DNA of 64,000 bases from an uncultured Desulfobacterales bacterium (lineage in GTDB: Bacteria; Desulfobacterota; DSM-4660; Desulfatiglandales; HGW-15). The DNA is taken from the NCBI GenBank assembly GCA_964647905.1, contig CAZYJR010000020.1, positions 577 to 64,576 of the forward strand, in the 5' to 3' direction. A model generated the notes under the pieces. It made no database searches. It saw nothing but the letters and a program-made list of their open reading frames with translations, and was not told the DNA's origin. Position numbers and translations under genes: made by a program. Shown here piece by piece: positions 1 through 64,000 of the stretch; position 1 is the first letter of the stretch; each line of letters begins with the position of its first letter.

Positions 1-184
1 AAGAGATATGAAGCAGCGTGAACAGGGCAAAGAGATGGAGGAGCGCTTCTCCTCTCCTCCTGAGCGCTGGGATCGCGGCCCAGATGCCCAATGGTATGAA
101 CAGGGGCAGGAGCTCCACGCCCAGGCCCAGGGTCTCGGCCCGGCCCCAGCCGCCGGCGAATGTCTCTATCAGGGAGGAAAACAT
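1..184 (-). CDS. Partial CDS (5' end only; runs off the window start): small hydrophobic/membrane protein N-terminus, family unknown
   Basis: An ATG at 184 (minus) opens a frame that reaches the window edge: MFSSLIETFAGGWGRAETLGLGVELLPLFIPLGIWAAIPALRRRGEALLHLFALFTLL. Third codon positions are G/C-rich like neighbouring genes. It is absent from the ORF track because it is open-ended. Confidence 0.3.
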   Translation of the reverse strand, partial: MFSSLIETFAGGWGRAETLGLGVELLPLFIPLGIWAAIPALRRRGEALLHLFALFTLLHIS

Positions 185-252
185 AGGGGCGTACACCCTC
201 CACGCGGTCGGTGTGTTGAAGTCTTTTTCGAATCATACGTAGATGCCGGGGG

Positions 253-969
253 ATGTCAATGGATTCGGAGGAGATGAAGTCGAGCCGGGCCACGGATCCG
301 CGGGGGCGCCCTGCAAGACCCGGCAGCCCGGGCGGGAGGGGGACCGCCGGGTTGGTTCTGGCTGCCGGCGAGTCTTCAAGGATGGGGGATACGATCAAGC
401 AGCTCCTGCCCGCCGGTGGTTCCATAACCGTCTTGGAGCGGGTCCTGAAGGCGGTGCTGAAATCCGAGCTGGACACCGTGGTCTTGGTCCTGGGCTACAA
501 GGCGGATTTGGTCAAGGACTCGCTCAAGCCGGAGCTGAAGGGCGATCCCAGATTGGTGTTGGTGGAGAATCCGGCATACAGGGATGGCCTCAGCACGTCT
601 CTTATTGCCGGTCTGCGTGCGGTTGCCGAGACCCATGACCGGGTCATGGTCCTGCTGGGAGACATGCCCGGGATCCACCCGGGGCTCATAAACCGCCTGG
701 ATCGTGAGGTGGCGGGATCAGGCCGCCACTTGGGGGCGGTGAGGGTCGAGGGACGCCGCTCACTGCCCGCGGTCATAGGGCGGCGCTTTTACCGGGAAGT
801 CTTCGAGCTCAGCGGTGACGTAGGGGCGCGCGAGTTCTTCAGCCGTTATCCAGGCGATGTACTGCTGGTGGATGAGGACGACTACGACGACATGGACATC
901 GACACCCCGGAGGATTATCGGACCTACGTGAGCACGGAAAGGGGGCGGCCCCGACCCTTGCGGGGGTGA
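253..969 (+). CDS. MobA/MocA-like nucleotidyltransferase (molybdenum cofactor cytidylyl/guanylyl-transferase family)
   Basis: The 238 aa ORF carries the N-terminal NTP-transferase motif GLVLAAGESSRMG..KQLL and a later VLLGDMPG motif. The exact start is uncertain. Confidence 0.75.
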   Translation: MSMDSEEMKSSRATDPRGRPARPGSPGGRGTAGLVLAAGESSRMGDTIKQLLPAGGSITVLERVLKAVLKSELDTVVLVLGYKADLVKDSLKPELKGDPRLVLVENPAYRDGLSTSLIAGLRAVAETHDRVMVLLGDMPGIHPGLINRLDREVAGSGRHLGAVRVEGRRSLPAVIGRRFYREVFELSGDVGAREFFSRYPGDVLLVDEDDYDDMDIDTPEDYRTYVSTERGRPRPLRG

Positions 970-984
970 CGGCCCATCCAGTGC

Positions 985-2886
985 CTATCGGAGTCCGGGC
1001 AGGGGCTCTATCCTTATCTCCGCACGCTCTCGAAGCTCCCGGAGCCACGCCTCAAAGAGCACCCTGTGCTTCATCTCCCGTATTGAAGAGAGGTAATCCT
1101 CCTTCTCCTCGGCCAGTGACTCTTCGTCGATATCCCTGGAGCCCGCCCATCTCATAATCACAACCCCTGATTCGGTCTCAAAGACCTCTTCAGGGTATGG
1201 GTCGTCCTCATCCAGCCGGAACGCCGCTTCCTGAAGCACAGGATTGTTTCCCAGGCCTGGAACCGCTTGATTTCGCTTGAAAAAGTCCGTGGTCTGGGGG
1301 CTCAGGCCCTGCTCGCCGACCACGGCCTCCCAGTCCCCCCCCTGTCTCAAGCGCTCCAGCACCTCTTGAGCCTTTGCGCGGGCCTTTTCCCGCGCGCGCT
1401 CGGATAGGAGGTCTTCCCTCACTTCTTCCCTTACGCCGGCCAACTGCGGGAGGTGGGAAGGCCTTGTCTCGTCCACCTGGAATATAAAGAAAGAGTCATT
1501 GAATTCGATCACATCGCTCACCGCCCCTCTTTCCAGGTTGAAAAGGACCTCTTCCAGCTTGTCGCTCTCACCCAGGCCCGGGATCTCCTCCCCCCGGCTG
1601 AAAAGGCCGGTGTCATGAACCAAAAGGCCGTGGGACCCGGCATGCTCCTTCAGGTCCACTTCATAGGGCATTTGGTCCATTAAGGAGAGGGCCTCCTCGT
1701 GCGCTATGTCCGAGGCCCGGACCGAGGTCAGGTGCTCGGCTATTTCCCCTCGCACTTCTTCAAAGGGCCTGGTCCGGGCCTCCTGGATGTCTTCCACCTT
1801 TATTATGTGATACCCGAACCCGGTCCTGACCAAGTCGCTTATCTCACCCTCTTCAAGCTTGAAGGCCGCTTCTTCGAAACCTTCGACCATCTCCCCTCGA
1901 GAGAAGTACCCCACGTCTCCACCCTGGTCCTTTGAGGGGCCTTCGGAATAGGTCTTTGCAAGCTCTGAAAAATCCTCACCTTTTTTGGCTTTGTTAAGGA
2001 CCTCAAGAGCTTTCTGTTTAACTTTAGCTTCCTCTTCTTCAGTCGCTTTCTGATCCAAACGAAATAGTATATGCTTTGCTTTAACTCTTTTCTTCTCTTT
2101 ATATCGTTCTATATTCTCCTGATAGTAAGCCTTCAATTGTTCTTCAGATATCTTTATCTGATCAAAAAAGGTTGAAGGCTCGATTTTTATATACTTAACA
2201 CTGATTTTGTCTGGGATTCTGTACTCTTCTTTACGGTTTTCAAAGTACTCCTCCACCTCGGCCGGTTCGAGCCGGATGCCTTCCCGGAAATCGGCAGGGT
2301 CAAAGGCGACGTATTGGACCTTTGTTTGCAGGTTCAGATACCTGTAGTACTCCCTTACTTCATGGTCGGTCACCGGCTGGAAGGCGGTCAGGAATTGATC
2401 GGCCTTGTCCTTCAGCAGGGCTTGGGCCACCGTACGCTCGAAGTCCTCCGGTGTCATTCGGTTCTGGTCCAGGACCGCCCTGTAACGGCCTTCGTGGAAT
2501 CGTCCCTGGAACTGAAATGCCGGATAGGACATTATCTCACTGCGTATCTCGTCCTCGGTTACGTCCAGTCCCAGTCTCCTGGCCTCCTGGGTGATCAGCC
2601 TCTGGTCGATGAGCTGCTGCAGGGCCTGGCGCTTAAGATCAAAGGCCTCTATCAGGTTCTCGCTCCACATGTCTCGGTATTGACGCCTAAGTGACTCCAA
2701 GAGGTCCTTATACGCCTTTTGGTATTCAGTGCTGGTAATGGGTTCCCCGTTTACGCTCGCCACCTTGACCCCCTCCCTGGAGCGGAAGGAGTAGCCGAAG
2801 TAGAAAATGAAGACCACGGCGATGATGGCGATCAATACCTTGATCAGGTACGACTTGGCGTGCTTCCTCATCAGGCTCAGCAGCAT
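985..2886 (-). CDS. ppiD: Periplasmic chaperone / peptidyl-prolyl isomerase, PpiD-like (SurA-N + parvulin domain)
   Basis: 633 aa. The N-terminus has the typical PpiD membrane anchor MLLSLMRKHAKSYLIKVLIAIIAVVFIFYFG. A parvulin rotamase segment follows: KAKHILF ... GGDVGYFSRGEMVEGFEEAAF ... GFGYHIIKVED. Confidence 0.8.
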   Translation of the reverse strand: MLLSLMRKHAKSYLIKVLIAIIAVVFIFYFGYSFRSREGVKVASVNGEPITSTEYQKAYKDLLESLRRQYRDMWSENLIEAFDLKRQALQQLIDQRLITQEARRLGLDVTEDEIRSEIMSYPAFQFQGRFHEGRYRAVLDQNRMTPEDFERTVAQALLKDKADQFLTAFQPVTDHEVREYYRYLNLQTKVQYVAFDPADFREGIRLEPAEVEEYFENRKEEYRIPDKISVKYIKIEPSTFFDQIKISEEQLKAYYQENIERYKEKKRVKAKHILFRLDQKATEEEEAKVKQKALEVLNKAKKGEDFSELAKTYSEGPSKDQGGDVGYFSRGEMVEGFEEAAFKLEEGEISDLVRTGFGYHIIKVEDIQEARTRPFEEVRGEIAEHLTSVRASDIAHEEALSLMDQMPYEVDLKEHAGSHGLLVHDTGLFSRGEEIPGLGESDKLEEVLFNLERGAVSDVIEFNDSFFIFQVDETRPSHLPQLAGVREEVREDLLSERAREKARAKAQEVLERLRQGGDWEAVVGEQGLSPQTTDFFKRNQAVPGLGNNPVLQEAAFRLDEDDPYPEEVFETESGVVIMRWAGSRDIDEESLAEEKEDYLSSIREMKHRVLFEAWLRELRERAEIRIEPLPGLR

Positions 2887-3073
2887 GAGTGTTCCCTCTC
2901 CCTGAATAATTGCGTGACCGCGTAGGCTAGCATGATACTCGGGTGGTGTCCAATACTATCTCCGCGGAAACCCCCGTCTTGGCGGGGCGCGCCGGGTTGA
3001 CTGAGACGGGGGCCTCTGGTAGCTTCCGGTTGAGCGGACGGCGGGAGAGAGGCTTTTCCCGGCCGGATCGCCA

Positions 3074-4285
3074 TTGCATCGGGTTCAACTAGGGGGACTG
3101 CAGGTGGCTCGTACCGCGACCGGATTGGACCGGGTGGGGGACAAGGGGCCGGAGTTGGGTCTGGACGGCCTGAGGCTTGGTCTGTTGTGCAATCAGGCCT
3201 CGGTGGATTCCCACCTCCGCCCGGCCCCGGCCGTTGTCGGCAAGGCCTTTCCGGGCCGCCTCAAGGCCCTTTTCGGCCCCCAGCACGGCTACGGGGGCGA
3301 GGACCAGGACAACATGGTCGAGACCGCCCACTCCTACGCCCCGGCTTACGGGGTCCCTGTCTTCAGTCTCTACTCTGAAGATCGTGCCCCCCGACCCTGG
3401 ATGCTGGAGGAGATCGACGTCCTCCTGGTGGACGTCCAGGACGTGGGTGCCAGGGTATATACCTTTGCCTCCACCCTGCTCCAGTGCCTCAAGGCGGTCT
3501 CCCCGGCCGGCAAGAGGATCGTGGTGCTGGACCGCCCAAATCCGTTGGGTGGGAGGATCGTGGAAGGCAATCTCCTCTCACCCGAGCTGTACTCCTTTGT
3601 GGGGCCCTGCCGCCTGCCCATGCGCCACGGCATGACCATTGGGGAGATGGCGATCATGTTCAACCGGGTCTTCGGGCTGGAGGCTGACCTGGAGGTAATA
3701 CCCATGGCCGGATGGGAGCGTTGGATGCAGTGGGAAGATACCGGATTGCGGTGGATAATGCCCTCCCCGAACATGCCCTGGCCCGGGACCGCCCGCGTCT
3801 ACCCGGGGCAGGTCCTGTGGGAAGGCACCAACGTATCCGAGGGCCGGGGCACTTGTCGCCCCTTTGAGCTCTTTGGTGCGCCCTTCATTGACCCCCTTCG
3901 CTTGATGAGGCTCTTGCCGCCCGGGGCACTCAAGGGCTGTGTCTTGCAGGATTTCTCCTTTCGTCCTACCTTTCACAAATGGGAAGGGCGAATCTGCAAG
4001 GGGTTCTTCATCCATGTCCTTGATCGGGAGGAATTCAGGCCGTACTCCACCGCCCTGGCGCTTTTGGGCGCCGTAATACGGGAACATGGGGATCAATTCC
4101 AGTGGCGGGACCCTCCGTACGAGTACGAGTACGAGCGCCTCCCCATAGACTTGATCTTGGGAGACAGCAGCCTCCGGGTCTCACTGGAATCCGGGGCCGA
4201 CCCCATTGGGCTGATCGAGGACCATCAGGGCCGGCTAATGGACTTCTTGGAGCAGTGGGAGCCCTATCTCATTTATCCAGCTTGA
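3074..4285 (+). CDS. DUF1343 family protein (NamZ-like exo-beta-N-acetylmuramidase family)
   Basis: Motif series typical of DUF1343: LCNQASVD, LFGPQHGYGGEDQDNM, VDVQDVGARVYTF, VLDRPNPLGG, PMRHGMTIGE, SPNMPWPGTARVYPGQVLWEGTNVSEGRGTCRPFELFGAPF. The true start may be downstream of 3074. Confidence 0.85.
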   Translation: MHRVQLGGLQVARTATGLDRVGDKGPELGLDGLRLGLLCNQASVDSHLRPAPAVVGKAFPGRLKALFGPQHGYGGEDQDNMVETAHSYAPAYGVPVFSLYSEDRAPRPWMLEEIDVLLVDVQDVGARVYTFASTLLQCLKAVSPAGKRIVVLDRPNPLGGRIVEGNLLSPELYSFVGPCRLPMRHGMTIGEMAIMFNRVFGLEADLEVIPMAGWERWMQWEDTGLRWIMPSPNMPWPGTARVYPGQVLWEGTNVSEGRGTCRPFELFGAPFIDPLRLMRLLPPGALKGCVLQDFSFRPTFHKWEGRICKGFFIHVLDREEFRPYSTALALLGAVIREHGDQFQWRDPPYEYEYERLPIDLILGDSSLRVSLESGADPIGLIEDHQGRLMDFLEQWEPYLIYPA

Positions 4286-4327
4286 CGGGCGGCTGAGGTC
4301 CGCAATAGGGCTCGCCGGCATTTACGG

Positions 4328-4498
4328 CTACCTGCTTTGCTCGCCGCTGATCCACTTGTCTATGGCTTCCTTGTCGAACCTCCACACTCTCCCGATACGA
4401 ATGGCCGGGATCTTTCCTTCTGCAGCATATTTGCATATTGTTATTTCGTGAAGTTTTAAGTATTTAGCAAGCTCTTTGGTCGTCATTATTTCTGGCAT
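4328..4498 (-). CDS. Small helix-turn-helix DNA-binding protein (excisionase/MerR-like HTH_17 type), 56 aa; below the ORF-track size cut-off
   Basis: Hand translation of the minus strand gives MPEIMTTKELAKYLKLHEITICKYAAEGKIPAIRIGRVWRFDKEAIDKWISGEQSR, with a TAG stop at 4328-4330. The T.KE.A.YL......I......G.IPA.RIG..WRF pattern is the excisionase-family HTH signature. The gene lies in a locally AT-rich patch. Confidence 0.6.
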   Translation of the reverse strand: MPEIMTTKELAKYLKLHEITICKYAAEGKIPAIRIGRVWRFDKEAIDKWISGEQSR

Positions 4499-4529
4499 AT
4501 TAAGCTCCTTACTATATCATCGACTGGAG

Positions 4530-5213
4530 ATGGCGCAGATGGCGAAATTAAGTATCATTATATATAATTCCCAAAAACAGCAAAGTCAACAAAAACCTGG
4601 TGCACTACTCGTGGCCTTGCTGCTCCTGGCCCTGGCGGCGCCCCCCGCCTTTTCGGCCGGCGCCTTCAGGGTGGATTTCGTGTGCGACGGGGACACGGTG
4701 ATCCTCGAGTCCGGGGAGACCGTCAGGTACATAGGGATCGACGCGCCCGAAATGGGAGACGAGGAGGTCCCGCCGGAGTTCCTCGCCCGGGAGTCCAGGG
4801 ACTTTAACCGAAGCCTGGTGGCCGGGCGTCCGATCCGGCTGGAGTTCGACCAAGAGAGGCGGGACCGCTACGGCCGACTGCTTGCATATCTTTATCCTGA
4901 GGACGGGGGCATGGTCAATCTGCTGCTGGTGAGAAGGGGGCTTGCCCGCGTGCTGGTGACCCCGCCCAATACGGCCCGCGCGCGGTCTCTCTTGGAGGCC
5001 CAGCGCAGGGCCATGAGGGCCGGGGTAGGTTTGTGGGGCCGGCCGGCTGAATCGGGAGGCGGTCCATATGTGGGGAGCAGAAGGTCCTATAGGTTCCATC
5101 GCCCCGGCTGTCCTTACGGCATGCGTATACGGGAGAGAAACCGGATCAAGTTCGAGAGCCGCAGGGATGCGTTTTGGGAGGGCTTCAGTCCCTGCAGAAA
5201 ATGCATGCCTTGA
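4530..5213 (+). CDS. Secreted thermonuclease (SNase-like) with a C-terminal Ada-like Cys4 metal-binding tail
   Basis: Signal-like segment GALLVALLLLALAAPPAFSAG. SNase motifs GDTVILESGETVRYIGIDAPE and RDRYGRLLAYLY. C-terminus YRFHRPGCPY ... FSPCRKC. The track ORF begins at 4476 but would overlap the HTH gene; Met codons at 4530 and 4539 are more plausible starts. Confidence 0.8.
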   Translation: MAQMAKLSIIIYNSQKQQSQQKPGALLVALLLLALAAPPAFSAGAFRVDFVCDGDTVILESGETVRYIGIDAPEMGDEEVPPEFLARESRDFNRSLVAGRPIRLEFDQERRDRYGRLLAYLYPEDGGMVNLLLVRRGLARVLVTPPNTARARSLLEAQRRAMRAGVGLWGRPAESGGGPYVGSRRSYRFHRPGCPYGMRIRERNRIKFESRRDAFWEGFSPCRKCMP

Positions 5214-5294
5214 CCGGATCGGACAGGGCCTTGACTGCCCGGCGGCCGGGGTCTATAACCCGAGTCCAGTCAAGCCGTTGCATTACCCGGGACG

Positions 5295-7586
5295 TTGAGC
5301 ATGAAACCACTTCTGCGCTTCAAGCTGAAAAACCCCAGGCTGAGCATGGCCGGGAAGAGGCTCTTTTTTTATGCCTTGATCGGAGTCATAGCCGGGCTGG
5401 GATCCGTGGTCTTTCACTACCTCTGCCAGTTGGGGGCGTACGGGTTCATGGAGCTCTTGGCCGGTTACCGGCCGCCCGACCCTGCCGGGGAGGCCCATCT
5501 CTTCCCTCCCTCAGGGGTGCCTTTCCGGCGCTGGATGCTGCTCTTCCTGCCCGCCATCGGGGGGCTGATCAGCGGTTGGCTGGTCTATACCTTCGCCCCG
5601 GAAGCGGAAGGGCACGGAACCGATGCGGCCATCGATGCATACCACAACCGAGGCGGGGCCATCCGCAGCCGAATACCGATCATCAAGACCTTGGCCTCGG
5701 CCGTGACGCTCACCTCGGGCGGCTCTGGGGGCAGGGAGGGCCCCATCGCCCAGATAGGGGCGGGGTTCGGCTCCTTTTTGGCCACCAGGCTTAATCTTTC
5801 AGACCGGGATCGCAGGATCATGATGGCGGCGGGCATGGGAGCCGGGGTGGGCAGCATTTTCCGAGCCCCGCTGGCAGGGGCGCTTTTCGCCGCCGAGGTC
5901 CTCTACAAGGAGCCGGAGTTCGAGAGCGAGGTGATCATACCAGCGGGCATCTCATCGGTGGTGGCCTACTGCATATTCTGCCTGGTCTTCGGATGGGGAT
6001 CACTCTTCCAGACCGAGCACTTCGTTTTCCGCAATCCCCTGGAGTTGGGTCCATACGTGGTCCTCGCCTTTGTGCTGGCAGGCGGCGGCTTCCTATACGT
6101 AAAGGCCTTCTACGGGGTTCAGCGCTTCTTCGCGCGGAAGATCCCCCTGCCCAACCACCTTAAGCCCGCCCTGGGAGGGCTCTTCACAGGGCTGATCGGT
6201 TTCTTCCTCCCACAGACCCTGGCCTTCGGCTATGGGTTCGCCCAGATGGCCCTGGACAACCAACTCCCCTGGCTGTTTCTCATGGGGTTGGCCTTTGGAA
6301 AGATACTGACCACGTCCTTTTCCATCGGTTCAGGGGGTAGCGGGGGTGTGTTCGGTCCCTCGGTGGTAATCGGCGGCGCCTTCGGCGGTGCTGTGGGCCG
6401 GATGTTCAACGCCTTGATGCCCGGCGTGGTCACCCACCCGGGCGCCTTTGTGGTGGTCGGAATGGCGGGCTTTTTCGCCGCGGTCTCCAACACGCCCATT
6501 TCGACCATCATATTCGTGAGCGAGATGACCAACTCATATCATCTCCTCCTGCCCAGCCTCCTGGTGTGCTCACTGGCATACCTCCTGTCCCGGAACTGGA
6601 CCATCTATGAGAAGCAGGTACCCTCCAAAATAGATTCCAACGCACACCTCGGGGAGTTCTTCGTGGATGTGTTGGGCAGCATACGGGTGGAGGAGCTGAT
6701 GCCTCAGGTACGCAAGGTGGAGACAGTGCCTGAGGACATGACTTTCAGCGCCTTCAGGCGCGTTTTCAGCTCCACCCAGCAGCACTACTTCCCTGTGGTG
6801 GACAAGGATGGAAAGCTCTCAGGGATTTTTTCCATCAACGACATAAGGAGCGTGCTCTTCAACCAGGAGATCGGCGACCTGGTGTTGATGAAGGATATAG
6901 CCAACACCGAGATCATCTCCACAACGCCCAGCGAGGACTTGAACGAGGTCCTGAAGAAGTTCACAGTACGCAACCTCCACAGGCTGCCCGTGGTGCGGGA
7001 CGAGGACCCTCGTGAGTTCCTGGGCATGCTGGACCGGCGCGAGGTGATCCAATACTACAACAGTCGTGTGGAAGAGATCAAGGCCGGCAGGCATCGCATA
7101 AGCGTGGATTCGGACAGGGAGGTCTCCCTGCTCAAGAACGTAGCCGTGGGTGAGGCCATGAATACCCTGTGCGAGACCATACGCGAGGACATGCCCGGCG
7201 ACGCCCTCAGGGACTTTTTCTACCGATCCAAGCACAGGAGCTTCCCGGTGGTGGACCAAGCGGGCCGCCTGGTCGGGGTCATTTCCTTCTCAGACGTGGA
7301 AAGGCTTCCCTTGAGCGGCGAGGTGCGCGGCCTGACCGCCAGGGAGTTCGCCACCAAGAATGTGGTCACGGTGAGGCGGGAAGACAGCCTCTTCCTGGCC
7401 CTGAGCCGCATCAGCCAAGGGGACTTCTCCATCGTTCCGGTGATCGACGGACCCGCCTCCAGGAGGGTCTTGGGGGTGGTGAGCCGCAGGGACATCGTTG
7501 CCGGGTATGAAAAGGCCCTGCTGGGGTCCGGCTTTCCCAAGAGGATAAAGGGCCGGGATAAGCAACAGGCCGCCGGAGGACTCTAG
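5295..7586 (+). CDS. ClC-family voltage-gated chloride channel/antiporter with four C-terminal CBS domains
   Basis: 763 aa and polytopic. ClC selectivity motifs GGSGGREGPIAQIGAG and GSGGSGGVFGPSVVIGGAFG. Two consecutive CBS pairs follow (..YFPVVDKDGKLSGIFSINDI.., ..LHRLPVVRDED.., ..SFPVVDQAGRLVGVISFSDV.., ..SIVPVIDGPASRRVLGVVSRRDI..). Confidence 0.9.
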   Translation: MSMKPLLRFKLKNPRLSMAGKRLFFYALIGVIAGLGSVVFHYLCQLGAYGFMELLAGYRPPDPAGEAHLFPPSGVPFRRWMLLFLPAIGGLISGWLVYTFAPEAEGHGTDAAIDAYHNRGGAIRSRIPIIKTLASAVTLTSGGSGGREGPIAQIGAGFGSFLATRLNLSDRDRRIMMAAGMGAGVGSIFRAPLAGALFAAEVLYKEPEFESEVIIPAGISSVVAYCIFCLVFGWGSLFQTEHFVFRNPLELGPYVVLAFVLAGGGFLYVKAFYGVQRFFARKIPLPNHLKPALGGLFTGLIGFFLPQTLAFGYGFAQMALDNQLPWLFLMGLAFGKILTTSFSIGSGGSGGVFGPSVVIGGAFGGAVGRMFNALMPGVVTHPGAFVVVGMAGFFAAVSNTPISTIIFVSEMTNSYHLLLPSLLVCSLAYLLSRNWTIYEKQVPSKIDSNAHLGEFFVDVLGSIRVEELMPQVRKVETVPEDMTFSAFRRVFSSTQQHYFPVVDKDGKLSGIFSINDIRSVLFNQEIGDLVLMKDIANTEIISTTPSEDLNEVLKKFTVRNLHRLPVVRDEDPREFLGMLDRREVIQYYNSRVEEIKAGRHRISVDSDREVSLLKNVAVGEAMNTLCETIREDMPGDALRDFFYRSKHRSFPVVDQAGRLVGVISFSDVERLPLSGEVRGLTAREFATKNVVTVRREDSLFLALSRISQGDFSIVPVIDGPASRRVLGVVSRRDIVAGYEKALLGSGFPKRIKGRDKQQAAGGL

Positions 7587-8455
7587 TCCAGGGCCTCCAG
7601 CTTTTTCGCCGCCAACTTCGCCTCGTTGGAGTCGGGGAAATCCTTGGTGATCTTCTTCAACAAGAGCCGGGCGCTGGTCTTGTCCTCTATCTCCAAGAAC
7701 GCCACTGCCTGCCGGTACATGGCGTTCGCCACCTTGTTCCCTTTCGGGTAATCCTTTATCACCTTTTGATAAGAGAGGATGGCCTGTTCGAACTGCTCCA
7801 TGGCCATGTGGCATTCACCGATCCAGAAATGGGCGTTGTCCGCCCTGTCAGACTCGGGGTGGCGCTCCAGGAATGTCTTGAAGGCGGCCATTGCCTCTTC
7901 GTAGCGCTTGTCGCCGAAAAGCGAGCGAGCGCGCTCATAGAGCTCCTCTTCGCCCGAGGGGAGTGTCTCCTCGGGCGGCGCGGGTTCAGGAGCAGCCCCC
8001 GGCCCGGGCGCCGGGGCGAGCTCCGGGGGAGCGAGGGGCCTCTCTCCTTCGGGGGCTTCCAGCCCCAGGTATGCCTGCTGCTGGCGCACCATGCCTTCGA
8101 GGGTCCGGATTTCACTGGAGAGCGCTTCGACCTCCCCCTTCAGGGCGTCCAGTCGGCTGAGGTCCTCCTCCACGATCCGCTTCAGCAAATGCGCGTTGTC
8201 CTCGCTCCTGCCAGATATCCGGCTGACCTCCTCCTTTACTTGATTCGTCTCCAGCCGCAACTGGGCTTGGTTGGCCTCCATGGTCTCCAGGCGGGAGGGA
8301 AGGTCGCTTCCCGCCGTCTCCTGCAAGTCCGAGACCTTTTGGTTGAGCGAGTTGATCTGGCGGTTGAAGTACGCCATTTCCCGGTCGTACGTGCAGGAGC
8401 AAAAGACGAGGGAGACGGCGAAAATCAGTAACAGCCACTTCGGATATTTCATCAT
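7583..8455 (-). CDS. ybgF: Tol-Pal system protein YbgF/CpoB (coiled coil + TPR)
   Basis: Signal/lipobox-like N-terminus (LVFCSC), a long coiled-coil region and a C-terminal TPR block (YERARSLFGDKRYEEAMAAFKTFLERHPES..AHFWIGECH). It sits directly downstream of pal. Confidence 0.85.
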   Translation of the reverse strand: MMKYPKWLLLIFAVSLVFCSCTYDREMAYFNRQINSLNQKVSDLQETAGSDLPSRLETMEANQAQLRLETNQVKEEVSRISGRSEDNAHLLKRIVEEDLSRLDALKGEVEALSSEIRTLEGMVRQQQAYLGLEAPEGERPLAPPELAPAPGPGAAPEPAPPEETLPSGEEELYERARSLFGDKRYEEAMAAFKTFLERHPESDRADNAHFWIGECHMAMEQFEQAILSYQKVIKDYPKGNKVANAMYRQAVAFLEIEDKTSARLLLKKITKDFPDSNEAKLAAKKLEALD

Positions 8456-8560
8456 GTGCTACCCGAAATCGGAGTGCATCCTGGGAGTCCGATGAAGGGG
8501 CGACCGGTCCCCGCCGCCTGTAGGCGGGCGGGGCACCGGCCGGCAAGTTCTCTCCGGTCG

Positions 8561-9169
8561 CTACTTCTTGAAGAGCTTGAACTCGTCTCGGCGGTTCTTG
8601 GCCCAGGCATCTTCGTTGTGCCTGGGATCGGCCGGCCTCTCCTCTCCGTAGCTGATGGTGGTTATCCGGTCTTTGGAGATGCCCAGGCTCATCAGATAAT
8701 TCTTGGCCGCGTTGGCCCTCCTCTCGCCCAGAGCGAGGTTGTACTCGTTGGTCCCGCGCTCGTCGCAGTGCCCCTCTATGCGCACTGCGTACTCAGGGTT
8801 TTTCTTGAGCCACTGCGCCTTCTTCTTCAGGGTCTGCTCGGCCTCGGGCTTTATCTCTGACCTGTCGAAGTCAAAGTAGATGTTCTTGGCCTCAAATGCC
8901 TCGATCTCCGATTGCTTCCTGCGAAGGGCCTCCGCCTCCGCCTGTCGTTCTTTCTCGCGCTCGGCATAGCCTTCCTCCTTGGCCTTCTTTTCGGCGGCGG
9001 CGGCGGCTTCTTTTTCCTGCGCCGAAGGCTCCTCCGTCACCTGGGCCTGCCCCACACCCACCTGCTTCTTGGCGCACGAGGCGAACAGCACGAGTGAGGA
9101 GCATGCGAGAACCATTACCATCCAGATCAACACCGATTTCTTCTTCATCCTCTTGATCCCTCCTGACAA
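8561..9169 (-). CDS. pal: Peptidoglycan-associated lipoprotein Pal (OmpA-like)
   Basis: Lipobox LVLFASC. OmpA-C-like domain IYFDFDRSEIKPEAEQTL...VRIEGHCDERGTNEYNLALGERRANAAKNYL. Tol-Pal gene order. Confidence 0.9.
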   Translation of the reverse strand: MSGGIKRMKKKSVLIWMVMVLACSSLVLFASCAKKQVGVGQAQVTEEPSAQEKEAAAAAEKKAKEEGYAEREKERQAEAEALRRKQSEIEAFEAKNIYFDFDRSEIKPEAEQTLKKKAQWLKKNPEYAVRIEGHCDERGTNEYNLALGERRANAAKNYLMSLGISKDRITTISYGEERPADPRHNEDAWAKNRRDEFKLFKK

Positions 9170-9344
9170 GGTATTGTTACAGTGGAAAGGGCCTGCCGTA
9201 TTGAGACGGGGTCGTCACAATAATCGTTAACCTATGGATGTTTACCACTTCCCGGTCCTCGATTCAAGGCTAAAGTGGGGCTCGGAAAACAGCATGTCGG
9301 AGAAAAATCCAAGGATGCCCAGTCCTTTTGACCGCGGCCCGGGT

Positions 9345-10688
9345 TCAGTATGGCGACCAGCTTGGGGAGGTCTGTTCCCCGTCCTGAAAGGTTATTCGTT
9401 TCTGGACCCGCCCGCCCGCTGTCATGATGTACAGGTGATAGCCTCCTTCGCGGTTGGAGGAGAAGGCGATGTAGCGTCCGTCCCGGGACCAACTGGGGTC
9501 TTCATTGTTGCCCCGGCCCTGGGTGAGATTCTGCAGGCCGCTCCCATCGGGATTGATGGTGAATACGTCGAAGCTCCCGTTGTTCATGCCCGAGTAAGCG
9601 ATCTGGTCCATGCTGGACCACGAAGGGGAGGTGTTGTACTTGCCCTCGTAAGTCAATCGTCGTTCTTCTCCGGTCTCAAGGTCGTGAACGTAGATTTGGG
9701 GGGAACCGGACCGGTTGGAGACAAACGCGAGCTTGCTCCCGTCCGGGGAATAGGTAGGTGATACGTCTATGCCCCAGTGGTCGGTCAGCCGCTTCAGGAT
9801 GTTTCCGTTCAGATCAATGGTGTAGATGTCCGGATTGTCGCCCCGGCTGAGGGTCAGGGCCAGCCTTTGACCGTCAGCGGCCCAGCAAGCGCCGATATTC
9901 AGGCCCTGCCTCGAAGAGATCCGCCGGTCCTTTCCGGTTTCCATGTCCTTTAGGTAGAGCATGGGACCGCCGTCTCTGTAAGAGTTGTATATCAGTTTTT
10001 TCCCGTCCGGCGACCACCTGGGCAGCAGCGCTATGCTCCTGTCAAAGGTTATCCGCCTCCTGTTGTGCCCGTCCACATCACAGATGAAAATTTCCTTGTC
10101 GCCTTCGTGCCTGTTCACGTAAGCTATTCTGGAGAGAAACATTCCCTTCTGCCCGGTGAGCAGATGCAGGAGCTCGTTGCTGAGGCGGTGCACCAGCCTG
10201 CGGTGGTCGCTCACAGCGCCCAGCAGCCGCTTGGAGTAGACCCGCCTGGCCCGAAAGACGTCGTAGAGTCGGACCTCCAGCTCCAACGAATCCCCTATAC
10301 AGGTATAGGTGCAGTCGAGCAGGAGCTCCGCCCCTATCACCGACCAGTCCCTGAACCGCACCGAGCCCCGGTCCAGGGCTTCCACCGCCCCCTGGAGAAA
10401 CGCCTCTTTTTCAATGGCCAGGAAGTAGCCGCTGAGCTCCAGGTCCCCGGAGGCCACTTGGGCCAGGGTCGAGCCGAGCTCCGGGTGCGCCCCGCCCGCC
10501 GAATTGTTCCGGAACTCCGGCACCGCGATCCTGAGCCGCTCGATCTGCGGGGCGTTTATGTCGATGAAGATCCTAGCCGGACATTCCCTGGGCTGCAGGA
10601 CCGTTATGAGGCCGAGCAGGAAAGCGAGGAGAACAAGGCTAGGACCTTCCCAGTTCTTCAAGGGAGAAACGGACTTCGATTTCGTCAT
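9345..10688 (-). CDS. tolB: Tol-Pal system beta-propeller protein TolB
   Basis: Repeated WD-like/TolB blades (WSPDGKKLIYNSYRDGGPMLY, YSPDGSKLAFVSNRSGSPQIYV, WSRDGRYIAFSSNREGGYHLY). The likely start is the ATG at 10688 (MTKSKS...LVLLAFLLGL signal). The track ORF extends to 10790. Confidence 0.9.
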   Translation of the reverse strand: MTKSKSVSPLKNWEGPSLVLLAFLLGLITVLQPRECPARIFIDINAPQIERLRIAVPEFRNNSAGGAHPELGSTLAQVASGDLELSGYFLAIEKEAFLQGAVEALDRGSVRFRDWSVIGAELLLDCTYTCIGDSLELEVRLYDVFRARRVYSKRLLGAVSDHRRLVHRLSNELLHLLTGQKGMFLSRIAYVNRHEGDKEIFICDVDGHNRRRITFDRSIALLPRWSPDGKKLIYNSYRDGGPMLYLKDMETGKDRRISSRQGLNIGACWAADGQRLALTLSRGDNPDIYTIDLNGNILKRLTDHWGIDVSPTYSPDGSKLAFVSNRSGSPQIYVHDLETGEERRLTYEGKYNTSPSWSSMDQIAYSGMNNGSFDVFTINPDGSGLQNLTQGRGNNEDPSWSRDGRYIAFSSNREGGYHLYIMTAGGRVQKRITFQDGEQTSPSWSPY

Positions 10689-11526
10689 GGCTCTTTCGAT
10701 ATGCTTCCGGAAACGGAGGTAAGGGGTTGGAGCGTTCAATGGCCCGCATGACCGATTCGTCGAATACTTCGTTGGATGAGCTCTTGACAAGCCGGCTCGA
10801 GGTTATGGTCCCGTCCCTTCTGACCAGCAAAAGGACCGTGGCCTCCGGATTGCCCTTGGTCTCCAGAGCAACCGGATACGACCAGTTGCCCGCGATCCAC
10901 TCGTGGACGCGCGACTGATAGATCTGTATCAGGGTCCCGGTCAGCCCCCCGCCCCCGGGGCGTGAACCGCCCGCCCGGGACTCCTTTCCGGCCTGGGACC
11001 GGAGTTCGGCCAGCGCACGTTCCAGATGGCTCTGCTCGGGCTTCTCACGCCGGGGTTCCTCCTTTTCCTTTTGCGGCCTGGATAGGACTTCCCTGTCTAT
11101 TCGGGAAATCGCCTTGTCAATGAGCTCGGAAGGAGAGGCCTCTGGTTCCTTCTTCACTGGTTTGGGCTTGGTATCCACGGTCCGCTTGGCCACCACAAGG
11201 GGCTTTTGCTCCCTCTTGATTTCCGCGATCCGCCTGGCGGGCTTGGGCTTTTGCACCGCAGCCTTCCGGGGCTTGCTCTCCGCCTCTTCGGCCTCGACAG
11301 GGACGGAGGCCTGGGCCGCCGGCTCCTTGTCGCCGCCGGATGGGAGCTCCACCAGCTCGACTTGGTAGACCTGGTCCCCCGGCGGCCTGCGAATTGACCC
11401 GGCGTCCGGGACGAAGAGTACCAAGGCGAACAGGACCGCATGGAAGAGAAGTGATACGCCCAACATCGGGCTCCACCTCACGCCTTCCGGATCCGTGGCG
11501 CCAGTGTTTGTCCATTTGCTAGTCAT
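10639..11526 (-). CDS. tolA: TolA-like protein (N-terminal TM anchor, Pro/Lys/Glu-rich linker, TonB-C-like domain)
   Basis: TM segment LGVSLLFHAVLFALVLFV, a charged low-complexity linker, and a C-terminal TonB_C-like fold (VLLLVRRDGTITSSRLVKSSSNEVFDESVMRAIERSNPLPPFP). It lies between tolR and tolB. Confidence 0.75.
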   Translation of the reverse strand: MTSKWTNTGATDPEGVRWSPMLGVSLLFHAVLFALVLFVPDAGSIRRPPGDQVYQVELVELPSGGDKEPAAQASVPVEAEEAESKPRKAAVQKPKPARRIAEIKREQKPLVVAKRTVDTKPKPVKKEPEASPSELIDKAISRIDREVLSRPQKEKEEPRREKPEQSHLERALAELRSQAGKESRAGGSRPGGGGLTGTLIQIYQSRVHEWIAGNWSYPVALETKGNPEATVLLLVRRDGTITSSRLVKSSSNEVFDESVMRAIERSNPLPPFPEAYRKSHDEIEVRFSLEELGRS

Positions 11527-11560
11527 ATCCCTTTCCTATACCGCACGAGCGCCCAAGAGA

Positions 11561-11968
11561 TCAGTCCTCGGGTTCGGTCACCATCCCCACCTTATCGATG
11601 CCGGCCCGCTTCAACTCGGCCATAACCCTGATTACGACACCGTACGGCACCTCGCGGTCCGCTCGGATGAGGATCCCCTTGTCTCGGCGGTACTTGGAGA
11701 TCGTCCTGATCTTTGATTCCAGATCTTCCAGCCCTATCTTGTCCTGCTCCAGGAAGATCTCCCGGTTCTTCCTTATGGTGAGGAACAGGGGCTCCTCCTT
11801 GGTCTTGATGTTCTTGGTCGTGGTCTGCGGGAGATCCACCTCCAGACCCTGAATCATCATCGGCGCTGTCACCATGAATATTATCAGGAGCACCAGCATC
11901 ACGTCCACAAAAGGCGTGACATTGATGTCCGACATGAGCCGCCTTCGGCCTGTTCCGTTGGTGATCAT
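11561..11968 (-). CDS. tolR: Biopolymer transport protein TolR/ExbD
   Basis: 135 aa with the ExbD/TolR signature INVTPFVDVMLVLLIIFMVTAP. Operon context. Confidence 0.85.
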   Translation of the reverse strand: MITNGTGRRRLMSDINVTPFVDVMLVLLIIFMVTAPMMIQGLEVDLPQTTTKNIKTKEEPLFLTIRKNREIFLEQDKIGLEDLESKIRTISKYRRDKGILIRADREVPYGVVIRVMAELKRAGIDKVGMVTEPED

Positions 11969-12020
11969 AGCTCGATCCTCCGAGCCGGGCCCGTGTGGTT
12001 CCGGGGCCGGGACCCGGTTT

Positions 12021-12782
12021 TCAGGCCTCCTTTGATGCGCTCTGCCGCTTCAACAACTGCCTTTCGATTACGCTGAGAAAGTCCGAGGAAAAGGTCTCCA
12101 TCTCGGATTCGAACATCGCCGCCTTGTGGCTGAAGTGATTGAAGGCGACCACGGCCGGGATCGCCGCGGCCAGGCCTGCGGCCGTGGCGATCAAGGCCTC
12201 GGAGATTCCCGGGGCTACAACTGCCAGGCTGGCCGAGCCCCGCAGCCCTATGCCGCTAAAAGACTCCATTATCCCCCACACTGTCCCGAAAAGACCTATG
12301 AAGGGGGCGGTGTTCCCGGTGGTGGCCAAAAACGATGATGCCTTTCCCAGCCGGTTGCTCTGCTCGGTGGCCGACCTCCTGAGAGCCCTTTCCACCTGGC
12401 TGAGGACCGTCTCCACGCCCGCGGTGTTCACAGATCCGGGGTTGTTCAACTTGCGGGTTCTCCGGAACTCGGCATACCCGGAGCGAAAAAGCTGGGCCAG
12501 AGGGCTGCAGCCAAGCTCGGCGGATTCGTTGAGCAGGGTCGCGAACTCTGTCCCTTCCCAGAACCTCTCCAGGAAGTACGCGGACTCCGCCTTTGCCTTG
12601 CGGTAAAGACGCCACTTCATGAATATGATCGCCCAGGTGGCTATGGAAAAGACCAGGAGGATCAGCATGACGAACTTCACCACGGGACCCGCACCGGCCA
12701 CCATGTGAATGATGTCTCCTCCGAAGCCCGTACCCACGGCGCCCGGGGAGAACAAGATGGGTTGGAGCTCAATGAGTGTCAT
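12021..12782 (-). CDS. tolQ: MotA/TolQ/ExbB proton-channel protein TolQ
   Basis: TolQ/ExbB motif TGNTAPFIGLFGTVWGIM and three TM segments. The likely start is the ATG at 12782 (MTLIELQP...); the track ORF extends to 12878. Confidence 0.85.
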   Translation of the reverse strand: MTLIELQPILFSPGAVGTGFGGDIIHMVAGAGPVVKFVMLILLVFSIATWAIIFMKWRLYRKAKAESAYFLERFWEGTEFATLLNESAELGCSPLAQLFRSGYAEFRRTRKLNNPGSVNTAGVETVLSQVERALRRSATEQSNRLGKASSFLATTGNTAPFIGLFGTVWGIMESFSGIGLRGSASLAVVAPGISEALIATAAGLAAAIPAVVAFNHFSHKAAMFESEMETFSSDFLSVIERQLLKRQSASKEA

Positions 12783-12970
12783 GTTTCTCCTGAGATGTCG
12801 CCTCGGCCGTGCTCGATCCGCAGGCCTCGGCTTGGTATTTTCCCGCCCGCCACTGGAACGCGGTGGAATCTGACTCAAACATTTCTATAATCCCGGTTGC
12901 CGGCATGCAAGTACAATTTGGGTGTCGGGTGTCGGGGCGGGCAAGAGAGCTGTTCACCGTTCACGTGGTC

Positions 12971-13531
12971 TCATGAGCCGGCCCGGGTTTTCCCTTGGAG
13001 GCCGAAGCGCCTGACCAGGAATTCCGCCAGACCGCGGGTGTCGCCCGGGGAGAAGACAGGGCCTGACCAGTCCACCGGGTCGTCTGTGATCATGGCGATA
13101 AGGCGCCGGTCTCCCGGGCAGAAAGGGCGTTCGGAGACAGCCGCCCTGAAGACCTCCATCTTTGGTATGGGGGCGTTCTTGTATCCCTCGGCCAGGACCA
13201 GGGCCACTCCCGGGAGCATCAGGGCCAGCTCCCTAGGGTCGTGGTCGTAATCCACGTCGCGGATCAACCCGATCGCCGCCGGGGAGGATATGATCGTGCC
13301 GGCGGCTCCGGCCCGGCGATGGACCCAGGAGTCCTTCCCGGGCGTGTCCATGTCAAAGCTGTGTTCGTGATGCTTGACCGTGCCCACTACCAAGCCCATG
13401 GCCTTCAGCGCCGGTATCAGTCTTGCGATCAAAGTGGTCTTGCCCGCTCCCGAAAACCCGGCCACCGATACCACGGGCGGGCTCATCCCCTGCTCTGGTT
13501 CACTCGAATATCTCACGGAATATCTCGTCAT
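12971..13531 (-). CDS. mobB: Molybdopterin-guanine dinucleotide biosynthesis adaptor MobB
   Basis: P-loop VVSVAGFSGAGKTTLIARL followed by GTVKHHEH, the classic MobB pattern. Confidence 0.85.
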   Translation of the reverse strand: MTRYSVRYSSEPEQGMSPPVVSVAGFSGAGKTTLIARLIPALKAMGLVVGTVKHHEHSFDMDTPGKDSWVHRRAGAAGTIISSPAAIGLIRDVDYDHDPRELALMLPGVALVLAEGYKNAPIPKMEVFRAAVSERPFCPGDRRLIAMITDDPVDWSGPVFSPGDTRGLAEFLVRRFGLQGKTRAGS

Positions 13532-13829
13532 CTGCTTTTAGGCATCTATCCTTCAAAAGTGTGTATTTCCTGAGGAGTTCCTTGCCTGCCTCGGTCACCT
13601 GAGAGCCGCGCCTGCCGTCCGGATGTACCAGGCGGGTTTCCAGATGGCTCTCCGTGGCCTTTATCTTGCTCCAGACCGCCTTGTAAGACATCCTGAGAAG
13701 CTTCGCCGTCTTATTAATGGATCCGGTCTTGTCGATGGTCTCCAGGATTTTCATCCTGCCCTCACCCATTACCATTTGACCCTTTTTATTGACTATCCAT
13801 TGCCTGGAACGGAGTCTTAATTCAGTCAT
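13500..13829 (-). CDS. ModE-N-terminal-like winged-helix (LysR-type HTH) regulator
   Basis: 109 aa. The HTH ILETIDKTGSINKTAKLLRMSYKAVWSKIKATE matches the ModE N-domain / molybdenum-pterin-binding regulator family. It lies in the Mo-cofactor cluster. Confidence 0.7.
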   Translation of the reverse strand: MTELRLRSRQWIVNKKGQMVMGEGRMKILETIDKTGSINKTAKLLRMSYKAVWSKIKATESHLETRLVHPDGRRGSQVTEAGKELLRKYTLLKDRCLKADDEIFREIFE

Positions 13830-13863
13830 GTCCGGCCTCCCCGGGTGGCCCCGTGCGCCTGGT

Positions 13864-15798
13864 CTAAGATATTTCCGCGCATACCTCTCCGCTCCTGGAG
13901 GGGTCGTAACCTCCCAGTTCCTTTACCCGCTTGCGGAAACCCTCGGAGCGGATGGTCTCCAGCATGACCCCCAAGTTGGGCTCGTCCAGCCCGGAGGAAG
14001 GCACCACGAGCTGGTATTGCTCCCGGACCACCGGGATGAAGTCTAGATCCAAGGCCCTGGCTGCAGCCAATATGCCCATGCCGCAGTCGGCCGCTCCGGA
14101 GAGGACATCCACGGCCACCGCCATGTGCGTGAATTCCTCATGATCGTAGCCCCGGATCCGCTCGGGCCTCATCCCGCAAAGTGCCAGGCGATGATCCAGG
14201 AGCACCCGGGTGCCGGAACCGGCCTGCCTGTTCACGAAGGTTACCTCGTTTTCCGCCAGGTCCTCCAGGCCGCGAATACCCTTGGGGTTGCCCTTGGGGA
14301 CCATGAGGCCCTGTTCCCTCTCCACCAGGTGGAAGAGGGTGACCGGCTGGCTCTTGAGGTAGCGCTTGACATAGGGGATGTTGTACTCCCCTGTCTCCGG
14401 ATCCAGGAGGTGGGTCCCGGCCGCGTGGCAGTTCCCTTTCCTGACCGCCATGAGCCCCCCCAGACTCCCCACGTTTCCGGACGAGACCCTCAGATCGTGC
14501 CCCCTCTCTCGGATCTCGTCGGCCAGCAGGTCTAGGGTTATATCATGGCTTCCAATTATGATGATCGTCTTGTCCAGGTCTTCCTCGCTCACCAAGAGCT
14601 CTGCTTCCCCCTCCTCATCCTGGCCCACGCCTTCCGAGAGGGCGGGTATCCGAAGGATTCCTTCGGCCCTGGTCATGGTGGTTATGGATCCGGCGGCCCG
14701 CGGGAGTGGAGTGGCGACGCACCGGCCGCTTATCCTGCCTATGTTGACCCTGACGAACTCCTCTATTCCCGGCTTTGACGGGATGTCCCGTGAAGGGCGC
14801 ACCCTGACCGTGTCGGGCCGGGGAGCGGGAAGCCCCTGGAGGGCGAAGAGGAGGGGGCGGACGAACTGCTCGAAGGAGAGCGCGGCTGATACCGTGTAGC
14901 CGGGATTCCCCACCACCGGGGTCCCCCTTATATCGCCCAGTATGGTGGGCTTGCCGGGCATCATGGCCACCCCGTGAACCATTATCTCGCCCAAATCGCT
15001 TATCACCTTGGCGGTGTAATCCTTGCTGCCAGCAGAGGAACCGGCGTTCACCACTACCACGTCCGCCCCGGAAGCCAGCGCCCTCTCCACGGCCTCTCGT
15101 ATGGCCGGCTCATCGTCCGGGATGATCTCATGGACCGCGGCCGTTCCTCCGCATTCCTCCACCATGGCCGAGAGGGTGACGGAGTTGTACTCCAGTATCT
15201 TTCCCGGCGCGAGCCGGGGGGCGTCCTGCAGACCCCTGTGGGAGACAAGCTCCGAGCCAGTGGGGAGGATGGCAACCAAAGGTCTTTTCCACACCCGCAG
15301 GTCAAAGACGCCGGCGGATATGAGGGCCCCCATGTCCGAGGGGCGGATGCGGTGATTCCGGGGGAGCAGGAGTTGGGTGGCTACTATGTCCTCGCCCACT
15401 TTGCGCACGTTCTGCCAAGGGTGCGCGGGCGCGCGGATCTCCAGGTGCTCGCCGTCCACCTGGTGGAGCTTTTCCACCATGATCACGGCGTCGAAGCCCT
15501 CCGGCAGGATCTGCCCGGTGTTTATCCAGACCGCGTCTTTGCCTGTCTCCAGGATGCGGGGCCTTCTCTCCGTTGTCCCGTAGGTCTCTTGCGCCCTGAC
15601 AGCCACCCCGTCCATGGCGGCGGAATGGTAGTTCGGAGATGAGAGCCCGGCAAAGACGGTCTCAGCCGTGACCCGGCCGAGGGCCTTTTCCACGGGCACG
15701 GATTCCCCGGTGTTGAGGCTCGTGGTACCGAAACGCCCCAGAAAGAGTTCCCTGGCCTCCCGGAGCGGCTTCATGGCCAGATATACGTTTCTTTTCAA
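13864..15798 (-). CDS. moeA: Molybdopterin molybdenum/tungsten-transferase MoeA fused to a C-terminal periplasmic-binding-protein-like (PBP-like) domain
   Basis: 644 aa. MoeA motifs SPNYHSAAMDGVAVRA, ILPTGSELV, NAGSSAGSKDYT, VAMMPGKPT. About 230 extra C-terminal residues follow (IIIIGSHDITLDLLADE ... VNRQAGSGTRVLLD), typical of an anion-binding PBP-like domain. Confidence 0.85.
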   Translation of the reverse strand: MKRNVYLAMKPLREARELFLGRFGTTSLNTGESVPVEKALGRVTAETVFAGLSSPNYHSAAMDGVAVRAQETYGTTERRPRILETGKDAVWINTGQILPEGFDAVIMVEKLHQVDGEHLEIRAPAHPWQNVRKVGEDIVATQLLLPRNHRIRPSDMGALISAGVFDLRVWKRPLVAILPTGSELVSHRGLQDAPRLAPGKILEYNSVTLSAMVEECGGTAAVHEIIPDDEPAIREAVERALASGADVVVVNAGSSAGSKDYTAKVISDLGEIMVHGVAMMPGKPTILGDIRGTPVVGNPGYTVSAALSFEQFVRPLLFALQGLPAPRPDTVRVRPSRDIPSKPGIEEFVRVNIGRISGRCVATPLPRAAGSITTMTRAEGILRIPALSEGVGQDEEGEAELLVSEEDLDKTIIIIGSHDITLDLLADEIRERGHDLRVSSGNVGSLGGLMAVRKGNCHAAGTHLLDPETGEYNIPYVKRYLKSQPVTLFHLVEREQGLMVPKGNPKGIRGLEDLAENEVTFVNRQAGSGTRVLLDHRLALCGMRPERIRGYDHEEFTHMAVAVDVLSGAADCGMGILAAARALDLDFIPVVREQYQLVVPSSGLDEPNLGVMLETIRSEGFRKRVKELGGYDPSRSGEVCAEIS

Positions 15799-17099
15799 TC
15801 GCGATCTCCTGCTGCCGCCTTCCTCACCCCGCCGCGGAGGGCGCCCATTACATGGAAAGGCATCACCTCCACCACGGAGCCCTGGTAGAGCCCCTCGGTG
15901 AATCGGTCCACGCGCACCAGGCCGTCCGCCTCCACCAGTGGGGATATGAGGCCGGACTTACCGAACAGGGGCTCCGCAACCAGCCGCCTCTCAACGCTTA
16001 TCAATCTCACCCTGATGAAGTCGTCCCTGCCCTGGGCGGACTCGATGTTGCGGGCCAGTTCGGCCTCAACCCCTGGTATGCGGGGGGACGGCCAGTGCGC
16101 TTCACCGGCCAGCCGTCTTATGAAGGGGGAGAGAAGCACCTCGGCGACCACCAAGGCCGAGGCTGCGTGACCGGGCAGACCCCAGACCGTCTTGGCTCCC
16201 ATGCGGGCGAAGATCGTCGGCTTCCCCGGGCTTATGGAGACGCCGTGGGCCAGGATCTCCATGCCGGGAAAAGACTCCATCACCTGGACGGTCATGTCCC
16301 TGGTCCCCACCGAGCTCCCGCCCGAGATCCACAGAGAATCGGCCTTTTGGAGTCCCAGTTCCGCCTTCTCCCTCAAACTCTCGAACCGGTCCGGGGCCAG
16401 ACCCAGCACCACGGGCACCGCGCCCAGGGATCGACAGAATGCGGCCAGGGTATGGCTGTTCACGTCCCTTACCTCTCCCGGCCCCGGGGCTCGTTCCACC
16501 GGGACCACCTCGTCCCCGGTGGAGAGGACGGCCACCCTGGGCCGCCTGACCGCTGCGACTTCGGTCAAGCCGAGGCCGGCCAGGACTCCCACGTCCTGGG
16601 GCCTCAGCAGAGAGCCCCGGGTGAGCACCGTTTCGCCCCTCCTCACGTCGTCGTCGGGCTGGATAACGTTTTCCAGCGGGGAGACCGCACGGGCCACCTC
16701 AATGGTGCGCTGGTCAAGGCAGTGGCAATACTCTATCATGACCACGGCATCGGCGCCCGGAGGCAGCATTCCGCCGGTGGCGATCCTGACGGCCTGCCCC
16801 GCACCCACCTCCACTTCAGGGACGCGGCCCATGGAGACCTCTCCCGTGATCTCCAACAATGCAGGCAGGCTCTCTGTGGCCCCGAAGGTATCCTTGGCCC
16901 TGACCGCGAAACCGTCCATGGCTGAACGGCGGAAACCGGGCAGATCCTCCCCGGCCCCCACGTCGCGGGCCAGGGTGCGGCCGTAGGCCGTATCCAAGGG
17001 AACGGCCTCTTGGTCCAGGACCTGGAGATCTTCCATGATCGCGATTAGTTCCTCTATGGTCTTGAGGCGGAAGAACAAGCCCCCTCCTTGGAAATCCAC
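15795..17099 (-). CDS. moeA: Molybdopterin molybdenumtransferase MoeA (second paralogue)
   Basis: 434 aa with FRRSAMDGFAVRA, VLSTGDEVV, ISGGSSVGTRDMT, VSISPGKPT. A 4-nt stop/start overlap with the downstream moeA-PBP gene. Confidence 0.9.
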   Translation of the reverse strand: MDFQGGGLFFRLKTIEELIAIMEDLQVLDQEAVPLDTAYGRTLARDVGAGEDLPGFRRSAMDGFAVRAKDTFGATESLPALLEITGEVSMGRVPEVEVGAGQAVRIATGGMLPPGADAVVMIEYCHCLDQRTIEVARAVSPLENVIQPDDDVRRGETVLTRGSLLRPQDVGVLAGLGLTEVAAVRRPRVAVLSTGDEVVPVERAPGPGEVRDVNSHTLAAFCRSLGAVPVVLGLAPDRFESLREKAELGLQKADSLWISGGSSVGTRDMTVQVMESFPGMEILAHGVSISPGKPTIFARMGAKTVWGLPGHAASALVVAEVLLSPFIRRLAGEAHWPSPRIPGVEAELARNIESAQGRDDFIRVRLISVERRLVAEPLFGKSGLISPLVEADGLVRVDRFTEGLYQGSVVEVMPFHVMGALRGGVRKAAAGDRD

Positions 17100-17263
17100 T
17101 ACGCTCCTCTTGCGTTATGTCAAGCATGATACAATAATCGGGCCGGAAATCAATCCTCTTCTGGGGCACCGCTGTGAATCGCTCCGGAGGATTTGGTGTG
17201 TAAAAGGAAGCCCGGAGTGTGATAAGGAAACGCTCATCTCGGTACGAAGGAGGAAGGCGGCTG

Positions 17264-18022
17264 ATGAAGCCCAGAGGTCCTTATATCAAACATATCTACT
17301 GGCTCTCAGGGGAGCGGGAGCAGGCCCTGCGCCGGGACTTGGGCCTTCGCGGGATCAAGGTCCGTTCGGCAAAGGGAGTGGTTTGCACTCCGCTTGACGC
17401 CATAACCAAGATCGCCAGCGTGGCCCCGGAGGTATGGAGCGAGACCTGCTCCCGCCAGGGCAGTTGGTACCGGGCGTCGGATAAGAACGGCCTCTATCTG
17501 GTGGTGAGCTCCTTTGATCTCGAGGGGTATGAGGAGTGGAAGGCCGGCACCATAACCAGGTCTGATTTCACTCCGCCCAGGTATGCCTCCCCCGAGGAGG
17601 TGGAGGCCATGGCCTCGGATCCCGAACTGGCCTCCGCTGTGCCGGACGATTGGTCCAGGGCGGGAGAGACCGAGCGCCGCATCCAGTTGAGATGGGCGAG
17701 GAGATTGGACCCAGGGGCACCGGACTTTGATGTCCTTCACCGGATTCACACCGCCAATCATATCAATTTCATCAAACCCCGCCTGTTAGTGAAGGGGGAA
17801 GACGGGACCGTGATACCATACTCCATAGCGGGGAGCGCCCATCTTTGCTCCTGCTGCCTGGAACTCTTTCAGGTCTTGGGGGCCTTTTACCCCAGGAAGC
17901 TGGTGGCGCCGTGCCCGGGTGCGGTGACATTCGCCAGGCTCACCCCTGACGCCTATCTCCTGGCCGAGTCGGCGAGCGGAGAAGTATCCGGCGAATTGAA
18001 TCGGGAAAGGCCTCCGGCATGA
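17264..18022 (+). CDS. Hypothetical protein (no family recognised; C-terminal Cys cluster)
   Basis: The ORF has native-looking codon usage and its stop overlaps the start of the next gene (ATGA at 18019-18022). Notable segment SAHLCSCCLELF ... APCPG. The start is uncertain (17219 or the Met at 17264). Confidence 0.5.
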   Translation: MKPRGPYIKHIYWLSGEREQALRRDLGLRGIKVRSAKGVVCTPLDAITKIASVAPEVWSETCSRQGSWYRASDKNGLYLVVSSFDLEGYEEWKAGTITRSDFTPPRYASPEEVEAMASDPELASAVPDDWSRAGETERRIQLRWARRLDPGAPDFDVLHRIHTANHINFIKPRLLVKGEDGTVIPYSIAGSAHLCSCCLELFQVLGAFYPRKLVAPCPGAVTFARLTPDAYLLAESASGEVSGELNRERPPA

Positions 18023-18942
18023 TTCGGCTCAATGACCTGATTCTCCTCCTGGTGCTCTTTTCCTCCATGCTCTGTGGGATACTGGCACCGGAGTTCGGGG
18101 CCTTGTTCCAGCCCTATCCCCTGTACCTGATGATGCTCCTGCTGTTCACCAGCCTCTTGCCCATCAGGATGGACGCCGTATGGGTGGCCGTACGCGGCGG
18201 CTGGGGCGGGATAGCCCTATTGGCCGCCTGCAAGGTTGTAATACTCCCGGTGGCGGTCTTTTGTGCGGCGCGTTTCCTTTTCCCGGACTATGCAGTGGCC
18301 GCCCTCCTGCTCACCGGGATCTCCACCGGTGTGGTGGCCCCTTTCATCTCAAACCTGGTGGGCGGGAACAGCGCCCTGGTCCTGGTGATGGTGGTGGTCA
18401 CCTCCCCCCTGGTCCCCTTCACCCTGCCGCTCCTCGTAAAGATCCTCTCAGAGCAGGCCATGACCATTCCTCTGTGGGCGATGATAAGGATGCTCGCCTT
18501 GGTCGTATTCGTGCCCGTGGCGGCGGTGGAGGCGTTTAGGCGCATCGCGCCCGGCCTGCTGGCGGCCGTTGACAGGAGGCGCTTTCCCATCTCCCTGGCG
18601 GTTTTCGCCATGATAAACCTGGCGGTCTTTTCCAAGTACTCCGCCTTCTTCCACCAAAGACCCGGCACCATATTGGTGGCTGCGGGCGTTGTCGTAGTGC
18701 TGGGGGTGATCTATATCCTCAGCGGGCTCGCACTGTTCAGGAACAGGCCGGTCAAGGATCGCCTGGCGGCGGCCGTCAGCATGGGCAACATGAACAATAT
18801 CCTGGTAGTCGTGTTCGCCTCCAAATTCTTCTCTCCCCTGGAGCCGACCTTGGCGGCCATGTATATGATCCCTTTCTTCGGTCTTATACTGCCCCTGAGG
18901 GTCTTCAAGCGGTGGAAGGAGGCGGGAGAAGCCCCCGGCTGA
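18019..18942 (+). CDS. Bile acid:sodium symporter (BASS/SBF-like) family membrane transporter
   Basis: 307 aa with about 9-10 hydrophobic helices. The overall pattern (..LLLTGISTGVVAPFISNLVGGNSALVL..) resembles SBF-like/ACR3-like transporters. The family call comes from general resemblance only. Confidence 0.6.
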   Translation: MIRLNDLILLLVLFSSMLCGILAPEFGALFQPYPLYLMMLLLFTSLLPIRMDAVWVAVRGGWGGIALLAACKVVILPVAVFCAARFLFPDYAVAALLLTGISTGVVAPFISNLVGGNSALVLVMVVVTSPLVPFTLPLLVKILSEQAMTIPLWAMIRMLALVVFVPVAAVEAFRRIAPGLLAAVDRRRFPISLAVFAMINLAVFSKYSAFFHQRPGTILVAAGVVVVLGVIYILSGLALFRNRPVKDRLAAAVSMGNMNNILVVVFASKFFSPLEPTLAAMYMIPFFGLILPLRVFKRWKEAGEAPG

Positions 18943-19079
18943 GGCCCTTTTCCCTTTACACGTGCCCGGGCTGCAATCTATAAGATTGCCCGAACCTGAA
19001 ATGAACGGCCATTCACTTTCCGGACCCCGGAGAGGATAAGCGGTGCCGGCGGCCGAGAACAGGGAAGAGAGGTGAAGAC

Positions 19080-20327
19080 ATGAAGGAAGTAGTGATAGCA
19101 TCCGCATGCCGGACGCCCATAGGGGCTTTCGGAGGTTCGCTGAGAGAGGTCAACGCTGCGGAGCTGGCGGCGGTGACAATGAAGGAGGCCCTGGCTCGGG
19201 CCGGCATCCGGCCCGAGCAGGTCGACGATGTCAGATACGGCTGTTGCCTGGAGCCTGCGGACGCCCTGAACGTGGCCCGTGTGGGCTGGCTCTTGGCCGG
19301 TTTCCCGGACAGTGTGACCGCGGTCACCATCAACCGGGTCTGCACCTCGGCCATGGAGGGGGTGATCTCCGGGATGGCCATGATACAGTCCGGGCTGGCA
19401 GAGGTGATCCTGGCCGGGGGTACGGAGCACATGTCCGGCGTGCCCTACTCTGTGCCGGGGGCCCGCTGGGGATGCCGGCTTCAGGACCAGAGCTTCGTGG
19501 ACACCATGATCCATGCCCTCCACTGCGGATCACACCTCCTCCCGCACCCCGAGGAAGGACCGGTAAAGGAGGGAAAGCCCTTGGAGCTCTTCAAGGGAAA
19601 GCCCTACATCATGGGGCACACAGCGGAGTTCGTGGCCCAGCTCCACGGGATCAGCAGGGAGGAGATGGACGAAGTGGCCCTGAGGAGCCATAACAATGCG
19701 GAACGGGCCACCCGGGACGGGGACTTCCAGGAGGAGATGGTTCCGGTGGAAGTCCCGCGGAGGAAGAAGGGGCCCCTGATATTCGACAAGGACGAGCACT
19801 TCAGGCCGGGGCTTACCATGGATGACCTGAGGAAGCTGCCCCCGGCGTTCGTACCCGGAATCGGGAAGGTCACCGCGGGCAACTCCTCAGGGATCAATGA
19901 CGGCTCCGCGGGCATGGTGGTCATGTCCGCGGAAAAGGCAGAGGAGCTGGGTGTCCGCCCCCTGGCAAGGATTCGTGGCGTCGGTCGCGGGGCCTGCCAC
20001 CCGTCCGTAATGGGGCTGAGCCCCGTGCCTGCGGTAAGAGACCTCCTGGAGAGATCCGGCCTTGGAATAGGGGATTTCGAGCTCGTGGAGATCAACGAGG
20101 CCTTCGCCGCCCAGTACATCGGATGCGAGCGGGAGCTTGGTCTGAAAAGAGAGAGAACCAATGTGAACGGATCGGGAATAGGGCTGGGGCACCCGGTGGG
20201 CTGCACAGGGGTGAGGATCATGGTGACCCTGATCCATGCCATGCGGGAGAAGGGAAAGGGCTTGGGCCTTGCCACCCTGTGCGGCGGGGGCGGGGTCTCC
20301 ATGGCCTGTGCCCTGGAAATGCTCTAG
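19080..20327 (+). CDS. Acetyl-CoA C-acetyltransferase (thiolase II family)
   Basis: ASACRTPIGAFGG N-terminus, active-site Cys region INRVCTSAMEG, GNSSGINDGSAGMVVMS, and C-terminal GLATLCGGGGVSMACALE. Confidence 0.95.
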   Translation: MKEVVIASACRTPIGAFGGSLREVNAAELAAVTMKEALARAGIRPEQVDDVRYGCCLEPADALNVARVGWLLAGFPDSVTAVTINRVCTSAMEGVISGMAMIQSGLAEVILAGGTEHMSGVPYSVPGARWGCRLQDQSFVDTMIHALHCGSHLLPHPEEGPVKEGKPLELFKGKPYIMGHTAEFVAQLHGISREEMDEVALRSHNNAERATRDGDFQEEMVPVEVPRRKKGPLIFDKDEHFRPGLTMDDLRKLPPAFVPGIGKVTAGNSSGINDGSAGMVVMSAEKAEELGVRPLARIRGVGRGACHPSVMGLSPVPAVRDLLERSGLGIGDFELVEINEAFAAQYIGCERELGLKRERTNVNGSGIGLGHPVGCTGVRIMVTLIHAMREKGKGLGLATLCGGGGVSMACALEML

Positions 20328-20332
20328 ACCCT

Positions 20333-20354
20333 GCCGGCCTCCCCGGGCTTTTTT
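20333..20354 (+). terminator. Weak intrinsic-terminator-like hairpin + T6 after the thiolase gene
   Basis: GCCGG..CCGGGC forms a short, imperfect stem (about 5 bp with a bulge). It is followed immediately by TTTTTT at 20349-20354, 6 nt after the stop codon. Confidence 0.3.
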
Positions 20355-20451
20355 CGGTTAAGGAGCTTTCCGGCCCGGGGATTCTGTTGTATACTGGTAA
20401 AATAACCAGGACCGGCTGGATACACTAACGACTATCAGGAGGGAGCAGGCC

Positions 20452-20670
20452 ATGATTAGAAGACTCGTTATATTGCTGGCGCTCGGGTTGTTCCTCGCAG
20501 GCTGTGGGACCGCTGCGGAGCGCTCCGAGTTCTGGAAGCACGAGACCATGTACAAGAACTGGGACCATATGAAATACAGCTGGTCAGGGTATGCCAACCC
20601 CACCGAGGAAACCCTCGAGAAGTCCCAGGAACAAGAGTGGTGGGGCATCCCGGTACCGGAAGATCAGTAA
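20452..20670 (+). CDS. Small putative lipoprotein
   Basis: 72 aa with signal + lipobox MIRRLVILLALGLFLAGCG. An AGGAGGGAG RBS lies upstream. Confidence 0.5.
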   Translation: MIRRLVILLALGLFLAGCGTAAERSEFWKHETMYKNWDHMKYSWSGYANPTEETLEKSQEQEWWGIPVPEDQ

Positions 20671-20761
20671 CCGGCTAATTCATTCCCCGGGAGGGGGTCG
20701 GCGCCCGTGTCGGCCCCTTCCCGCAGGGTGAGAGCCCCCTCCGGAGTCGAGGGGTTGACTC

Positions 20762-21598
20762 TCAATCCTCCAATACGGCCGCTATATCCAGGTAGATGCG
20801 CCTTATCCCGGCCTCGAACGTCTCCCTGTCAAGGCCGGCCCGCAGCTCCCCCCTGTCCCACCACCCTATCTGGTTCAGGTGATCCGCATCAATGGTGCGG
20901 AGGTGGTAGCGCTCCTGCCAGAGTGCGGATGAAAGCGGGACCAGGCCGTCGTTCTCCCCCTCGCTCCTGCTTATGATGCGGTAGGAGAATTTCAAGGGCA
21001 GAAAGACCCGCTCCAGCGGCTGGACCCCGGCGACCGTGCGGTAGACTACTCCGTTTTGTTCCTCATAGGCCGATGCCGCCCGGTTGAAGCGCACGCAACT
21101 CTCGGTGGTGAGATCAAGGATGCCGCTGAGGTCCGGCCCCAGCTTCCCGGCCCGTGGAACCAACCAGCCGAGGCGTCCTACGCCCCAATCCGCATAGGGC
21201 GTCCCCAGGTGGGGCGTGCCTATGGTGGTAAGGGAGGCCACCCGCTCTTCCATACGGAATCTGAAGAGCATCATGCGCGCGTCCATGCCCCCCATGCTGT
21301 GGGCTATGATATGGACGCGGGGCCACCGGGTGAACCCCTCGGTCAAGCGCAGGAGCTCCCTGCGGAGGTCCCGGGCGCGGGCCTCCATACTCGAGGCCCA
21401 TCCCACCCTGGAATGAAATGCGGCGTATCCGTTCCGGATGAGAGTGCTCCTTATCAGCCGGAAGTAGTGGAAACGGTCGTCGCCGGTGTTGTCCCTGCCG
21501 CGCAGGGGATGGAGCACCCGATTGAAAGGGCATATCCCGTGGGCCAAAATGATGGGGAGCCTGGCGGGCAATCTGGGCTTTCCTCCTTCGATCCGCAC
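20762..21598 (-). CDS. Alpha/beta-hydrolase, lipase/esterase family
   Basis: Oxyanion-region PIILAHGI and nucleophile elbow IIAHSMGG, 278 aa. Confidence 0.75.
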   Translation of the reverse strand: MRIEGGKPRLPARLPIILAHGICPFNRVLHPLRGRDNTGDDRFHYFRLIRSTLIRNGYAAFHSRVGWASSMEARARDLRRELLRLTEGFTRWPRVHIIAHSMGGMDARMMLFRFRMEERVASLTTIGTPHLGTPYADWGVGRLGWLVPRAGKLGPDLSGILDLTTESCVRFNRAASAYEEQNGVVYRTVAGVQPLERVFLPLKFSYRIISRSEGENDGLVPLSSALWQERYHLRTIDADHLNQIGWWDRGELRAGLDRETFEAGIRRIYLDIAAVLED

Positions 21599-21704
21599 TC
21601 AACGCCCTTATACCCCGGACGACTGGGGATTGTCAAAGCCGCGCCCACCGCCGGCCGTCCTCTTTCCAGCCCTGATGATCATCTCCTGCTGTGGAAAAAA
21701 TCGG

Positions 21705-21734
21705 TTGACAAAAATCTCTTTGCTGGATTAGGGT
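21705..21734 (+). promoter_or_regulatory. Possible sigma70-type promoter upstream of hdrA
   Basis: A perfect -35 hexamer TTGACA (21705-21710) is followed after 18 nt by TAGGGT (21729-21734), a weak -10. It lies about 60 nt upstream of the hdrA ATG. Pattern match only. Confidence 0.25.
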
Positions 21735-21794
21735 TACAGGTCTTGGGAAAAAAATCACGACCGTTTAACCCTACAGAATAAGGAGAGAAATTCC

Positions 21795-24700
21795 ATGCCG
21801 AAGGACATCAGGGGTTCCGTCATGGTCGTTGGTGGCGGCATCGCCGGGATGCAGGCGGCCCTGGATCTGGCCGATTCCGGCTATTACGTCTACCTGCTGG
21901 AGAAGTCCCCCTCCATCGGGGGGGCAATGGCCCAGTTGGACAAGACGTTTCCCACCAATGACTGTGCCATGTGAATTATCTCGCCCAAACTGGTCGAGGT
22001 CGGCCGGCACATGAATATCGAGCTGATCACCCTGGCCGAGCTCCAGGGCCTCAGCGGCAAAAAGGGAAACTTCGAGGTCAGCATACTCCAACACCCCCGG
22101 TTCGTGGATATGGAGAAGTGTATCGGATGCGGGACCTGCGCCGAGAAGTGCCCCAGAAAGGTGACCGACGAATACAACCAGGGCCTGGCCAAGAGAAAGG
22201 CCATCTATGTGCCCTATGCCCAGGCGGTCCCACTGAAGTACGCAATAGACAAGGATAACTGCATTTACTTCAAAAAGGGAAAGTGCAAGGCCTGCGAGAA
22301 GTTCTGCCCCACTCAGGCGATCAAGTTCGACGATCAGGAGAAGACCTTCACCCTGAACGTGGGCTCGGTAATACTCGCGCCCGGGTTCCAGGCCTTTGAT
22401 CCTGGCGCCTTTGACACGTACGGCTACGCCGGCCACCCGAACGTGGTGACCTCCATGGAGTTCGAGAGGATCCTCTCGGCCTCAGGTCCCACCACGGGGC
22501 ACCTGGTGCGGCCTTCGGACGAGAAAGAGCCCCGGAAGATAGCATTTCTACAATGCGTGGGCTCCAGGGACATCAATCGCTGTGATCACGGCTACTGCTC
22601 CGCGGTTTGTTGTATGTATGCGGTAAAGGAGGCCGTGATCGCCAAGGAGCACAGCGGGGACGGCCTGGACTGCGCCATTTTCTTCATGGACATGAGGACC
22701 CACGGTAAGGATTTCGAGCGGTACTATCGCAACGCCGAGGACAATCAGGGAGTCCGGTTCGTCCGCTCCAGGATCCACACCGTGCAGCCCGTGCAGGGAA
22801 GCGACGATCTGCTCATAAGATACACGGACGAAGAGGGCGGACTGGAGGAAGAGATCTTCGATTTGGCGGTCCTCTCCGTGGGCCTGGAGACGCCCCCGGA
22901 GCTCCGGGAGCTGGCGGGAAAGCTGGATCTGGAGCTCACTGAAGGCCTGTTCTGCAGCACCGGGAGCTTCACCCCGGTGGAGACCAGCCGTGAAGGGGTG
23001 TATGTCTGCGGCGTCTTTCAGGGACCAAAGGATATCCCCCAGTCGGTGATCGAGGCGAGCTCCGCGGCCGCCGTGGCGGGAGCGCCACTGAGCCCGGCCC
23101 GGGACACGGAGACCAGGACCCGGGAGGTGCCGGAGGAGCGGAACGTAATCGGTGATCCGCCGCGGATCGGGGTCTTTGTGTGCCGGTGCGGTGTGAATAT
23201 AGCCGGTGTGGTGGACGTTGACTCGGTGGTGGAGTACGCAAGGGGACTTCCTTATGTGGAGTACGTTGCGGACAACCTCTATTCATGCTCCCAGGACACC
23301 CAGGACAACATGGCCAAGGTGATCCGGGAAAACGACTTGAACCGCATCGTGGTGGCCGCGTGCACCCCCAAGACCCATGAGCCCTTGTTCCAAGAGACCC
23401 TGGTGGATGCCGGCCTGAACAAGTACCTCTTCGAGATGACCAATATCCGCAATCAGGACTCCTGGGTCCACAAGGACGACCCTGAAGCGGCAACAGAGAA
23501 GGCCAAGGATCTGGTCCGTATGGCGGTCTCCAAGGTCGCCCTGATGGAGCCCCTGAAGGAGGCCGAGCTGGACGTCAACCAGCGGGCCCTGGTCCTGGGA
23601 GGCGGGATCTCGGGGCTGGTTGCGGCCAAGACCCTCAGCTCGCACGGCTATGACGTAACCCTGGTGGAGCGGGGAGGGACCCTGGGAGGACAGGCCCTGA
23701 ACCTGTACAGGACCTGGAAGGGGGAGGACATACAAGAGAGACTGGGCGCCCTGGTGGAGGCCGTTGAAAAGGACGGCCGTATCGATGTGCGGTTGAACAC
23801 AGAGTTGGTCCAGGTGGACGGCTTTGTGGGGAACTTCGAGTCGGTTCTCTCCACCGGAGGCGATGAGAGCACAGTGGAGCACGGTGTGGCTATCCTGGCC
23901 ACGGGCGCACAAGAATTGAAGCCCGCGGAGTACCTATACGGGGAAGATCCCAGGGTGCTCACCCACCAGGACCTCGACCGCAGGTTCATACAGGAGGATC
24001 CGGCCCTGAGCGACGTCCGGAGCGCCGTTTTCATCCAGTGCGTGGGGTCCAGGGAGCCCGATCGCCCTTATTGCTCCAGGGTTTGCTGCACCCACTCGGT
24101 GGAAAGCGCCCTTCACCTCAAGGAGGTCAATCCCGAGATGCGGGTCTATATCCTCTACAGGGATATGCGGACCTACGGAGAAAAAGAGGTCGTCTACAAG
24201 AGGGCCAGGGAGGCCGGGGTGATCTTCGTGCGCTATGAACCGGAGCGCAAGCCCGTTGTCAAGGCGGGCAAGGAGAGTCTGGACATTGAGGTCTACGACC
24301 CGATCCTGGGCAGGCCCGTCCTGATACATGCGGATCTGCTGGCCCTGGCCGGGGCCATCGTTCCGTACAAGGACGAAGGGCTGGCCCGGTTCTTCAAAGT
24401 GGCCATGAACGAGGACGGCTTCTTCGTGGAGGCCCACGCCAAGCTGGCGCCTTCCGAGTTCGCAACGGACGGGGTCTTCCTGTGCGGCATGGCCCATTAC
24501 CCCAAGCCCATCGACGAGTCCATAGCCCAGGCCCAGGCGGCCTCCTCCCGGGCCATCACCCTGCTGGCCAGGAAGGCCATAGCCACGAGCGGGACCGTGG
24601 CCTATGCAAATCCGGCCATGTGCAGCAGTTGCGGTGTGTGCGTGTCCATATGCCCGTACGGTGCGCCCTCGCTGCTTAAGGAGGGGCCTTTTGCCGGACG

Positions 24701-24824
24701 CGCCGAGGTCAACCCCGTACTCTGCAAGGGCTGCGGCCTGTGCGTGGCTTCCTGCCGTTCCGGGGCCATAAATCTCAAGGGCTTTGAGACCGGGCAGATA
24801 ATGGCCATGATCGATCATATGTAA
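21795..24824 (+). CDS. hdrA: HdrA-like heterodisulfide reductase subunit A family flavoprotein, long form (~1009 aa), with in-frame TGA (predicted selenocysteine) at 21972-21974
   Basis: The ATG at 21795 is preceded by an AGGAGAG RBS. The N-terminus [35 protein letters not shown] ... [23 protein letters not shown] is in the same frame as track ORF 22011..24824. The TGA replaces the Cys of the HdrA motif TNDC.MC. There are multiple 4Fe-4S Cys clusters ([35 protein letters not shown]). A second dinucleotide-binding segment [15 protein letters not shown] lies near residue 600. Confidence 0.85.
21990..22007 (+). promoter_or_regulatory. Candidate bacterial SECIS stem-loop for the hdrA UGA
   Basis: CUGGUC (21990-21995) pairs with GGCCGG (22002-22007): 4 G-C/C-G pairs plus 2 G-U pairs. 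The apical loop is GAGGUC and contains GGUC. The hairpin starts 15 nt after the UGA. Folded by eye only. Confidence 0.4.
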
Positions 24825-24908
24825 GCGGACCGGAGCGCCCGGCAAGAGCGCTCCCGGATATGGTTACAACCACCAGGCGCTTGACGCGCCGAGGATGATT
24901 CATCGAGC

Positions 24909-24930
24909 GGTTTCGCTCCCGAGCGAAACC
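24909..24930 (+). promoter_or_regulatory. Intercistronic stem-loop between hdrA and mvhD
   Basis: GGTTTCGCT (24909-24917) / AGCGAAACC (24922-24930) forms a 9-bp perfect stem with the 4-nt loop CCCG (24918-24921). It lies just upstream of the mvhD RBS (AAGGAGAAAGG). A second imperfect hairpin lies at 24830-24857. Confidence 0.5.
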
Positions 24931-24946
24931 CGGCAAGGAGAAAGGC

Positions 24947-25378
24947 ATGACTGAGTGGGAACCGAAGATCACGGCGTTCTTGTGCAACTGGTGCACGTAC
25001 GGGGCGGCGGACCTGGCAGGGGTCAGCCGCATGCAGTACCCGCCCAACATCAGGGTGATCCGCGTGCCTTGCTCGGGGCGGGTGTCGCCCAAGTTCATTT
25101 TGGCCGCCTTCAGGCACGGCGCGGACGGCGTGTGGGTCTCGGGGTGACACCCCGGCGACTGCCATTACCTGGAAGGTAATTACTACGCCAGACGCAAGTT
25201 CGTGCTTTTCAAGAATCTACTGGAGCATATTGGGATCGAGCCTGGAAGGCTCCACTTCTCCTGGATTTCCTCGGCCGAGGCCACCAAGTTCGTGGATGTG
25301 GCCAGGGAGGTGATCCAGGCCGTGAAAGAGGCCGGGCCCGCCGGGCGTCTCATCAAAGGCAAAGCCGAGGTGGCATGA
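24947..25378 (+). CDS. mvhD: MvhD/FlxD-like (methyl-viologen-reducing hydrogenase delta subunit family) protein with in-frame TGA (predicted selenocysteine) at 25145-25147
   Basis: Track ORF 24947..25147 ends ...[11 protein letters not shown]. The same frame continues [18 protein letters not shown]...KGKAEVA to the TGA at 25376-25378, whose ATGA overlaps the next gene's start. The joined sequence reproduces the MvhD motif (V.GC.PG.CHY) with U in place of Cys. Confidence 0.85.
25164..25180 (+). promoter_or_regulatory. Candidate bacterial SECIS stem-loop for the mvhD UGA
   Basis: AUUACC (25164-25169) / GGUAAU (25175-25180) forms a perfect 6-bp stem with the loop UGGAA. It starts 16 nt after the UGA, nearly the same spacing as in hdrA. 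Folded by eye only. Confidence 0.4.
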
Positions 25379-26331
25379 TGATCGAGTACACTGAGAAGAT
25401 AAGGGTGCGGGCCAAGGACTTGCTGGAAAAGGGAACGGTGGACGTCTTCATAGGATACAAGAAGGGCACCGTTCCCATGATGAACGAGCCTGTCCTGGTG
25501 ACCGACCCGGACAAGGTGGACATTCTCCACTGGGACAGCAACTGCGGCCTGAACCTGTGCAACTATCTCACCGGCCGGAAGGACAAGGTGGGAATACTTG
25601 CCACCGGCTGCAACTCCCGCAACATCGTGACCCACGTAATAGAGAACCAGGTGCAGCGGGAGCAGCTCTACATACTGGGAGTGCCTTGCACCGGCGTCAT
25701 AAACCACCGGGCGGTCAAGCGCGCAGTGAAGTACAGGGAGATCAGGGAGGTGGTGGAGGAGCCGGGCGGGCGTTTCACGGTCAAGGGACCCGGCTACGAG
25801 GAGACTTTTGACAAGGCGAAGTTCCTGCAGCTCAATTGTTCGGTCTGCACACACCGCAATCCGGTGGAATATGACGAGCTGGTGGCCGAAGAAGTCCCCG
25901 AGCAGGAGGGAGTGAGCCCATTCAAGGACGTGGACAAGATCGAGGCCATGGACCCGGACAAGAAATGGGGTTTCTTCACCCGAATGATCTCGCCCTGCAT
26001 AAGGTGCTACGCCTGCCGGAACGCCTGTCCCCTCTGCTATTGCCCGACTTGCTTCGTGGACGAATCCAGGCCCCAGTGGGTGGGCAAGAGCGTGGACCCC
26101 ACGGACACCATGACTTTTCACTTCCTGCGGGCTTATCACTGCGCGGGCAGGTGCACGGACTGCGGGGCCTGCGAGCGGGTGTGTCCGGTGGGCATACCGG
26201 TGCGCCAGTTCACCAAGAAGCTGAACAAGGACGCCCTGGAGCTGTTCGGTTGGGAGGCGGGCCTGAGCCTGGAACAGAGGCCTCCCCTGGATGTGTACCG
26301 CGTGGGCGACTACAACGAATTCGTGCGGTGA
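25375..26331 (+). CDS. Iron-sulfur oxidoreductase subunit (4Fe-4S dicluster protein; FlxC / sulfhydrogenase-beta-like)
   Basis: 318 aa with Cys clusters CIRCYACRNACPLCYCPTCF and CTDCGACERVCPVGI. Translationally coupled to mvhD. Confidence 0.75.
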   Translation: MMIEYTEKIRVRAKDLLEKGTVDVFIGYKKGTVPMMNEPVLVTDPDKVDILHWDSNCGLNLCNYLTGRKDKVGILATGCNSRNIVTHVIENQVQREQLYILGVPCTGVINHRAVKRAVKYREIREVVEEPGGRFTVKGPGYEETFDKAKFLQLNCSVCTHRNPVEYDELVAEEVPEQEGVSPFKDVDKIEAMDPDKKWGFFTRMISPCIRCYACRNACPLCYCPTCFVDESRPQWVGKSVDPTDTMTFHFLRAYHCAGRCTDCGACERVCPVGIPVRQFTKKLNKDALELFGWEAGLSLEQRPPLDVYRVGDYNEFVR

Positions 26332-26382
26332 CCCACGCCGGGGCATCAAGCCCGGTGGCTGAGAGGACACCTGATTTGAAGG

Positions 26383-27432
26383 ATGAATGCAATGAGCACG
26401 AAACTGTTTGCCAAGGATGAGTGGGTCGGGGCCCTCCAGGGCCTGACCGGCTCCTACCGGGTTTTCGCCCCGGTCAAGGAAGGGGATTTTCATAACTTCA
26501 GGGTGCTGGAAAACGGCACTCGGCCGAGCTTTGACTTCCAGAACACCCGACTCTCGCCGAAGCGCTTCTCCCTCCCCCAGTCCGAGAGGATGTTCGAATA
26601 CTCCCTGGGAGGTGAACAGGATGCACACATCCTGAAGGAGGCGGACAAGGAATTACCTCCCCAAGCGGTGGTGGGGGTTCGGCCTTGCGATGCATATGCG
26701 TTCCAGTTGGTCAGGAGGAACTTCGACAACCCGGAGCACCGCGATCCATGGTGGGTGAGGCGATACGAGTCCACTACGTTCGTGGGCCTGGGGTGCAACG
26801 AACCTTGCACCACCTGCTTTTGCGCCTCGGCCGGAACCGGGCCTTTCGGACGCAAGGGCCTCGACGTCCTCCTCTTCGACCTGGGAGATGCTTACCTGGC
26901 CAAGGGGCTTACCGACAAGGGCGAGGAGCTCCTTGGCAAGCTGGACGGGGGGAAGGAGGCGGACCAGGCCTCGGTCAAGAAGGCGGAGTCACTGACCCGC
27001 CAAGCCGCTTCCAAGTTCGACTCCAGGGTCCCTACGGACAAGCTGGGGGAAAAGGTGGTGACCGAGCTCTTTGATGCGCCTTTTTGGGAAGAGGTGGCCT
27101 TTGCCTGCATCAACTGCGGCACTTGCACCTATCTCTGCCCCACATGCTGGTGCTTCGACATCCAGGACGAGGTCCGACCCCTGAGACAGGAAGGGGACCG
27201 AATCAGGAACTGGGATTCGTGCATGTTTCCCCTGTTCACGCTTCACGGCTCAGGGCATAATCCCAGGGCGGACAAGACGGCTCGGGTAAGGCAGCGGTTC
27301 ATGCACAAGCTCAAGTATTACGTGGACAAGTACCGCGACGGGATCCAGTGCGTCGGCTGCGGGAGATGCATCCAGTTCTGCCCGGTAAACATTGACATCC
27401 GCGAGGTGGCCCGGCGGATAAACGACTTCTGA
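26383..27432 (+). CDS. Iron-sulfur oxidoreductase subunit (4Fe-4S dicluster protein; FlxB / AsrA / sulfhydrogenase-beta-like)
   Basis: 349 aa with CTTCFCASAG, CINCGTCTYLCPTCWCFD and CVGCGRCIQFCPVNI. The start may be the Met at 26392. Confidence 0.75.
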   Translation: MNAMSTKLFAKDEWVGALQGLTGSYRVFAPVKEGDFHNFRVLENGTRPSFDFQNTRLSPKRFSLPQSERMFEYSLGGEQDAHILKEADKELPPQAVVGVRPCDAYAFQLVRRNFDNPEHRDPWWVRRYESTTFVGLGCNEPCTTCFCASAGTGPFGRKGLDVLLFDLGDAYLAKGLTDKGEELLGKLDGGKEADQASVKKAESLTRQAASKFDSRVPTDKLGEKVVTELFDAPFWEEVAFACINCGTCTYLCPTCWCFDIQDEVRPLRQEGDRIRNWDSCMFPLFTLHGSGHNPRADKTARVRQRFMHKLKYYVDKYRDGIQCVGCGRCIQFCPVNIDIREVARRINDF

Positions 27433-27521
27433 GAATGCCTTGTGCGGTCCGGTGCGCACCCAAACGGTCTCCCGGGCGGGGCGCACCAGGGACGAACATA
27501 ATTGATACAGGGGGTGTTCCA

Positions 27522-28364
27522 TTGGAAAATCCGTATCTTCCATATCCGGTTTGGATAGACCGCATCGTAACCGAGACCGAGGACAAGAACCTCAAGACTT
27601 TTGATCTGGTCTTCCTGGAGTCCGGAGACGAGGCCAAGTTCGCTTATACGCCCGGCCAGTTCGCCGAGCTCTCCATCGCAGGGCAGGGGGAGATCCCCAT
27701 AGGTATAGCCTCCTCGCCTACTGAGAAGGGCTTCATCAGGTTCACCGTGAACAAGGTGGGCAAGGTGACCTCCCATCTCCACAGCATGAAGGAAGGGGAC
27801 ATCATGGGAGTGCGCGGTCCCCTGGGAAACTGGTATCCTTGGGAGGAGATGGAAGGCAGGAACGTGGTGATCATAGGCGGCGGGTTCGCCTTCACCACCC
27901 TCCGGTCCAGCATTGTGTACATGCTGAACCCTGACAATCGGGAGAGATTCAAGGATATTACCGTGGTCTACGGGGCCCGGTCGCCCGGGATGCTCCTCTA
28001 CAAGGAGGAGCTCATGGATTGGGAGAAGCGCGACGACCTGGAGATGCACATCACGGTTGACGCCACGGACGACCCGGATTGGAAGTACAATGTGGGATTC
28101 GTACCTCAGATCACCGAGGAGAAGATCACCAGCTCGGATGACGCCATGGCCATCGTGTGCGGACCTCCGATAATGATCCGCTTCACGCAGCCGGTTCTGG
28201 AAAAGCTGGGCTTTCCGCCGGAACGCATCATACTCTCACTGGAAAACCGCATGAAATGCGGTATAGGCATGTGCGGCAGGTGCAACATAGGCGATCAGTA
28301 CGTATGCAAGGACGGGCCGGTCTTTTCCCTGGCCAAGCTGAAGGAGCTTCCCCCGGACTACTGA
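27522..28364 (+). CDS. FAD/NAD(P)-binding oxidoreductase with a C-terminal 2Fe-2S site (FlxA / HydG / PyrK-like)
   Basis: Ferredoxin-reductase-type fold: FAYTPGQFAELSI, VVIIGGGFAFTTLRS, and C-terminal CGIGMCGRCNIG..YVCKDGPVF. The proposed start is TTG at 27522 (ENPYLPYP...), after a purine-rich ACAGGGGG. The track ORF begins at 27435 and overlaps upstream sequence. Confidence 0.8.
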   Translation: MENPYLPYPVWIDRIVTETEDKNLKTFDLVFLESGDEAKFAYTPGQFAELSIAGQGEIPIGIASSPTEKGFIRFTVNKVGKVTSHLHSMKEGDIMGVRGPLGNWYPWEEMEGRNVVIIGGGFAFTTLRSSIVYMLNPDNRERFKDITVVYGARSPGMLLYKEELMDWEKRDDLEMHITVDATDDPDWKYNVGFVPQITEEKITSSDDAMAIVCGPPIMIRFTQPVLEKLGFPPERIILSLENRMKCGIGMCGRCNIGDQYVCKDGPVFSLAKLKELPPDY

Positions 28365-28407
28365 TCAGGATGTCCGTTTCAGTCCCACCTCTCTCCGACG
28401 AGGCGAG

Positions 28408-28761
28408 ATGGCCAAGAAGACACCCATAACCTTTGTGGCTCAAGGCACCCGTTTCCAGGGGGACATCCACAGTGATGCACGGATAGTGGTGGAAGGGACC
28501 GTGGAGGGAAACGTCCGCTGCATGGAGATGACCATCGCTCCGTCCGGACGCGTGGTGGGCGATTTGCAGGCAGCCTCCCTGGCTGTGGCCGGGACCTACA
28601 AGGGGAACCTGGTGGCCCACCGCAGGGTCACGATCCACGCAACGGGCTCGGTGGAAGGGGGCTTGTTCACCCGCACCCTGGTGGTGGAGGAGGGCGGACG
28701 CATGAACGGCGACATCAAGGTGATGACCTCGATGGATGAGTTCCCTGAAGTGATCTCTTGA
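28408..28761 (+). CDS. Bactofilin (polymer-forming cytoskeletal protein, DUF583)
   Basis: 117 aa with a repetitive beta-helix pattern: FQGDIHSDARIVVEGTVEGNV...GRVVGDLQAASLAVAGTYKGNLVAHRRVTIHATGSVEG. Confidence 0.85.
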   Translation: MAKKTPITFVAQGTRFQGDIHSDARIVVEGTVEGNVRCMEMTIAPSGRVVGDLQAASLAVAGTYKGNLVAHRRVTIHATGSVEGGLFTRTLVVEEGGRMNGDIKVMTSMDEFPEVIS

Positions 28762-28785
28762 TGCCGCCCGGCGCACCAATCCTTC

Positions 28786-30282
28786 CTATATGTCCTCTCC
28801 CCGGGAATGGGTCTGCCGGAGCCCCGAAAGAGTCTCCCAGATCTCTTTCACCTGCCTCCGGGTCTCTTCCATACTCCCGCTGTTGTCTATTACGAAATCG
28901 GCGTAGCCCGGCTTCTCTTCTATGGGGAGCTGGGCGCGGAGCATGTTGGAAGCCTCTTCTTCGCTGATGCCGTCCCTTGCAGCCAGCCTCCGGATCTGCT
29001 CCTCGGCGGGAATGTAGACGACCAGGATCTTGTGGAACATGTACTGGAGGTTTAGCTCCAAGAGCAGCGGCACCGCCACCTGGATCACCGAGCCGGGTCT
29101 CCGGGAGGCTATCTCGTTCACCCGGCGGGCGAACCGCTCGAAGATCCTTGGGTGAGTGAACGACTCCAGCTTCTTTCTCTTTTCCATGTCCCGGAACACT
29201 ATGGACGAGAGCCTCTTGCGGTCCAGGCGTCCGTCTTCGGACAGGACCTGCTTCCCGAAGTACTCCACTATCTCCCGGTAGGCGGGTTGTCCCGGCTCCA
29301 CCACTTCCTTGGCGATTACGTCGAAGTCGATCATGGGCGCTCCCAGCTCCTCCAGCATGGATGAGACCGTGCTCTTGCCGCTGGCGATCCCCCCGGTCAC
29401 GCCGACGAGCAGCCGGCCGTCCTCGCCCCGGATCTCCTTTGCGGTCCGCTCCAAGCGGGTGTAGGCCGTGGGGAGCAGGGCGTATACGTCCGACTCGGCT
29501 CCTGCAAAGCTGATGGGGTATCGGATCCCGCGGCGGTAGAGGGACTCGAGCCCCCTGACCGCCTTTTCCACCGCCCGGGCGGGGAGGGCCATTACCAGTT
29601 CGTCGTCCTGGGCATGGCCGTATCTCCTCTCTCCGTAGCAGGGAATGGTGAGCTTGGGTCTGTCCTCCAGGTAGCATCTGGCCAATGCGTCCGCGCACGA
29701 AGTCTCTCCCACGCAGGAGAACTCCATGACCTCGTAGTCCTCGAACTGGAGCGCGTTGATCAGCAGTATCACTTGGGCGGGGTTGCCGTAGATGAGCACG
29801 ATATCCGGCTCAAAGGGATCGTAGACCAGCGGGGCCATTACCACGGCCTGGTATTTCCCGAGGGGGAGGTGAGGGATGGAGCTTTCATACTTCTTGCCGT
29901 CCTCCCGGCACTTGACCCAGACAATGCTCCTGAAGGTGCCGTCCATGTAAATGCCGGGCTTCTCCCTGAGCCCCAGCATGGCGGGGCACGAGGGAAGGGC
30001 GAAATCCGCGTCCTCCGCCCCCACGGTCCAATCGAAGTTCCGGACCAGGTTTATCATCTGGCAAAGCGTCAGGTTCCTCTCCGGTCGCCTGAGAAACGGG
30101 ATGGTCTCCAGATCCTCCTTGTTGTCCAGCATCTTGAAGGCCACGGGAAAGGAACGGAGTCTGAGCAGTCGTTCGAGCTTCTTGACCAACGGTTCCCACT
30201 TGGCGGTCTCTCCCATCGCGTTCGGCTCCTTCTGTTTCCGATGAGGGCTTCGAATCGCGCAGCAGTCATCGGGTGCGGTCAT
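28786..30282 (-). CDS. coaE: Fusion protein: N-terminal DUF169 domain + C-terminal dephospho-CoA kinase (CoaE)
   Basis: A single 498 aa frame. The N-terminal half resembles DUF169 (FPVAFKML...LTLCQMI...LPSCPAMLGLRE). The C-terminal half is CoaE (LLVGVTGGIASGKSTVSSMLEELGAPMIDFDVIAKEVV...). There is no stop and no ATG/GTG/TTG start codon directly ahead of the P-loop. Confidence 0.75.
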   Translation of the reverse strand: MTAPDDCCAIRSPHRKQKEPNAMGETAKWEPLVKKLERLLRLRSFPVAFKMLDNKEDLETIPFLRRPERNLTLCQMINLVRNFDWTVGAEDADFALPSCPAMLGLREKPGIYMDGTFRSIVWVKCREDGKKYESSIPHLPLGKYQAVVMAPLVYDPFEPDIVLIYGNPAQVILLINALQFEDYEVMEFSCVGETSCADALARCYLEDRPKLTIPCYGERRYGHAQDDELVMALPARAVEKAVRGLESLYRRGIRYPISFAGAESDVYALLPTAYTRLERTAKEIRGEDGRLLVGVTGGIASGKSTVSSMLEELGAPMIDFDVIAKEVVEPGQPAYREIVEYFGKQVLSEDGRLDRKRLSSIVFRDMEKRKKLESFTHPRIFERFARRVNEIASRRPGSVIQVAVPLLLELNLQYMFHKILVVYIPAEEQIRRLAARDGISEEEASNMLRAQLPIEEKPGYADFVIDNSGSMEETRRQVKEIWETLSGLRQTHSRGEDI

Positions 30283-30306
30283 GTAAGCTTCAAGGGCGGT
30301 CTGGGC

Positions 30307-31443
30307 TCACCGCTCTTGATTTCCCCTGAACTCCACGGGTAGGCACCGCCCGGTCTTGATCGCCCGGATCAGGTCATGTTCGTCTCTTAACGAAGCCGGC
30401 AGGCGGGTGGCGTAGGTTCCCACCTCGGCCGCCTCATGGGCGTCGCTGCCTCCGGTCAGAGGCAGGCCCAGGCCCGAGGCCACGCGCCGGGCGAAGCGGT
30501 TCTCCTCCACGTTCACCTTCCCGTTGAGGACCTCCACTGCGTCCACCTTGGAGAATACCGGGCGGTCCATGGCCTTTCCGGCTGTAAGGCCCAGCTTGTC
30601 CACACCGAAGGTCAAAAACCCCCGGAAGGGATGCGCCGCTATCATTACCCCTCCTGACGCCTCCACGCCGCGCCGCAGATCCTCCAGGCGGATTATGCCT
30701 TTGACGTCTTCGTCAAAGCCGAAGACTAGGATATCGCCCTGGTCCGTGGTGATCTCGTTGCCCCGGAGGATCAAGAGGTCGTGTCTTCGTCTCAGGGCCT
30801 CCACCTGCTCGAGCGGCCATACATGGTTGTGGTCGGTAAGGCAGACTCCGTCCAGGCCTATACGAGCCGCCTCCTCCAGGACCTCATCCACCCCGGCCGA
30901 GCTGCACGGCGAGGCCGGATAGGTGTGGACGTGGAGATCGATGACCACGCCCGGCTGCCCGTCCTCATCCACGGCAAGCGTGCCCTTTGGTTCCGCGTCC
31001 TCTTCGCGGGGCTCATCCTCTCCGGGCCCCGGGCCTTCCCCCCGGGCCCGCATGCCTTGGTCTTCGACCAAACCCAGGGCTTCCCGTATCGAATGGCAGC
31101 ACTCGATCAGGATGTTGGCGAAGTGACGGCAGGCCCTGCGTCCCACACGTTTCTGGAGCTTCCGGGAGATCTCCTCTTCGTGCACCCTCAGCCCCAGGGC
31201 GCCTTCCAGCCGGTCCGCTGCCCTCGGGCATTCGGGGGTCGTCCAGCGTTTCCACCACCCCTCCACGCTCCTTATTTCCCCGGAGGAGCGGTCTATTACC
31301 ATTCGCACCTCCAGGCCGTATATGTCGTCGTCCAGTATTCCGTGGGCCGCCACCGCCGAAGGCCCTTCGAACCATACGGCGACCCGCTTGCTCCTCAAGA
31401 AACCCAGCATCCGATCCTCCGCTCCGCTGTCTTCAGTCGGCAT
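30307..31443 (-). CDS. PHP-domain phosphoesterase with an N-terminal DUF2889-like domain
   Basis: PHP motifs VIDLHVHTYPASPCS, GVCLTDHNHV, GGSDAHEAAEVG. The N-terminal ~130 aa (..ACRHFANILIECCHSIREA..) resemble the upstream DUF2889-like protein. The DUF assignment is from memory. Confidence 0.7.
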   Translation of the reverse strand: MPTEDSGAEDRMLGFLRSKRVAVWFEGPSAVAAHGILDDDIYGLEVRMVIDRSSGEIRSVEGWWKRWTTPECPRAADRLEGALGLRVHEEEISRKLQKRVGRRACRHFANILIECCHSIREALGLVEDQGMRARGEGPGPGEDEPREEDAEPKGTLAVDEDGQPGVVIDLHVHTYPASPCSSAGVDEVLEEAARIGLDGVCLTDHNHVWPLEQVEALRRRHDLLILRGNEITTDQGDILVFGFDEDVKGIIRLEDLRRGVEASGGVMIAAHPFRGFLTFGVDKLGLTAGKAMDRPVFSKVDAVEVLNGKVNVEENRFARRVASGLGLPLTGGSDAHEAAEVGTYATRLPASLRDEHDLIRAIKTGRCLPVEFRGNQER

Positions 31444-31951
31444 GGTTCTCGCCGGGGGGCTCTATGCCTTCCACAATGGAGCTCCCGGGCGCGAATGCGG
31501 CACAGCGGTTGTAAAGCCTTATATTTTTCCTGACCAGCCTTGCGAAGTGGGAGCGGGCCTCCTCCAGGTCTTCAGGCACCAGGGCAAGGTCGTCCTTGGT
31601 GAAATAAAGGATTACCCCGTGGCAGCATTCCTCCACCATGAACACCAGTTGCCGGAAGGGCACCGAATCTCCGACCAAGCCCTGGATAATCTTGGACATC
31701 CCGGGGCCGATGCGAACACCCACGGCCTTGCCAAGGCCCCCGCAGTCCCGGGCTGCGGCCAGGTCCGGGCTGCGAATGACCCGGCTCTCCACCCCGGTTA
31801 TCTCCAGATCGGGCAATGCCACTGTTATGGTCACCTCGGCCTCGGTCAGGGTGTCCTGCAGCCTGCAGGAGGCCCTGAGAGTCTCCCGGTCCAGCCTCTC
31901 CACCGATGTTGTGCGGTTCCTGGAAAAAGAGAGCAATTGCGGGATGGACAA
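31433..31951 (-). CDS. DUF2889-like protein
   Basis: 172 aa. The pattern ..ASCRLQDTLTEAEVTITVALPDLEITGVESRVIRSP...VEECCHGVILYF.. is paralogous to the N-terminal domain of the next gene. An 11-nt overlap indicates co-translation. Confidence 0.55.
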   Translation of the reverse strand: MSIPQLLSFSRNRTTSVERLDRETLRASCRLQDTLTEAEVTITVALPDLEITGVESRVIRSPDLAAARDCGGLGKAVGVRIGPGMSKIIQGLVGDSVPFRQLVFMVEECCHGVILYFTKDDLALVPEDLEEARSHFARLVRKNIRLYNRCAAFAPGSSIVEGIEPPGENHAD

Positions 31952-32034
31952 GGTCTCAGCCTCCTTTCATGCGGCAGGGCCCCAGCAGCTCCGGCCTCTT
32001 CCGGGTCGGGGGCCTTGGAGTGGTTTTCAGGGGA

Positions 32035-33765
32035 TCAGTCCTTCAGATTCAGGGTCTGACCCACCGGAAGCCCGAGCTCCCGGGCCCTTAGTACGCGCCG
32101 CAGGGTCTTGCCACTGCGGGTCTTGGGAATGCTGTCCAGGAAGTCGATCTCCTGGACTACTATCTCGGGCGAGAGATTGGCCCGCAGGAATGCGCGGATC
32201 TCCTGCTTCAACCGTGTGGAAGGCGAGAACCCCGGGTTGAGTGTTATGAAGGCCTTTATGGTGGATCTCCCGGAGCCCGGATCCCCTCCTTTGGAGATCA
32301 CCGCGGTCTCGGCCACAGCCGGGTGCAGGTATAGGACGTGCTCGATCTCGTAGGGTCCTATCATCTTGACCCCGCCCACCTTGATGAGGTCGTCGTTCCT
32401 GCCTTGGTGGTAGTAGTAGCCTTCATCGTCCTCCAGGGCCATATCGCCGGTAAGGAACCAGCCTTCCAGGCGGAAGTATTCGGCATATCTCTCTTCTTCC
32501 CCCCAGAGCCCGCTCATCAGGCCCGGCCAACCCACCCGGAGGGCCAGCTCGCCCATGGCCATGGGGGGCAGGCGCTCCCCCTCCTCGTCCACAACGGCCG
32601 CTTCAACGCCCGGCACCGGCTTTCCCATGGAGCCGGGCTTTATGTCCATGGTGGGGAAGTTGGCCAAGCAGATTATCCCAGTCTCGGTCATCCACCAGGT
32701 GTCGTGCGGAGAATGACCGAGGTTCTTGCGGGTCCAATAGAAGAGGTCCGGGACCAACGGCTCTCCCACAGTGGCTATGTGACGGAGACCGGAGAAGTCG
32801 TATCGGCCCGGGAGGTCTTCTCCGGCCTCCATCAACCGCCTGATGGTGGTGGGGGTGGTGTACCATACCTCCACCCGGTGCCGCTCCAGGGTCCTGTAGA
32901 GGTTGGAGGCGGTCAGAGGGTCGCCCTGGATCAGGGTGGTGGAGCCGCAGAGCCACGGCGCAAATGCCCCGTAAACCGTGCCCGTGACCCAGGCGGGGTC
33001 CGCCTCTGTCCAGACCACCGTCCCCGGCGCCAAGTCCAGGACGAACGTGCCGGTGGCGTGCATGCCTATCATGTCGTGGTGGGTATGTACGATCCCCTTG
33101 GGCATGCCGGTGGACCCGGAGGTGTAGTTCAGATACAGCGGCGCCCTCCGGGGGAAGAGTCGGTTCTCAAAGACAGGCGGCAGGCTCTCCGCTTCCCCTC
33201 GGGTGAGGACCTCCGAAGGGAAGACTCCGGGTAGCGGGTCCCTGGTAAGGAAGACCTTTCTCACGTACTCCATGCCCTCGGCCGGCAGGCGCTCGGCGAG
33301 ATCAGGATGGGTGATGATGCCCGAGGGCCGGGCGCTCTTGATGCGCACCACCATCTCGTCATAGGTGATGGTGGAAAAGAGATTGCAGAAGATCACCCCG
33401 ATCCGGGCGCAGGCCAGCATGGCGAAGTAGGTCTCAGGGGAAGGCGGATGAAATATGAACAGACGCTCCCCGGCTCGGAAGCCGTGCCCTGCCAGGAGAT
33501 TTGCCCAACGGCAGGAGACCTCCATGAGCTCCTTGAAGCCGTAAGCCTCGACTCGTCCCCCTCCCTCGAAGATCAGCGCCGGCCTCTCTCGGTCATCGGG
33601 GCTCTCGGCCCACCGGTCCACGGCTTTTTCCACGATGTTGATCCGCTCGGGCGCCGAGGGGAACAGCGTCTTCTCGGCCCGGTCCCAGGAGAATCCCTTT
33701 CTCATCTCCTCGTAAGGCCCTATCCGTGCCCCCGGATTTTCAGCCTTGACTCTCGCCCTTATCAT
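32035..33765 (-). CDS. AMP-forming acyl-CoA synthetase (acetyl-CoA synthetase-like, ANL superfamily)
   Basis: YTSGSTGMPKGIVHTH (A3), WMTETG, GDMALEDDEGYYYHQGRNDDLIKVGGVKMIGPYEIE (A8), and C-terminal IPKTRSGKTLRRVLR (A10 Lys). Confidence 0.9.
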   Translation of the reverse strand: MIRARVKAENPGARIGPYEEMRKGFSWDRAEKTLFPSAPERINIVEKAVDRWAESPDDRERPALIFEGGGRVEAYGFKELMEVSCRWANLLAGHGFRAGERLFIFHPPSPETYFAMLACARIGVIFCNLFSTITYDEMVVRIKSARPSGIITHPDLAERLPAEGMEYVRKVFLTRDPLPGVFPSEVLTRGEAESLPPVFENRLFPRRAPLYLNYTSGSTGMPKGIVHTHHDMIGMHATGTFVLDLAPGTVVWTEADPAWVTGTVYGAFAPWLCGSTTLIQGDPLTASNLYRTLERHRVEVWYTTPTTIRRLMEAGEDLPGRYDFSGLRHIATVGEPLVPDLFYWTRKNLGHSPHDTWWMTETGIICLANFPTMDIKPGSMGKPVPGVEAAVVDEEGERLPPMAMGELALRVGWPGLMSGLWGEEERYAEYFRLEGWFLTGDMALEDDEGYYYHQGRNDDLIKVGGVKMIGPYEIEHVLYLHPAVAETAVISKGGDPGSGRSTIKAFITLNPGFSPSTRLKQEIRAFLRANLSPEIVVQEIDFLDSIPKTRSGKTLRRVLRARELGLPVGQTLNLKD

Positions 33766-33780
33766 TAGACCGATCCCTGC

Positions 33781-34830
33781 TTAGTCCGTCCAAACCCGAT
33801 ACCGGCGGTGGACATCCATCGCCCTGCCGGCCAACTCCAAGGCCCGCCCGCCCGCCTCGCCCTCGACTCGCTCGGACCCTTCGTCGCGGAGGAGCACTCC
33901 CAGCACCTCTCCCACGCAGCGGGCGAGAGAGGGAGGATCATACCCCCCTTCGAGGGCCAGAAGCAAGGGAGGAGGCCGCTTCTCTTTTCCGAGGCGGCTG
34001 AGCAATAGGCGGGTCAAGCCCCCGAAGGCTCGCTCGGTCAGCCGGTTGCGGCCGACAGGGTCGTCATGATGTGCGTCGAACCCGGCGGCAGCCAGGATCA
34101 GCTCCGGTTGGTATCTCTCCATCACCGCCCCCAGGACATGGTGGTATAGAAGGACGAACTCGGCGTCGGTGAGGTCCCTGGGGATGGGCATGTTCACTGT
34201 GAAGCCCTCGCCCTCTCCCCTCCCCGCTTCGTCCCAGTCCCCGGTATGGGGGTAGAGCAGTGTGTCATGGGTGGACAAGTAAAAGACCTCCCGCTCGCCG
34301 TAAAAGAGGTCGTTCAGGCCGTGGCCGTGGTGCACGTCCCAGTCCACCACGAGGATCCGCTTGAAGCCGTATCTCTTTCCGGCGAATCTTGCTGTGACGG
34401 CCAGGTTGTTGAAGATGCAAAAACCCGAGACCCGGTTGGGCAAGGCGTGGTGGCCCGGGGGGCGCACCAGGGCGAAACAGACGTCGCACTCCCCGGCCAG
34501 CATTGATTCCAGCCCCCTGATGCATCCCCCCACGGCCAGCCATGCGGCCAGGTATGTCTTGGAACTTGCAGGGGTGTCCGGGGCCAGGCTGGTGAATTCC
34601 TGCTCTGCGGTCTTCAAGACCTTCTTGATGTGAGCCGGAGTGTGGACAAGCTCCAGTTGCTCCATGGTGGCCATCTCGGCCTCCATGTCGATCAGCCCCT
34701 CGAGCGGCGGGTCTCCCGAATCTAGCATCCTGTGCACGGCCCGGAGGCGGCTGGGGTGCTCGGGATGGAGGTGCCCTGTCTTGTGCTCCAGGAACCGCCG
34801 GTCGCGGATTATTCCCACCCTGGATTTCAT
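33781..34830 (-). CDS. Histone-deacetylase-family (class II HDAC / AcuC-like) Zn-dependent deacetylase
   Basis: VRPPGHHA, VDWDVHHGHG, AAGFDAHHDDP, ALEGGY. Confidence 0.9.
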   Translation of the reverse strand: MKSRVGIIRDRRFLEHKTGHLHPEHPSRLRAVHRMLDSGDPPLEGLIDMEAEMATMEQLELVHTPAHIKKVLKTAEQEFTSLAPDTPASSKTYLAAWLAVGGCIRGLESMLAGECDVCFALVRPPGHHALPNRVSGFCIFNNLAVTARFAGKRYGFKRILVVDWDVHHGHGLNDLFYGEREVFYLSTHDTLLYPHTGDWDEAGRGEGEGFTVNMPIPRDLTDAEFVLLYHHVLGAVMERYQPELILAAAGFDAHHDDPVGRNRLTERAFGGLTRLLLSRLGKEKRPPPLLLALEGGYDPPSLARCVGEVLGVLLRDEGSERVEGEAGGRALELAGRAMDVHRRYRVWTD

Positions 34831-35384
34831 GACTCCGCCTGCATGATGAGTTCCATGGTGCGCTCGCTCTCGAAACGCCCGGCGTCGGTGAACCGGAAGC
34901 CCGATTTGAGGTAAAGGGCGATTGCCGGGAAGTTATAGGTGCCGACCGACAGCCACAGCCGCCTGAGTCCGCGTCCCCGGGCTTCCTTCAGTGCTTGCCC
35001 GGTCAGCCGCGTCCCCACGCCTCGGTTTCGGTTGTCCTGATCCACGAAGATCAGGTATTCGCCCCGGGCCTCGGCCGGGTCCGGGATTATGACCACGTGC
35101 CCTACGACCCTATCCCCCCGAAGCGCCACCGTGTTCAGCCCGGCCTCCACCAGACGGCGTGCCCATTCCCTGCAGGCGGCCGGATCCTCCGGGGGGACGC
35201 CCTGGAACTTTCCCTTGGGGGAGAAACAGTCGTACATGGCGCAGAGTGCGCCCATATCCCCCTCCCGGTAGGGCCTTACCTCGAAGGCGAGGCCCGTTTT
35301 ATCCCAGTGGATCATGCCGGCCTCCCCAAGGCGGAGGAGCTTCGGGGCTCGGGTCTCCCCGGGCTCTCGGATGAGCTGTTCCAC
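34827..35384 (-). CDS. GNAT-family N-acetyltransferase
   Basis: 185 aa with the acetyl-CoA-binding motif FVDQDNRNRGVGTRLTGQALKEARGRG. A 4-nt overlap with the deacetylase gene. Confidence 0.8.
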   Translation of the reverse strand: MEQLIREPGETRAPKLLRLGEAGMIHWDKTGLAFEVRPYREGDMGALCAMYDCFSPKGKFQGVPPEDPAACREWARRLVEAGLNTVALRGDRVVGHVVIIPDPAEARGEYLIFVDQDNRNRGVGTRLTGQALKEARGRGLRRLWLSVGTYNFPAIALYLKSGFRFTDAGRFESERTMELIMQAES

Positions 35385-35600
35385 GACCGGATAGGAGCCC
35401 CGCCGGGCAGCGGGGTGAGCATGTGGCCGCGCAGCTTGAGCGATGATATGCCGCGTCTTTCCACGTGCTCGCGCCCTTCCCCGGCCGCGGATCGAATCAC
35501 CGTGGGTGCTGTGTAGGACTCGGCCGCCCTGTATCTTTCCACTCCCCTCCTGGAGATGTTATTTCGGGTCTTCAATGGAACACGGACAACCGGTCCCTCA

Positions 35601-37487
35601 TCAATGCGCCTTGGGCTTGTCCAGGCGGGCGCGGAGCACCACCATGTCCCCTTCGTAGGATGTGGATATCTCGTAGTGGAGCTTCTTGAAGAGCCGGATC
35701 ATGGCCCGGTTGGAGGGATCCGTGTATGCCGCCAGGGCCTTGATGCCTTGTTCCCGGGCGGTTTCCACCAGCTTCTCCTGTATCACCGTGGATATCCCCT
35801 TGCCCTGCCAGGACTTGTCCACGCTGAAGGCCACCTCCGCCGTGTTGGAGGCCGGCTCCAGGAAGTACCCGCCGACCGCTATGACCCGCTCGTAACCCGG
35901 ATCGCCGATGACCGCCACTATGGCCATGTCGTGGATGTAGTCCACCTGGAAGAGCCCGGCCACGTCCTCCCTGGCGAAGGCGGTCTTCTCGTGCATGAAT
36001 CGCCGCACCACATCCCTGCGGTCCAGGCTGTAGAAGTGCTCCTGCACGGCCCGCTCGTCAGTGGGCCTGGCGGGCCTGAAAAGGACGCGGCGCCCCTCCA
36101 TCACCCTGGTCTCCTCCACCTTGAGGGGGTAGACGCTCCTGATGCTCTCGGCCAGGGTCCTCTCCTGACCCAAGAGGCCCATTTGCTTGGCCTCGTGAAA
36201 GAGTCGGTCGCGGAAATCGGGGTGGGCCACACTGATCAGGGCTATGGCCCGCTCCTGGAGGCTTTTGCCGAAGAGATTGACCACCCCGTACTCGGTGACC
36301 ACGTACTGGACGTCACCGCGGGGCACCACCACCGGGATATCCCCCAGGGAAGGTACTATTCGGCTGGCCTTCCCGTCCATGGTGGTGGAGAACATCATGA
36401 TCAGGTTCTTCCCCCCGTCTGATCTGGCCGCACCCTGGACAAAGTCCATGAACCCGTTTACTCCGGTGAAGTGGTTGTAGAGCAGGGCGTCGGCTCCCAC
36501 CTGTCCTGTCAGATCCATGGCCATGGCCATGTTTATGGCCACCATGCGGTTGTGGCGGGAGATGACCCCGGGGTCGTTGACGTAATCCGAAGGGTGAAAC
36601 TCGATCCCTGGGTTGTCGTGAATGAACTCGTAGAGGTCAGAGGAGCCGATGGCCCCGCTTGCCACCAGCTTTCCCGCGTTGAAGCCCTTCCGCCTGTTAT
36701 TGATCACTCCCCTCGCGGCCAGGTGCATGATCCCGTCGCTCAGGAATTGGGTGTGGACCCCCAGGTCGTTCTTGTCCGACAGCCCGGCCAGAAGGGCCTG
36801 GGGCGTGGCCCCCAGGCTGATCTGCAGGGTGGAGCCGTCCTCGATCAGCTTGGCGGCGTGCCTGGCTATGAGATTGGCCGATGGGACTTCCGGCGGGCTC
36901 CCCACGGTCAGGATGTCCTCCTCTTGTTCCACCACCGCGTCCACCTCGTTGACGTGTATGAAGCTCCGCCCCATCACCCGGGGCATCTTGGGATTGACCT
37001 GGGCGATCACCAGATCGGCCGAGTGGGCCGCGGCCAGGGTCACGTCCACACTCACCCCCAAACTCATCCACCCGAAGTCGTCCGGCTCTGAGACCTGGAT
37101 CAGGGCGGCGTGGAGCGGCATCTGGCGGGATTTGAACAGGCGCGGCACTGCCGAGAGGTTGACCGGGGTGATGAAGCGCTTGTTCGCTGAGAGCGCCCTG
37201 GGCTTGGCCGAACCCAGGTAGAAGGTGCGTAGATTGAAGCTCTGGCAGGCTGTCTGATCGGCCATCATGGTGAGCGGGACGGTCTCCAGGCTGAGGACGC
37301 GGACGATCTCAAGGTCGGACAGGACCGGGGCGCGGGCGGCAAGCTCCCGCACCAGCGCCTGGGGCTCGCCGCAGGAAGACCCGGTGAATACCCGCTGGCC
37401 GCGGCGGATCAGGCCTACGGCCCCGGCCGCCGTGGTTCGTTTGGCCAGGTAATCATCCGGCCAATAGGGTCTCTTGGACTTGTCCAT
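35601..37487 (-). CDS. Bifunctional acetyl-CoA hydrolase/transferase-family domain + C-terminal GNAT acetyltransferase
   Basis: The start is reassigned to the ATG at 37487 (MDKSKRPYWPDDYLAKRTTAAGAVGLIRRGQRVF...). The N-terminal ~440 aa resemble acetyl-CoA hydrolase/transferase (..AINMAMAMDLTGQVGAD..). The C-terminal GNAT is VIAVGGYFLEPASNTAEVAFSVDKSWQGKGISTVIQEKL. Track ORF residues 1-97 look non-coding. Confidence 0.85.
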   Translation of the reverse strand: MDKSKRPYWPDDYLAKRTTAAGAVGLIRRGQRVFTGSSCGEPQALVRELAARAPVLSDLEIVRVLSLETVPLTMMADQTACQSFNLRTFYLGSAKPRALSANKRFITPVNLSAVPRLFKSRQMPLHAALIQVSEPDDFGWMSLGVSVDVTLAAAHSADLVIAQVNPKMPRVMGRSFIHVNEVDAVVEQEEDILTVGSPPEVPSANLIARHAAKLIEDGSTLQISLGATPQALLAGLSDKNDLGVHTQFLSDGIMHLAARGVINNRRKGFNAGKLVASGAIGSSDLYEFIHDNPGIEFHPSDYVNDPGVISRHNRMVAINMAMAMDLTGQVGADALLYNHFTGVNGFMDFVQGAARSDGGKNLIMMFSTTMDGKASRIVPSLGDIPVVVPRGDVQYVVTEYGVVNLFGKSLQERAIALISVAHPDFRDRLFHEAKQMGLLGQERTLAESIRSVYPLKVEETRVMEGRRVLFRPARPTDERAVQEHFYSLDRRDVVRRFMHEKTAFAREDVAGLFQVDYIHDMAIVAVIGDPGYERVIAVGGYFLEPASNTAEVAFSVDKSWQGKGISTVIQEKLVETAREQGIKALAAYTDPSNRAMIRLFKKLHYEISTSYEGDMVVLRARLDKPKAH

Positions 37488-37714
37488 TCGGCTTATTCTT
37501 TCAGCCCGACCGGCTGTTCTTGTTTGCCCTTGGTCTGCCCGCCCGCGATTTGAAGCCTTCCTTCCTGGTATGGCCTCTCCGGTACAAAGCATAGGAGATC
37601 GGGGTCCGGGAGTCAACCTGGGGCCCTCGGGATTGCGCCTTGACACGCCCCATGGGTTTGAATGAAAATAAAACGCCCCCGGCGGCCCGGTGTGGATTTT
37701 CCAAGGAGGAAGCC

Positions 37715-39010
37715 ATGAGTAAACTTTTGAGCAATGCATCTCCTGAGTTCCGGAAGGCGCTGGAAGTGGGGCGTCCACCCAACGTGGCCCGCCTGTTCCC
37801 CAACTCCAAGGCCTTGATTGTCAGCGGCAAGGTAATAGACAGGGCCATGCTCGCCAAGGGCAAGGCGATTGCAATCGCAGCCAACGGCCGGAACCATTTC
37901 ATAATAAGGGGGGCGCTGCTCGCGGCCCAACGGGCCAATGCAGCCCTGATCATCGAAATAGCCAAGTCCGAGGGCGGGGCCAATGCCTACTGCGCCGTCA
38001 ACCTGTGGAATCTGGCCCGGCAGGTGGACTCCGTCTGCAATGAAATGGGCGTCACCGTCCCGGTGGCCGTGCATGCGGATCACTACGGGATCAAGGGGGA
38101 GGCGGATGCAAAGACGGCCAGGGTGGAGATCCCCAGCATGTTCGACGCCGGCGTCACATCCATAGCCGTTGATGCATCCCACCTGCCCGAGGCCGACAAC
38201 CTGCTGGTCAATATAGATCTCCGCCCCTTTATACCCGGCTGGGCGGGCTACGAGACAGAGGTCGGGGAGATCAAAGGCCAGGCTGGGCTGTCCACGGTGG
38301 AAGAGGCGCTATTCCTCATACAAGGCCTGAACGCCCATGACATATTCCCTGACTGGATAGCCCTTAACAACGGCACCACCCACGGCATCCAGGACGCGGA
38401 TGCGGGGATACAGGTGGAGCTTACCGCCCGGATCCACGACGCCCTGGCCCCTTACGGGGTCTCCGGGGCCCAGCACGGGACCTCGGGGAACGATTCGGGG
38501 CGCCTGAGGAGGATCGCCAAGGAGACCCGGACCACAAAGGCCAACGTGGCCACCGCCCTCCAAATGCTGACCTGGGGGGTGGAGGTCAATGAATACGGAA
38601 ACGCCATATTGGATGAGAACGGAGAGTTCCTGAAGCAGAAGGACAAGGGGGTCACCGAAGAGCTATGGGCCGAGATGGCGGCCTATGCCAAGGAGAGGAA
38701 GTGGAAGAGCGGGGACTACAAAAAACTCAACCTCCCCTTTGAGAACCGCCTGCTGGCCCAGCTGCGTGAGGTCAGGGAGCGCATGACCGAGGCTGTGGCG
38801 GAGTTCGTCTACGGGCTCATAGTGGATGTCTTCGACAGCAGGGATACCGCGCCCTTGGCCGTGGAGAACATATTGGAGGCCGGGTCGTACGACCCCGGGC
38901 CCAAGGCGCGGAGGATCGAGGACCCGGCCGAGTGGACCGAGGAAAAGATCCGGGAGCGCGGGGCGGCATTGGCGAGGGACCGGGGCCCCGCCGGGGACTT
39001 CGACGACTGA
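37715..39010 (+). CDS. fba: Class II fructose-bisphosphate aldolase (long form)
   Basis: The ATG at 37715 follows an AAGGAGGA RBS. Class II metal/substrate motifs VAVHADHYG, SIAVDASH, LNNGTTHG, GAQHGTSGN. Confidence 0.85.
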   Translation: MSKLLSNASPEFRKALEVGRPPNVARLFPNSKALIVSGKVIDRAMLAKGKAIAIAANGRNHFIIRGALLAAQRANAALIIEIAKSEGGANAYCAVNLWNLARQVDSVCNEMGVTVPVAVHADHYGIKGEADAKTARVEIPSMFDAGVTSIAVDASHLPEADNLLVNIDLRPFIPGWAGYETEVGEIKGQAGLSTVEEALFLIQGLNAHDIFPDWIALNNGTTHGIQDADAGIQVELTARIHDALAPYGVSGAQHGTSGNDSGRLRRIAKETRTTKANVATALQMLTWGVEVNEYGNAILDENGEFLKQKDKGVTEELWAEMAAYAKERKWKSGDYKKLNLPFENRLLAQLREVRERMTEAVAEFVYGLIVDVFDSRDTAPLAVENILEAGSYDPGPKARRIEDPAEWTEEKIRERGAALARDRGPAGDFDD

Positions 39011-40060
39011 ATGGAGCATCCTTCGGAAATACGGAACGGCAAGATTCACCCTTGGGTGGAGGAGCTCAAGGAGAACGACCTGGTCCGAGGGGACTACCTG
39101 GTCAAGTTCAAGCGACTGGGAATCACCCGCAGGGGAGACCCCTACCTTAGCATGACCCTTGCGGACAGGACCGGCGAAGTGGAGGCGCGGGTCTGGGAAG
39201 GGGCCGAAGATGTCGGCGGGATGTTCGCCGAGGGGGATATAGTCTCGGTCGAGGGAAAGGCAGGGTCCTATCGGAACGAGGTCCAGCTCATACTCAGCCG
39301 GGTGGAGAAGTCCGAGGCGGTCTCGGATCCCTCCATCTTCCTGGAGTCCACGAGGCATGATGTAAAGGGGATGACGGCCGAGCTGAGGGAGCTCCTGGGC
39401 ACGATGGAGGATCCCCACTTGCGGCGTCTCTCAGATCGCTTCCTCTCGGACCCCGAGTTCGCAACGGACTTCAGGCGGGCCCCGGCCGCCAAGAGCTTTC
39501 ATCACGCCTATCTCGGCGGACTCTTGGAGCATACATTGAGCGTGTGCAGGCTTTCAGCGGCGGTCTCCGGGCACTACCCGGACCTGGACCGGGATCTGCT
39601 GCTTTGCGGTGCGTTTCTGCACGATATAGGAAAGGTGCGGGAGTACACCTATAGCACGTATATAGACTACACGGACGAAGGGAGGCTGATGGGCCATTTG
39701 GTCCTGGGGGCCGCGATGCTGGAGCAGAGGCTCTCCGGGATCAAGGGGTTCCCCCGGTCCCTGGCCCTGAGGCTCAAACACCTGATCTTGAGCCATCACG
39801 GGGAGTTCGATTTCGGCTCCCCCAAGCGGCCCAAGTTCCTGGAGGCCTTTGCGCTTCACCTGGTGGACGACCTGGACGCCAAGATGAGCGGGCTGGACCG
39901 TTTCATGTCCCGCGACAGGCGTGAAGGGTCATGGACTGAGTTCAACAGGCTCTTTGAGCGGTATTTCCTCAAGGGGCCCATCCAGGACCGGGATCCCGCC
40001 TCCCGCGCCTTGGAGCCCGCTGAAGAGGACAAGAGGCAAGGGAGCCTCTTTTCCACTTGA
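39011..40060 (+). CDS. OB-fold + HD-domain 3'-5' exoribonuclease, YhaM-like
   Basis: N-terminal OB fold (YLSMTLADRTGEVEARVWEG) and an HD domain (HHAYLGGLLEHTLSV ... FLHDIGKV ... LSHHG). The start abuts the fba stop. Confidence 0.8.
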   Translation: MEHPSEIRNGKIHPWVEELKENDLVRGDYLVKFKRLGITRRGDPYLSMTLADRTGEVEARVWEGAEDVGGMFAEGDIVSVEGKAGSYRNEVQLILSRVEKSEAVSDPSIFLESTRHDVKGMTAELRELLGTMEDPHLRRLSDRFLSDPEFATDFRRAPAAKSFHHAYLGGLLEHTLSVCRLSAAVSGHYPDLDRDLLLCGAFLHDIGKVREYTYSTYIDYTDEGRLMGHLVLGAAMLEQRLSGIKGFPRSLALRLKHLILSHHGEFDFGSPKRPKFLEAFALHLVDDLDAKMSGLDRFMSRDRREGSWTEFNRLFERYFLKGPIQDRDPASRALEPAEEDKRQGSLFST

Positions 40061-40135
40061 TCGTTCAAGGGCGGGGCGCCGCCGGAGGATGCAAGGCTCA
40101 AAGAGCGGGACTGCTCTCGTGGAGGCGGGAAAGGA

Positions 40136-41164
40136 ATGAGCCCATTGGAGGACATCGCTGCGAGCCGGGAGGGCGCCCGGGGGTTGGTGGACGGAAACAA
40201 CCGCGAAATCAACTACCTGCGTGTCTCACTGACCGATCGCTGCAACCTGAGATGCATTTACTGTATGCCGCCCGAAGGGATTCGGCCTCTTCCCCACGGC
40301 GAGATCCTGACATACGAGGAGATCCTTCACGTGGTGCGCCTGGCCGTCAGCGGGGGCATACGCAAGGTCAGGCTCACAGGCGGCGAGCCGCTGGTCCGCA
40401 GGGAGGTCATGGGCTTCATCCGCCGCTTGGTGGAGCTCCCCGGCCTGGAGCAGGTGACCCTGACCACCAACGGGGTCCTGCTGGCTGAATGCGCGGGGGA
40501 GCTCAGGGACCGCGGTGTGACAGGGGTCAACGTCAGCCTGGACTCACTGCGCCCGGAACGCTTCGCCAAGATCACCAGAAGGGATCTCTTTCATCGCGTT
40601 CGGGACGGGCTGCTGGAGGCGGAGCGGGTGGGGTTCCGCTCCATCAAGATCAATGTGGTGGCCATGCGGGGCATAAACGACGATGAGATACTGGATTTCG
40701 CCCGGTTGAGCCTAGAGAGGCCTTATCACGTCCGGTTCATAGAGTTCATGCCGGTAGGACTGGAAAACGGCTGGAACGACGACAGGTTCATACCAGCAGG
40801 CGAGATCCGGGAGCGGATACAAGAGGTCGGACCGCTCCGCCCCCTGGTTCACAGGCCCCTGGACGGACCCGCGGAGCGGTTCATGCTGGAGGGCGCCCGT
40901 GGAGAGCTGGGCTTCATAGCCGCTCTCTCGCACCATTTCTGCACCTTGTGTAACCGACTCCGCCTGACGCCGGAGGGGCACTTGAGGGGGTGCCTGTTCT
41001 CGGACCAGGAGATCGATCTGAAAGGCCCCATGCGGGCCGGTACATCGGACGAGGCCCTCATGGAGCGGATCCTGTATGCCGTGGAGAGCAAGCCCGGGTG
41101 GCACGGCCGCCTGGTGAACGCCCCCCGCAAGTGCACGCGGCCCATGTCCTCCATCGGGGGCTAG
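40136..41164 (+). CDS. moaA: GTP 3',8-cyclase MoaA (radical SAM)
   Basis: LRVSLTDRCNLRCIYCMP radical-SAM cluster motif, RLTGGEPL, and the C-terminal second-cluster region CTLCNRLRLTPEGHLRGCL. Confidence 0.95.
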   Translation: MSPLEDIAASREGARGLVDGNNREINYLRVSLTDRCNLRCIYCMPPEGIRPLPHGEILTYEEILHVVRLAVSGGIRKVRLTGGEPLVRREVMGFIRRLVELPGLEQVTLTTNGVLLAECAGELRDRGVTGVNVSLDSLRPERFAKITRRDLFHRVRDGLLEAERVGFRSIKINVVAMRGINDDEILDFARLSLERPYHVRFIEFMPVGLENGWNDDRFIPAGEIRERIQEVGPLRPLVHRPLDGPAERFMLEGARGELGFIAALSHHFCTLCNRLRLTPEGHLRGCLFSDQEIDLKGPMRAGTSDEALMERILYAVESKPGWHGRLVNAPRKCTRPMSSIGG

Positions 41165-43083
41165 GTCCCGGAGTCCGGCCCTTGCCCACCTCCTCCGCCC
41201 AGGATCATCCTCCTGTCCCCGGACGCCAGCAGCGGGGCCTGAAGCCTTACCGGCTCTCCTATGTCCTTGAAGAGCAGGTCGCCTTCCCCCAGGAGGTTTT
41301 CCGCCCCCCTCATCCCCAGGAGCATATTGGATTCAATGGGCTTGTTCATCTTGAACGCGGCCCTGGCCGGGATGTTTGCATCCAACGCCCCCTTTACCAC
41401 TTCCCGGCTGGGCTGCTGGGTGGCCATGAGCAGGTGTATGCCCGCCGACCTGGCCTTGGCCCCGATCCTGAAAACCAGGGATTCGACCTCGCGCCGCTCG
41501 GAACGGCCCCTGCTCACCAGGTCCGCGTATTCGTCGCAGATGCAGACGATCCTGGGCTCCACCCGCCCGGTGCGGATCATGTACTCCCCCAGGTCATCCG
41601 CTCCGCACTCCTGCAGGAGGCGGTAGCGGCGTTCCATCTCCTCGGCCATGGCGGAGAAGGCGTTTGGGGCCGGCTCCTCGTCGGGAAACACCAGGGCCCG
41701 GTCATTGAGGAGGAACGGGGATTCCGCCATGTCGTTGAAGGCGGTGCGTTTGGGATCGATCAGGACCAGCCTCAGGGTCTCCGGCGTGTTGGTGATAACC
41801 AGCCCGGCCAGCACCGACCTGAGCCATTCGCTCTTTCCGCTCCCGGTGGTGCCTGCGGCCAGGATATGGCAGTTTTCAGGCTGGGATAGGTCGGCGGAGA
41901 CCAGGTCTCCCTCCAAGTCCACCCCCAGGATGATCCTGGAGCAGCCCCGGCTCGATCTCCAGGATTCGAGCTCCGAGCGGATCCGAGCAAAGTCGACCAC
42001 CTCTCTGTCCGCTCGCTGGAGATCGGCCACCACCCTGCCGTCCGATATGTGGACCAGCGGCGGTGCGCTGAGCTTCAACCTGTGCTGCACCTCCCTGGCC
42101 ACCTTCCGGACCCCCTGGATGGTGACCCCCTTTTCCAGCTTCAGCGGGTAGCGCACAAAGGTGGGCCCTTCCACCGGGGGGCCGTCAATGGAGACCGGCC
42201 TGCCGTACTCACGGAAGATGGCGGCCAGCCGTTCGCCCTGCTCGTGGTGGGCCGGGGACTGTTCCGGCTCGCTCGAGGACACGGCGGCCGGGGGTTGTTC
42301 CTCCGGCGCTGGTCGAGCCACGCCGCTCCTCGGCCCGGGCGAGACCCCGGCAAGCACGCCGATCAGGGATACCAGCTTCTGCTGGGTCTTTCTCAGCTCG
42401 GGACCGGAAAACAGGATCTCTTCCATTTCCGGCCTAAAGGCGACCAAGGCGGCTGGGCCCTGGGATTCCGGTCGGTTGGATCTGGTCAGGATGAGATGAT
42501 ACAAAGCTGCCTGAGCCAGGTCCGCCTCAGGGCAGCCCATGCCCAGCTTGAGCTCCACCAGGCACCAGCCCGGGCGGCCAGGGATCCTGATCACCAGGTC
42601 CGCCAGCCCGGTCAATCGCACGGCATCGCTCCATTGAGGCATACGCAGCCCCAAGCTGAGGCGCTCGTCGGGGAAGAGCTTGATGCGGGCGCCGGGGCCC
42701 TTCTCAAAGTGGTCGCCGGCCTCCCATAGCAGGTCCACCATCCACCGGTTGAGGTTCTTGGCCGCTTCCCAGAGGGCGAGCACCCCGTCCGCAGACCCGT
42801 GCAGGCGGGCCTGCTCCCGTCCCAGGCGGGGGCCTATCAGCCGCTCGTAGATATGAGTCTCCAGGGCCCGGCGCCAGGCCTCCTTGTGAGGGGGTGTATC
42901 GCGCACCGCCTCCTGCCAGGAGCAGGGATGCCGGGGGCTGAAGAGTGAGGAAAAGGACTCGTGGAATATGCTCCCCAGGAGGCGGGCGGCGTGCACGGGG
43001 AGACGCTCGCCGCCCCCCTCCCCGCAGCCTGCACCTTGATAAACGGCCCTTCTGACTTCGCTTACCGAAAGCCTCACCGGCAT
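41161..43083 (-). CDS. Fusion protein: N-terminal RecB/Cas4-type PD-(D/E)xK nuclease domain + FtsK/SpoIIIE-type DNA-translocase ATPase domain
   Basis: 640 aa. Nuclease motif set: GSIFHESF ... GLADLVIRI(13 aa)CLVELKLG ... QAALYHLIL (D / ExK / QxxxY). After a Pro-rich linker come FtsK motor features: GPTFVRYPLKLEKGV, Walker A ILAAGTTGSGKSEW, Walker B IVCICDEYADL, LLMATQQPS. No TM segments were seen. Confidence 0.8.
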   Translation of the reverse strand: MPVRLSVSEVRRAVYQGAGCGEGGGERLPVHAARLLGSIFHESFSSLFSPRHPCSWQEAVRDTPPHKEAWRRALETHIYERLIGPRLGREQARLHGSADGVLALWEAAKNLNRWMVDLLWEAGDHFEKGPGARIKLFPDERLSLGLRMPQWSDAVRLTGLADLVIRIPGRPGWCLVELKLGMGCPEADLAQAALYHLILTRSNRPESQGPAALVAFRPEMEEILFSGPELRKTQQKLVSLIGVLAGVSPGPRSGVARPAPEEQPPAAVSSSEPEQSPAHHEQGERLAAIFREYGRPVSIDGPPVEGPTFVRYPLKLEKGVTIQGVRKVAREVQHRLKLSAPPLVHISDGRVVADLQRADREVVDFARIRSELESWRSSRGCSRIILGVDLEGDLVSADLSQPENCHILAAGTTGSGKSEWLRSVLAGLVITNTPETLRLVLIDPKRTAFNDMAESPFLLNDRALVFPDEEPAPNAFSAMAEEMERRYRLLQECGADDLGEYMIRTGRVEPRIVCICDEYADLVSRGRSERREVESLVFRIGAKARSAGIHLLMATQQPSREVVKGALDANIPARAAFKMNKPIESNMLLGMRGAENLLGEGDLLFKDIGEPVRLQAPLLASGDRRMILGGGGGQGPDSGT

Positions 43084-43092
43084 GGGGTTTCC

Positions 43093-44982
43093 CTACTCAT
43101 CCCAGAGGTAGCTCTCCGGGACGTATTGAAAGAGAGCGGGCGGCGATCCTTCAAGGTATCCCACCAGCGCGGGGTTTTCGCCGGCCAGGCGCCTGATCGG
43201 GTCCTCACCGCATTCCAGCTCCCGGGCGGCCTCCTCCAGGGCCAAGATCTTTCGGGTCTCGAGGAGGGAGAGGACTCTCTGCAAAAGGGCCGGATCCCCC
43301 CGGTCGCGCTCCGCTCTCCTTCCCACCACGTTCTCGGCCAAGTCCCTCAGCCTACCCTCCAAGGAGCGCCTGAGCCAACTCAGGACCGTGTCCTGGGATA
43401 ACGTCGTTCCGCGGGCCGAGAGGTCTCCCGCCTTGGCGTCGGCCAGGACCGCCCTCAAGGCCTCCAACGCGGCCATGACCTCCTGGTCCGGTTGAATAAG
43501 GACCGCCCCCTCCTGCTGGAGCTCCTCCAGGTATTGACGCGTCTTCTTGGCCTGCTTTCCGATGGTCAACCACGGATGGCGCACCAGGAACAGGGAGTCC
43601 AACCCCCCTTGCTTGATCTGTGATCTCACCCGCTTCAGGCGTCCGGCCAGGCTGTTCATGTTTCGGTGGTTGCACAGGCTGACTCCCACCCGCCGCCCCG
43701 GGCCGGCCAGGACCATGTCCACGTCCCTGAGATCGTTTGCATCCTCCTCCCTCCAGGCCTCGTCCAATACGTGCACCAGCAAAGGCAGGGCCCCGTGGAC
43801 CAGGTCGTCGGTCTCCTCGGGGCTCAGGGTCCGGAGGGCGGATTCCTTCCTCCGCACCCACTCCCCCGCCAGGAAGTCTTCCACCGAGGATTCCACCGGA
43901 CCGGCGGACCCTTGCAGGGAGGCCCCTCCAGTCCATGATTCGTATGCCTCGGCGCAGAATTGCAGGACCTCGCGAACGGTCCTCGGCTCGTCCTGCATGT
44001 GGGCCCGGAGCTTGCCCTCCAGCACCCGAAAGAACCGCTCCTGCATGTTCGGGGCGAGCCCGCCCGACTCCAGGCGCACGCGGGCGAGCTCCAGGGCCTG
44101 GTCCGGGTCAAGGGGGTTGAGGCTTGACCTGTACACGGAGAGCCGGTCGTAGTTGGGCTTCATGACCGCCTCCTCCAGGACTTCGAGAAAGTAGGCCTGG
44201 ACGCACGATACCATGAGTACGTTGGTGCATTCGTCATGGAGGTGCTGGGCCACCTGGCCCAAGGCGAAAAGCCCCTCCCTGTCCCTGGGGTACCTCTGAA
44301 TCGCCTCCACCTGGTCGAAGCAGAACAGTACAGGGATGGGGGCGAAGAGCCTGAGGAGCTCCTCCACTATCTCGCGGGCCAGGAATTCGGCGTCGCCCGG
44401 CTCTTCACCTTCTTCCTGGACCAGGGCCAGCCTCCTCATGCTGTGCTCGGGCAGGGATCGGCCCATGAGCCAGGCCGCCGCATCGCGCCTGAAGCGGCCT
44501 CTCAGGAGGTGCTCCAGGGCCAGGCAGAGGTTGGGCGAGAGGCGTCTTTCCTCTCCCAGGCGCTCGGTGAGCTCCCTGAGCTCGCCGGCCGAGACCCGCA
44601 TCCTCCCGGCTATACGATGCAAACGGGCCTTTGTCACCCAATCCAGTTGAGGTGTCCCTCCCCTCACCGGGCGGAGGAGGCTCTCCACAAAGCACTTCCT
44701 GATGTGCCGCCATATGCGGTGGGGGCTGGATTGGAGCCGGATGGACACGAAAAGAGCGGGCCTGCGGCTGCTTCGTATGTGGCTGTAGAGCCTTCCCAGG
44801 AGATGGGTCTTGCCCGTGCCCGCCTCGCCGAACAGGAGCACGGATGAGCTCCGGCGCTCGGATGCCACCCGGTCCAGGACCGCCAGGCAGAGCTCAAAGG
44901 CCTTCCTCCCGATATCCGGGACGTCCGCGCTGGGCTCGGACCAGGGGTCGGTGGCTATGGCTTGCCGGAACGGGTTTCCCAT
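43093..44982 (-). CDS. AAA+/P-loop NTPase with a long helical C-terminal region (family not resolved)
   Basis: 629 aa. N-terminal GNPF..DPW lead-in, Walker A VLLFGEAGTGKTHLLGRL, Walker B PVLFCFDQVEA. About 350 aa of helical sequence follow. It lies 9 nt upstream of the nuclease-FtsK gene. Confidence 0.75.
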   Translation of the reverse strand: MGNPFRQAIATDPWSEPSADVPDIGRKAFELCLAVLDRVASERRSSSVLLFGEAGTGKTHLLGRLYSHIRSSRRPALFVSIRLQSSPHRIWRHIRKCFVESLLRPVRGGTPQLDWVTKARLHRIAGRMRVSAGELRELTERLGEERRLSPNLCLALEHLLRGRFRRDAAAWLMGRSLPEHSMRRLALVQEEGEEPGDAEFLAREIVEELLRLFAPIPVLFCFDQVEAIQRYPRDREGLFALGQVAQHLHDECTNVLMVSCVQAYFLEVLEEAVMKPNYDRLSVYRSSLNPLDPDQALELARVRLESGGLAPNMQERFFRVLEGKLRAHMQDEPRTVREVLQFCAEAYESWTGGASLQGSAGPVESSVEDFLAGEWVRRKESALRTLSPEETDDLVHGALPLLVHVLDEAWREEDANDLRDVDMVLAGPGRRVGVSLCNHRNMNSLAGRLKRVRSQIKQGGLDSLFLVRHPWLTIGKQAKKTRQYLEELQQEGAVLIQPDQEVMAALEALRAVLADAKAGDLSARGTTLSQDTVLSWLRRSLEGRLRDLAENVVGRRAERDRGDPALLQRVLSLLETRKILALEEAARELECGEDPIRRLAGENPALVGYLEGSPPALFQYVPESYLWDE

Positions 44983-45887
44983 TTGCCGTCCCTGAGTACA
45001 ATTCCTATGAAAAATCCGCCTTTGCCGTCTGGTACTGCTGCCGCCCGCTCTGAGTCGTTCATCTGCGCCGGGTCCACATGGCGGTGGAGCCAGACGCGGC
45101 CTTGGCGCGCCAGCTTGAGCACCGCGCGATCAAAGCTCTCTTTGGGCGCTCCCACCGCATCCCTCAGCCTGCGCAGCGATACCATGGCCTCCTGAGCGGC
45201 CGCGGGCTCCATCTCCAGGGCCTTGCTTATCACATTGTCGCCCAGGTCCTCCTCGGGCGCCTCGGCTTGTATCTCTCCCGCCGGAGCCTCCCGGCTCGGG
45301 CCAGCTTTCCCTGTGAGCTCCCGCACCAGGGCCTCCAGGACCGCCTGATCGGAGACCCCTGCTTCCTCCAGTTTTTTTCGGACCGCCTGATACTCTTTCA
45401 AAACCTTTCCCAGATACGGGGCGGGGTCGGGCGGCAGCGCCGAAAAGCGCCGGGCCTTCTGCCTCGGTGCAAGCGGGTATTGAAACACCTTCTTTTCAGA
45501 TACAAGCCCGGGAAGTACCTTCTTCCTCAACGCCTCAGCGGCCGTCTTTGTGCACCCGAAGAGCGATCTCCCCAAGGCCCTGTCCAACTCGGCCAGGGTC
45601 AAGGCCTTGTTAGAGAGGATCCGCGCCGTCTCGGCCCCGGCAACCGCCTCCGGATCCTTCACCCAGAAGCGCTTTCCCCCTCTTGAACCCGGCCACGAAA
45701 AAACGCCGGCTGAAGGGCCTTCTCTTTCCAGCCCTCGGGTCAGGACGGCCGGTTTCACCTTGAACGGGCGTGGCAGTTGCTCTGAGATCCGCTTTGCAGT
45801 CAGCGGAGCGGGGGAGCGTTCCAGGACTTTTCGGGCTACCGACAAGGTGTCGCTGCTGAGCTCATCGGTTTCATGGGATCCTTTCAT
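44955..45887 (-). CDS. Hypothetical protein, possibly multi-winged-helix DNA-binding (first gene of the three-gene operon)
   Basis: The start is reassigned to the ATG at 45887, which follows GGAGGTG. 310 aa, helical, with no catalytic motif. wHTH-like stretches: SVARKVLERSPAPLTAKRISEQL and FDRAVLKLARQGRVWLHRH. It overlaps the AAA+ gene by 28 nt. Confidence 0.55.
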   Translation of the reverse strand: MKGSHETDELSSDTLSVARKVLERSPAPLTAKRISEQLPRPFKVKPAVLTRGLEREGPSAGVFSWPGSRGGKRFWVKDPEAVAGAETARILSNKALTLAELDRALGRSLFGCTKTAAEALRKKVLPGLVSEKKVFQYPLAPRQKARRFSALPPDPAPYLGKVLKEYQAVRKKLEEAGVSDQAVLEALVRELTGKAGPSREAPAGEIQAEAPEEDLGDNVISKALEMEPAAAQEAMVSLRRLRDAVGAPKESFDRAVLKLARQGRVWLHRHVDPAQMNDSERAAAVPDGKGGFFIGIVLRDGKWETRSGKP

Positions 45888-46250
45888 CGCCACCTCCCCG
45901 GCGCCTCCGACGGCCGATTCCCACCCCGGGCCGTGGCGGGGATCATCTTTAAGACAAGTCGAAACATACCACCGCACCTAAAATCCCTGCAAGGCAAAAG
46001 CGGGTGGGATAGCTTTCCCTCCCTGTAACCTTACCGTTGTCCTTGTGCGCCGGGTTGCCATCAACCCGCGTGATGTATGTCCTTGCAAAATTGAGGCTTG
46101 CTTTGATCATCCCTAATGGGTACTATGCTCGCATCTATGCATGCTTTCTTAGGATTTGGATAGCGATTTTGCCGCACTAGCGAGGGAGCTATGCCTCAAG
46201 GCGCACCCAAAGCCCCATTTCTCATGAGAGACGTGGGGCTTTGCGTTATG

Positions 46251-46548
46251 GAGACAGATGCGCAATGGGGGGCGACGTTCAAGCTGCGGGAGGTCCTATG
46301 CGGGAATCTGAACGAGTCGGGCTTGAATCTCGAATCCTGCGGTTTTCAAGATTGTAGGGCAAATGTGGAATCCGATGGCCTCCATCGCTACAATTGGAAT
46401 TACTCACTTCTCGGTTTTGAGCGTTAAGAACTCAAGACCCAATCCCCCTGTTCGCCGGTATTCTAACTACCATACCGTTGTCATGGCCCGCAAGGAAATC
46501 AAGGCCGTGCTGGCGAACTTGTACGGAGACAAATAGTTGATGGCCTCG
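46251..46548 (+). pseudogene. Tyrosine recombinase remnant (integron-integrase/XerD-like clade), frameshifted and with an internal stop
   Basis: Frame 1 reads ..TFKLREVLCGNL.. (compare the integrase helix ..LLFLYREVLG..). A shifted frame reads PVRRYSNYHTVVMARKEIKAVLANLYGDK-TAG-LMAS, which matches the ..RLPVVLTREEVKAVLA.L.GDKWLMASLLYG.. pattern with TGG(W) changed to TAG at 46534-46536. The similarity stops after LMAS. Confidence 0.45.
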
Positions 46549-46597
46549 TTCGACAGACCAATACCCAGCCTTGGTTTAAGGCCGAAAAGGTGGTAAA

Positions 46598-46894
46598 ATG
46601 CCAGTGAATTATAATTTCGAATGGGACCCTATAAAGGCCCGCGAGAACCTAAATAAGCATAATGTGGGCTTTGACGAAGCGGCGACGATATTTAGAGACT
46701 CAAAGGCGCTTTCCATATTTGATCCAGACCACAGCGAAACCGAAGACCGATGGATAACTATGGGTATTTCAGAAAAGGGACGGTTGCTGATTGTCAATCA
46801 TAGTTTCCTAGAAGAAAGTCGAGAAGAAGTCAAGATCAGAATTATGTCAAGCCGAAGGGCTACAAAAAGGGAAACAAAAAAATACGGTGACTAA
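46598..46894 (+). CDS. brnT: BrnT-family toxin (DUF497)
   Basis: FEWDPIKARENLNKHNVGFDEAATIF...DPDHSETEDRWITMGISEKGRLLIVNH...IRIMSSRRATKRETKKY is the canonical BrnT pattern. Confidence 0.85.
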   Translation: MPVNYNFEWDPIKARENLNKHNVGFDEAATIFRDSKALSIFDPDHSETEDRWITMGISEKGRLLIVNHSFLEESREEVKIRIMSSRRATKRETKKYGD

Positions 46895-46896
46895 AC

Positions 46897-47097
46897 ATGA
46901 GAAAAGAATACGATTTTTCGAGAGGTGAAAGAGGCAAGTTTTATCGTCCAGATATGAAGCTTAACATTCCCATTTATCTTGATGATGAAGTTTCAGCGTT
47001 TGTGGAGAAGATTGCTTCCAAGAAAGGAATTGATCGATCTTCAGTAGTGAACGATTTGCTAAGGGGCGATATAAAAATCGCTGAGGCAATGGAATAA
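46897..47097 (+). CDS. brnA: BrnA-like antitoxin
   Basis: 66 aa, MRKEYDFSRGERGKFYRP...IPIYLDDEVSAFVEKIASKKGIDRSSVVNDLLR. It starts 3 nt after brnT. Confidence 0.75.
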   Translation: MRKEYDFSRGERGKFYRPDMKLNIPIYLDDEVSAFVEKIASKKGIDRSSVVNDLLRGDIKIAEAME

Positions 47098-47207
47098 GGG
47101 GATAGGAACTTGCTTTTTAGGTAGCAGGATAGCGGAAGGCATCTTTGGGTGTCAACAAGAAACGCCTAAACTTGTTCCGCTGGACGCGCTCCGAACTTCC
47201 GGCGGAC

Positions 47208-47337
47208 ATGCGGCGCTCACTCCGTTCGCGACCTTGTCCTCGTCGCACGGAGCGCGCCTCGGAACAAGGCCGCTTTACCTGGCTCTGCGTCCGTCAAGCC
47301 TTCGGCTTTCCGCCCGTCTCGCAGGTGAGCGCCGCAT
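47208..47337. repeat. GC-rich imperfect palindromic element between TA modules (13-bp perfect terminal inverted repeat plus internal complementary blocks)
   Basis: ATGCGGCGCTCAC (47208-47220) is the exact reverse complement of GTGAGCGCCGCAT (47325-47337). CTTGTTCCG (47171-47179) is complementary to CGGAACAAG (47260-47268). The GC-rich block is embedded in AT-rich sequence. Confidence 0.6.
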
Positions 47338-47408
47338 TACCCAATAAACCACTTGACAACATGACCTCTAAAATGTGCACGTGAATGCACATTATAAGGA
47401 GATATGAT

Positions 47409-47642
47409 ATGAAAACTGTAACATTTACAGATTTTAGAAACAAGGCATCAAATTTTATTACTGAAGTTGAACATGGTGAAACTATAATCCTTTTAAGGCT
47501 ATGAAAGCCTATTGCTGAAGTAATTCCGTTTTCTGATAAATTACGATGGACTCCTTCATGGAAACGCCAAAACGTCAGCTTGCAAATTCAAGGAAGCGAC
47601 CTTTCATAAGCAATTATGGAAGAACGTGAGTCCGAGCAATGA
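47409..47642 (+). pseudogene. Phd/YefM-family antitoxin, disrupted (in-frame TGA at 47502-47504 plus a frameshift before the C-terminus)
   Basis: MKTVTFTDFRNKASNFITEVEHGETIILLRL-TGA-KPIAEVIPFSDK... has the typical YefM/Phd N-terminus. The terminal ..AIMEERESEQ-TGA, which overlaps the vapC ATG, is in a different frame. Confidence 0.65.
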
Positions 47643-47950
47643 AACTAATAACAGATTCATCTGCTCTATCAAAAAGATATGTACTTGAAGCCGGCAGTGA
47701 TAAAATAAATCAGTTTTTACAGAATGCCTCACAATTAGGTTTATGTACCATTTTAGTGTCTGAAATAATATCCGCTCTAAATCGGAGACGTCGAGAAAAG
47801 ATTTTAGCATCAAATGATTATCGGACAATAAAAAGACAATTGATGGAAGATGTCCATGATGCAGTCATGCTTCAAGGGACGCCTTCTGTTATTTCTCATT
47901 CAGTAAGACTTTTCCTGAGTTTTAGGTACCGCTGCCTCGGTAGGTTATAA
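47639..47950 (+). CDS. vapC: PIN-domain toxin VapC, probably 3'-truncated
   Basis: MKLITDSSALSKRYV..(Asp6)...ILVSEIISAL (Glu). At 103 aa the distal acidic PIN residues are missing. The reading frame ends 20 nt before the IS fragment. Confidence 0.6.
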   Translation: MKLITDSSALSKRYVLEAGSDKINQFLQNASQLGLCTILVSEIISALNRRRREKILASNDYRTIKRQLMEDVHDAVMLQGTPSVISHSVRLFLSFRYRCLGRL

Positions 47951-47969
47951 CTCCCTGCAACCATTGATA

Positions 47970-48582
47970 TTACTGGCTAGACAGCTGTAGAACCCAACTA
48001 TCCTTCACCTGATACCCGAATGTGGCGAGAATGCGGCTCTGGATTTCGCCGGGTTCTTCAATGGACATCTGATGTGAATCTGAATGCACTTGCCAGGTGA
48101 GGACGCTGAGGAGCTGCTCCATTTGTTCAACGGCCGTCCGTGCGCTGAGGCCGTCCCCAATTTGGAGCTCAAGGAGCCTGAGCGCGGTAAGGGCGAAGAC
48201 GCAGCAGAGGAGATGACAGCGGATCTTGCTGTCGGTCCAGTGAAACAGAGGCTTGACCCGGAGCTGGGATCTGCTCACCTGGAACTGCCTCTCGATGGAG
48301 GCTCGGTCAAGGGACGCCTGTACGACCTCCTCCGTAGTCCGGTGGTGCTTGTCTGTCACGATGATATTCTTTTTTATTGAAGAACCTCCTGGCGATCTCC
48401 TCGATCTGGTCTTTGGAGACGCGTTCCCATTTCTCCCAGTACCTCTCGGAGCTCAAGGCCTTTATGTCCACCGGTCGGATCTGCTCGATGGCCGTACTCC
48501 TGTACCAGGCCTCCAGGGCCCGTTTGCTCCAGGGCTCGACCATTCGGTTGGCCCAGGTACTTGAGATCATCCCCGGCGTCAA
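47970..48582 (-). pseudogene. IS1634/IS4-like transposase remnants (two overlapping out-of-frame fragments)
   Basis: ORF 47970..48359 (..LFHWTDSKIRCHLLCCVFALTALRLLE...EIQSRILATFGY..) and ORF 48307..48582 are in different frames. The C-terminal ..E.Q.RIL...G.. tail also occurs in the intact transposase at 59505..61199 (NELQRDILSILDV) and in the fragment at 58062..58313 (SELQDRILAILGL). Confidence 0.6.
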
Positions 48583-48626
48583 AAATTGGTTGACTGGTGT
48601 TTACGAATAGTATACTTATCAAAGCA

Positions 48627-49208
48627 ATGGACCTTGATGAACAGGTGATCGTTGAGAGAATTAAGGCTTTCCGCCTGCAGCAGGGGCTGACGCTGGACCA
48701 GCTCGCCGAGCTCTCGGGTCTTACCAAGGGCTATCTGTCACGCATCGAGAACTCGGACAAATCGCCCCCTTTTTCCACGCTGGCAAAGCTTGCGTCGGCC
48801 CTGAACACCGACATCATCTCTTTTTTTGCCGATGAAAACGGAGGGGCCGAGGATGTCAATATCAACATCGATATCGTCCGCTCGGAGAGCTCGAGAAAGG
48901 TCAATCGCAGGATAGCTCCCGAGGCCTACGTATACGAGTCCCTCGCCTATCGAATGCGCGGCAAGAACATGGAGCCCATGCTGGTCGTCCTCGAGAAGGA
49001 CGCCCCTGTGACCAAGTTCCATCATGAGGGAGAGGAATTCATCTACATCCTGGAAGGGACCCTGGAGTTCCGGTTCGAGAGTAAGACCTACATACTGGAG
49101 CCGGGGGACTCTGCCTACTTCAACTCGGGCATAGAGCACTCGGGCCGAAGCCTTGGAGACGGGCCCGCCAAGTTCCTGTGTGTAATCTATTCCTACAGGC
49201 GGGGGTAA
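48627..49208 (+). CDS. XRE-family HTH transcriptional regulator with a C-terminal cupin sensor domain
   Basis: HTH LTLDQLAELSGLTKGYLSRIENSDKSPPFSTLAKLASAL. Cupin HHEGEEFIYILEGTLEF...GDSAYFNSGIEHSG. The start is probably the Met at 48627. Confidence 0.85.
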   Translation: MDLDEQVIVERIKAFRLQQGLTLDQLAELSGLTKGYLSRIENSDKSPPFSTLAKLASALNTDIISFFADENGGAEDVNINIDIVRSESSRKVNRRIAPEAYVYESLAYRMRGKNMEPMLVVLEKDAPVTKFHHEGEEFIYILEGTLEFRFESKTYILEPGDSAYFNSGIEHSGRSLGDGPAKFLCVIYSYRRG

Positions 49209-49260
49209 TTTTTTTTGCCCGGCGGGTTTACAAATTGTAAACAAACCGGAGGTGATCAAA

Positions 49261-50184
49261 ATGGACAAGCTCATCATCACGGCGGCCATCACCGGGGGGG
49301 CGTCTCCGGATTCGAATCCCTATCTTCCCAAGACGCCCAGGGAGCAGATAGAGGCCACTGTCGAGGCCTGGGAGGCGGGCGCATCGGTGGTTCACCTTCA
49401 TCCCAGGAACCCCGAGACAGGGAAGGGCGAGAACAAGGCCGAGTGGTATGCCGAGGCTGTCCGGGGCATAAAGGAGCGCTGCGACATAATCGTGAACGTC
49501 TCCACCGGCGGGGGCACCGGGAGACGGGTAGACGGGGACTGGCTGTACAAGGAGATACCGGAAGAGTCGGTCAAGGGCCGGATAGGCGTCATCCCAAAGC
49601 TCGCCCAGGACCCCATGACAAAACCCGACATCGCGTCTTTCAATGCCGGATCCCCGGTCATCGACATCTACAATAAGAAGAGCCGGGAGTTCCTGCTCAA
49701 GTTCGTCATGGTGCAGAGCTTTCCGGACATGGTCCACATGGCCGAGGTGATGAAGGAGCGCGGCGTCAAGCCCGAGCTCGAGTGCTACGATACGAGCATG
49801 ATCAATAACTGTAAGGTGCTGGCCGAGCTCGGTTATCTCGAGGAGCCGCTGTACTTCCAGTGCGTCCTGGGCGTGTTGGGCCAGATACCGGCGAGCGTGG
49901 ACAACCTCAATCACATGGTCCGGAACATCCCCGAGGGCACACCCTGGTCGGTCTGCGCGGTCGGTTTGAACGAGTTCCCCATGACCACAGTAGGCATGAT
50001 CATGGGGGGACACGTCCGTGTCGGGTTCGAGGACAATATCTACATCTCCAAGGGAGTTCAGGCAAGGAGCAATGCTGAGCTGGTGGAGAAGGTGGCGCGG
50101 ATCGCCAAAGAGCTGGACCGCGAGATTGCCACGCCAGCGGAGGCAAGGTTCCTCCTTGGACTTCCACCGAAGGGGCCCACTTGA
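49261..50184 (+). CDS. BKACE-family enzyme (3-keto-5-aminohexanoate cleavage enzyme family, DUF849)
   Basis: The ATG at 49261 follows GGAGGTG. MDKLIITAAITGG, VHLHPRNPETG, ELECYD, GGHVRVGFEDN are classic BKACE TIM-barrel motifs. Confidence 0.85.
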   Translation: MDKLIITAAITGGASPDSNPYLPKTPREQIEATVEAWEAGASVVHLHPRNPETGKGENKAEWYAEAVRGIKERCDIIVNVSTGGGTGRRVDGDWLYKEIPEESVKGRIGVIPKLAQDPMTKPDIASFNAGSPVIDIYNKKSREFLLKFVMVQSFPDMVHMAEVMKERGVKPELECYDTSMINNCKVLAELGYLEEPLYFQCVLGVLGQIPASVDNLNHMVRNIPEGTPWSVCAVGLNEFPMTTVGMIMGGHVRVGFEDNIYISKGVQARSNAELVEKVARIAKELDREIATPAEARFLLGLPPKGPT

Positions 50185-50197
50185 TCGGGGGGATGTC

Positions 50198-50947
50198 ATG
50201 GAGGACTCCATTCTCGTTGAAGCCCGGGATATCTGTAAGAATTTCGGAGGGCTTCATGTGCTCACGGATGTGAACCTGGAGGTGAAGAAGTCCAGCATTC
50301 ATTCCATTATTGGACCCAATGGGGCCGGGAAGACCACACTCTTCAACCTACTCACTGGCGTTTACCCAGTCTCGAGTGGCGTGTTCCTATTCAAGGGAGA
50401 GGACATCACGAACCTCCCTGCCTACCGGATCTCCAGAAAAGGCATAGCGAGGTCCTTCCAGATTACGAGCATCTTCCCCGAGCTCTCCGTGTACGAGAAC
50501 ATAAGGGTGGCAGCACAGAACACGGCTCATGGCTCGGCCAACTTTCTCATGCCCTATACCCGGCTAGGGCACGCGCTGGAAAAGGCGGATGAGGTCGTGG
50601 AGATGATAGGGCTCGAAAAAAAGAGATCCCTTGTTTCGCGGAACCTCTCTTACGGCGAGAAGCGGATCCTCGACATAGGCATCTCCCTTGCCACAGAGCC
50701 CGAGCTGATCCTGCTGGACGAGCCCATGGCCGGACTGCAGTCCGCGGACATGCAGTGGATGATGAAGCTGGTGGAGAGGATCTCCTCCAGGCTCACAGTG
50801 ATCCTCATCGACCACAATATCGATCTGGTGGTGGCCCTTTCAGACAGGATCACGGTCCTGAACCAGGGGCTGGTAATCGCCGACGGCAGGCCGGCGGAGA
50901 TCCAGGACAATGAAAAGGTTCAGCAGGCTTACCTGGGAGGATACTGA
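50198..50947 (+). CDS. Branched-chain-amino-acid-type (HAAT/Liv) ABC transporter ATP-binding protein, LivG-like
   Basis: GPNGAGKTTLFNLLTG, LSYGEKRILDIGISLATEPELILLDEPMAG. The start is reassigned to the ATG at 50198. Confidence 0.9.
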   Translation: MEDSILVEARDICKNFGGLHVLTDVNLEVKKSSIHSIIGPNGAGKTTLFNLLTGVYPVSSGVFLFKGEDITNLPAYRISRKGIARSFQITSIFPELSVYENIRVAAQNTAHGSANFLMPYTRLGHALEKADEVVEMIGLEKKRSLVSRNLSYGEKRILDIGISLATEPELILLDEPMAGLQSADMQWMMKLVERISSRLTVILIDHNIDLVVALSDRITVLNQGLVIADGRPAEIQDNEKVQQAYLGGY

Positions 50948-50949
50948 CC

Positions 50950-51645
50950 ATGCTGACCCTCAGGGACATCAACAGCTACTATGACGAAAGCCACATACTC
51001 AAGAGTCTTTCCATGGAGATCGGCCGGGGGGAGACCGTGACGCTCCTGGGCAGAAACGGGGCGGGCAAGACTACCACGGTCAAGACTATAATGGGCCTGG
51101 TTACCCCCAGGTCCGGCTCGGTCATCCTCCAGGGCAGGGATGTGACAGGGCTAAGTCCCCACAAGATCGCCAAGCGCGGGGTGGGCTACGTGCCCGAGGA
51201 GCGGGGCATCTTTCCCAGCCTGACGGTGCTTGAGAACCTCTCACTCCCGGTCTGGGGCCGGGGGGAGGAAGGCTGGCCTCTCGAAAAAATCTACGAGGTC
51301 TTCCCAGTGCTTGAGACGCGTCGCGGGCACCGGGGTTCCAAGCTCAGCGGGGGCGAGCAGCAGATGCTGGCCATCGCCAGGATACTGCACGCCCGGATAG
51401 AGCTGATCCTGCTGGATGAGCCCACCGAGGGCCTGGCACCACTCCTGGTACGCGCCATAGGCTCCATTATCGGCGAGATAAAGGAAAGCGGCCTCACCGT
51501 GCTGCTCATTGAGCAGAACACCAGGTTCGCGTCCAGGGTGGCGAACCGCCACAACATCCTCTACGGGGGCGGCATCGTCTACAGCGACACCAATGAGGCC
51601 TTCTGTAGCGCACACGATGTACAGAAGGGGTACCTGGGTGTCTGA
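50950..51645 (+). CDS. HAAT/Liv-type ABC transporter ATP-binding protein, LivF-like
   Basis: GRNGAGKTTTVKTIMG, LSGGEQQMLAIARILHARIELILLDEP. Confidence 0.9.
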   Translation: MLTLRDINSYYDESHILKSLSMEIGRGETVTLLGRNGAGKTTTVKTIMGLVTPRSGSVILQGRDVTGLSPHKIAKRGVGYVPEERGIFPSLTVLENLSLPVWGRGEEGWPLEKIYEVFPVLETRRGHRGSKLSGGEQQMLAIARILHARIELILLDEPTEGLAPLLVRAIGSIIGEIKESGLTVLLIEQNTRFASRVANRHNILYGGGIVYSDTNEAFCSAHDVQKGYLGV

Positions 51646-51761
51646 TCGAGGAGATCGCATCACCCAGCAGGTCTCGGAGAGGAGGTGAGACAGGGAAAAG
51701 GCCAGTCCGCGCAGTATGCGTAACCACGGAAAGAGATCACCAGCAACAAAGGAGGAATCCC

Positions 51762-52961
51762 ATGTTCAAGAAAACCATGATAGGAGCCGTAAGTATTCTT
51801 GTGCTCGTGACAGCGACGGCCGTTCCCGCCTTCTCCGCGGATACGGTCAAGGTGGGCCTCGTGAGCGTTCTCTCCGGACCGCTTGCTGTCATAGGCAATG
51901 GTGAGAAGTGGTCCGCCGAGATGGCCATCGAGGACTACGGGACAGTGCTGGGCAAGAAGATCGAGCTCATCGCCAGGGACCACGCCTACAACCCGGGCGT
52001 TGCCAATGAGAAGGCAAAGGAGCTTTACGAGAAGGAAGACGTGGATGTCATTGTTGCATGTCCCAACAGTGCCGCGGCCCTGGCCGTAGCGGAGCAGGCC
52101 CGGCTTCACAAGAAGCCCTTCATCTCCACCTCCGCCGGGACCACCGACCTCATAGGGAAGAAGTGCAACAAGTACGTCATCAAGTGGAACTACAACGACT
52201 ACATGCTTGCCACGACGGTCGGGCTCTGGGGGGCCGACAACCTGGGAAAGCGATGGTACACCATCACCTCCGACTACGCTTGGGGTCACGATCTCCTCAA
52301 GCATTTCACGGCTGCGCTGAAGGAGAAGGGAGGCGTCCACGTGGGCAACGATATGGTGGCCCTCGGGACCTCGGACTACAGCCCCTACATTCTCAACGCA
52401 ATGAACGCCGACCCGGACGTCCTGGTCCTGCTGAACGTGGGGAAGGACGCCGTCAACTCTGCAAAGGCGGCCATGGAGTATGGCCTGAAGAAGAAGGCCA
52501 AGATAGTGCACGCTCTCCTTTTCGAGCCCAACATCAAGGGGGCCGGCCCAGAGGTCTTTGCGGACAACTACGTGGCCGCATCCTGGAACTGGAAGGTGGA
52601 CTACCCCGGGGCGCGGGAGTATGCGGACAAGTACTTCGAGCGGCACGGCGAGCGTCCACATTTCATGGCAGCGGCTGTCTACAGCGCCACCTGGCAGTAT
52701 CTGGAGGCCGTGAAGCGGGCTGGGAGCACGGATCCGGACAAGATCATAGCGGCCCTGGAAGGGCACACCTTCAGGGATATGTTCGCCGATCCCGGGTACA
52801 TCAGGCCCGGAGACCACATGCAGGTGGGCAAGGCCCTGCTTCTGCGGGCCAAACGTCCGGATGAGATAACCGAGCAGGACGATTACTTCGAGATTGTGGG
52901 CACCCTCCCGCCCGAAGAGGCCTTCGGTGAGGAAGGGCAGTTCGGCTGCGACCTCGAGTAG
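51762..52961 (+). CDS. HAAT/Liv-type ABC transporter periplasmic substrate-binding protein
   Basis: Signal peptide MFKKTMIGAVSILVLVTATAVPAFSA, then DTVKVGLVSVLSGPLAVIG (type I PBP, LivK-like), 399 aa. Confidence 0.9.
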   Translation: MFKKTMIGAVSILVLVTATAVPAFSADTVKVGLVSVLSGPLAVIGNGEKWSAEMAIEDYGTVLGKKIELIARDHAYNPGVANEKAKELYEKEDVDVIVACPNSAAALAVAEQARLHKKPFISTSAGTTDLIGKKCNKYVIKWNYNDYMLATTVGLWGADNLGKRWYTITSDYAWGHDLLKHFTAALKEKGGVHVGNDMVALGTSDYSPYILNAMNADPDVLVLLNVGKDAVNSAKAAMEYGLKKKAKIVHALLFEPNIKGAGPEVFADNYVAASWNWKVDYPGAREYADKYFERHGERPHFMAAAVYSATWQYLEAVKRAGSTDPDKIIAALEGHTFRDMFADPGYIRPGDHMQVGKALLLRAKRPDEITEQDDYFEIVGTLPPEEAFGEEGQFGCDLE

Positions 52962-52974
52962 CCGTCATATGAGC

Positions 52975-53007
52975 CGGAAGGAGAGAGGGCGCGCCCCTCT
53001 CCTTCCG
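52975..53007 (+). terminator. Strong intercistronic stem-loop immediately after the substrate-binding-protein gene (partial terminator / mRNA stabiliser)
   Basis: CGGAAGGAGAG(A)GGG-CGCG-CCCCTCTCCTTCCG forms a 14-bp stem with one bulged A and a CGCG tetraloop. It starts 14 nt after the stop. No T-tract follows. Confidence 0.55.
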
Positions 53008-53045
53008 ACAACAAAGAGAACCCTTCACTTGCAGGGCCCCATAAC

Positions 53046-53924
53046 ATGACTGCTCAGTTTCTGTTTATGCAGCTCTTCAACGGGCTGATTATGGGTTCCA
53101 TCTATGTCCTCCTCTCCCTAGGGCTGACGATCATATTCGGAACCCTGGGGGTGGTCAACTTCGCCCACGGCGCGCTTTACATGCTGGGAGCCTACGCGGC
53201 CTACACCGCAGTAAGCCTCCTGGGGCTCCCCTTTTTCGCAGCCATCATCTTGTGCCCCGTCCTGGTGGGCGTTATCGGCATAATACTGGAAAAGACCCTT
53301 GTGAGTAAGCTCTACGACCTGCCCCATTTCTACAACCTGCTTTTGACCTTCGGCATTATGTTCGCCATACAGGACGGAATCAAGATCATTTACGGGCCCG
53401 AGGGGGAGCCTTTCAACATCCCTGACGCCCTTTCCGGCGCCGTGAACCTAGGGTTCATGTACTACCCCAAGTACCGCCTTTTCATCATCGTCCTGACCGC
53501 AGCGCTGGCATTCGGGGTATGGTTCTTCATCGCCAGGACCAAGCTCGGGGCTATTATCCGCGCAGGGACCGACAACAGCGAGATGGTCAGCTCCCTCGGC
53601 ATAAACATCTCCAGAACGTTTACCCTGGTGTTCGGGTTGGGGGCGGTGCTATCAGGGCTTGCCGGTGTTCTCTCAGCACCGCTCCAGAACGTGCAGCCCC
53701 TCATGGGAATGGACATCCTCGTCGAGACCTTTGTAGTGGTCATCATAGGCGGAATGGGGAGCATAGGCGGCTCCATCCTGGCGGGCCTGATCATAGGGGA
53801 GCTGGTGACCCTGGGGATCATTTTCTGGCCGCCCATGGCCAACACCCTCATATATGCTTTCATGGCCTTTATTCTCATCATCCGGCCGCGTGGTCTTTTC
53901 GGCCGTGCCGAGTTCTTCGAGTAG
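53046..53924 (+). CDS. HAAT/Liv-type ABC transporter permease, LivH-like
   Basis: 292 aa polytopic protein: LFNGLIMGSIYVLLSLGLTIIFGTLGVVNFAHGALYMLGAY. Confidence 0.9.
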   Translation: MTAQFLFMQLFNGLIMGSIYVLLSLGLTIIFGTLGVVNFAHGALYMLGAYAAYTAVSLLGLPFFAAIILCPVLVGVIGIILEKTLVSKLYDLPHFYNLLLTFGIMFAIQDGIKIIYGPEGEPFNIPDALSGAVNLGFMYYPKYRLFIIVLTAALAFGVWFFIARTKLGAIIRAGTDNSEMVSSLGINISRTFTLVFGLGAVLSGLAGVLSAPLQNVQPLMGMDILVETFVVVIIGGMGSIGGSILAGLIIGELVTLGIIFWPPMANTLIYAFMAFILIIRPRGLFGRAEFFE

Positions 53925-53939
53925 ACGAGGCGAGCACAA

Positions 53940-54866
53940 ATGGAAAAGAGAAGCCCGCATCTGTATTGGATGGCACCGGCCGCAGCGATACTGCTCCTGG
54001 CACTGCCCTTTATCACGCCCTACAAGGCGCTTGCCAGCCAGATGCTCATCTTCGCCATCTTCGCCATAGGGTATGACATCTGTTTCGGCTACACAGGCCT
54101 TCTCTCCTTCGGGCACGCGGCCTTTTTCGGTCTTGGAGCCTACGCCACCGGGCTCAGCCTGATCCATCTGGCCGTACCCGCGCCTGTGGGCCTTGTGTTC
54201 GGCATCCTGGTGAGCGTAGCTGCGTCCTTTGTCATAGGCCTCTTTTCGATCCGCCGGCACGGGATCTACTTTGCCATGGTCACGCTGGCCTTCGGCCAAA
54301 TGGTCTATTTCATCGCATTCAAGTGGCGGGCGGTTACAGGGGGAGACGACGGCCTGCACGGTGTCCCGAGACCGGCCCTGGGGCCGATCGACTTCACGTC
54401 CGAACTCGTCCTCTACTACTTCATCCTGCTCTGCTTCGTCCTGGCGCTCCTTTTCGGAATTCGGATCATTAACTCGCCGTTCGGAAAGACCCTGGAATGC
54501 CTCAGGGAGAACGAAGCCAGGGCCAAGAACATCGGTTACAACCCCAGGTTCTTCAAGCTCACCTCGTTTATGCTCTCAGCCTCGTTTGCTGGCCTTGCAG
54601 GAGGGCTCTACGCCCTGCTCCAGAACTTCGTGCCCCTGTTTGCGCTGCACCTCGACACCTCCGGCGACATAGTCCTGATGACCCTCATAGGCGGCATGGG
54701 GACGCTCTACGGCCCCATTATGGGGGCCATGGGGCTGGTCTATATGAAAGACCTCCTGAGCTCCCATACTAACGTCTGGCCTCTGATACTGGGGCTTCTG
54801 TATGTGGTATCGGTCATGGTCTTCAGGAAGGGGATCTTCAGGGCATTGAAGAACAGGATCATGTAG
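53940..54866 (+). CDS. HAAT/Liv-type ABC transporter permease, LivM-like
   Basis: 308 aa polytopic protein: FAIGYDICFGYTGLLSFGHAAFFGLGAY. Confidence 0.9.
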   Translation: MEKRSPHLYWMAPAAAILLLALPFITPYKALASQMLIFAIFAIGYDICFGYTGLLSFGHAAFFGLGAYATGLSLIHLAVPAPVGLVFGILVSVAASFVIGLFSIRRHGIYFAMVTLAFGQMVYFIAFKWRAVTGGDDGLHGVPRPALGPIDFTSELVLYYFILLCFVLALLFGIRIINSPFGKTLECLRENEARAKNIGYNPRFFKLTSFMLSASFAGLAGGLYALLQNFVPLFALHLDTSGDIVLMTLIGGMGTLYGPIMGAMGLVYMKDLLSSHTNVWPLILGLLYVVSVMVFRKGIFRALKNRIM

Positions 54867-54944
54867 GGGGGCGGTGTCTTAATCCCGCCGCGCCTGCTTT
54901 CACGGCAAACGCTCACCGGAACACAAGATAGGGAGGTTCTGTAC

Positions 54945-55892
54945 ATGTCCATACTCATTACCGGAGGATGCGGCTTCATCGGCGTGAACCTGGCGCGCGT
55001 CTATCTGGATAAGGGCGAGAAGGTGGTCATCCTCGATTCCGCGCCCGAGGAATGGCTCCCCCACGATCTCAGGGGCCAGGCGCGCTACATTCAGGGGGAC
55101 ATCACCAACTGGGTGGAGGTGGTGGACGCGGTCAAGGACAACCAGGTCAGGGACATATTCCATCTGGCGGGCATTCTTTCGGCCCCCTCCGAGGCCAACC
55201 CCTCCCGTTCCTACCGCGTAAACGTGGAAGGAACCTTTCACGTCATGGAGGCGGCCAGGATTTGCGACGTCAAAAAGGTTCTCTTTTCGAGCTCCATGGG
55301 GGTTTACGGCGTTTCGCGAGATCAGGTGGTCACCGACGACACCATCCAGCAGCCTAACATCATGTACGGCGTCACCAAGGCCTTTGACGAGCTCCTGGGC
55401 AGGTACTACTCCCTGCGCTACGGGATCGACTTTCGCGGCATCCGGTTCCCCCAGCTGGTAGGTCCGGGCGTCCGCTCGGGCGGGTTCGGCCAGTACAACC
55501 CCGGGATGATCGAGGCGGCCGCGGCCGGCAGGCCTTACGAGGTCTGGGTGCCCGAGGAGACCGTTGTTCCACTTCTCTACATCAAGGATGCGGTCCGGAG
55601 CCTGGAGCTCCTCTATGAGGCCGATCCCTCCGGCATCAAGACCCGGAGCTATAACCTGGGACAGATCACCCCCTCACCCACGGCCCGCAAACTGGCCGAC
55701 ATCGTAAAGAGGTATGTGCCCGGGGCGGAGATCACATTCAAGCCGGACCCCCGCGCCGTGGAGGTGATCCAGTCCATCCCCGCCACGATCGACGGGAGCA
55801 ATGCCAGCAAGGAGTGGGGCTGGCATATCCTCTACAGTGCCGAAGACATGGTCAGGGATTTTCTGGACGAGCTGAAACGGGGAAAATCGTGA
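54945..55892 (+). CDS. NAD-dependent epimerase/dehydratase-family (extended SDR) protein
   Basis: MSILITGGCGFIGVNLA Rossmann motif and the catalytic YGVTK (YxxxK). Confidence 0.85.
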   Translation: MSILITGGCGFIGVNLARVYLDKGEKVVILDSAPEEWLPHDLRGQARYIQGDITNWVEVVDAVKDNQVRDIFHLAGILSAPSEANPSRSYRVNVEGTFHVMEAARICDVKKVLFSSSMGVYGVSRDQVVTDDTIQQPNIMYGVTKAFDELLGRYYSLRYGIDFRGIRFPQLVGPGVRSGGFGQYNPGMIEAAAAGRPYEVWVPEETVVPLLYIKDAVRSLELLYEADPSGIKTRSYNLGQITPSPTARKLADIVKRYVPGAEITFKPDPRAVEVIQSIPATIDGSNASKEWGWHILYSAEDMVRDFLDELKRGKS

Positions 55893-56854
55893 GCGATGCA
55901 ACGACGATCTTGAGAAACGGGCGTGTGGCGGTTGCGGGGGTGGGGCTCATGGGGCACGGCATAGCCCAGGTCTTCGCCCGCAGCGGCTGTCGCGTAAACC
56001 TCTACGATGTGAGCGAGGGTATCCTGAACAAGGCGCTCCGGAGCATCGAGAGAAACCTGGAGACCTTTGTAAGCGAGGGCCTTGAGACCGATTCCAGCGC
56101 AGGATGGGCCCTCTCCCGCATTAGGCCGGTGCTCGACCTCGAGCACGCGGTCCGGGAAGCCGATTTTGTGGTGGAAGCGGCCCCCGAGGACCCGGGAATC
56201 AAGAGGGATCTGTTCACCAGGCTGGACGCCGCCGCACCCGGACATGCAATCCTAGCCAGCAACACGTCCATGCTCTCCATATCAGAGTTCGGGGCGGGCT
56301 GCCGGGGAAGGGATCGCCATGTTATAACCCACTGGTTCAACCCTCCACATATCGTCCCGGTGGTGGAGGTGGTGGCCGGTGATGAGACCTCGGACGAGAC
56401 GGTGGAGATCACCCTGGCCCTGCTGAAGGCCGCCGGCAAGAGTCCTGTAAGGGTGAGAAAAGAGATCCCCGGCTTTTTGGTGAACCGCATCCAGACGGCC
56501 ATGTTCAGGGAGGTGCTCTCTCTCCTGGAGCAGGGCGTGGCCTCGGCTGAGGACATCGACACCGCGATCAAGGGGAGCTTCGGCCTGCGCTTGGGGGCCG
56601 TCGGGGTGCTGGAGACCATGGACATGGCCGGGCTGGACCTCATGCTGAACGGGACTGCGCACCTCTACCGGCACATCGAGAGCACGGACAAGCCCCAGAA
56701 GATCCTGGAGGAGAAGGTCTCCAAGGGGGAACTGGGGGTCAAGACCGGCAAGGGGTTCTACTCCTATGGCTCCCCCGCCGCTGAGGGTGACTCCAGGGAG
56801 GCGATCGATGCCAGAGACAGGAGGCTGCTTCGCCTCCTGAGGGCACGTTCTTAA
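55889..56854 (+). CDS. 3-hydroxyacyl-CoA dehydrogenase (NAD-binding, HBD-like)
   Basis: The proposed GTG start at 55889 overlaps the upstream stop (GTGA). VAVAGVGLMGHGIAQVFARSG, ASNTSMLSI, HWFNPPHIVPVVEVV. Confidence 0.85.
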   Translation: MSDATTILRNGRVAVAGVGLMGHGIAQVFARSGCRVNLYDVSEGILNKALRSIERNLETFVSEGLETDSSAGWALSRIRPVLDLEHAVREADFVVEAAPEDPGIKRDLFTRLDAAAPGHAILASNTSMLSISEFGAGCRGRDRHVITHWFNPPHIVPVVEVVAGDETSDETVEITLALLKAAGKSPVRVRKEIPGFLVNRIQTAMFREVLSLLEQGVASAEDIDTAIKGSFGLRLGAVGVLETMDMAGLDLMLNGTAHLYRHIESTDKPQKILEEKVSKGELGVKTGKGFYSYGSPAAEGDSREAIDARDRRLLRLLRARS

Positions 56855-56873
56855 TCAACCCGGTGCGGCCATA

Positions 56874-57029
56874 GCGGAGCAGATCTTCGGAGGCCTGGAA
56901 TGGCTTGCAGCCATGCGCTACTACAAGGGCGAGCGGATGGTAGCATACTACGGCTACTACAGTAATGTTTACGGAGGAAGACGGAAAGCCAAGGGGGAAG
57001 ACGATCTCATTCATAGGCTCTTCTTATGA
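56874..57029 (+). pseudogene. IS91-family (Y2-transposase) C-terminal remnant
   Basis: A short open frame reads ..IFGGLEWLAAMRYYKGERMVAYYGYYSNVYGGRRKAKGEDD.. This matches the ..F.PLEFLA.L..HIP.KG...VRYYG.YSN..RG.RK.. tail of IS91-family transposases, with an apparent internal deletion. No start codon is present. Confidence 0.45.
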
Positions 57030-57120
57030 GCCGCAGGGGCCTCGACAATCGCTTGCATTTGGTCCATGCTAGTACACGAATTCAGGGTCCTGAAGAGGAC
57101 CGAATCGCGGGAGGCGGGGC

Positions 57121-57948
57121 ATGAACCAAGGGGAGATCGGGATATACGTGAACGAGAGGCCCATGTCGGTCGAACAGGGCGCGACCGTCGGCGAGTTGCG
57201 GGACCGGGTGAAGCCCGGGGCGGACGTCCTGGTGGTGAACGGTTTCCCTTCGGAGTCCGAGACCGTGATCCGGGAGCGGGACAAGGTGGTCCTGATCAAG
57301 AGGGGGGAGAGGCCTTCCCGCCGGGAGCTGGAGATCCTCATGGCCGCCAGGCACACACCCGGAGTGCACGAACGGATGCGGGAGGCGCGGGTGGGAGTGG
57401 CCGGACTGGGCGGGCTGGGCTCTTCGGTGGTGATCGCCCTGGCCCGCATGGGGGTGGGGGAGCTGGTGGTTGCGGACTTTGACGTGGTGGAGCCGAGCAA
57501 CCTCAACAGGCAGCAGTATACAGTGGATGACATCGGCATGCCCAAGACCGAGGCAATGTCCCGGCAGGTGGCGGTTATCAATCCTTGTGTAAGGCTCGAG
57601 GCCCACCGGGTGGTGCTCGAGCCGGGAAACATCCCCGAGGTCTTCTCAGGGGTGGAGGTGCTGGTGGAGTGCCTGGACAGGGCCGAGGCCAAGGCCATGT
57701 TCATAAGGGCCGCTTCTCAAGGCCTGCCCGGTACGTTTCTGGTCGGCGCCTCGGGTGTTGCCGGGTACGGTGACGGGAATTCGATCCGTACCGTTCGCCT
57801 GGGGGACCAGGTCTTCATGACAGGGGATATGGTGAGCGCGGCCCAGCCGGGCAGGGGGTTGATGGCCCCCCGCGTAGGAATAGCGGCCCACCATCAGGCC
57901 GACATGGTGGTCAGTCTCCTCATGGAGGGTCAAGAGACTAGGCCTTGA
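57121..57948 (+). CDS. thiF: ThiS-like ubiquitin-fold domain fused to ThiF (sulfur-carrier adenylyltransferase)
   Basis: The N-terminal ~65 aa is ThiS-like (IYVNERPMSVEQGATVGELR...VVLIKRG). The E1-like domain follows: GVAGLGGLGSSVVIALARMGVGELVVADFDVVEPSNLNRQQY. Confidence 0.85.
   Translation: MNQGEIGIYVNERPMSVEQGATVGELRDRVKPGADVLVVNGFPSESETVIRERDKVVLIKRGERPSRRELEILMAARHTPGVHERMREARVGVAGLGGLGSSVVIALARMGVGELVVADFDVVEPSNLNRQQYTVDDIGMPKTEAMSRQVAVINPCVRLEAHRVVLEPGNIPEVFSGVEVLVECLDRAEAKAMFIRAASQGLPGTFLVGASGVAGYGDGNSIRTVRLGDQVFMTGDMVSAAQPGRGLMAPRVGIAAHHQADMVVSLLMEGQETRP
57861..57925 (+). repeat. Direct repeat copy 1 (last ~22 codons of thiF); attL-like
   Basis: A 65-nt block has 62 of 65 positions identical to 62928-62992. 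Looser similarity continues to ~57950. The motif ATCAAAAGCTTGTGG follows at 57952-57966. Confidence 0.8.
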
Positions 57949-58061
57949 GGGATCAAAAGCTTGTGGCCTGCGGTTTCCTGGTGCGCTAGCCCGAGTTTCC
58001 TTCTTATCGTGAGGCAAGCCGGTATTATCTGAATAATCAGGATGATACGGCATGCCTCGCC

Positions 58062-58313
58062 TTACCCTAAAACCTCGATTTTGTCTTTGCTGAGGCCCAA
58101 AATCGCCAGGATCCGGTCTTGTAGCTCCGAGGTCTTCGTCAGTACGGTTTGCTGGCGCGCGGCCTTCTTCCCCCGCTTTTTGGGGTAGACGTTGATCACT
58201 TCCCGAATCGTATCGAGTTCTGTGAGGAAGCGCGGCATGGACAAGGTCAGACCGGCCCGGCTCACACGCCTCAGAGCCAATGCCCTCAGCAACAAGGCGA
58301 TCGTGCAGTACAA
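58062..58313 (-). pseudogene. IS1634/IS4-like transposase C-terminal fragment
   Basis: The 83 aa ORF ends ..LTELDTIREVINVYPKKRGKKAARQQTVLTKTSELQDRILAILGLSKD. It has the same C-terminal architecture as the intact transposase at 59505..61199. The catalytic region is missing. Confidence 0.55.
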
Positions 58314-58382
58314 ACAGTGGACGCGGATTTTCGGAATCCGTCCAGTGGTGAAGCGGCCACCAGCTCCCGGTCCGCCGCTCCT

Positions 58383-58883
58383 TTATGAACGATTATCCTC
58401 GCCAACGATTTGCAAAGCAGCCGTGATTATATTATCGGACACTCTAAACCCGTTTGAGCGAAGCGCCAATAACAAAGGCTCCACCTTTGAGGTCAGGCCC
58501 TTTTTTTTGGCTTTTATTATGATGGCTATTGTTCCAACAATGCTGATATTAAAGACCTCAGCACATTTCTTCGCTGCCTTGTCATCTATCGCGGCTGCAA
58601 AATCCTTGTTCTGAAAGGCAAAAGCGATGACCTGGGATTCACCTTTGCCGAGGTTCCACTCAAATATTATTGCCGGAACTTCTATCCTCCTGAGCTTTGC
58701 CTGATAATCCTGGGCTTTGAGCCATTCAATAGCCGGATCATGCTCCTTATGGGCATTTATTTCCTCAAAAACACCCTCCGGGATAACGAGTTGTTCAAAC
58801 AAGCCCGACAGAAAATCAGCGCAGCCGATTTTGGCAAGGGATATAATCGGAGAAGCATTGACTACAAGCTTATCCGACTTCAT
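58383..58883 (-). CDS. DUF3368-family PIN-like nuclease (putative toxin)
   Basis: LVVNASPIISLAKIGCADFLSGLFEQLVIPEGVFEEI is the DUF3368/PIN-like N-terminal pattern. It overlaps the upstream UPF0175 gene by 14 nt. Confidence 0.7.
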   Translation of the reverse strand: MKSDKLVVNASPIISLAKIGCADFLSGLFEQLVIPEGVFEEINAHKEHDPAIEWLKAQDYQAKLRRIEVPAIIFEWNLGKGESQVIAFAFQNKDFAAAIDDKAAKKCAEVFNISIVGTIAIIIKAKKKGLTSKVEPLLLALRSNGFRVSDNIITAALQIVGEDNRS

Positions 58884-59115
58884 CGATCAACTCCTCAGGC
58901 GTGAGTTGATAAGGTGAAACTTTATGTTCATATAAATGCTCAAGAAATTCCTGCCGTGATATATCGGCGATTTCAGCAGCCTTGGACTGAGAAATTCTGC
59001 CGTCCTCATACCATTTGACCAGGGCTGTTATTTTCATTGATCGGACAAATTCAGCAGGCGTCTGTTTGAATGCCGCAAACGCTGTGTCCGGCACATCTAC
59101 TGTCAATTGTGTCAT
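58870..59115 (-). CDS. UPF0175-family protein (putative antitoxin partner of DUF3368)
   Basis: 81 aa: ..KITALVKWYEDGRISQSKAAEIADISRQEFLEHLYEHKVSP.., the characteristic UPF0175 HTH-like core. Confidence 0.7.
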   Translation of the reverse strand: MTQLTVDVPDTAFAAFKQTPAEFVRSMKITALVKWYEDGRISQSKAAEIADISRQEFLEHLYEHKVSPYQLTPEELIDEVG

Positions 59116-59479
59116 GGGTCAGGCCCTCCTGAAATTATATAATCCAATATCCATTTGATATACAACTTGGATTTCGCTCTTTGAAAATGGCCGTTCTTCT
59201 TTTTCGTGCTGAATTTGGTTCATCGACGCGGAAAGAGGGATTCTCAAAATCCGCTCCGGAACCGGCCGTACCGCATCCCTGGGCACAGGCTGGCATGAGG
59301 GCGAAGTTGTCAAGGCCATGCGCCTTCTGGGTTGGCTCCGCCAAGCCTTGACAGGCTTGCCTGGCTCGTGCCCTGCAGAATTGCGGGCGATGGGCGGGAT
59401 GCTCCTTGTCATTGGGTCGTCTGCCAAATTCCGGTTCAAATGTCGAAGAGGCATATTCATTTGATCTAGGCCCAACCAG

Positions 59480-61400
59480 TTATTGTTCTAATTGCATTAG
59501 CTGCTTAGCTGCTTTTAGAAAGATATTGGTATGTATAGCATTCCTCCGGAACATCAAGTATCGATAGAATATCGCGCTGTAGCTCGTTAAGCTTGGAAAC
59601 GAAACCATATAATTTACCATCAGGAAGATTCATTTCTCCCTTCACAACGAATTCGAACTCTTTAAGAAGATATTCGGTCCTTGGCTTTCGCACATTTTTT
59701 CTGTTTGGCATGAAGTCATCAAGGCCTTTGTCCCTTTCGTTGATATTTTTTCTTGCTGTTCTCTCGATCAAGACAATGACTTGTAGGGCGATTTTAAAGA
59801 GTAGTAATAGTGCTTCAATTCGCTCAGGTGTATGGAGATAAATTGGCTCAAGGTTATAACTACTTTTAACTCTTCGGTTGATGTGCTCACTTTTGTATTG
59901 GTTCTTATGGGCCATCATTGCATCAGTGATAGATAGATCCTCTTGCGGCTTGTTTGTTATAAGGGGATAATACCCGCAGTAATATAGTTCACTTTCATAT
60001 GCTTTTTCGTCGAAGAGCAGTTTTAAACTGAAGTGATCGTTCACAACTTCAGTTTTTTGCGGAAGGTTGTTTTTTGAGGGACGCCCTCTCTTGGCATTCT
60101 TATATGATATAGTAGGATTATTGATTATATTGTATTCAAAAAAACCTGATGTATGATGCTTTTTTAAAACTTGGTCACATGCTTTTTGAATACTTTCTTT
60201 AGTTTTTAGGTTGTATTTATTCAATTTATTGCTAATTTCATTGAATGCAATGCGTGTTTTTTCTATGCGAGCATCAATCGTTTTGCGTTTCCTGGCAGAT
60301 AAAGCCTGATCATAAAGAATGATCATTCGGAAAGCGTACTCCTTCTCCTCATGTGTCACACGGAGAGGAACTTCAAAACCACGATTCATTTGTTCTTTGT
60401 ACGGTATAAGAACTTCTTGTTTGTGCTGTTCCAATGCTTCATTAAGTGCATTTTTATAGGTGTCATACATCGGTGCTGGCGCAATGAAGAACCCCTCGTT
60501 GTCGTGTATATGCGCCATATTGTCTTTGGTGATGAGTTTTGAGTCGGCAACATAAAGAAAATCACGGTTACCCAAAAGGTCGATTAGATTGTTCCATTGC
60601 TCAACATATGTCGTCACATCTGCGGTGTTTCCACTGTAAGCCTTTTGAAATAATGGGAATGCACTGTCAGAGCTGACAGACAATGACCAGACTAGCTGCT
60701 TCAAATCTTCGCGATACTTTTTGCTGTACCCAAAAGAGATTTTGATACTCTCATTGGTTCTATTTTTGTCACAGTTGCCGTAAACGGAAGCCGAAGTAGT
60801 ATCATTATGGCAAAGCTTTGATTGAATTTCAAATTCTTCGATCATGCGCTGGGTTAACTGCGTTTCAAGGTTCTCAATGCCATAACCGTATACAGCATCT
60901 AATGTATCAGCTAATCGATCATCGAAGTATTCATAGTGTGGTATATCAGGATAGATGGTTTCAAGGACTGTAGTCTTCTTTGCAAACTTGCAAAGTCTAT
61001 AAAGTTGCAATACCTGAAACATAACACCCGTAATCATGGCGACACAGGCTTGCCCATGAGAGAGCACTTTCCTCCTCGGATCAAGTGGCACGTTTTCATC
61101 AATGATCTCAGCGATGCCGCATCTTTCGAAGTAATGTTGGAGTATGGGGGCAAAGCCAACGCCTTTGGTCTCAACGTCTTCCAGTATGCCTTCGGCCATC
61201 GGTAGGGTATCCTTTCCTTGGAATTTTAGAAGGATACCCTGCCATAATGAGAAGAAGGTGTCCAGAAGCCTTACTATCGATTACGGCCTTTTAGAGAAAC
61301 TTATGATCCTCAACCGCTCAAAAACTCGATTTTTAGCTGTTTTTCAGCCAAAAGCTAAATTTCCTAAACGACCAAGAACAAAGAGCGAAATGTGAGATAC
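59480..61400 (-). mobile_element. IS1634-family insertion sequence (ends not resolved)
   Basis: The span covers the transposase gene plus AT-rich flanks. The truncated SBP pseudogene ends at 61449, suggesting the upstream IS end lies at ~61400-61445. I could not identify terminal inverted repeats by eye. Confidence 0.5.
59505..61199 (-). CDS. IS1634-family (IS4-related) DDE transposase, apparently intact
   Basis: 564 aa from an AT-rich gene. The N-terminus GFAPILQHYFERCGIAEIIDENVPLDPRRKVLSHGQACVAMITGVMFQVLQLYRL is typical of IS1634-type transposases. FLYVADSKLITKDN marks the DDE Asp region. Confidence 0.85.
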   Translation of the reverse strand: MAEGILEDVETKGVGFAPILQHYFERCGIAEIIDENVPLDPRRKVLSHGQACVAMITGVMFQVLQLYRLCKFAKKTTVLETIYPDIPHYEYFDDRLADTLDAVYGYGIENLETQLTQRMIEEFEIQSKLCHNDTTSASVYGNCDKNRTNESIKISFGYSKKYREDLKQLVWSLSVSSDSAFPLFQKAYSGNTADVTTYVEQWNNLIDLLGNRDFLYVADSKLITKDNMAHIHDNEGFFIAPAPMYDTYKNALNEALEQHKQEVLIPYKEQMNRGFEVPLRVTHEEKEYAFRMIILYDQALSARKRKTIDARIEKTRIAFNEISNKLNKYNLKTKESIQKACDQVLKKHHTSGFFEYNIINNPTISYKNAKRGRPSKNNLPQKTEVVNDHFSLKLLFDEKAYESELYYCGYYPLITNKPQEDLSITDAMMAHKNQYKSEHINRRVKSSYNLEPIYLHTPERIEALLLLFKIALQVIVLIERTARKNINERDKGLDDFMPNRKNVRKPRTEYLLKEFEFVVKGEMNLPDGKLYGFVSKLNELQRDILSILDVPEECYTYQYLSKSS

Positions 61401-61448
61401 AATCTTAATATATCATAAGTACGCGCTCAGGCAACAGTCAATTCGTAG

Positions 61449-61751
61449 TCAGTAGTCGGTGGCGAAGTATGAGGCGGTTTCCGCGGTTTTCTTGTGGGGG
61501 AAGGAGGCGAACACCTTGCCGCTGCGGACCCGGTGCCCGCAGGCACCCCACGTGGCAAACGTGAAGGCCGTGTCAAGACCGGACGCCGCGAATGCCCGGC
61601 GAACCACTTCGGCCGTGAAGCCGCAGTCCGGAAGCTACTTGGAAACGTACGGGTCCCACTCTCCGGTCGCGATGGTGACGGTCTCCGCCGCCGCCGAAAA
61701 CCCGAACAACTGAACGGCGCACACCAGCAGAACGGCCCATTTCATCCTCAT
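61449..61751 (-). pseudogene. Solute-binding protein (family-3/PAAT-like) 5' fragment with an internal TAG, truncated next to the IS
   Basis: Minus-strand translation gives MRMKWAVLLVCAVQLFGFSAAAETVTIATGEWDPYVSK-TAG(61635-61637)-LPDCGFTAEVVRRAFAASGLDTAFTFATWG.... This shows a signal peptide and the ATGEW.PY motif of SBP_bac_3 proteins. Only about 100 codons remain. Confidence 0.6.
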
Positions 61752-61788
61752 GAGTAGTTGGTTTCGCCCTGATCCCCAAACCGATTGG

Positions 61789-62238
61789 CTACTCCATTTC
61801 CCGTAATTTGGCCAGATCGGAGCGGTCCTGGCTTCGGTTGGATATCTCCTTTGACTTGATCAAGTTGGCCCGGTCAATGAAGTTCACCGTCTGTCCACCA
61901 TAGGCCCCTTGAACCCGGTTTTCCCAGATCTTCCTGAAATCGAGGCCTTTCAGCGAGGTAATGATGTCGATTCGAACAGGCTCGTATCCGAGTTGGACGA
62001 TTTTGTCCGGTGTGGAGAAATCGTCGGGAGTCAGGTCCAGTGACCCGAATCCGAAGTCCTGGAGGGCGCGCAATATCTTTTCCGCGTTTTCGAAGCTGGC
62101 TTCAACAAGAATGTCGATGTCCTTCGTATATCGGGGTTCCACATGATAGGCTAAAGCAAAGGCGCCGATAATGCAGTACTTGACGTTATGCTTGTTCAAC
62201 AACGCTAAGAACTCTTCGTAGTCTTTTTCCGTTTTCAT
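61789..62238 (-). CDS. Nucleotidyltransferase-fold protein (TA-associated type, family not resolved)
   Basis: 149 aa: ..YCIIGAFALAYHVEPRYTKDIDILVE.. is the G.(x)n.DxD NTase pattern. Confidence 0.55.
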   Translation of the reverse strand: MKTEKDYEEFLALLNKHNVKYCIIGAFALAYHVEPRYTKDIDILVEASFENAEKILRALQDFGFGSLDLTPDDFSTPDKIVQLGYEPVRIDIITSLKGLDFRKIWENRVQGAYGGQTVNFIDRANLIKSKEISNRSQDRSDLAKLREME

Positions 62239-62389
62239 CCGGGACCACCCCCGAAGCCCCGAAATGGGCCTCCCGCAGAAACTGAACGGTCTCTACCCGT
62301 TGGGCTGCGGTCATGCTGTTGTAGTATTGCCTGTCAAACCTGTCGGCCGCTGCGAACGAGTCTGCCTTGTTTACCCAGATTATTTTCAT
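62186..62389 (-). CDS. Small hypothetical protein upstream of, and overlapping, the nucleotidyltransferase gene
   Basis: 67 aa, MKIIWVNKADSFAAADRFDRQYYNSMTAAQRVETVQFLREAHFG... It overlaps the NTase ORF by 53 nt in another frame. The partner role is inferred from position only. Confidence 0.4.
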   Translation of the reverse strand: MKIIWVNKADSFAAADRFDRQYYNSMTAAQRVETVQFLREAHFGASGVVPDENGKRLRRVLSVVEQA

Positions 62390-62927
62390 AACTAACCTAT
62401 AACATTAACTTTTATGGATATCAACCCATAAACGCGGAATATCGCGATGGCGTAACCGGACCCTGCCGTCCCTTCCTTCAGGGATCCCCGTAACACCGTC
62501 GGCGTTGAGGTGCATGGTGAACACCGACGGGTCTTCGGGGCGGATCGTGCCGACGGCGTCGTCCATAGACTCGTCTGCAGGTTTCCATGATCAACCCATA
62601 CCCTTGAAACCATGGATGTCAAAATCCATCTCGGGATTCACGGCATGGGTCCGCATTTTTCCGACTCTTCCAGATTTTGAATTGAATGATTTCGATTGTA
62701 GCACTCAGACCCCTAAATTTCCATATTAACCCTAAGCTTCCTGAAAATCGACCAAAGTCAAGCCAGGACCGAAGAAAATGAGCCATTTTGGTTAGTACAA
62801 CAATATGTAGTGGTCAGGAAAAAGCTCGTTGGGGTGAGGGTGGTGTGTACGAGGAAGTGAACGCCGTTTGATGGGGCATTTCGAAGAACAGGGATGGCAA
62901 GGGATCCACATCAAAAAGCTTGTGGGT

Positions 62928-62992
62928 GATGGCCCCCCGCGTGGGCATGGCGGCCCACCATCAGGCCGACATGGTGGTCAGTCTCCTCATGG
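62928..62992 (+). repeat. Direct repeat copy 2 (orphan thiF 3'-end-like sequence); attR-like
   Basis: 62 of 65 positions are identical to 57861-57925. All three differences fall on third codon positions of the thiF frame (GTA/GTG, GGA/GGC, ATA/ATG). It is preceded by ATCAAAAAGCTTGTGG at 62910-62925. Confidence 0.8.
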
Positions 62993-63014
62993 CAAGAGGC
63001 CAGGCCCTGAGGAG

Positions 63015-63266
63015 TCAGGTGCCCAACTCGACTGTCCGGTGGGGTCTCGGGGGGCGGAGCTCAAAGACCGCATCCGGTATACGGCGGTTGAACGCGATCT
63101 TCTCGTTTCTGAACCGGACCCCGCCGCGGCCGGGGACGCGCATGTCCACTTTTTCGGCGTACGCTGTTCCGTCCTCCTCGGTGAACCCCTGAAAGGACGC
63201 CTTGAATCCGGTTTCAGTGAACACCACCTCCCTCGGATTCCGCCCCGCAGGGCCGCCTACCACCAC
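63015..63266 (-). CDS. LolA/LolB-like (DUF4292-like) C-terminal domain; probably the 3' part of a longer, disrupted gene
   Basis: ..FKASFQGFTEEDGTAYAEKVDMRVP...IAFNRRIPDAVFELRPP resembles the C-terminal strands of lipoprotein-sorting-fold proteins. The same frame stays open upstream to ~63500 (..DPRTAWAFLRGYPELPDDWAVSEIKHDRFLV..) without a convincing start. Confidence 0.35.
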   Translation of the reverse strand: MVVGGPAGRNPREVVFTETGFKASFQGFTEEDGTAYAEKVDMRVPGRGGVRFRNEKIAFNRRIPDAVFELRPPRPHRTVELGT

Positions 63267-63516
63267 CCAACGGCCGGGCGACCCTGTCCCGCTCGTGACC
63301 AGGAACCGGTCGTGCTTTATCTCCGAGACGGCCCAGTCATCCGGGAGTTCGGGGTAACCGCGCAGGAAGGCCCAGGCCGTGCGTGGATCCGGGGACCCGG
63401 GCAGAAAGCGGTCCGTGGAGTGAGGCGGCCTTCTCCAGGTGCTCGAGGGCCTTTTCGTATTCGCCCTTCTGGAAGTAGACCCAGCCCAAACTGTCTACTA
63501 TATAGCCGCTCTCCGG

Positions 63517-63990
63517 CTACAACTTCAGAGCGTGGGTTATCAGGTCCAGGGCCTCGTTCAACCTGATTCCCTTCTCCGCATACGTGTAGCCGATATAGTT
63601 GAGCGCGTCCGCATGATCGGGCTGGATCTCCAGTACCCGCCTCATCTGTTCGATGGAGACGTCCCTCTGCCCCGATTTGTCCAGGATTACCCCCAGGCGG
63701 AACACCATCTCGGCATTGTCCGGGTGGCGGCCAAGGCACCTCTCCAGCACCTCGCGCGCCTCCTCATACTTCTCCCGTCCCTCCAGGGTGGAGGCCAGCA
63801 TCAGGTAGATCTCGCTTTTGTCCCGGTTCTTGGCCAGGGCCTCCCTGAGGACCTTTTCGGCCTCAGCCGGTTTGTCTCTGGAGTCCAGGATATAGGCTAT
63901 ATGCATCTGGGCGTTCAGATAGTACTCGGAGTCCCCTGGTATCGCCCTGAAGTGATCCAGGGCCTCTTCGGCACGCGCGTGGTCCCCCAT
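63517..63990 (-). CDS. Tetratricopeptide-repeat protein (5' end beyond the window); ends at a TAG that looks premature
   Basis: TPR repeats run throughout (..AEAEKVLREALAKNRDKSEIYLMLASTLEGREKYEEAREVLERCL..). After the TAG at 63517-63519 the same frame continues with TPR-like PESGYIVDSLGWVYFQKGEYEKALEHLEKAASL. Confidence 0.7.
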   Translation of the reverse strand: MGDHARAEEALDHFRAIPGDSEYYLNAQMHIAYILDSRDKPAEAEKVLREALAKNRDKSEIYLMLASTLEGREKYEEAREVLERCLGRHPDNAEMVFRLGVILDKSGQRDVSIEQMRRVLEIQPDHADALNYIGYTYAEKGIRLNEALDLITHALKL

Positions 63991-64000
63991 CTCCAGAAAC

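Follow-up and report, generated by a model that had tools for sequence, protein, structure and literature searches.

Near the right end of the window (the whole 64-kb stretch of DNA that was analysed), the 3' end of the fusion gene thiS-thiF is present twice, on either side of 4975 nt of DNA. We consider the best explanation to be an attL/attR-like scar of integration, now decayed, at a hotspot, where foreign DNA would long ago have entered the 3' end of thiS-thiF, and give this reading a probability of about 45%.

The repeated 3' end of thiS-thiF

A repeat search of the window found a direct repeat of 57857-57925 at 62924-62992, with 65 of 69 positions identical and a spacing of 5067. Within it, 57861-57925 and 62928-62992 match at 62 of 65 positions, the same count as in the preliminary description of this DNA, with mismatches at 57876 (A/G), 57879 (A/C) and 57882 (A/G). 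A 43-nt block (57883-57925 and 62950-62992) is identical and occurs exactly twice in the window and never in shuffled sequences. A second identical sub-block of 16 nt lies at 57860-57875. The weaker similarity described past the core was recovered after a 5-nt gap, where 57931-57948 and 62993-63010 agree at 15 of 18 positions and reach the stop codon, with a score equalled in 0 of 2000 shuffles. The whole repeat is thus a 92-nt segment, the last 30 codons of thiF (copies 1 and 2 in Table 1). Similarity starts at the conserved LMAPRVG codons and ends exactly at the stop codon, and these limits match the prediction for a coding 3' end. The 38 nt 3' of copy 1 and the sequence 3' of copy 2 showed no similarity (p = 0.9). 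That the repeat is not a member of a dispersed family is supported by its counts, which were two in the window, zero in viral contigs and zero in metagenome contigs.

The thiS-thiF gene that ends in copy 1 is full length when compared with 6923 homologues of 266-289 aa (coverage 96-100%). In copy 2, 5 nt are deleted and one codon is changed from I to M, and the TGA stop is retained at 63008-63010. In the thiF frame, all of the core mismatches are at third positions: GTA/GTG (V/V), GGA/GGC (G/G) and ATA/ATG (I/M). For core and tail together the count is 5 of 6 substitutions (binomial p about 0.02). It had been concluded that both copies evolved as coding sequence; the third-position bias stands, but it rests on six substitutions and could also reflect divergence after a duplication within the genome.

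At all six differing positions, copy 1 has A/T where copy 2 has G/C. The variant codons of copy 1 (GTA, GGA, ATA, ACT and CCT) are minor codons of the genome and those of copy 2 (GTG, GGC, GCC and CCC) are major ones, which would fit AT-richer DNA as the source of copy 1's distal part. GC3 is 0.70 in the last 30 codons of thiF versus 0.84 in the rest of the gene. In the relative L167, two of the three variant codons likewise read GGA ATA, so the direction of change between A/T and G/C is ambiguous. ATG at the I/V codon of copy 2 was seen in 0 of 171 thiF homologues. Copies 1 and 2 agree at 61 of 64 positions, while either of them agrees with any available relative at only 46-55 of 64. Because the copies match each other far better than they match relatives, this comparison supports the view that both are thiF 3' ends of one narrow lineage. 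A common origin in one lineage could also reflect duplication within the genome, which weighs against the scar reading.

A short motif had also been described just downstream of copy 1 and just upstream of copy 2. Both were located, ATCAAAAGCTTGTGG at 57952-57966 and ATCAAAAAGCTTGTGG at 62910-62925, and the motif occurs nowhere else in the 64 kb. It is 12-16 nt long, and both motif copies have a GGGATC at their 5' side, at 57949-57954 and 62901-62906, respectively. The pairing of the inner edges exceeds chance expectation (7 of 2000 shuffles in one test and 0 of 2000 in another). The two motifs could conceivably be recombinase arm sites.

Content of the intervening DNA

By composition, the DNA between the copies is foreign and mosaic: its GC content is 0.468 versus 0.608 for the rest of the window, and it consists of blocks ranging from 0.40 to 0.63. 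It had been described as AT-richer, in agreement with these values, and its reported contents were found again: two pairs of toxin-antitoxin type, a truncated SBP gene and, from the IS1634 family, one full-length transposase and one C-terminal fragment (Table 1). Insertion-sequence debris together with addiction/defence modules is typical island cargo.

Table 1. Features in and around the insert at the 3' end of thiS-thiF (positions in the window).
Feature	Position	Strand	Evidence or remark
thiS-thiF fusion gene, intact, 275 aa	57121..57948	+	Pfam ThiS-like E = 4.9e-18, ThiF E = 8.1e-32
Repeat copy 1 (attL-like), thiF 3' end through TGA stop	57857..57948	+
37-nt spacer from thiF stop to insertion-sequence fragment, with motif A	57949..57985	+	GGGATC + AAAAGCTTGTGG; ATCAAAAGCTTGTGG = 57952-57966
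ISx, C-terminal fragment of IS1634-family transposase	57986..58390	-	+1 frameshift near 58333; NCBIfam NF033559 profile positions 414-482 of 483
DUF3368 (PIN-like) toxin candidate, intact	58383..58883	-	Pfam DUF3368 E = 8e-13; GC 0.447
UPF0175 antitoxin candidate, intact, overlaps DUF3368 gene	58870..59115	-	Pfam UPF0175 E = 9e-23; PADLOC PDC-S70 partner
Geneless stretch, GC about 0.54, perhaps with one end of the adjacent insertion sequence	59116..59504	.	ORFs without Pfam match
IS1634-family transposase gene, full-length, 564 aa	59505..61199	-	NCBIfam NF033559 E = 1e-75, profile 11-482 of 483; Pfam DUF4277 + DDE_Tnp_1
SBP_bac_3 periplasmic binding protein, N-terminal fragment, in-frame stop	61449..61751	-	Six-frame translation
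Nucleotidyltransferase (AbiEii/DUF2204/DUF6036-like), intact, 149 aa	61789..62238	-	Pfam; PADLOC AbiEii (weak)
67-aa partner ORF, overlaps start of nucleotidyltransferase gene	62186..62389	-	Called as gene in L222
About 510 nt without recognisable gene or recombinase remnant, GC 0.49	62390..62900	.
Motif B, abuts copy 2 with 2-nt overlap	62901..62925	+	GGGATC-CAC-ATCAAAAAGCTTGTGG
Repeat copy 2 (attR-like), displaced native thiF 3' end	62924..63010	+
Convergent lipoprotein gene, C-terminal half only	63015..63422	-	tblastn with L084/L081/L085 proteins: their residues about 120-265 only
TPR protein gene, last ~59 codons missing; marks conserved right flank	63415..63969	-	In-frame TAG 63517-63519

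ISx has homologues P0121-P0161, and aligning it three ways with L089 and L221 placed its outer terminus at 57986 (conserved GGAAACTCGGGCTAG, then divergence). The DUF3368 gene matched PADLOC PDC-S70 with E = 2e-52 over profile positions 1-161 of 161. The full-length transposase gene sits within a low-GC (0.40) block at about 59470-61440. A candidate 25-nt inverted repeat (59171-59195 and 61367-61391) is just 80% complementary, so the ends of this insertion sequence are undefined. The SBP fragment has a host-like GC content of 0.63-0.65 and showed 36% identity over 77 aa to the SBP of the relative L085 (tblastn, E = 6e-11). The nucleotidyltransferase has 1876 homologues, most of them of 149 aa, and its 67-aa partner had no family match in Pfam and NCBIfam scans. 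An independently assembled Logan contig, L222, matches 61215-62877 with 100% identity.

An integrase is normally expected beside attR, which here means 62390-62900. The ORFs of this stretch gave nothing relevant (Pfam to E 5, PHROGs and NCBIfam), and it has no second copy in the window. Profile scans of all ORFs in the insert, in any frame tested and with the same three collections, found no integrase, excisionase or fragment of either, as the preliminary description had said of the integrase. No related element carrying a thiF-like att site was found, viral and metagenome contigs included, and a second thiF 3' end was present at 0 of about 170 other thiF loci. A close relative with a true empty site was absent from the collections, in which the nearest ThiF is 78% identical and on a 1.3-kb contig. 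The literature searched did not include thiF as an integration target.

The thiF/lipoprotein junction in relatives

Relatives keep the gene order FBA-HD-moaA-thiF ... lipoprotein-TPR-sigma70-TyrRS, so both flanks of the insert are core genome. The lipoprotein has 260-270 aa in relatives, and the stop codon of its gene here (63015-63017) lies 4 nt from that of copy 2. The TPR gene showed 60-65% identity to residues 324-535 of the relatives' TPR proteins of 567-594 aa (tblastn). In L084, thiF itself is in the position of copy 2, overlapping the lipoprotein gene by 37 nt with nothing between, and this arrangement is empty-site-like. Since thiF of L084 holds that position beside the lipoprotein gene, the gene order supports copy 2 as the displaced native 3' end of thiF.

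The junction ranges from -37 nt to 3.2 kb among relatives and is 5.07 kb here. The L085-L087 lineage has its own 3.2-kb insert at this junction, independent of the one described here and flanked by a 29-nt repeat (25 of 29 identical) of the thiF tail, with the old tail remaining beside the lipoprotein gene. The recombination hotspot that had been suggested is independently supported by this repeat-flanked insert and by the variable junction size across lineages. The L085 insert contains ordinary genes only (SBP and histidine kinase) and no mobility genes, so the hotspot may work without a dedicated recombinase.

As in the 'junkyard' hotspots of defence and toxin-antitoxin genes, one pair of core genes encloses different content from lineage to lineage, -37 nt to 5 kb in size. 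Further likenesses are a cargo in which insertion-sequence debris accompanies the PADLOC candidate system PDC-S70 and an AbiEii-like nucleotidyltransferase pair, and a second accessory region (SspH-like and BrnT/BrnA genes) just upstream. Such hotspots are usually set by the flanking core genes alone, whereas here and in L085-L087 a duplicated 3' end of the upstream gene brackets the insert too.

Origin of the insert

Under the scar reading, the incoming DNA would have brought its own copy of the last ~30 thiF codons, and recombination inside the shared segment would have left thiF intact with copy 1 as its end. The native 3' end would have been shifted by 5 kb, still beside the lipoprotein gene as originally, and copy 2, by then non-coding, would have gained its 5-nt deletion and Ile-to-Met codon change. 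Most likely, an integrative island would have inserted by means of a site-specific (tyrosine-type) integrase, and the integrase gene would since have been lost and the island overwritten by insertion sequences, toxin-antitoxin modules and deletions. The paired motif GGGATC..AAAAGCTTGTGG would be element-borne sequence on either side of the attP core. In this reading the recombinase, the exact position of the crossover and any role of the motif are inferred. The preliminary description had proposed that an integrative element entered the gene 3' end and yielded attL and attR; the duplication of the thiF end, the displaced native end and the foreign insert were upheld, but the site-specific recombinase was not.

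It is established that elements with tyrosine recombinases integrate at the 3' ends of housekeeping protein genes and give flanking direct repeats (PMC4701971), and the closest known systems are integrative elements (genomic islands, IMEs and ICEs) with a tyrosine integrase directed at the 3' end of a housekeeping protein gene or a tRNA gene, among them the Streptococcus ICEs and IMEs at rplL and rpsI (PMC4701971). The insert resembles them in its position at the 3' end of a conserved gene that is left intact, in direct repeats that hold this end with the original end displaced to the far junction, and in AT-richer cargo with toxin-antitoxin modules and insertion sequences. It differs in having no integrase, excisionase or transfer gene and no sister elements among those searched. 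The 92-nt repeat with its 43-nt identical block is also long for an att core, for which the literature gives 2-60 bp (PMC4701971), and this speaks against the scar reading.

A homology-driven or illegitimate insertion that needed no dedicated recombinase, at a hotspot whose structure permits it, is unlikely but deserves serious consideration. DNA of a related strain with a thiF 3' fragment, for example circular DNA, could have entered thiF by a single RecA-type crossover, or duplication and insertion could have occurred during repair. The repeat would have been kept only because one copy is needed for a whole thiF. This agrees with the closeness of the copies relative to any relative, with a 43-nt identical block sufficient for homologous exchange, with a junction size that differs in every lineage examined and an L085-L087 insert of ordinary genes, and with the missing recombinase. 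However, it accounts neither for the presence of exactly the last 30 thiF codons in the incoming DNA nor for the significant motif pair that would flank this segment in a circular form. At 92 nt, the repeat is also short for RecA-dependent integration to work efficiently.

It is improbable that the functional thiF was imported within a 21.8-kb accessory block (41165-62923) and that copy 2 is the remnant of a mostly deleted native thiF. moaA and thiF are adjacent in relatives (10-35 nt) and 16 kb apart in the window, and this interval has defence-like genes, BrnT/BrnA and another IS1634 fragment, so thiF has accessory DNA to its left and to its right; beyond copy 2, the genes on the right have also lost parts. 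However, ThiS-ThiF diverges from relatives (67-72%) like the core neighbours moaA (69%), HD (68%) and FBA (77%), and the body of thiF has host-like GC3 (0.84), atypical only in the last 30 codons. The 16 kb are mostly of host-like composition with ordinary metabolic genes, no remnant of the moaA 3' end was found upstream of thiF, and the motif pair would stay unexplained.

Less credible again is a long target-site duplication by an IS1634-family element, later broken up by further insertions. IS1634 and IS1549, of the IS1634 family, make long, variable target duplications of 8-514 bp (PMC2266710), a range that includes ~90 nt. An IS1634-family fragment lies 37 nt from copy 1, a full-length transposase gene is in the insert, and both copies share one lineage. 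But this reading is disfavoured because the terminus of ISx is fixed 37 nt from the repeat, a gap to which nothing after copy 2 corresponds (p = 0.9). Copy 2 itself adjoins neither an insertion-sequence end nor a transposase N-terminus, and the full-length element is at least 1.2 kb from either copy. The repeat limits are a codon block and, exactly, the stop codon, and neutral decay of an identical duplication does not predict the third-position bias with a single A/T-versus-G/C direction.

An assembly artefact, in which two strain alleles of the thiF 3' end were misjoined, is very improbable: the source is an apparently metagenome-derived 67-kb contig, allele differences are likewise expected at third positions and L222 ends at 62877, short of the copy 2 junction, but at 62923/62924 element DNA meets mid-thiF coding sequence and the two share no k-mer as long as those used in assembly (the motif there is just 12-16 nt), copy 2 has its 5-nt deletion and no upstream thiF and so is not a second full allele, and L222 matches the interior exactly.

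Integration scars at the 3' end of a gene are an already known kind of feature. The insert at thiS-thiF would be one more case of this type.

The duplicated thiF 3' end and its native copy

The thiS-thiF fusion gene was full length when compared with thousands of homologues of 266-289 aa. Its last 92 nt (copy 1) were repeated downstream (copy 2), as listed in the table. The two copies were identical at 65 of 69 ungapped positions and, after a 5-nt gap, at 15 of 18 positions through the TGA stop; none of 2000 shuffles matched this tail score. Both shared a 43-nt block (57883-57925) without mismatch, which occurred twice in the window and never in the shuffles. The three mismatches of the ungapped part were all at third codon positions (GTA/GTG, GGA/GGC, ATA/ATG), and with the tail included 5 of the 6 substitutions were (binomial p ~0.02, for six substitutions only). 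The similarity ended exactly at the stop codon. The 38 nt 3' of copy 1 were unrelated to the sequence 3' of copy 2 (p = 0.9), and the regions upstream of the two copies were also mutually unrelated. Direct repeats that include the 3' end of a target gene and leave that gene intact are one of the features of site-specific integrative elements, and thiS-thiF displayed it.

A 7-nt inverted repeat, CCACCAT-N9-ATGGTGG (9 nt with one mismatch), was located at 57889-57911 in the identical block. By sequence it resembles a core-type recombinase site, yet it is built by His-His and Met-Val codons and could be a coincidence.

Copy 2 is the native thiF 3' end, still where it was before the 5 kb entered upstream of it, because only 4 nt separate its stop (63008-63010) from that of the convergent lipoprotein gene (63015-63017) and because thiF of the related locus L084 (67% ThiF identity) overlaps the lipoprotein gene with nothing between. 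Copy 2 carried the major codons of the genome (GTG, GGC, GCC, CCC) and copy 1 carried minor ones (GTA 8%, GGA 15%, ATA 29%, ACT 5%, CCT 14%). At all six differences copy 1 had A/T and copy 2 had G/C, and GC3 was 0.84 over most of thiF but 0.70 over its last 30 codons. This is suggestive of a distal part of copy 1 that came with AT-richer DNA, in which case the exchange point may lie near an identical block of 16 nt (57860-57875). The argument is no more than suggestive, and polarisation of the substitutions with outgroups was ambiguous, since two of the three codons ending in A (GGA and ATA) also occur in the relative L167. Signs of decay in copy 2 were the 5-nt deletion and an ATG (Met) codon at a position that encodes Ile, Val or Leu in 171 homologues.

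A 90-aa ORF with a TTG start reads copy 2 in the thiF frame and, owing to the 5-nt deletion, continues antisense into what is left of the lipoprotein gene. This is almost certainly no true gene, but it could be misannotated as ThiF-like; annotators should treat it as a remnant and the neighbouring lipoprotein and TPR genes as broken.

The inner edges of both copies carried a paired motif, ATCAAAAGCTTGTGG just after copy 1 (motif A) and ATCAAAAAGCTTGTGG just before copy 2 (motif B). These were the only copies of the motif in 64 kb, and the pairing was significant. The motif, also written GGGATC..AAAAGCTTGTGG, is near-palindromic. An insertion-sequence terminus was rejected, as the motif lies outside the IS1634-family fragment, and a dispersed repeat was rejected on the copy number in the window. 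Across 2 Mb of related loci, no copy of the motif was found near thiF. Were the insert circular, the thiF-like segment would have one member of the pair on each side, and the two could reasonably be guessed to serve as arm-type or accessory binding sites. The recurrence of the thiF 3' end about 5 kb on, the third-position differences and the second motif had all been proposed in the preliminary description, and all three were borne out.

Mosaic content of the insert and its flanks

The insert between the two copies (57949-62923, 4975 nt) was a mosaic with a GC content of 0.468 vs 0.608 in the rest of the window. GC3 of its cargo genes was 0.40-0.67 vs 0.78-0.84 in core genes. Its composition therefore deviates from the host in the way used to recognise integrative elements.

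Features of the thiF region, the insert and the flanks
Feature	Position	Strand	Remarks	GC
Accessory block between moaA and thiF	41161-57120		16 kb	
BrnT/BrnA pair	46598-47097		low GC	
Possible PIN-like fragment	47639-47950		no family match	
Second IS1634 C-terminal fragment	47970-48359			
thiS-thiF fusion gene	57121-57948		Pfam ThiS-like and ThiF, 275 aa	
Copy 1	57857-57948		last 92 nt of thiS-thiF	
Spacer with motif A	57949-57985	+	37 nt	0.61
Motif A	57952-57966		preceded by GGGATC	
IS1634-family transposase, C-terminal fragment	57986-58390	-	+1 frameshift; NF033559 match at 58062-58313	0.56
DUF3368/UPF0175 pair	58383-59115	-	intact; PADLOC candidate system PDC-S70 matched end to end	0.45
No identifiable gene	59116-59504	.	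~390 nt	0.54
IS1634-family transposase gene	59505-61199	-	full length; NF033559 E = 1e-75	0.40
SBP_bac_3 gene, N-terminal fragment	61449-61751	-	in-frame stop	0.63
AbiEii/DUF2204-like nucleotidyltransferase with 67-aa partner	61789-62389	-	intact	0.52
No recognisable gene	62390-62923	.	534 nt	0.49
Motif B	62910-62925		preceded by GGGATC	
90-aa ORF	62920-63192	+	TTG start	
Copy 2	62924-63010		second thiF 3' end	
Lipoprotein and TPR remnants	63015-63969		meet at 63415-63422	

No ORF of the insert matched a recombinase family in Pfam, NCBIfam or PHROGs, in scans that included permissive thresholds over the two ORF-poor stretches. At the junctions, scans gave no tRNA, Rfam RNA or terminator and no unusual DNA structure, and the insert had no similarity to plasmids. 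An independent Logan assembly (L222, from SRR7048219) matched 61215-62877 with zero differences. One end of L222 fell in a 14-nt hairpin just upstream of the transposase start, and the other fell 33 nt before motif B, short of the junction with copy 2; both ends are consistent with branching of the assembly graph at the insertion sequence and near the repeat.

The broken SBP gene had a host-like GC content and belongs to the same SBP_bac_3 subfamily, at 36% identity, as the SBP gene in the thiF/lipoprotein gap of the related loci L085-L087 (11472-12224 in L085), which lies on the opposite strand. The shared subfamily may be coincidental, or the broken gene may be left from an earlier occupant of this gap. 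Fragments like the first IS1634-family fragment recurred in other metagenomes (L090 at 1174-1479, L091, L089, L221), always as C-terminal pieces of 58-185 aa and never full length. Those of L090 and L091 (88.6% DNA identity) shared an internal truncation point, the MKDR of the YREK motif, and lay in another context, beside pyrF. The common truncation might mark a site prone to recombination or a mobile sub-element.

moaA and thiF are neighbours in relatives, with 10-35 nt between them. The accessory block that separates them in the window includes an FtsK/HerA-type ATPase (PADLOC SspH, E = 6e-45), an AAA_16 ATPase and an uncharacterised 340-aa ORF, followed by the BrnT/BrnA pair, the possible PIN-like fragment and the second IS1634 fragment of the table; its last genes encode an HTH-cupin regulator, BKACE, a Liv-type ABC transporter, an epimerase and a 3-hydroxyacyl-CoA dehydrogenase. 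Thus, thiF lies between two accessory regions. This upstream region had no flanking repeat and no moaA 3' remnant, and a suspected IS91-like fragment at 56855-57030 was dropped, as it had no Pfam support. On the right flank, the lipoprotein retained only residues ~120-265 and the TPR protein only residues ~324-535. The point at which these remnants meet indicates the loss, in a ~550-bp deletion, of the 3' part of the TPR gene and the 5' part of the lipoprotein gene. An in-frame TAG (63517-63519) was present in the TPR frame as well.

The thiF/lipoprotein junction in related lineages

The search for an empty site found no close relative. The nearest ThiS-ThiF protein among 5.8 billion proteins was 78% identical and encoded on a 1.3-kb contig, with nothing closer. 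A scan of genome contigs with ThiS-ThiF yielded relatives of <=63% identity that had no synteny around thiF. Relatives at 65-72% identity conserved the order FBA-HD-moaA-thiF, followed by the convergent lipoprotein gene, the TPR gene, sigma-70 and TyrRS.

Among these lineages, the spacing between the thiF and lipoprotein stops differed widely: -37 nt (an overlap) in L084, 184 nt with a TrmO fragment in L079/L080, about 760 nt in L218, 1.7 kb with TrmO, DUF423 and TspO in L081/L138, 3.2 kb with SBP (SBP_bac_3) and a PAS histidine kinase in L085-L087, and 5.07 kb with the mosaic insert in the window. L079 was rejected as an empty site on account of its TrmO fragment, and its arrangement is a deletion derivative of that of L081.

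The insert of L085-L087 was also flanked by a direct repeat of the thiF tail, 29 nt long with 25 of 29 identities (a score reached by 0 of 1000 shuffles), located in L085 at 10817-10845 and 14041-14069. The ancestral thiF tail, homologous to that of L084 up to the stop, was kept beside the lipoprotein gene, and the insert provides a new 7-codon tail. It contained no mobility genes and no inner-edge motif was found in the L085 insert. L085 also has a 600-nt non-coding stretch (10871-11471) with hexamer repeats of the GATCCC/GATTTC type. Because the insert of L085-L087 is repeat-flanked as well, with the ancestral tail left by the lipoprotein gene, the comparison indicates independent insertions into the thiF 3' end in two lineages. 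The earlier suggestion of a recombination hotspot was supported by this second case and by the range of junction lengths.

Related elements with an att site like the thiF 3' end, a check that had been proposed earlier, did not turn up. A lineage-specific core pattern had 0 matches in viral contigs and 0 in metagenome contigs. A looser pattern gave 9 matches in viral contigs, which were attributed to chance, and, in metagenomes, 120 loci that held an ordinary thiF. None of these 120 loci, and none of 52 genome loci, had a second 3' end of thiF; outside the two lineages the arrangement is rare. L208 was rejected as an isolated thiF fragment, as it reflects a scaffold gap. L036 had a 24-nt exact inverted match (19108-19131) to its own thiF 3' region, 8 kb downstream, which may belong to a second ThiF/MoeB-family paralogue.

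Origin of the insertion and its meaning

Elements with tyrosine recombinases are well established to integrate in the 3' ends of housekeeping genes and to leave flanking direct repeats (PMC4701971), and the structure in the window behaves like att scars that genomic islands leave in tRNA and housekeeping genes. Our tentative reading, to which we give a probability of about 45%, is that an island with a since-lost integrase integrated site-specifically and left an attL/attR-like scar. Such an island would have integrated in the thiF 3' end, and would then have lost the integrase and been overwritten by insertion sequences, toxin-antitoxin modules and deletions. A decayed integrative element had been suggested before; the flanking repeats, the intact thiF and the foreign composition agree with it, and the missing integrase and sister elements do not. 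Searches did not reveal the recombinase that defines integrative-element families, and the structure was therefore assigned to none of them. Unlike Tn7-like insertions, the window has no Tns-like genes, and its duplication is 92 nt, not the Tn7-type 5 bp. As for integron cassette arrays and CALINs, the insert has no IntI-like ORF, and a general repeat search (not attC-specific) found no notable intergenic inverted repeats. The searchable literature contained no report of thiF as an integration target.

A homology-driven or illegitimate insertion at a permissive site, with no dedicated recombinase, is rather unlikely, although the close similarity of the two copies and the lack of mobility genes in the L085 insert speak for it; the motif pair argues against it. 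The 16 kb between moaA and thiF also raised the alternative that a whole functional thiF came on a larger accessory block and left copy 2 as the remnant of a deleted native gene. This is improbable, since thiF has a host-like composition and a divergence equal to that of the neighbouring core genes. There is similarly little chance that the convergent junction of this Desulfobacterales-like clade is a dedicated insertion hotspot with a novel mechanism, in which a trans-encoded recombinase recognising the GGGATC-led motif, or a process akin to transposition with cuts staggered over very long distances, would place inserts with 29-92-bp thiF 3' duplications and always leave thiF intact; the inserts of the window and L085-L087 would be two independent products.

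IS1634-type target duplications of 8-514 bp are known (PMC2266710), and both a full-length and a partial IS1634-family transposase are present in the insert. However, a long duplication of this type is very unlikely. A three-way alignment with L089 and L221 set the terminus of the fragment at 57986, where GGAAACTCGGGCTAG is conserved at an equal distance from the stop codon and the sequences diverge beyond it. The insertion sequence is therefore separated from copy 1 by 37 nt that have no counterpart 3' of copy 2, no insertion-sequence end or transposase N-terminus lies by copy 2 (62923), and the full-length element is far from both copies. The limit at the stop codon and the mainly third-position divergence are also unlike the neutral decay of a target duplication. 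An assembly artefact is highly improbable, as the junction has no shared k-mer of assembly length and copy 2 is a truncated, deleted remnant and not a second allele.

The observation is sound and its explanation is ordinary, and the hotspot behaviour common to the window and L085-L087 is the one aspect worth following. A new mechanistic question would arise only if the hotspot works without an element-encoded integrase. On the reading of a decayed integration, the case would show how an att-like scar outlasts its own recombinase. If the reading of a site-specific integration is true, thiF would join the housekeeping genes whose 3' ends are landing sites for integrative DNA, and the junction would be a useful marker of the flux of accessory (toxin-antitoxin and defence) genes in uncultured Desulfobacterales-like bacteria.
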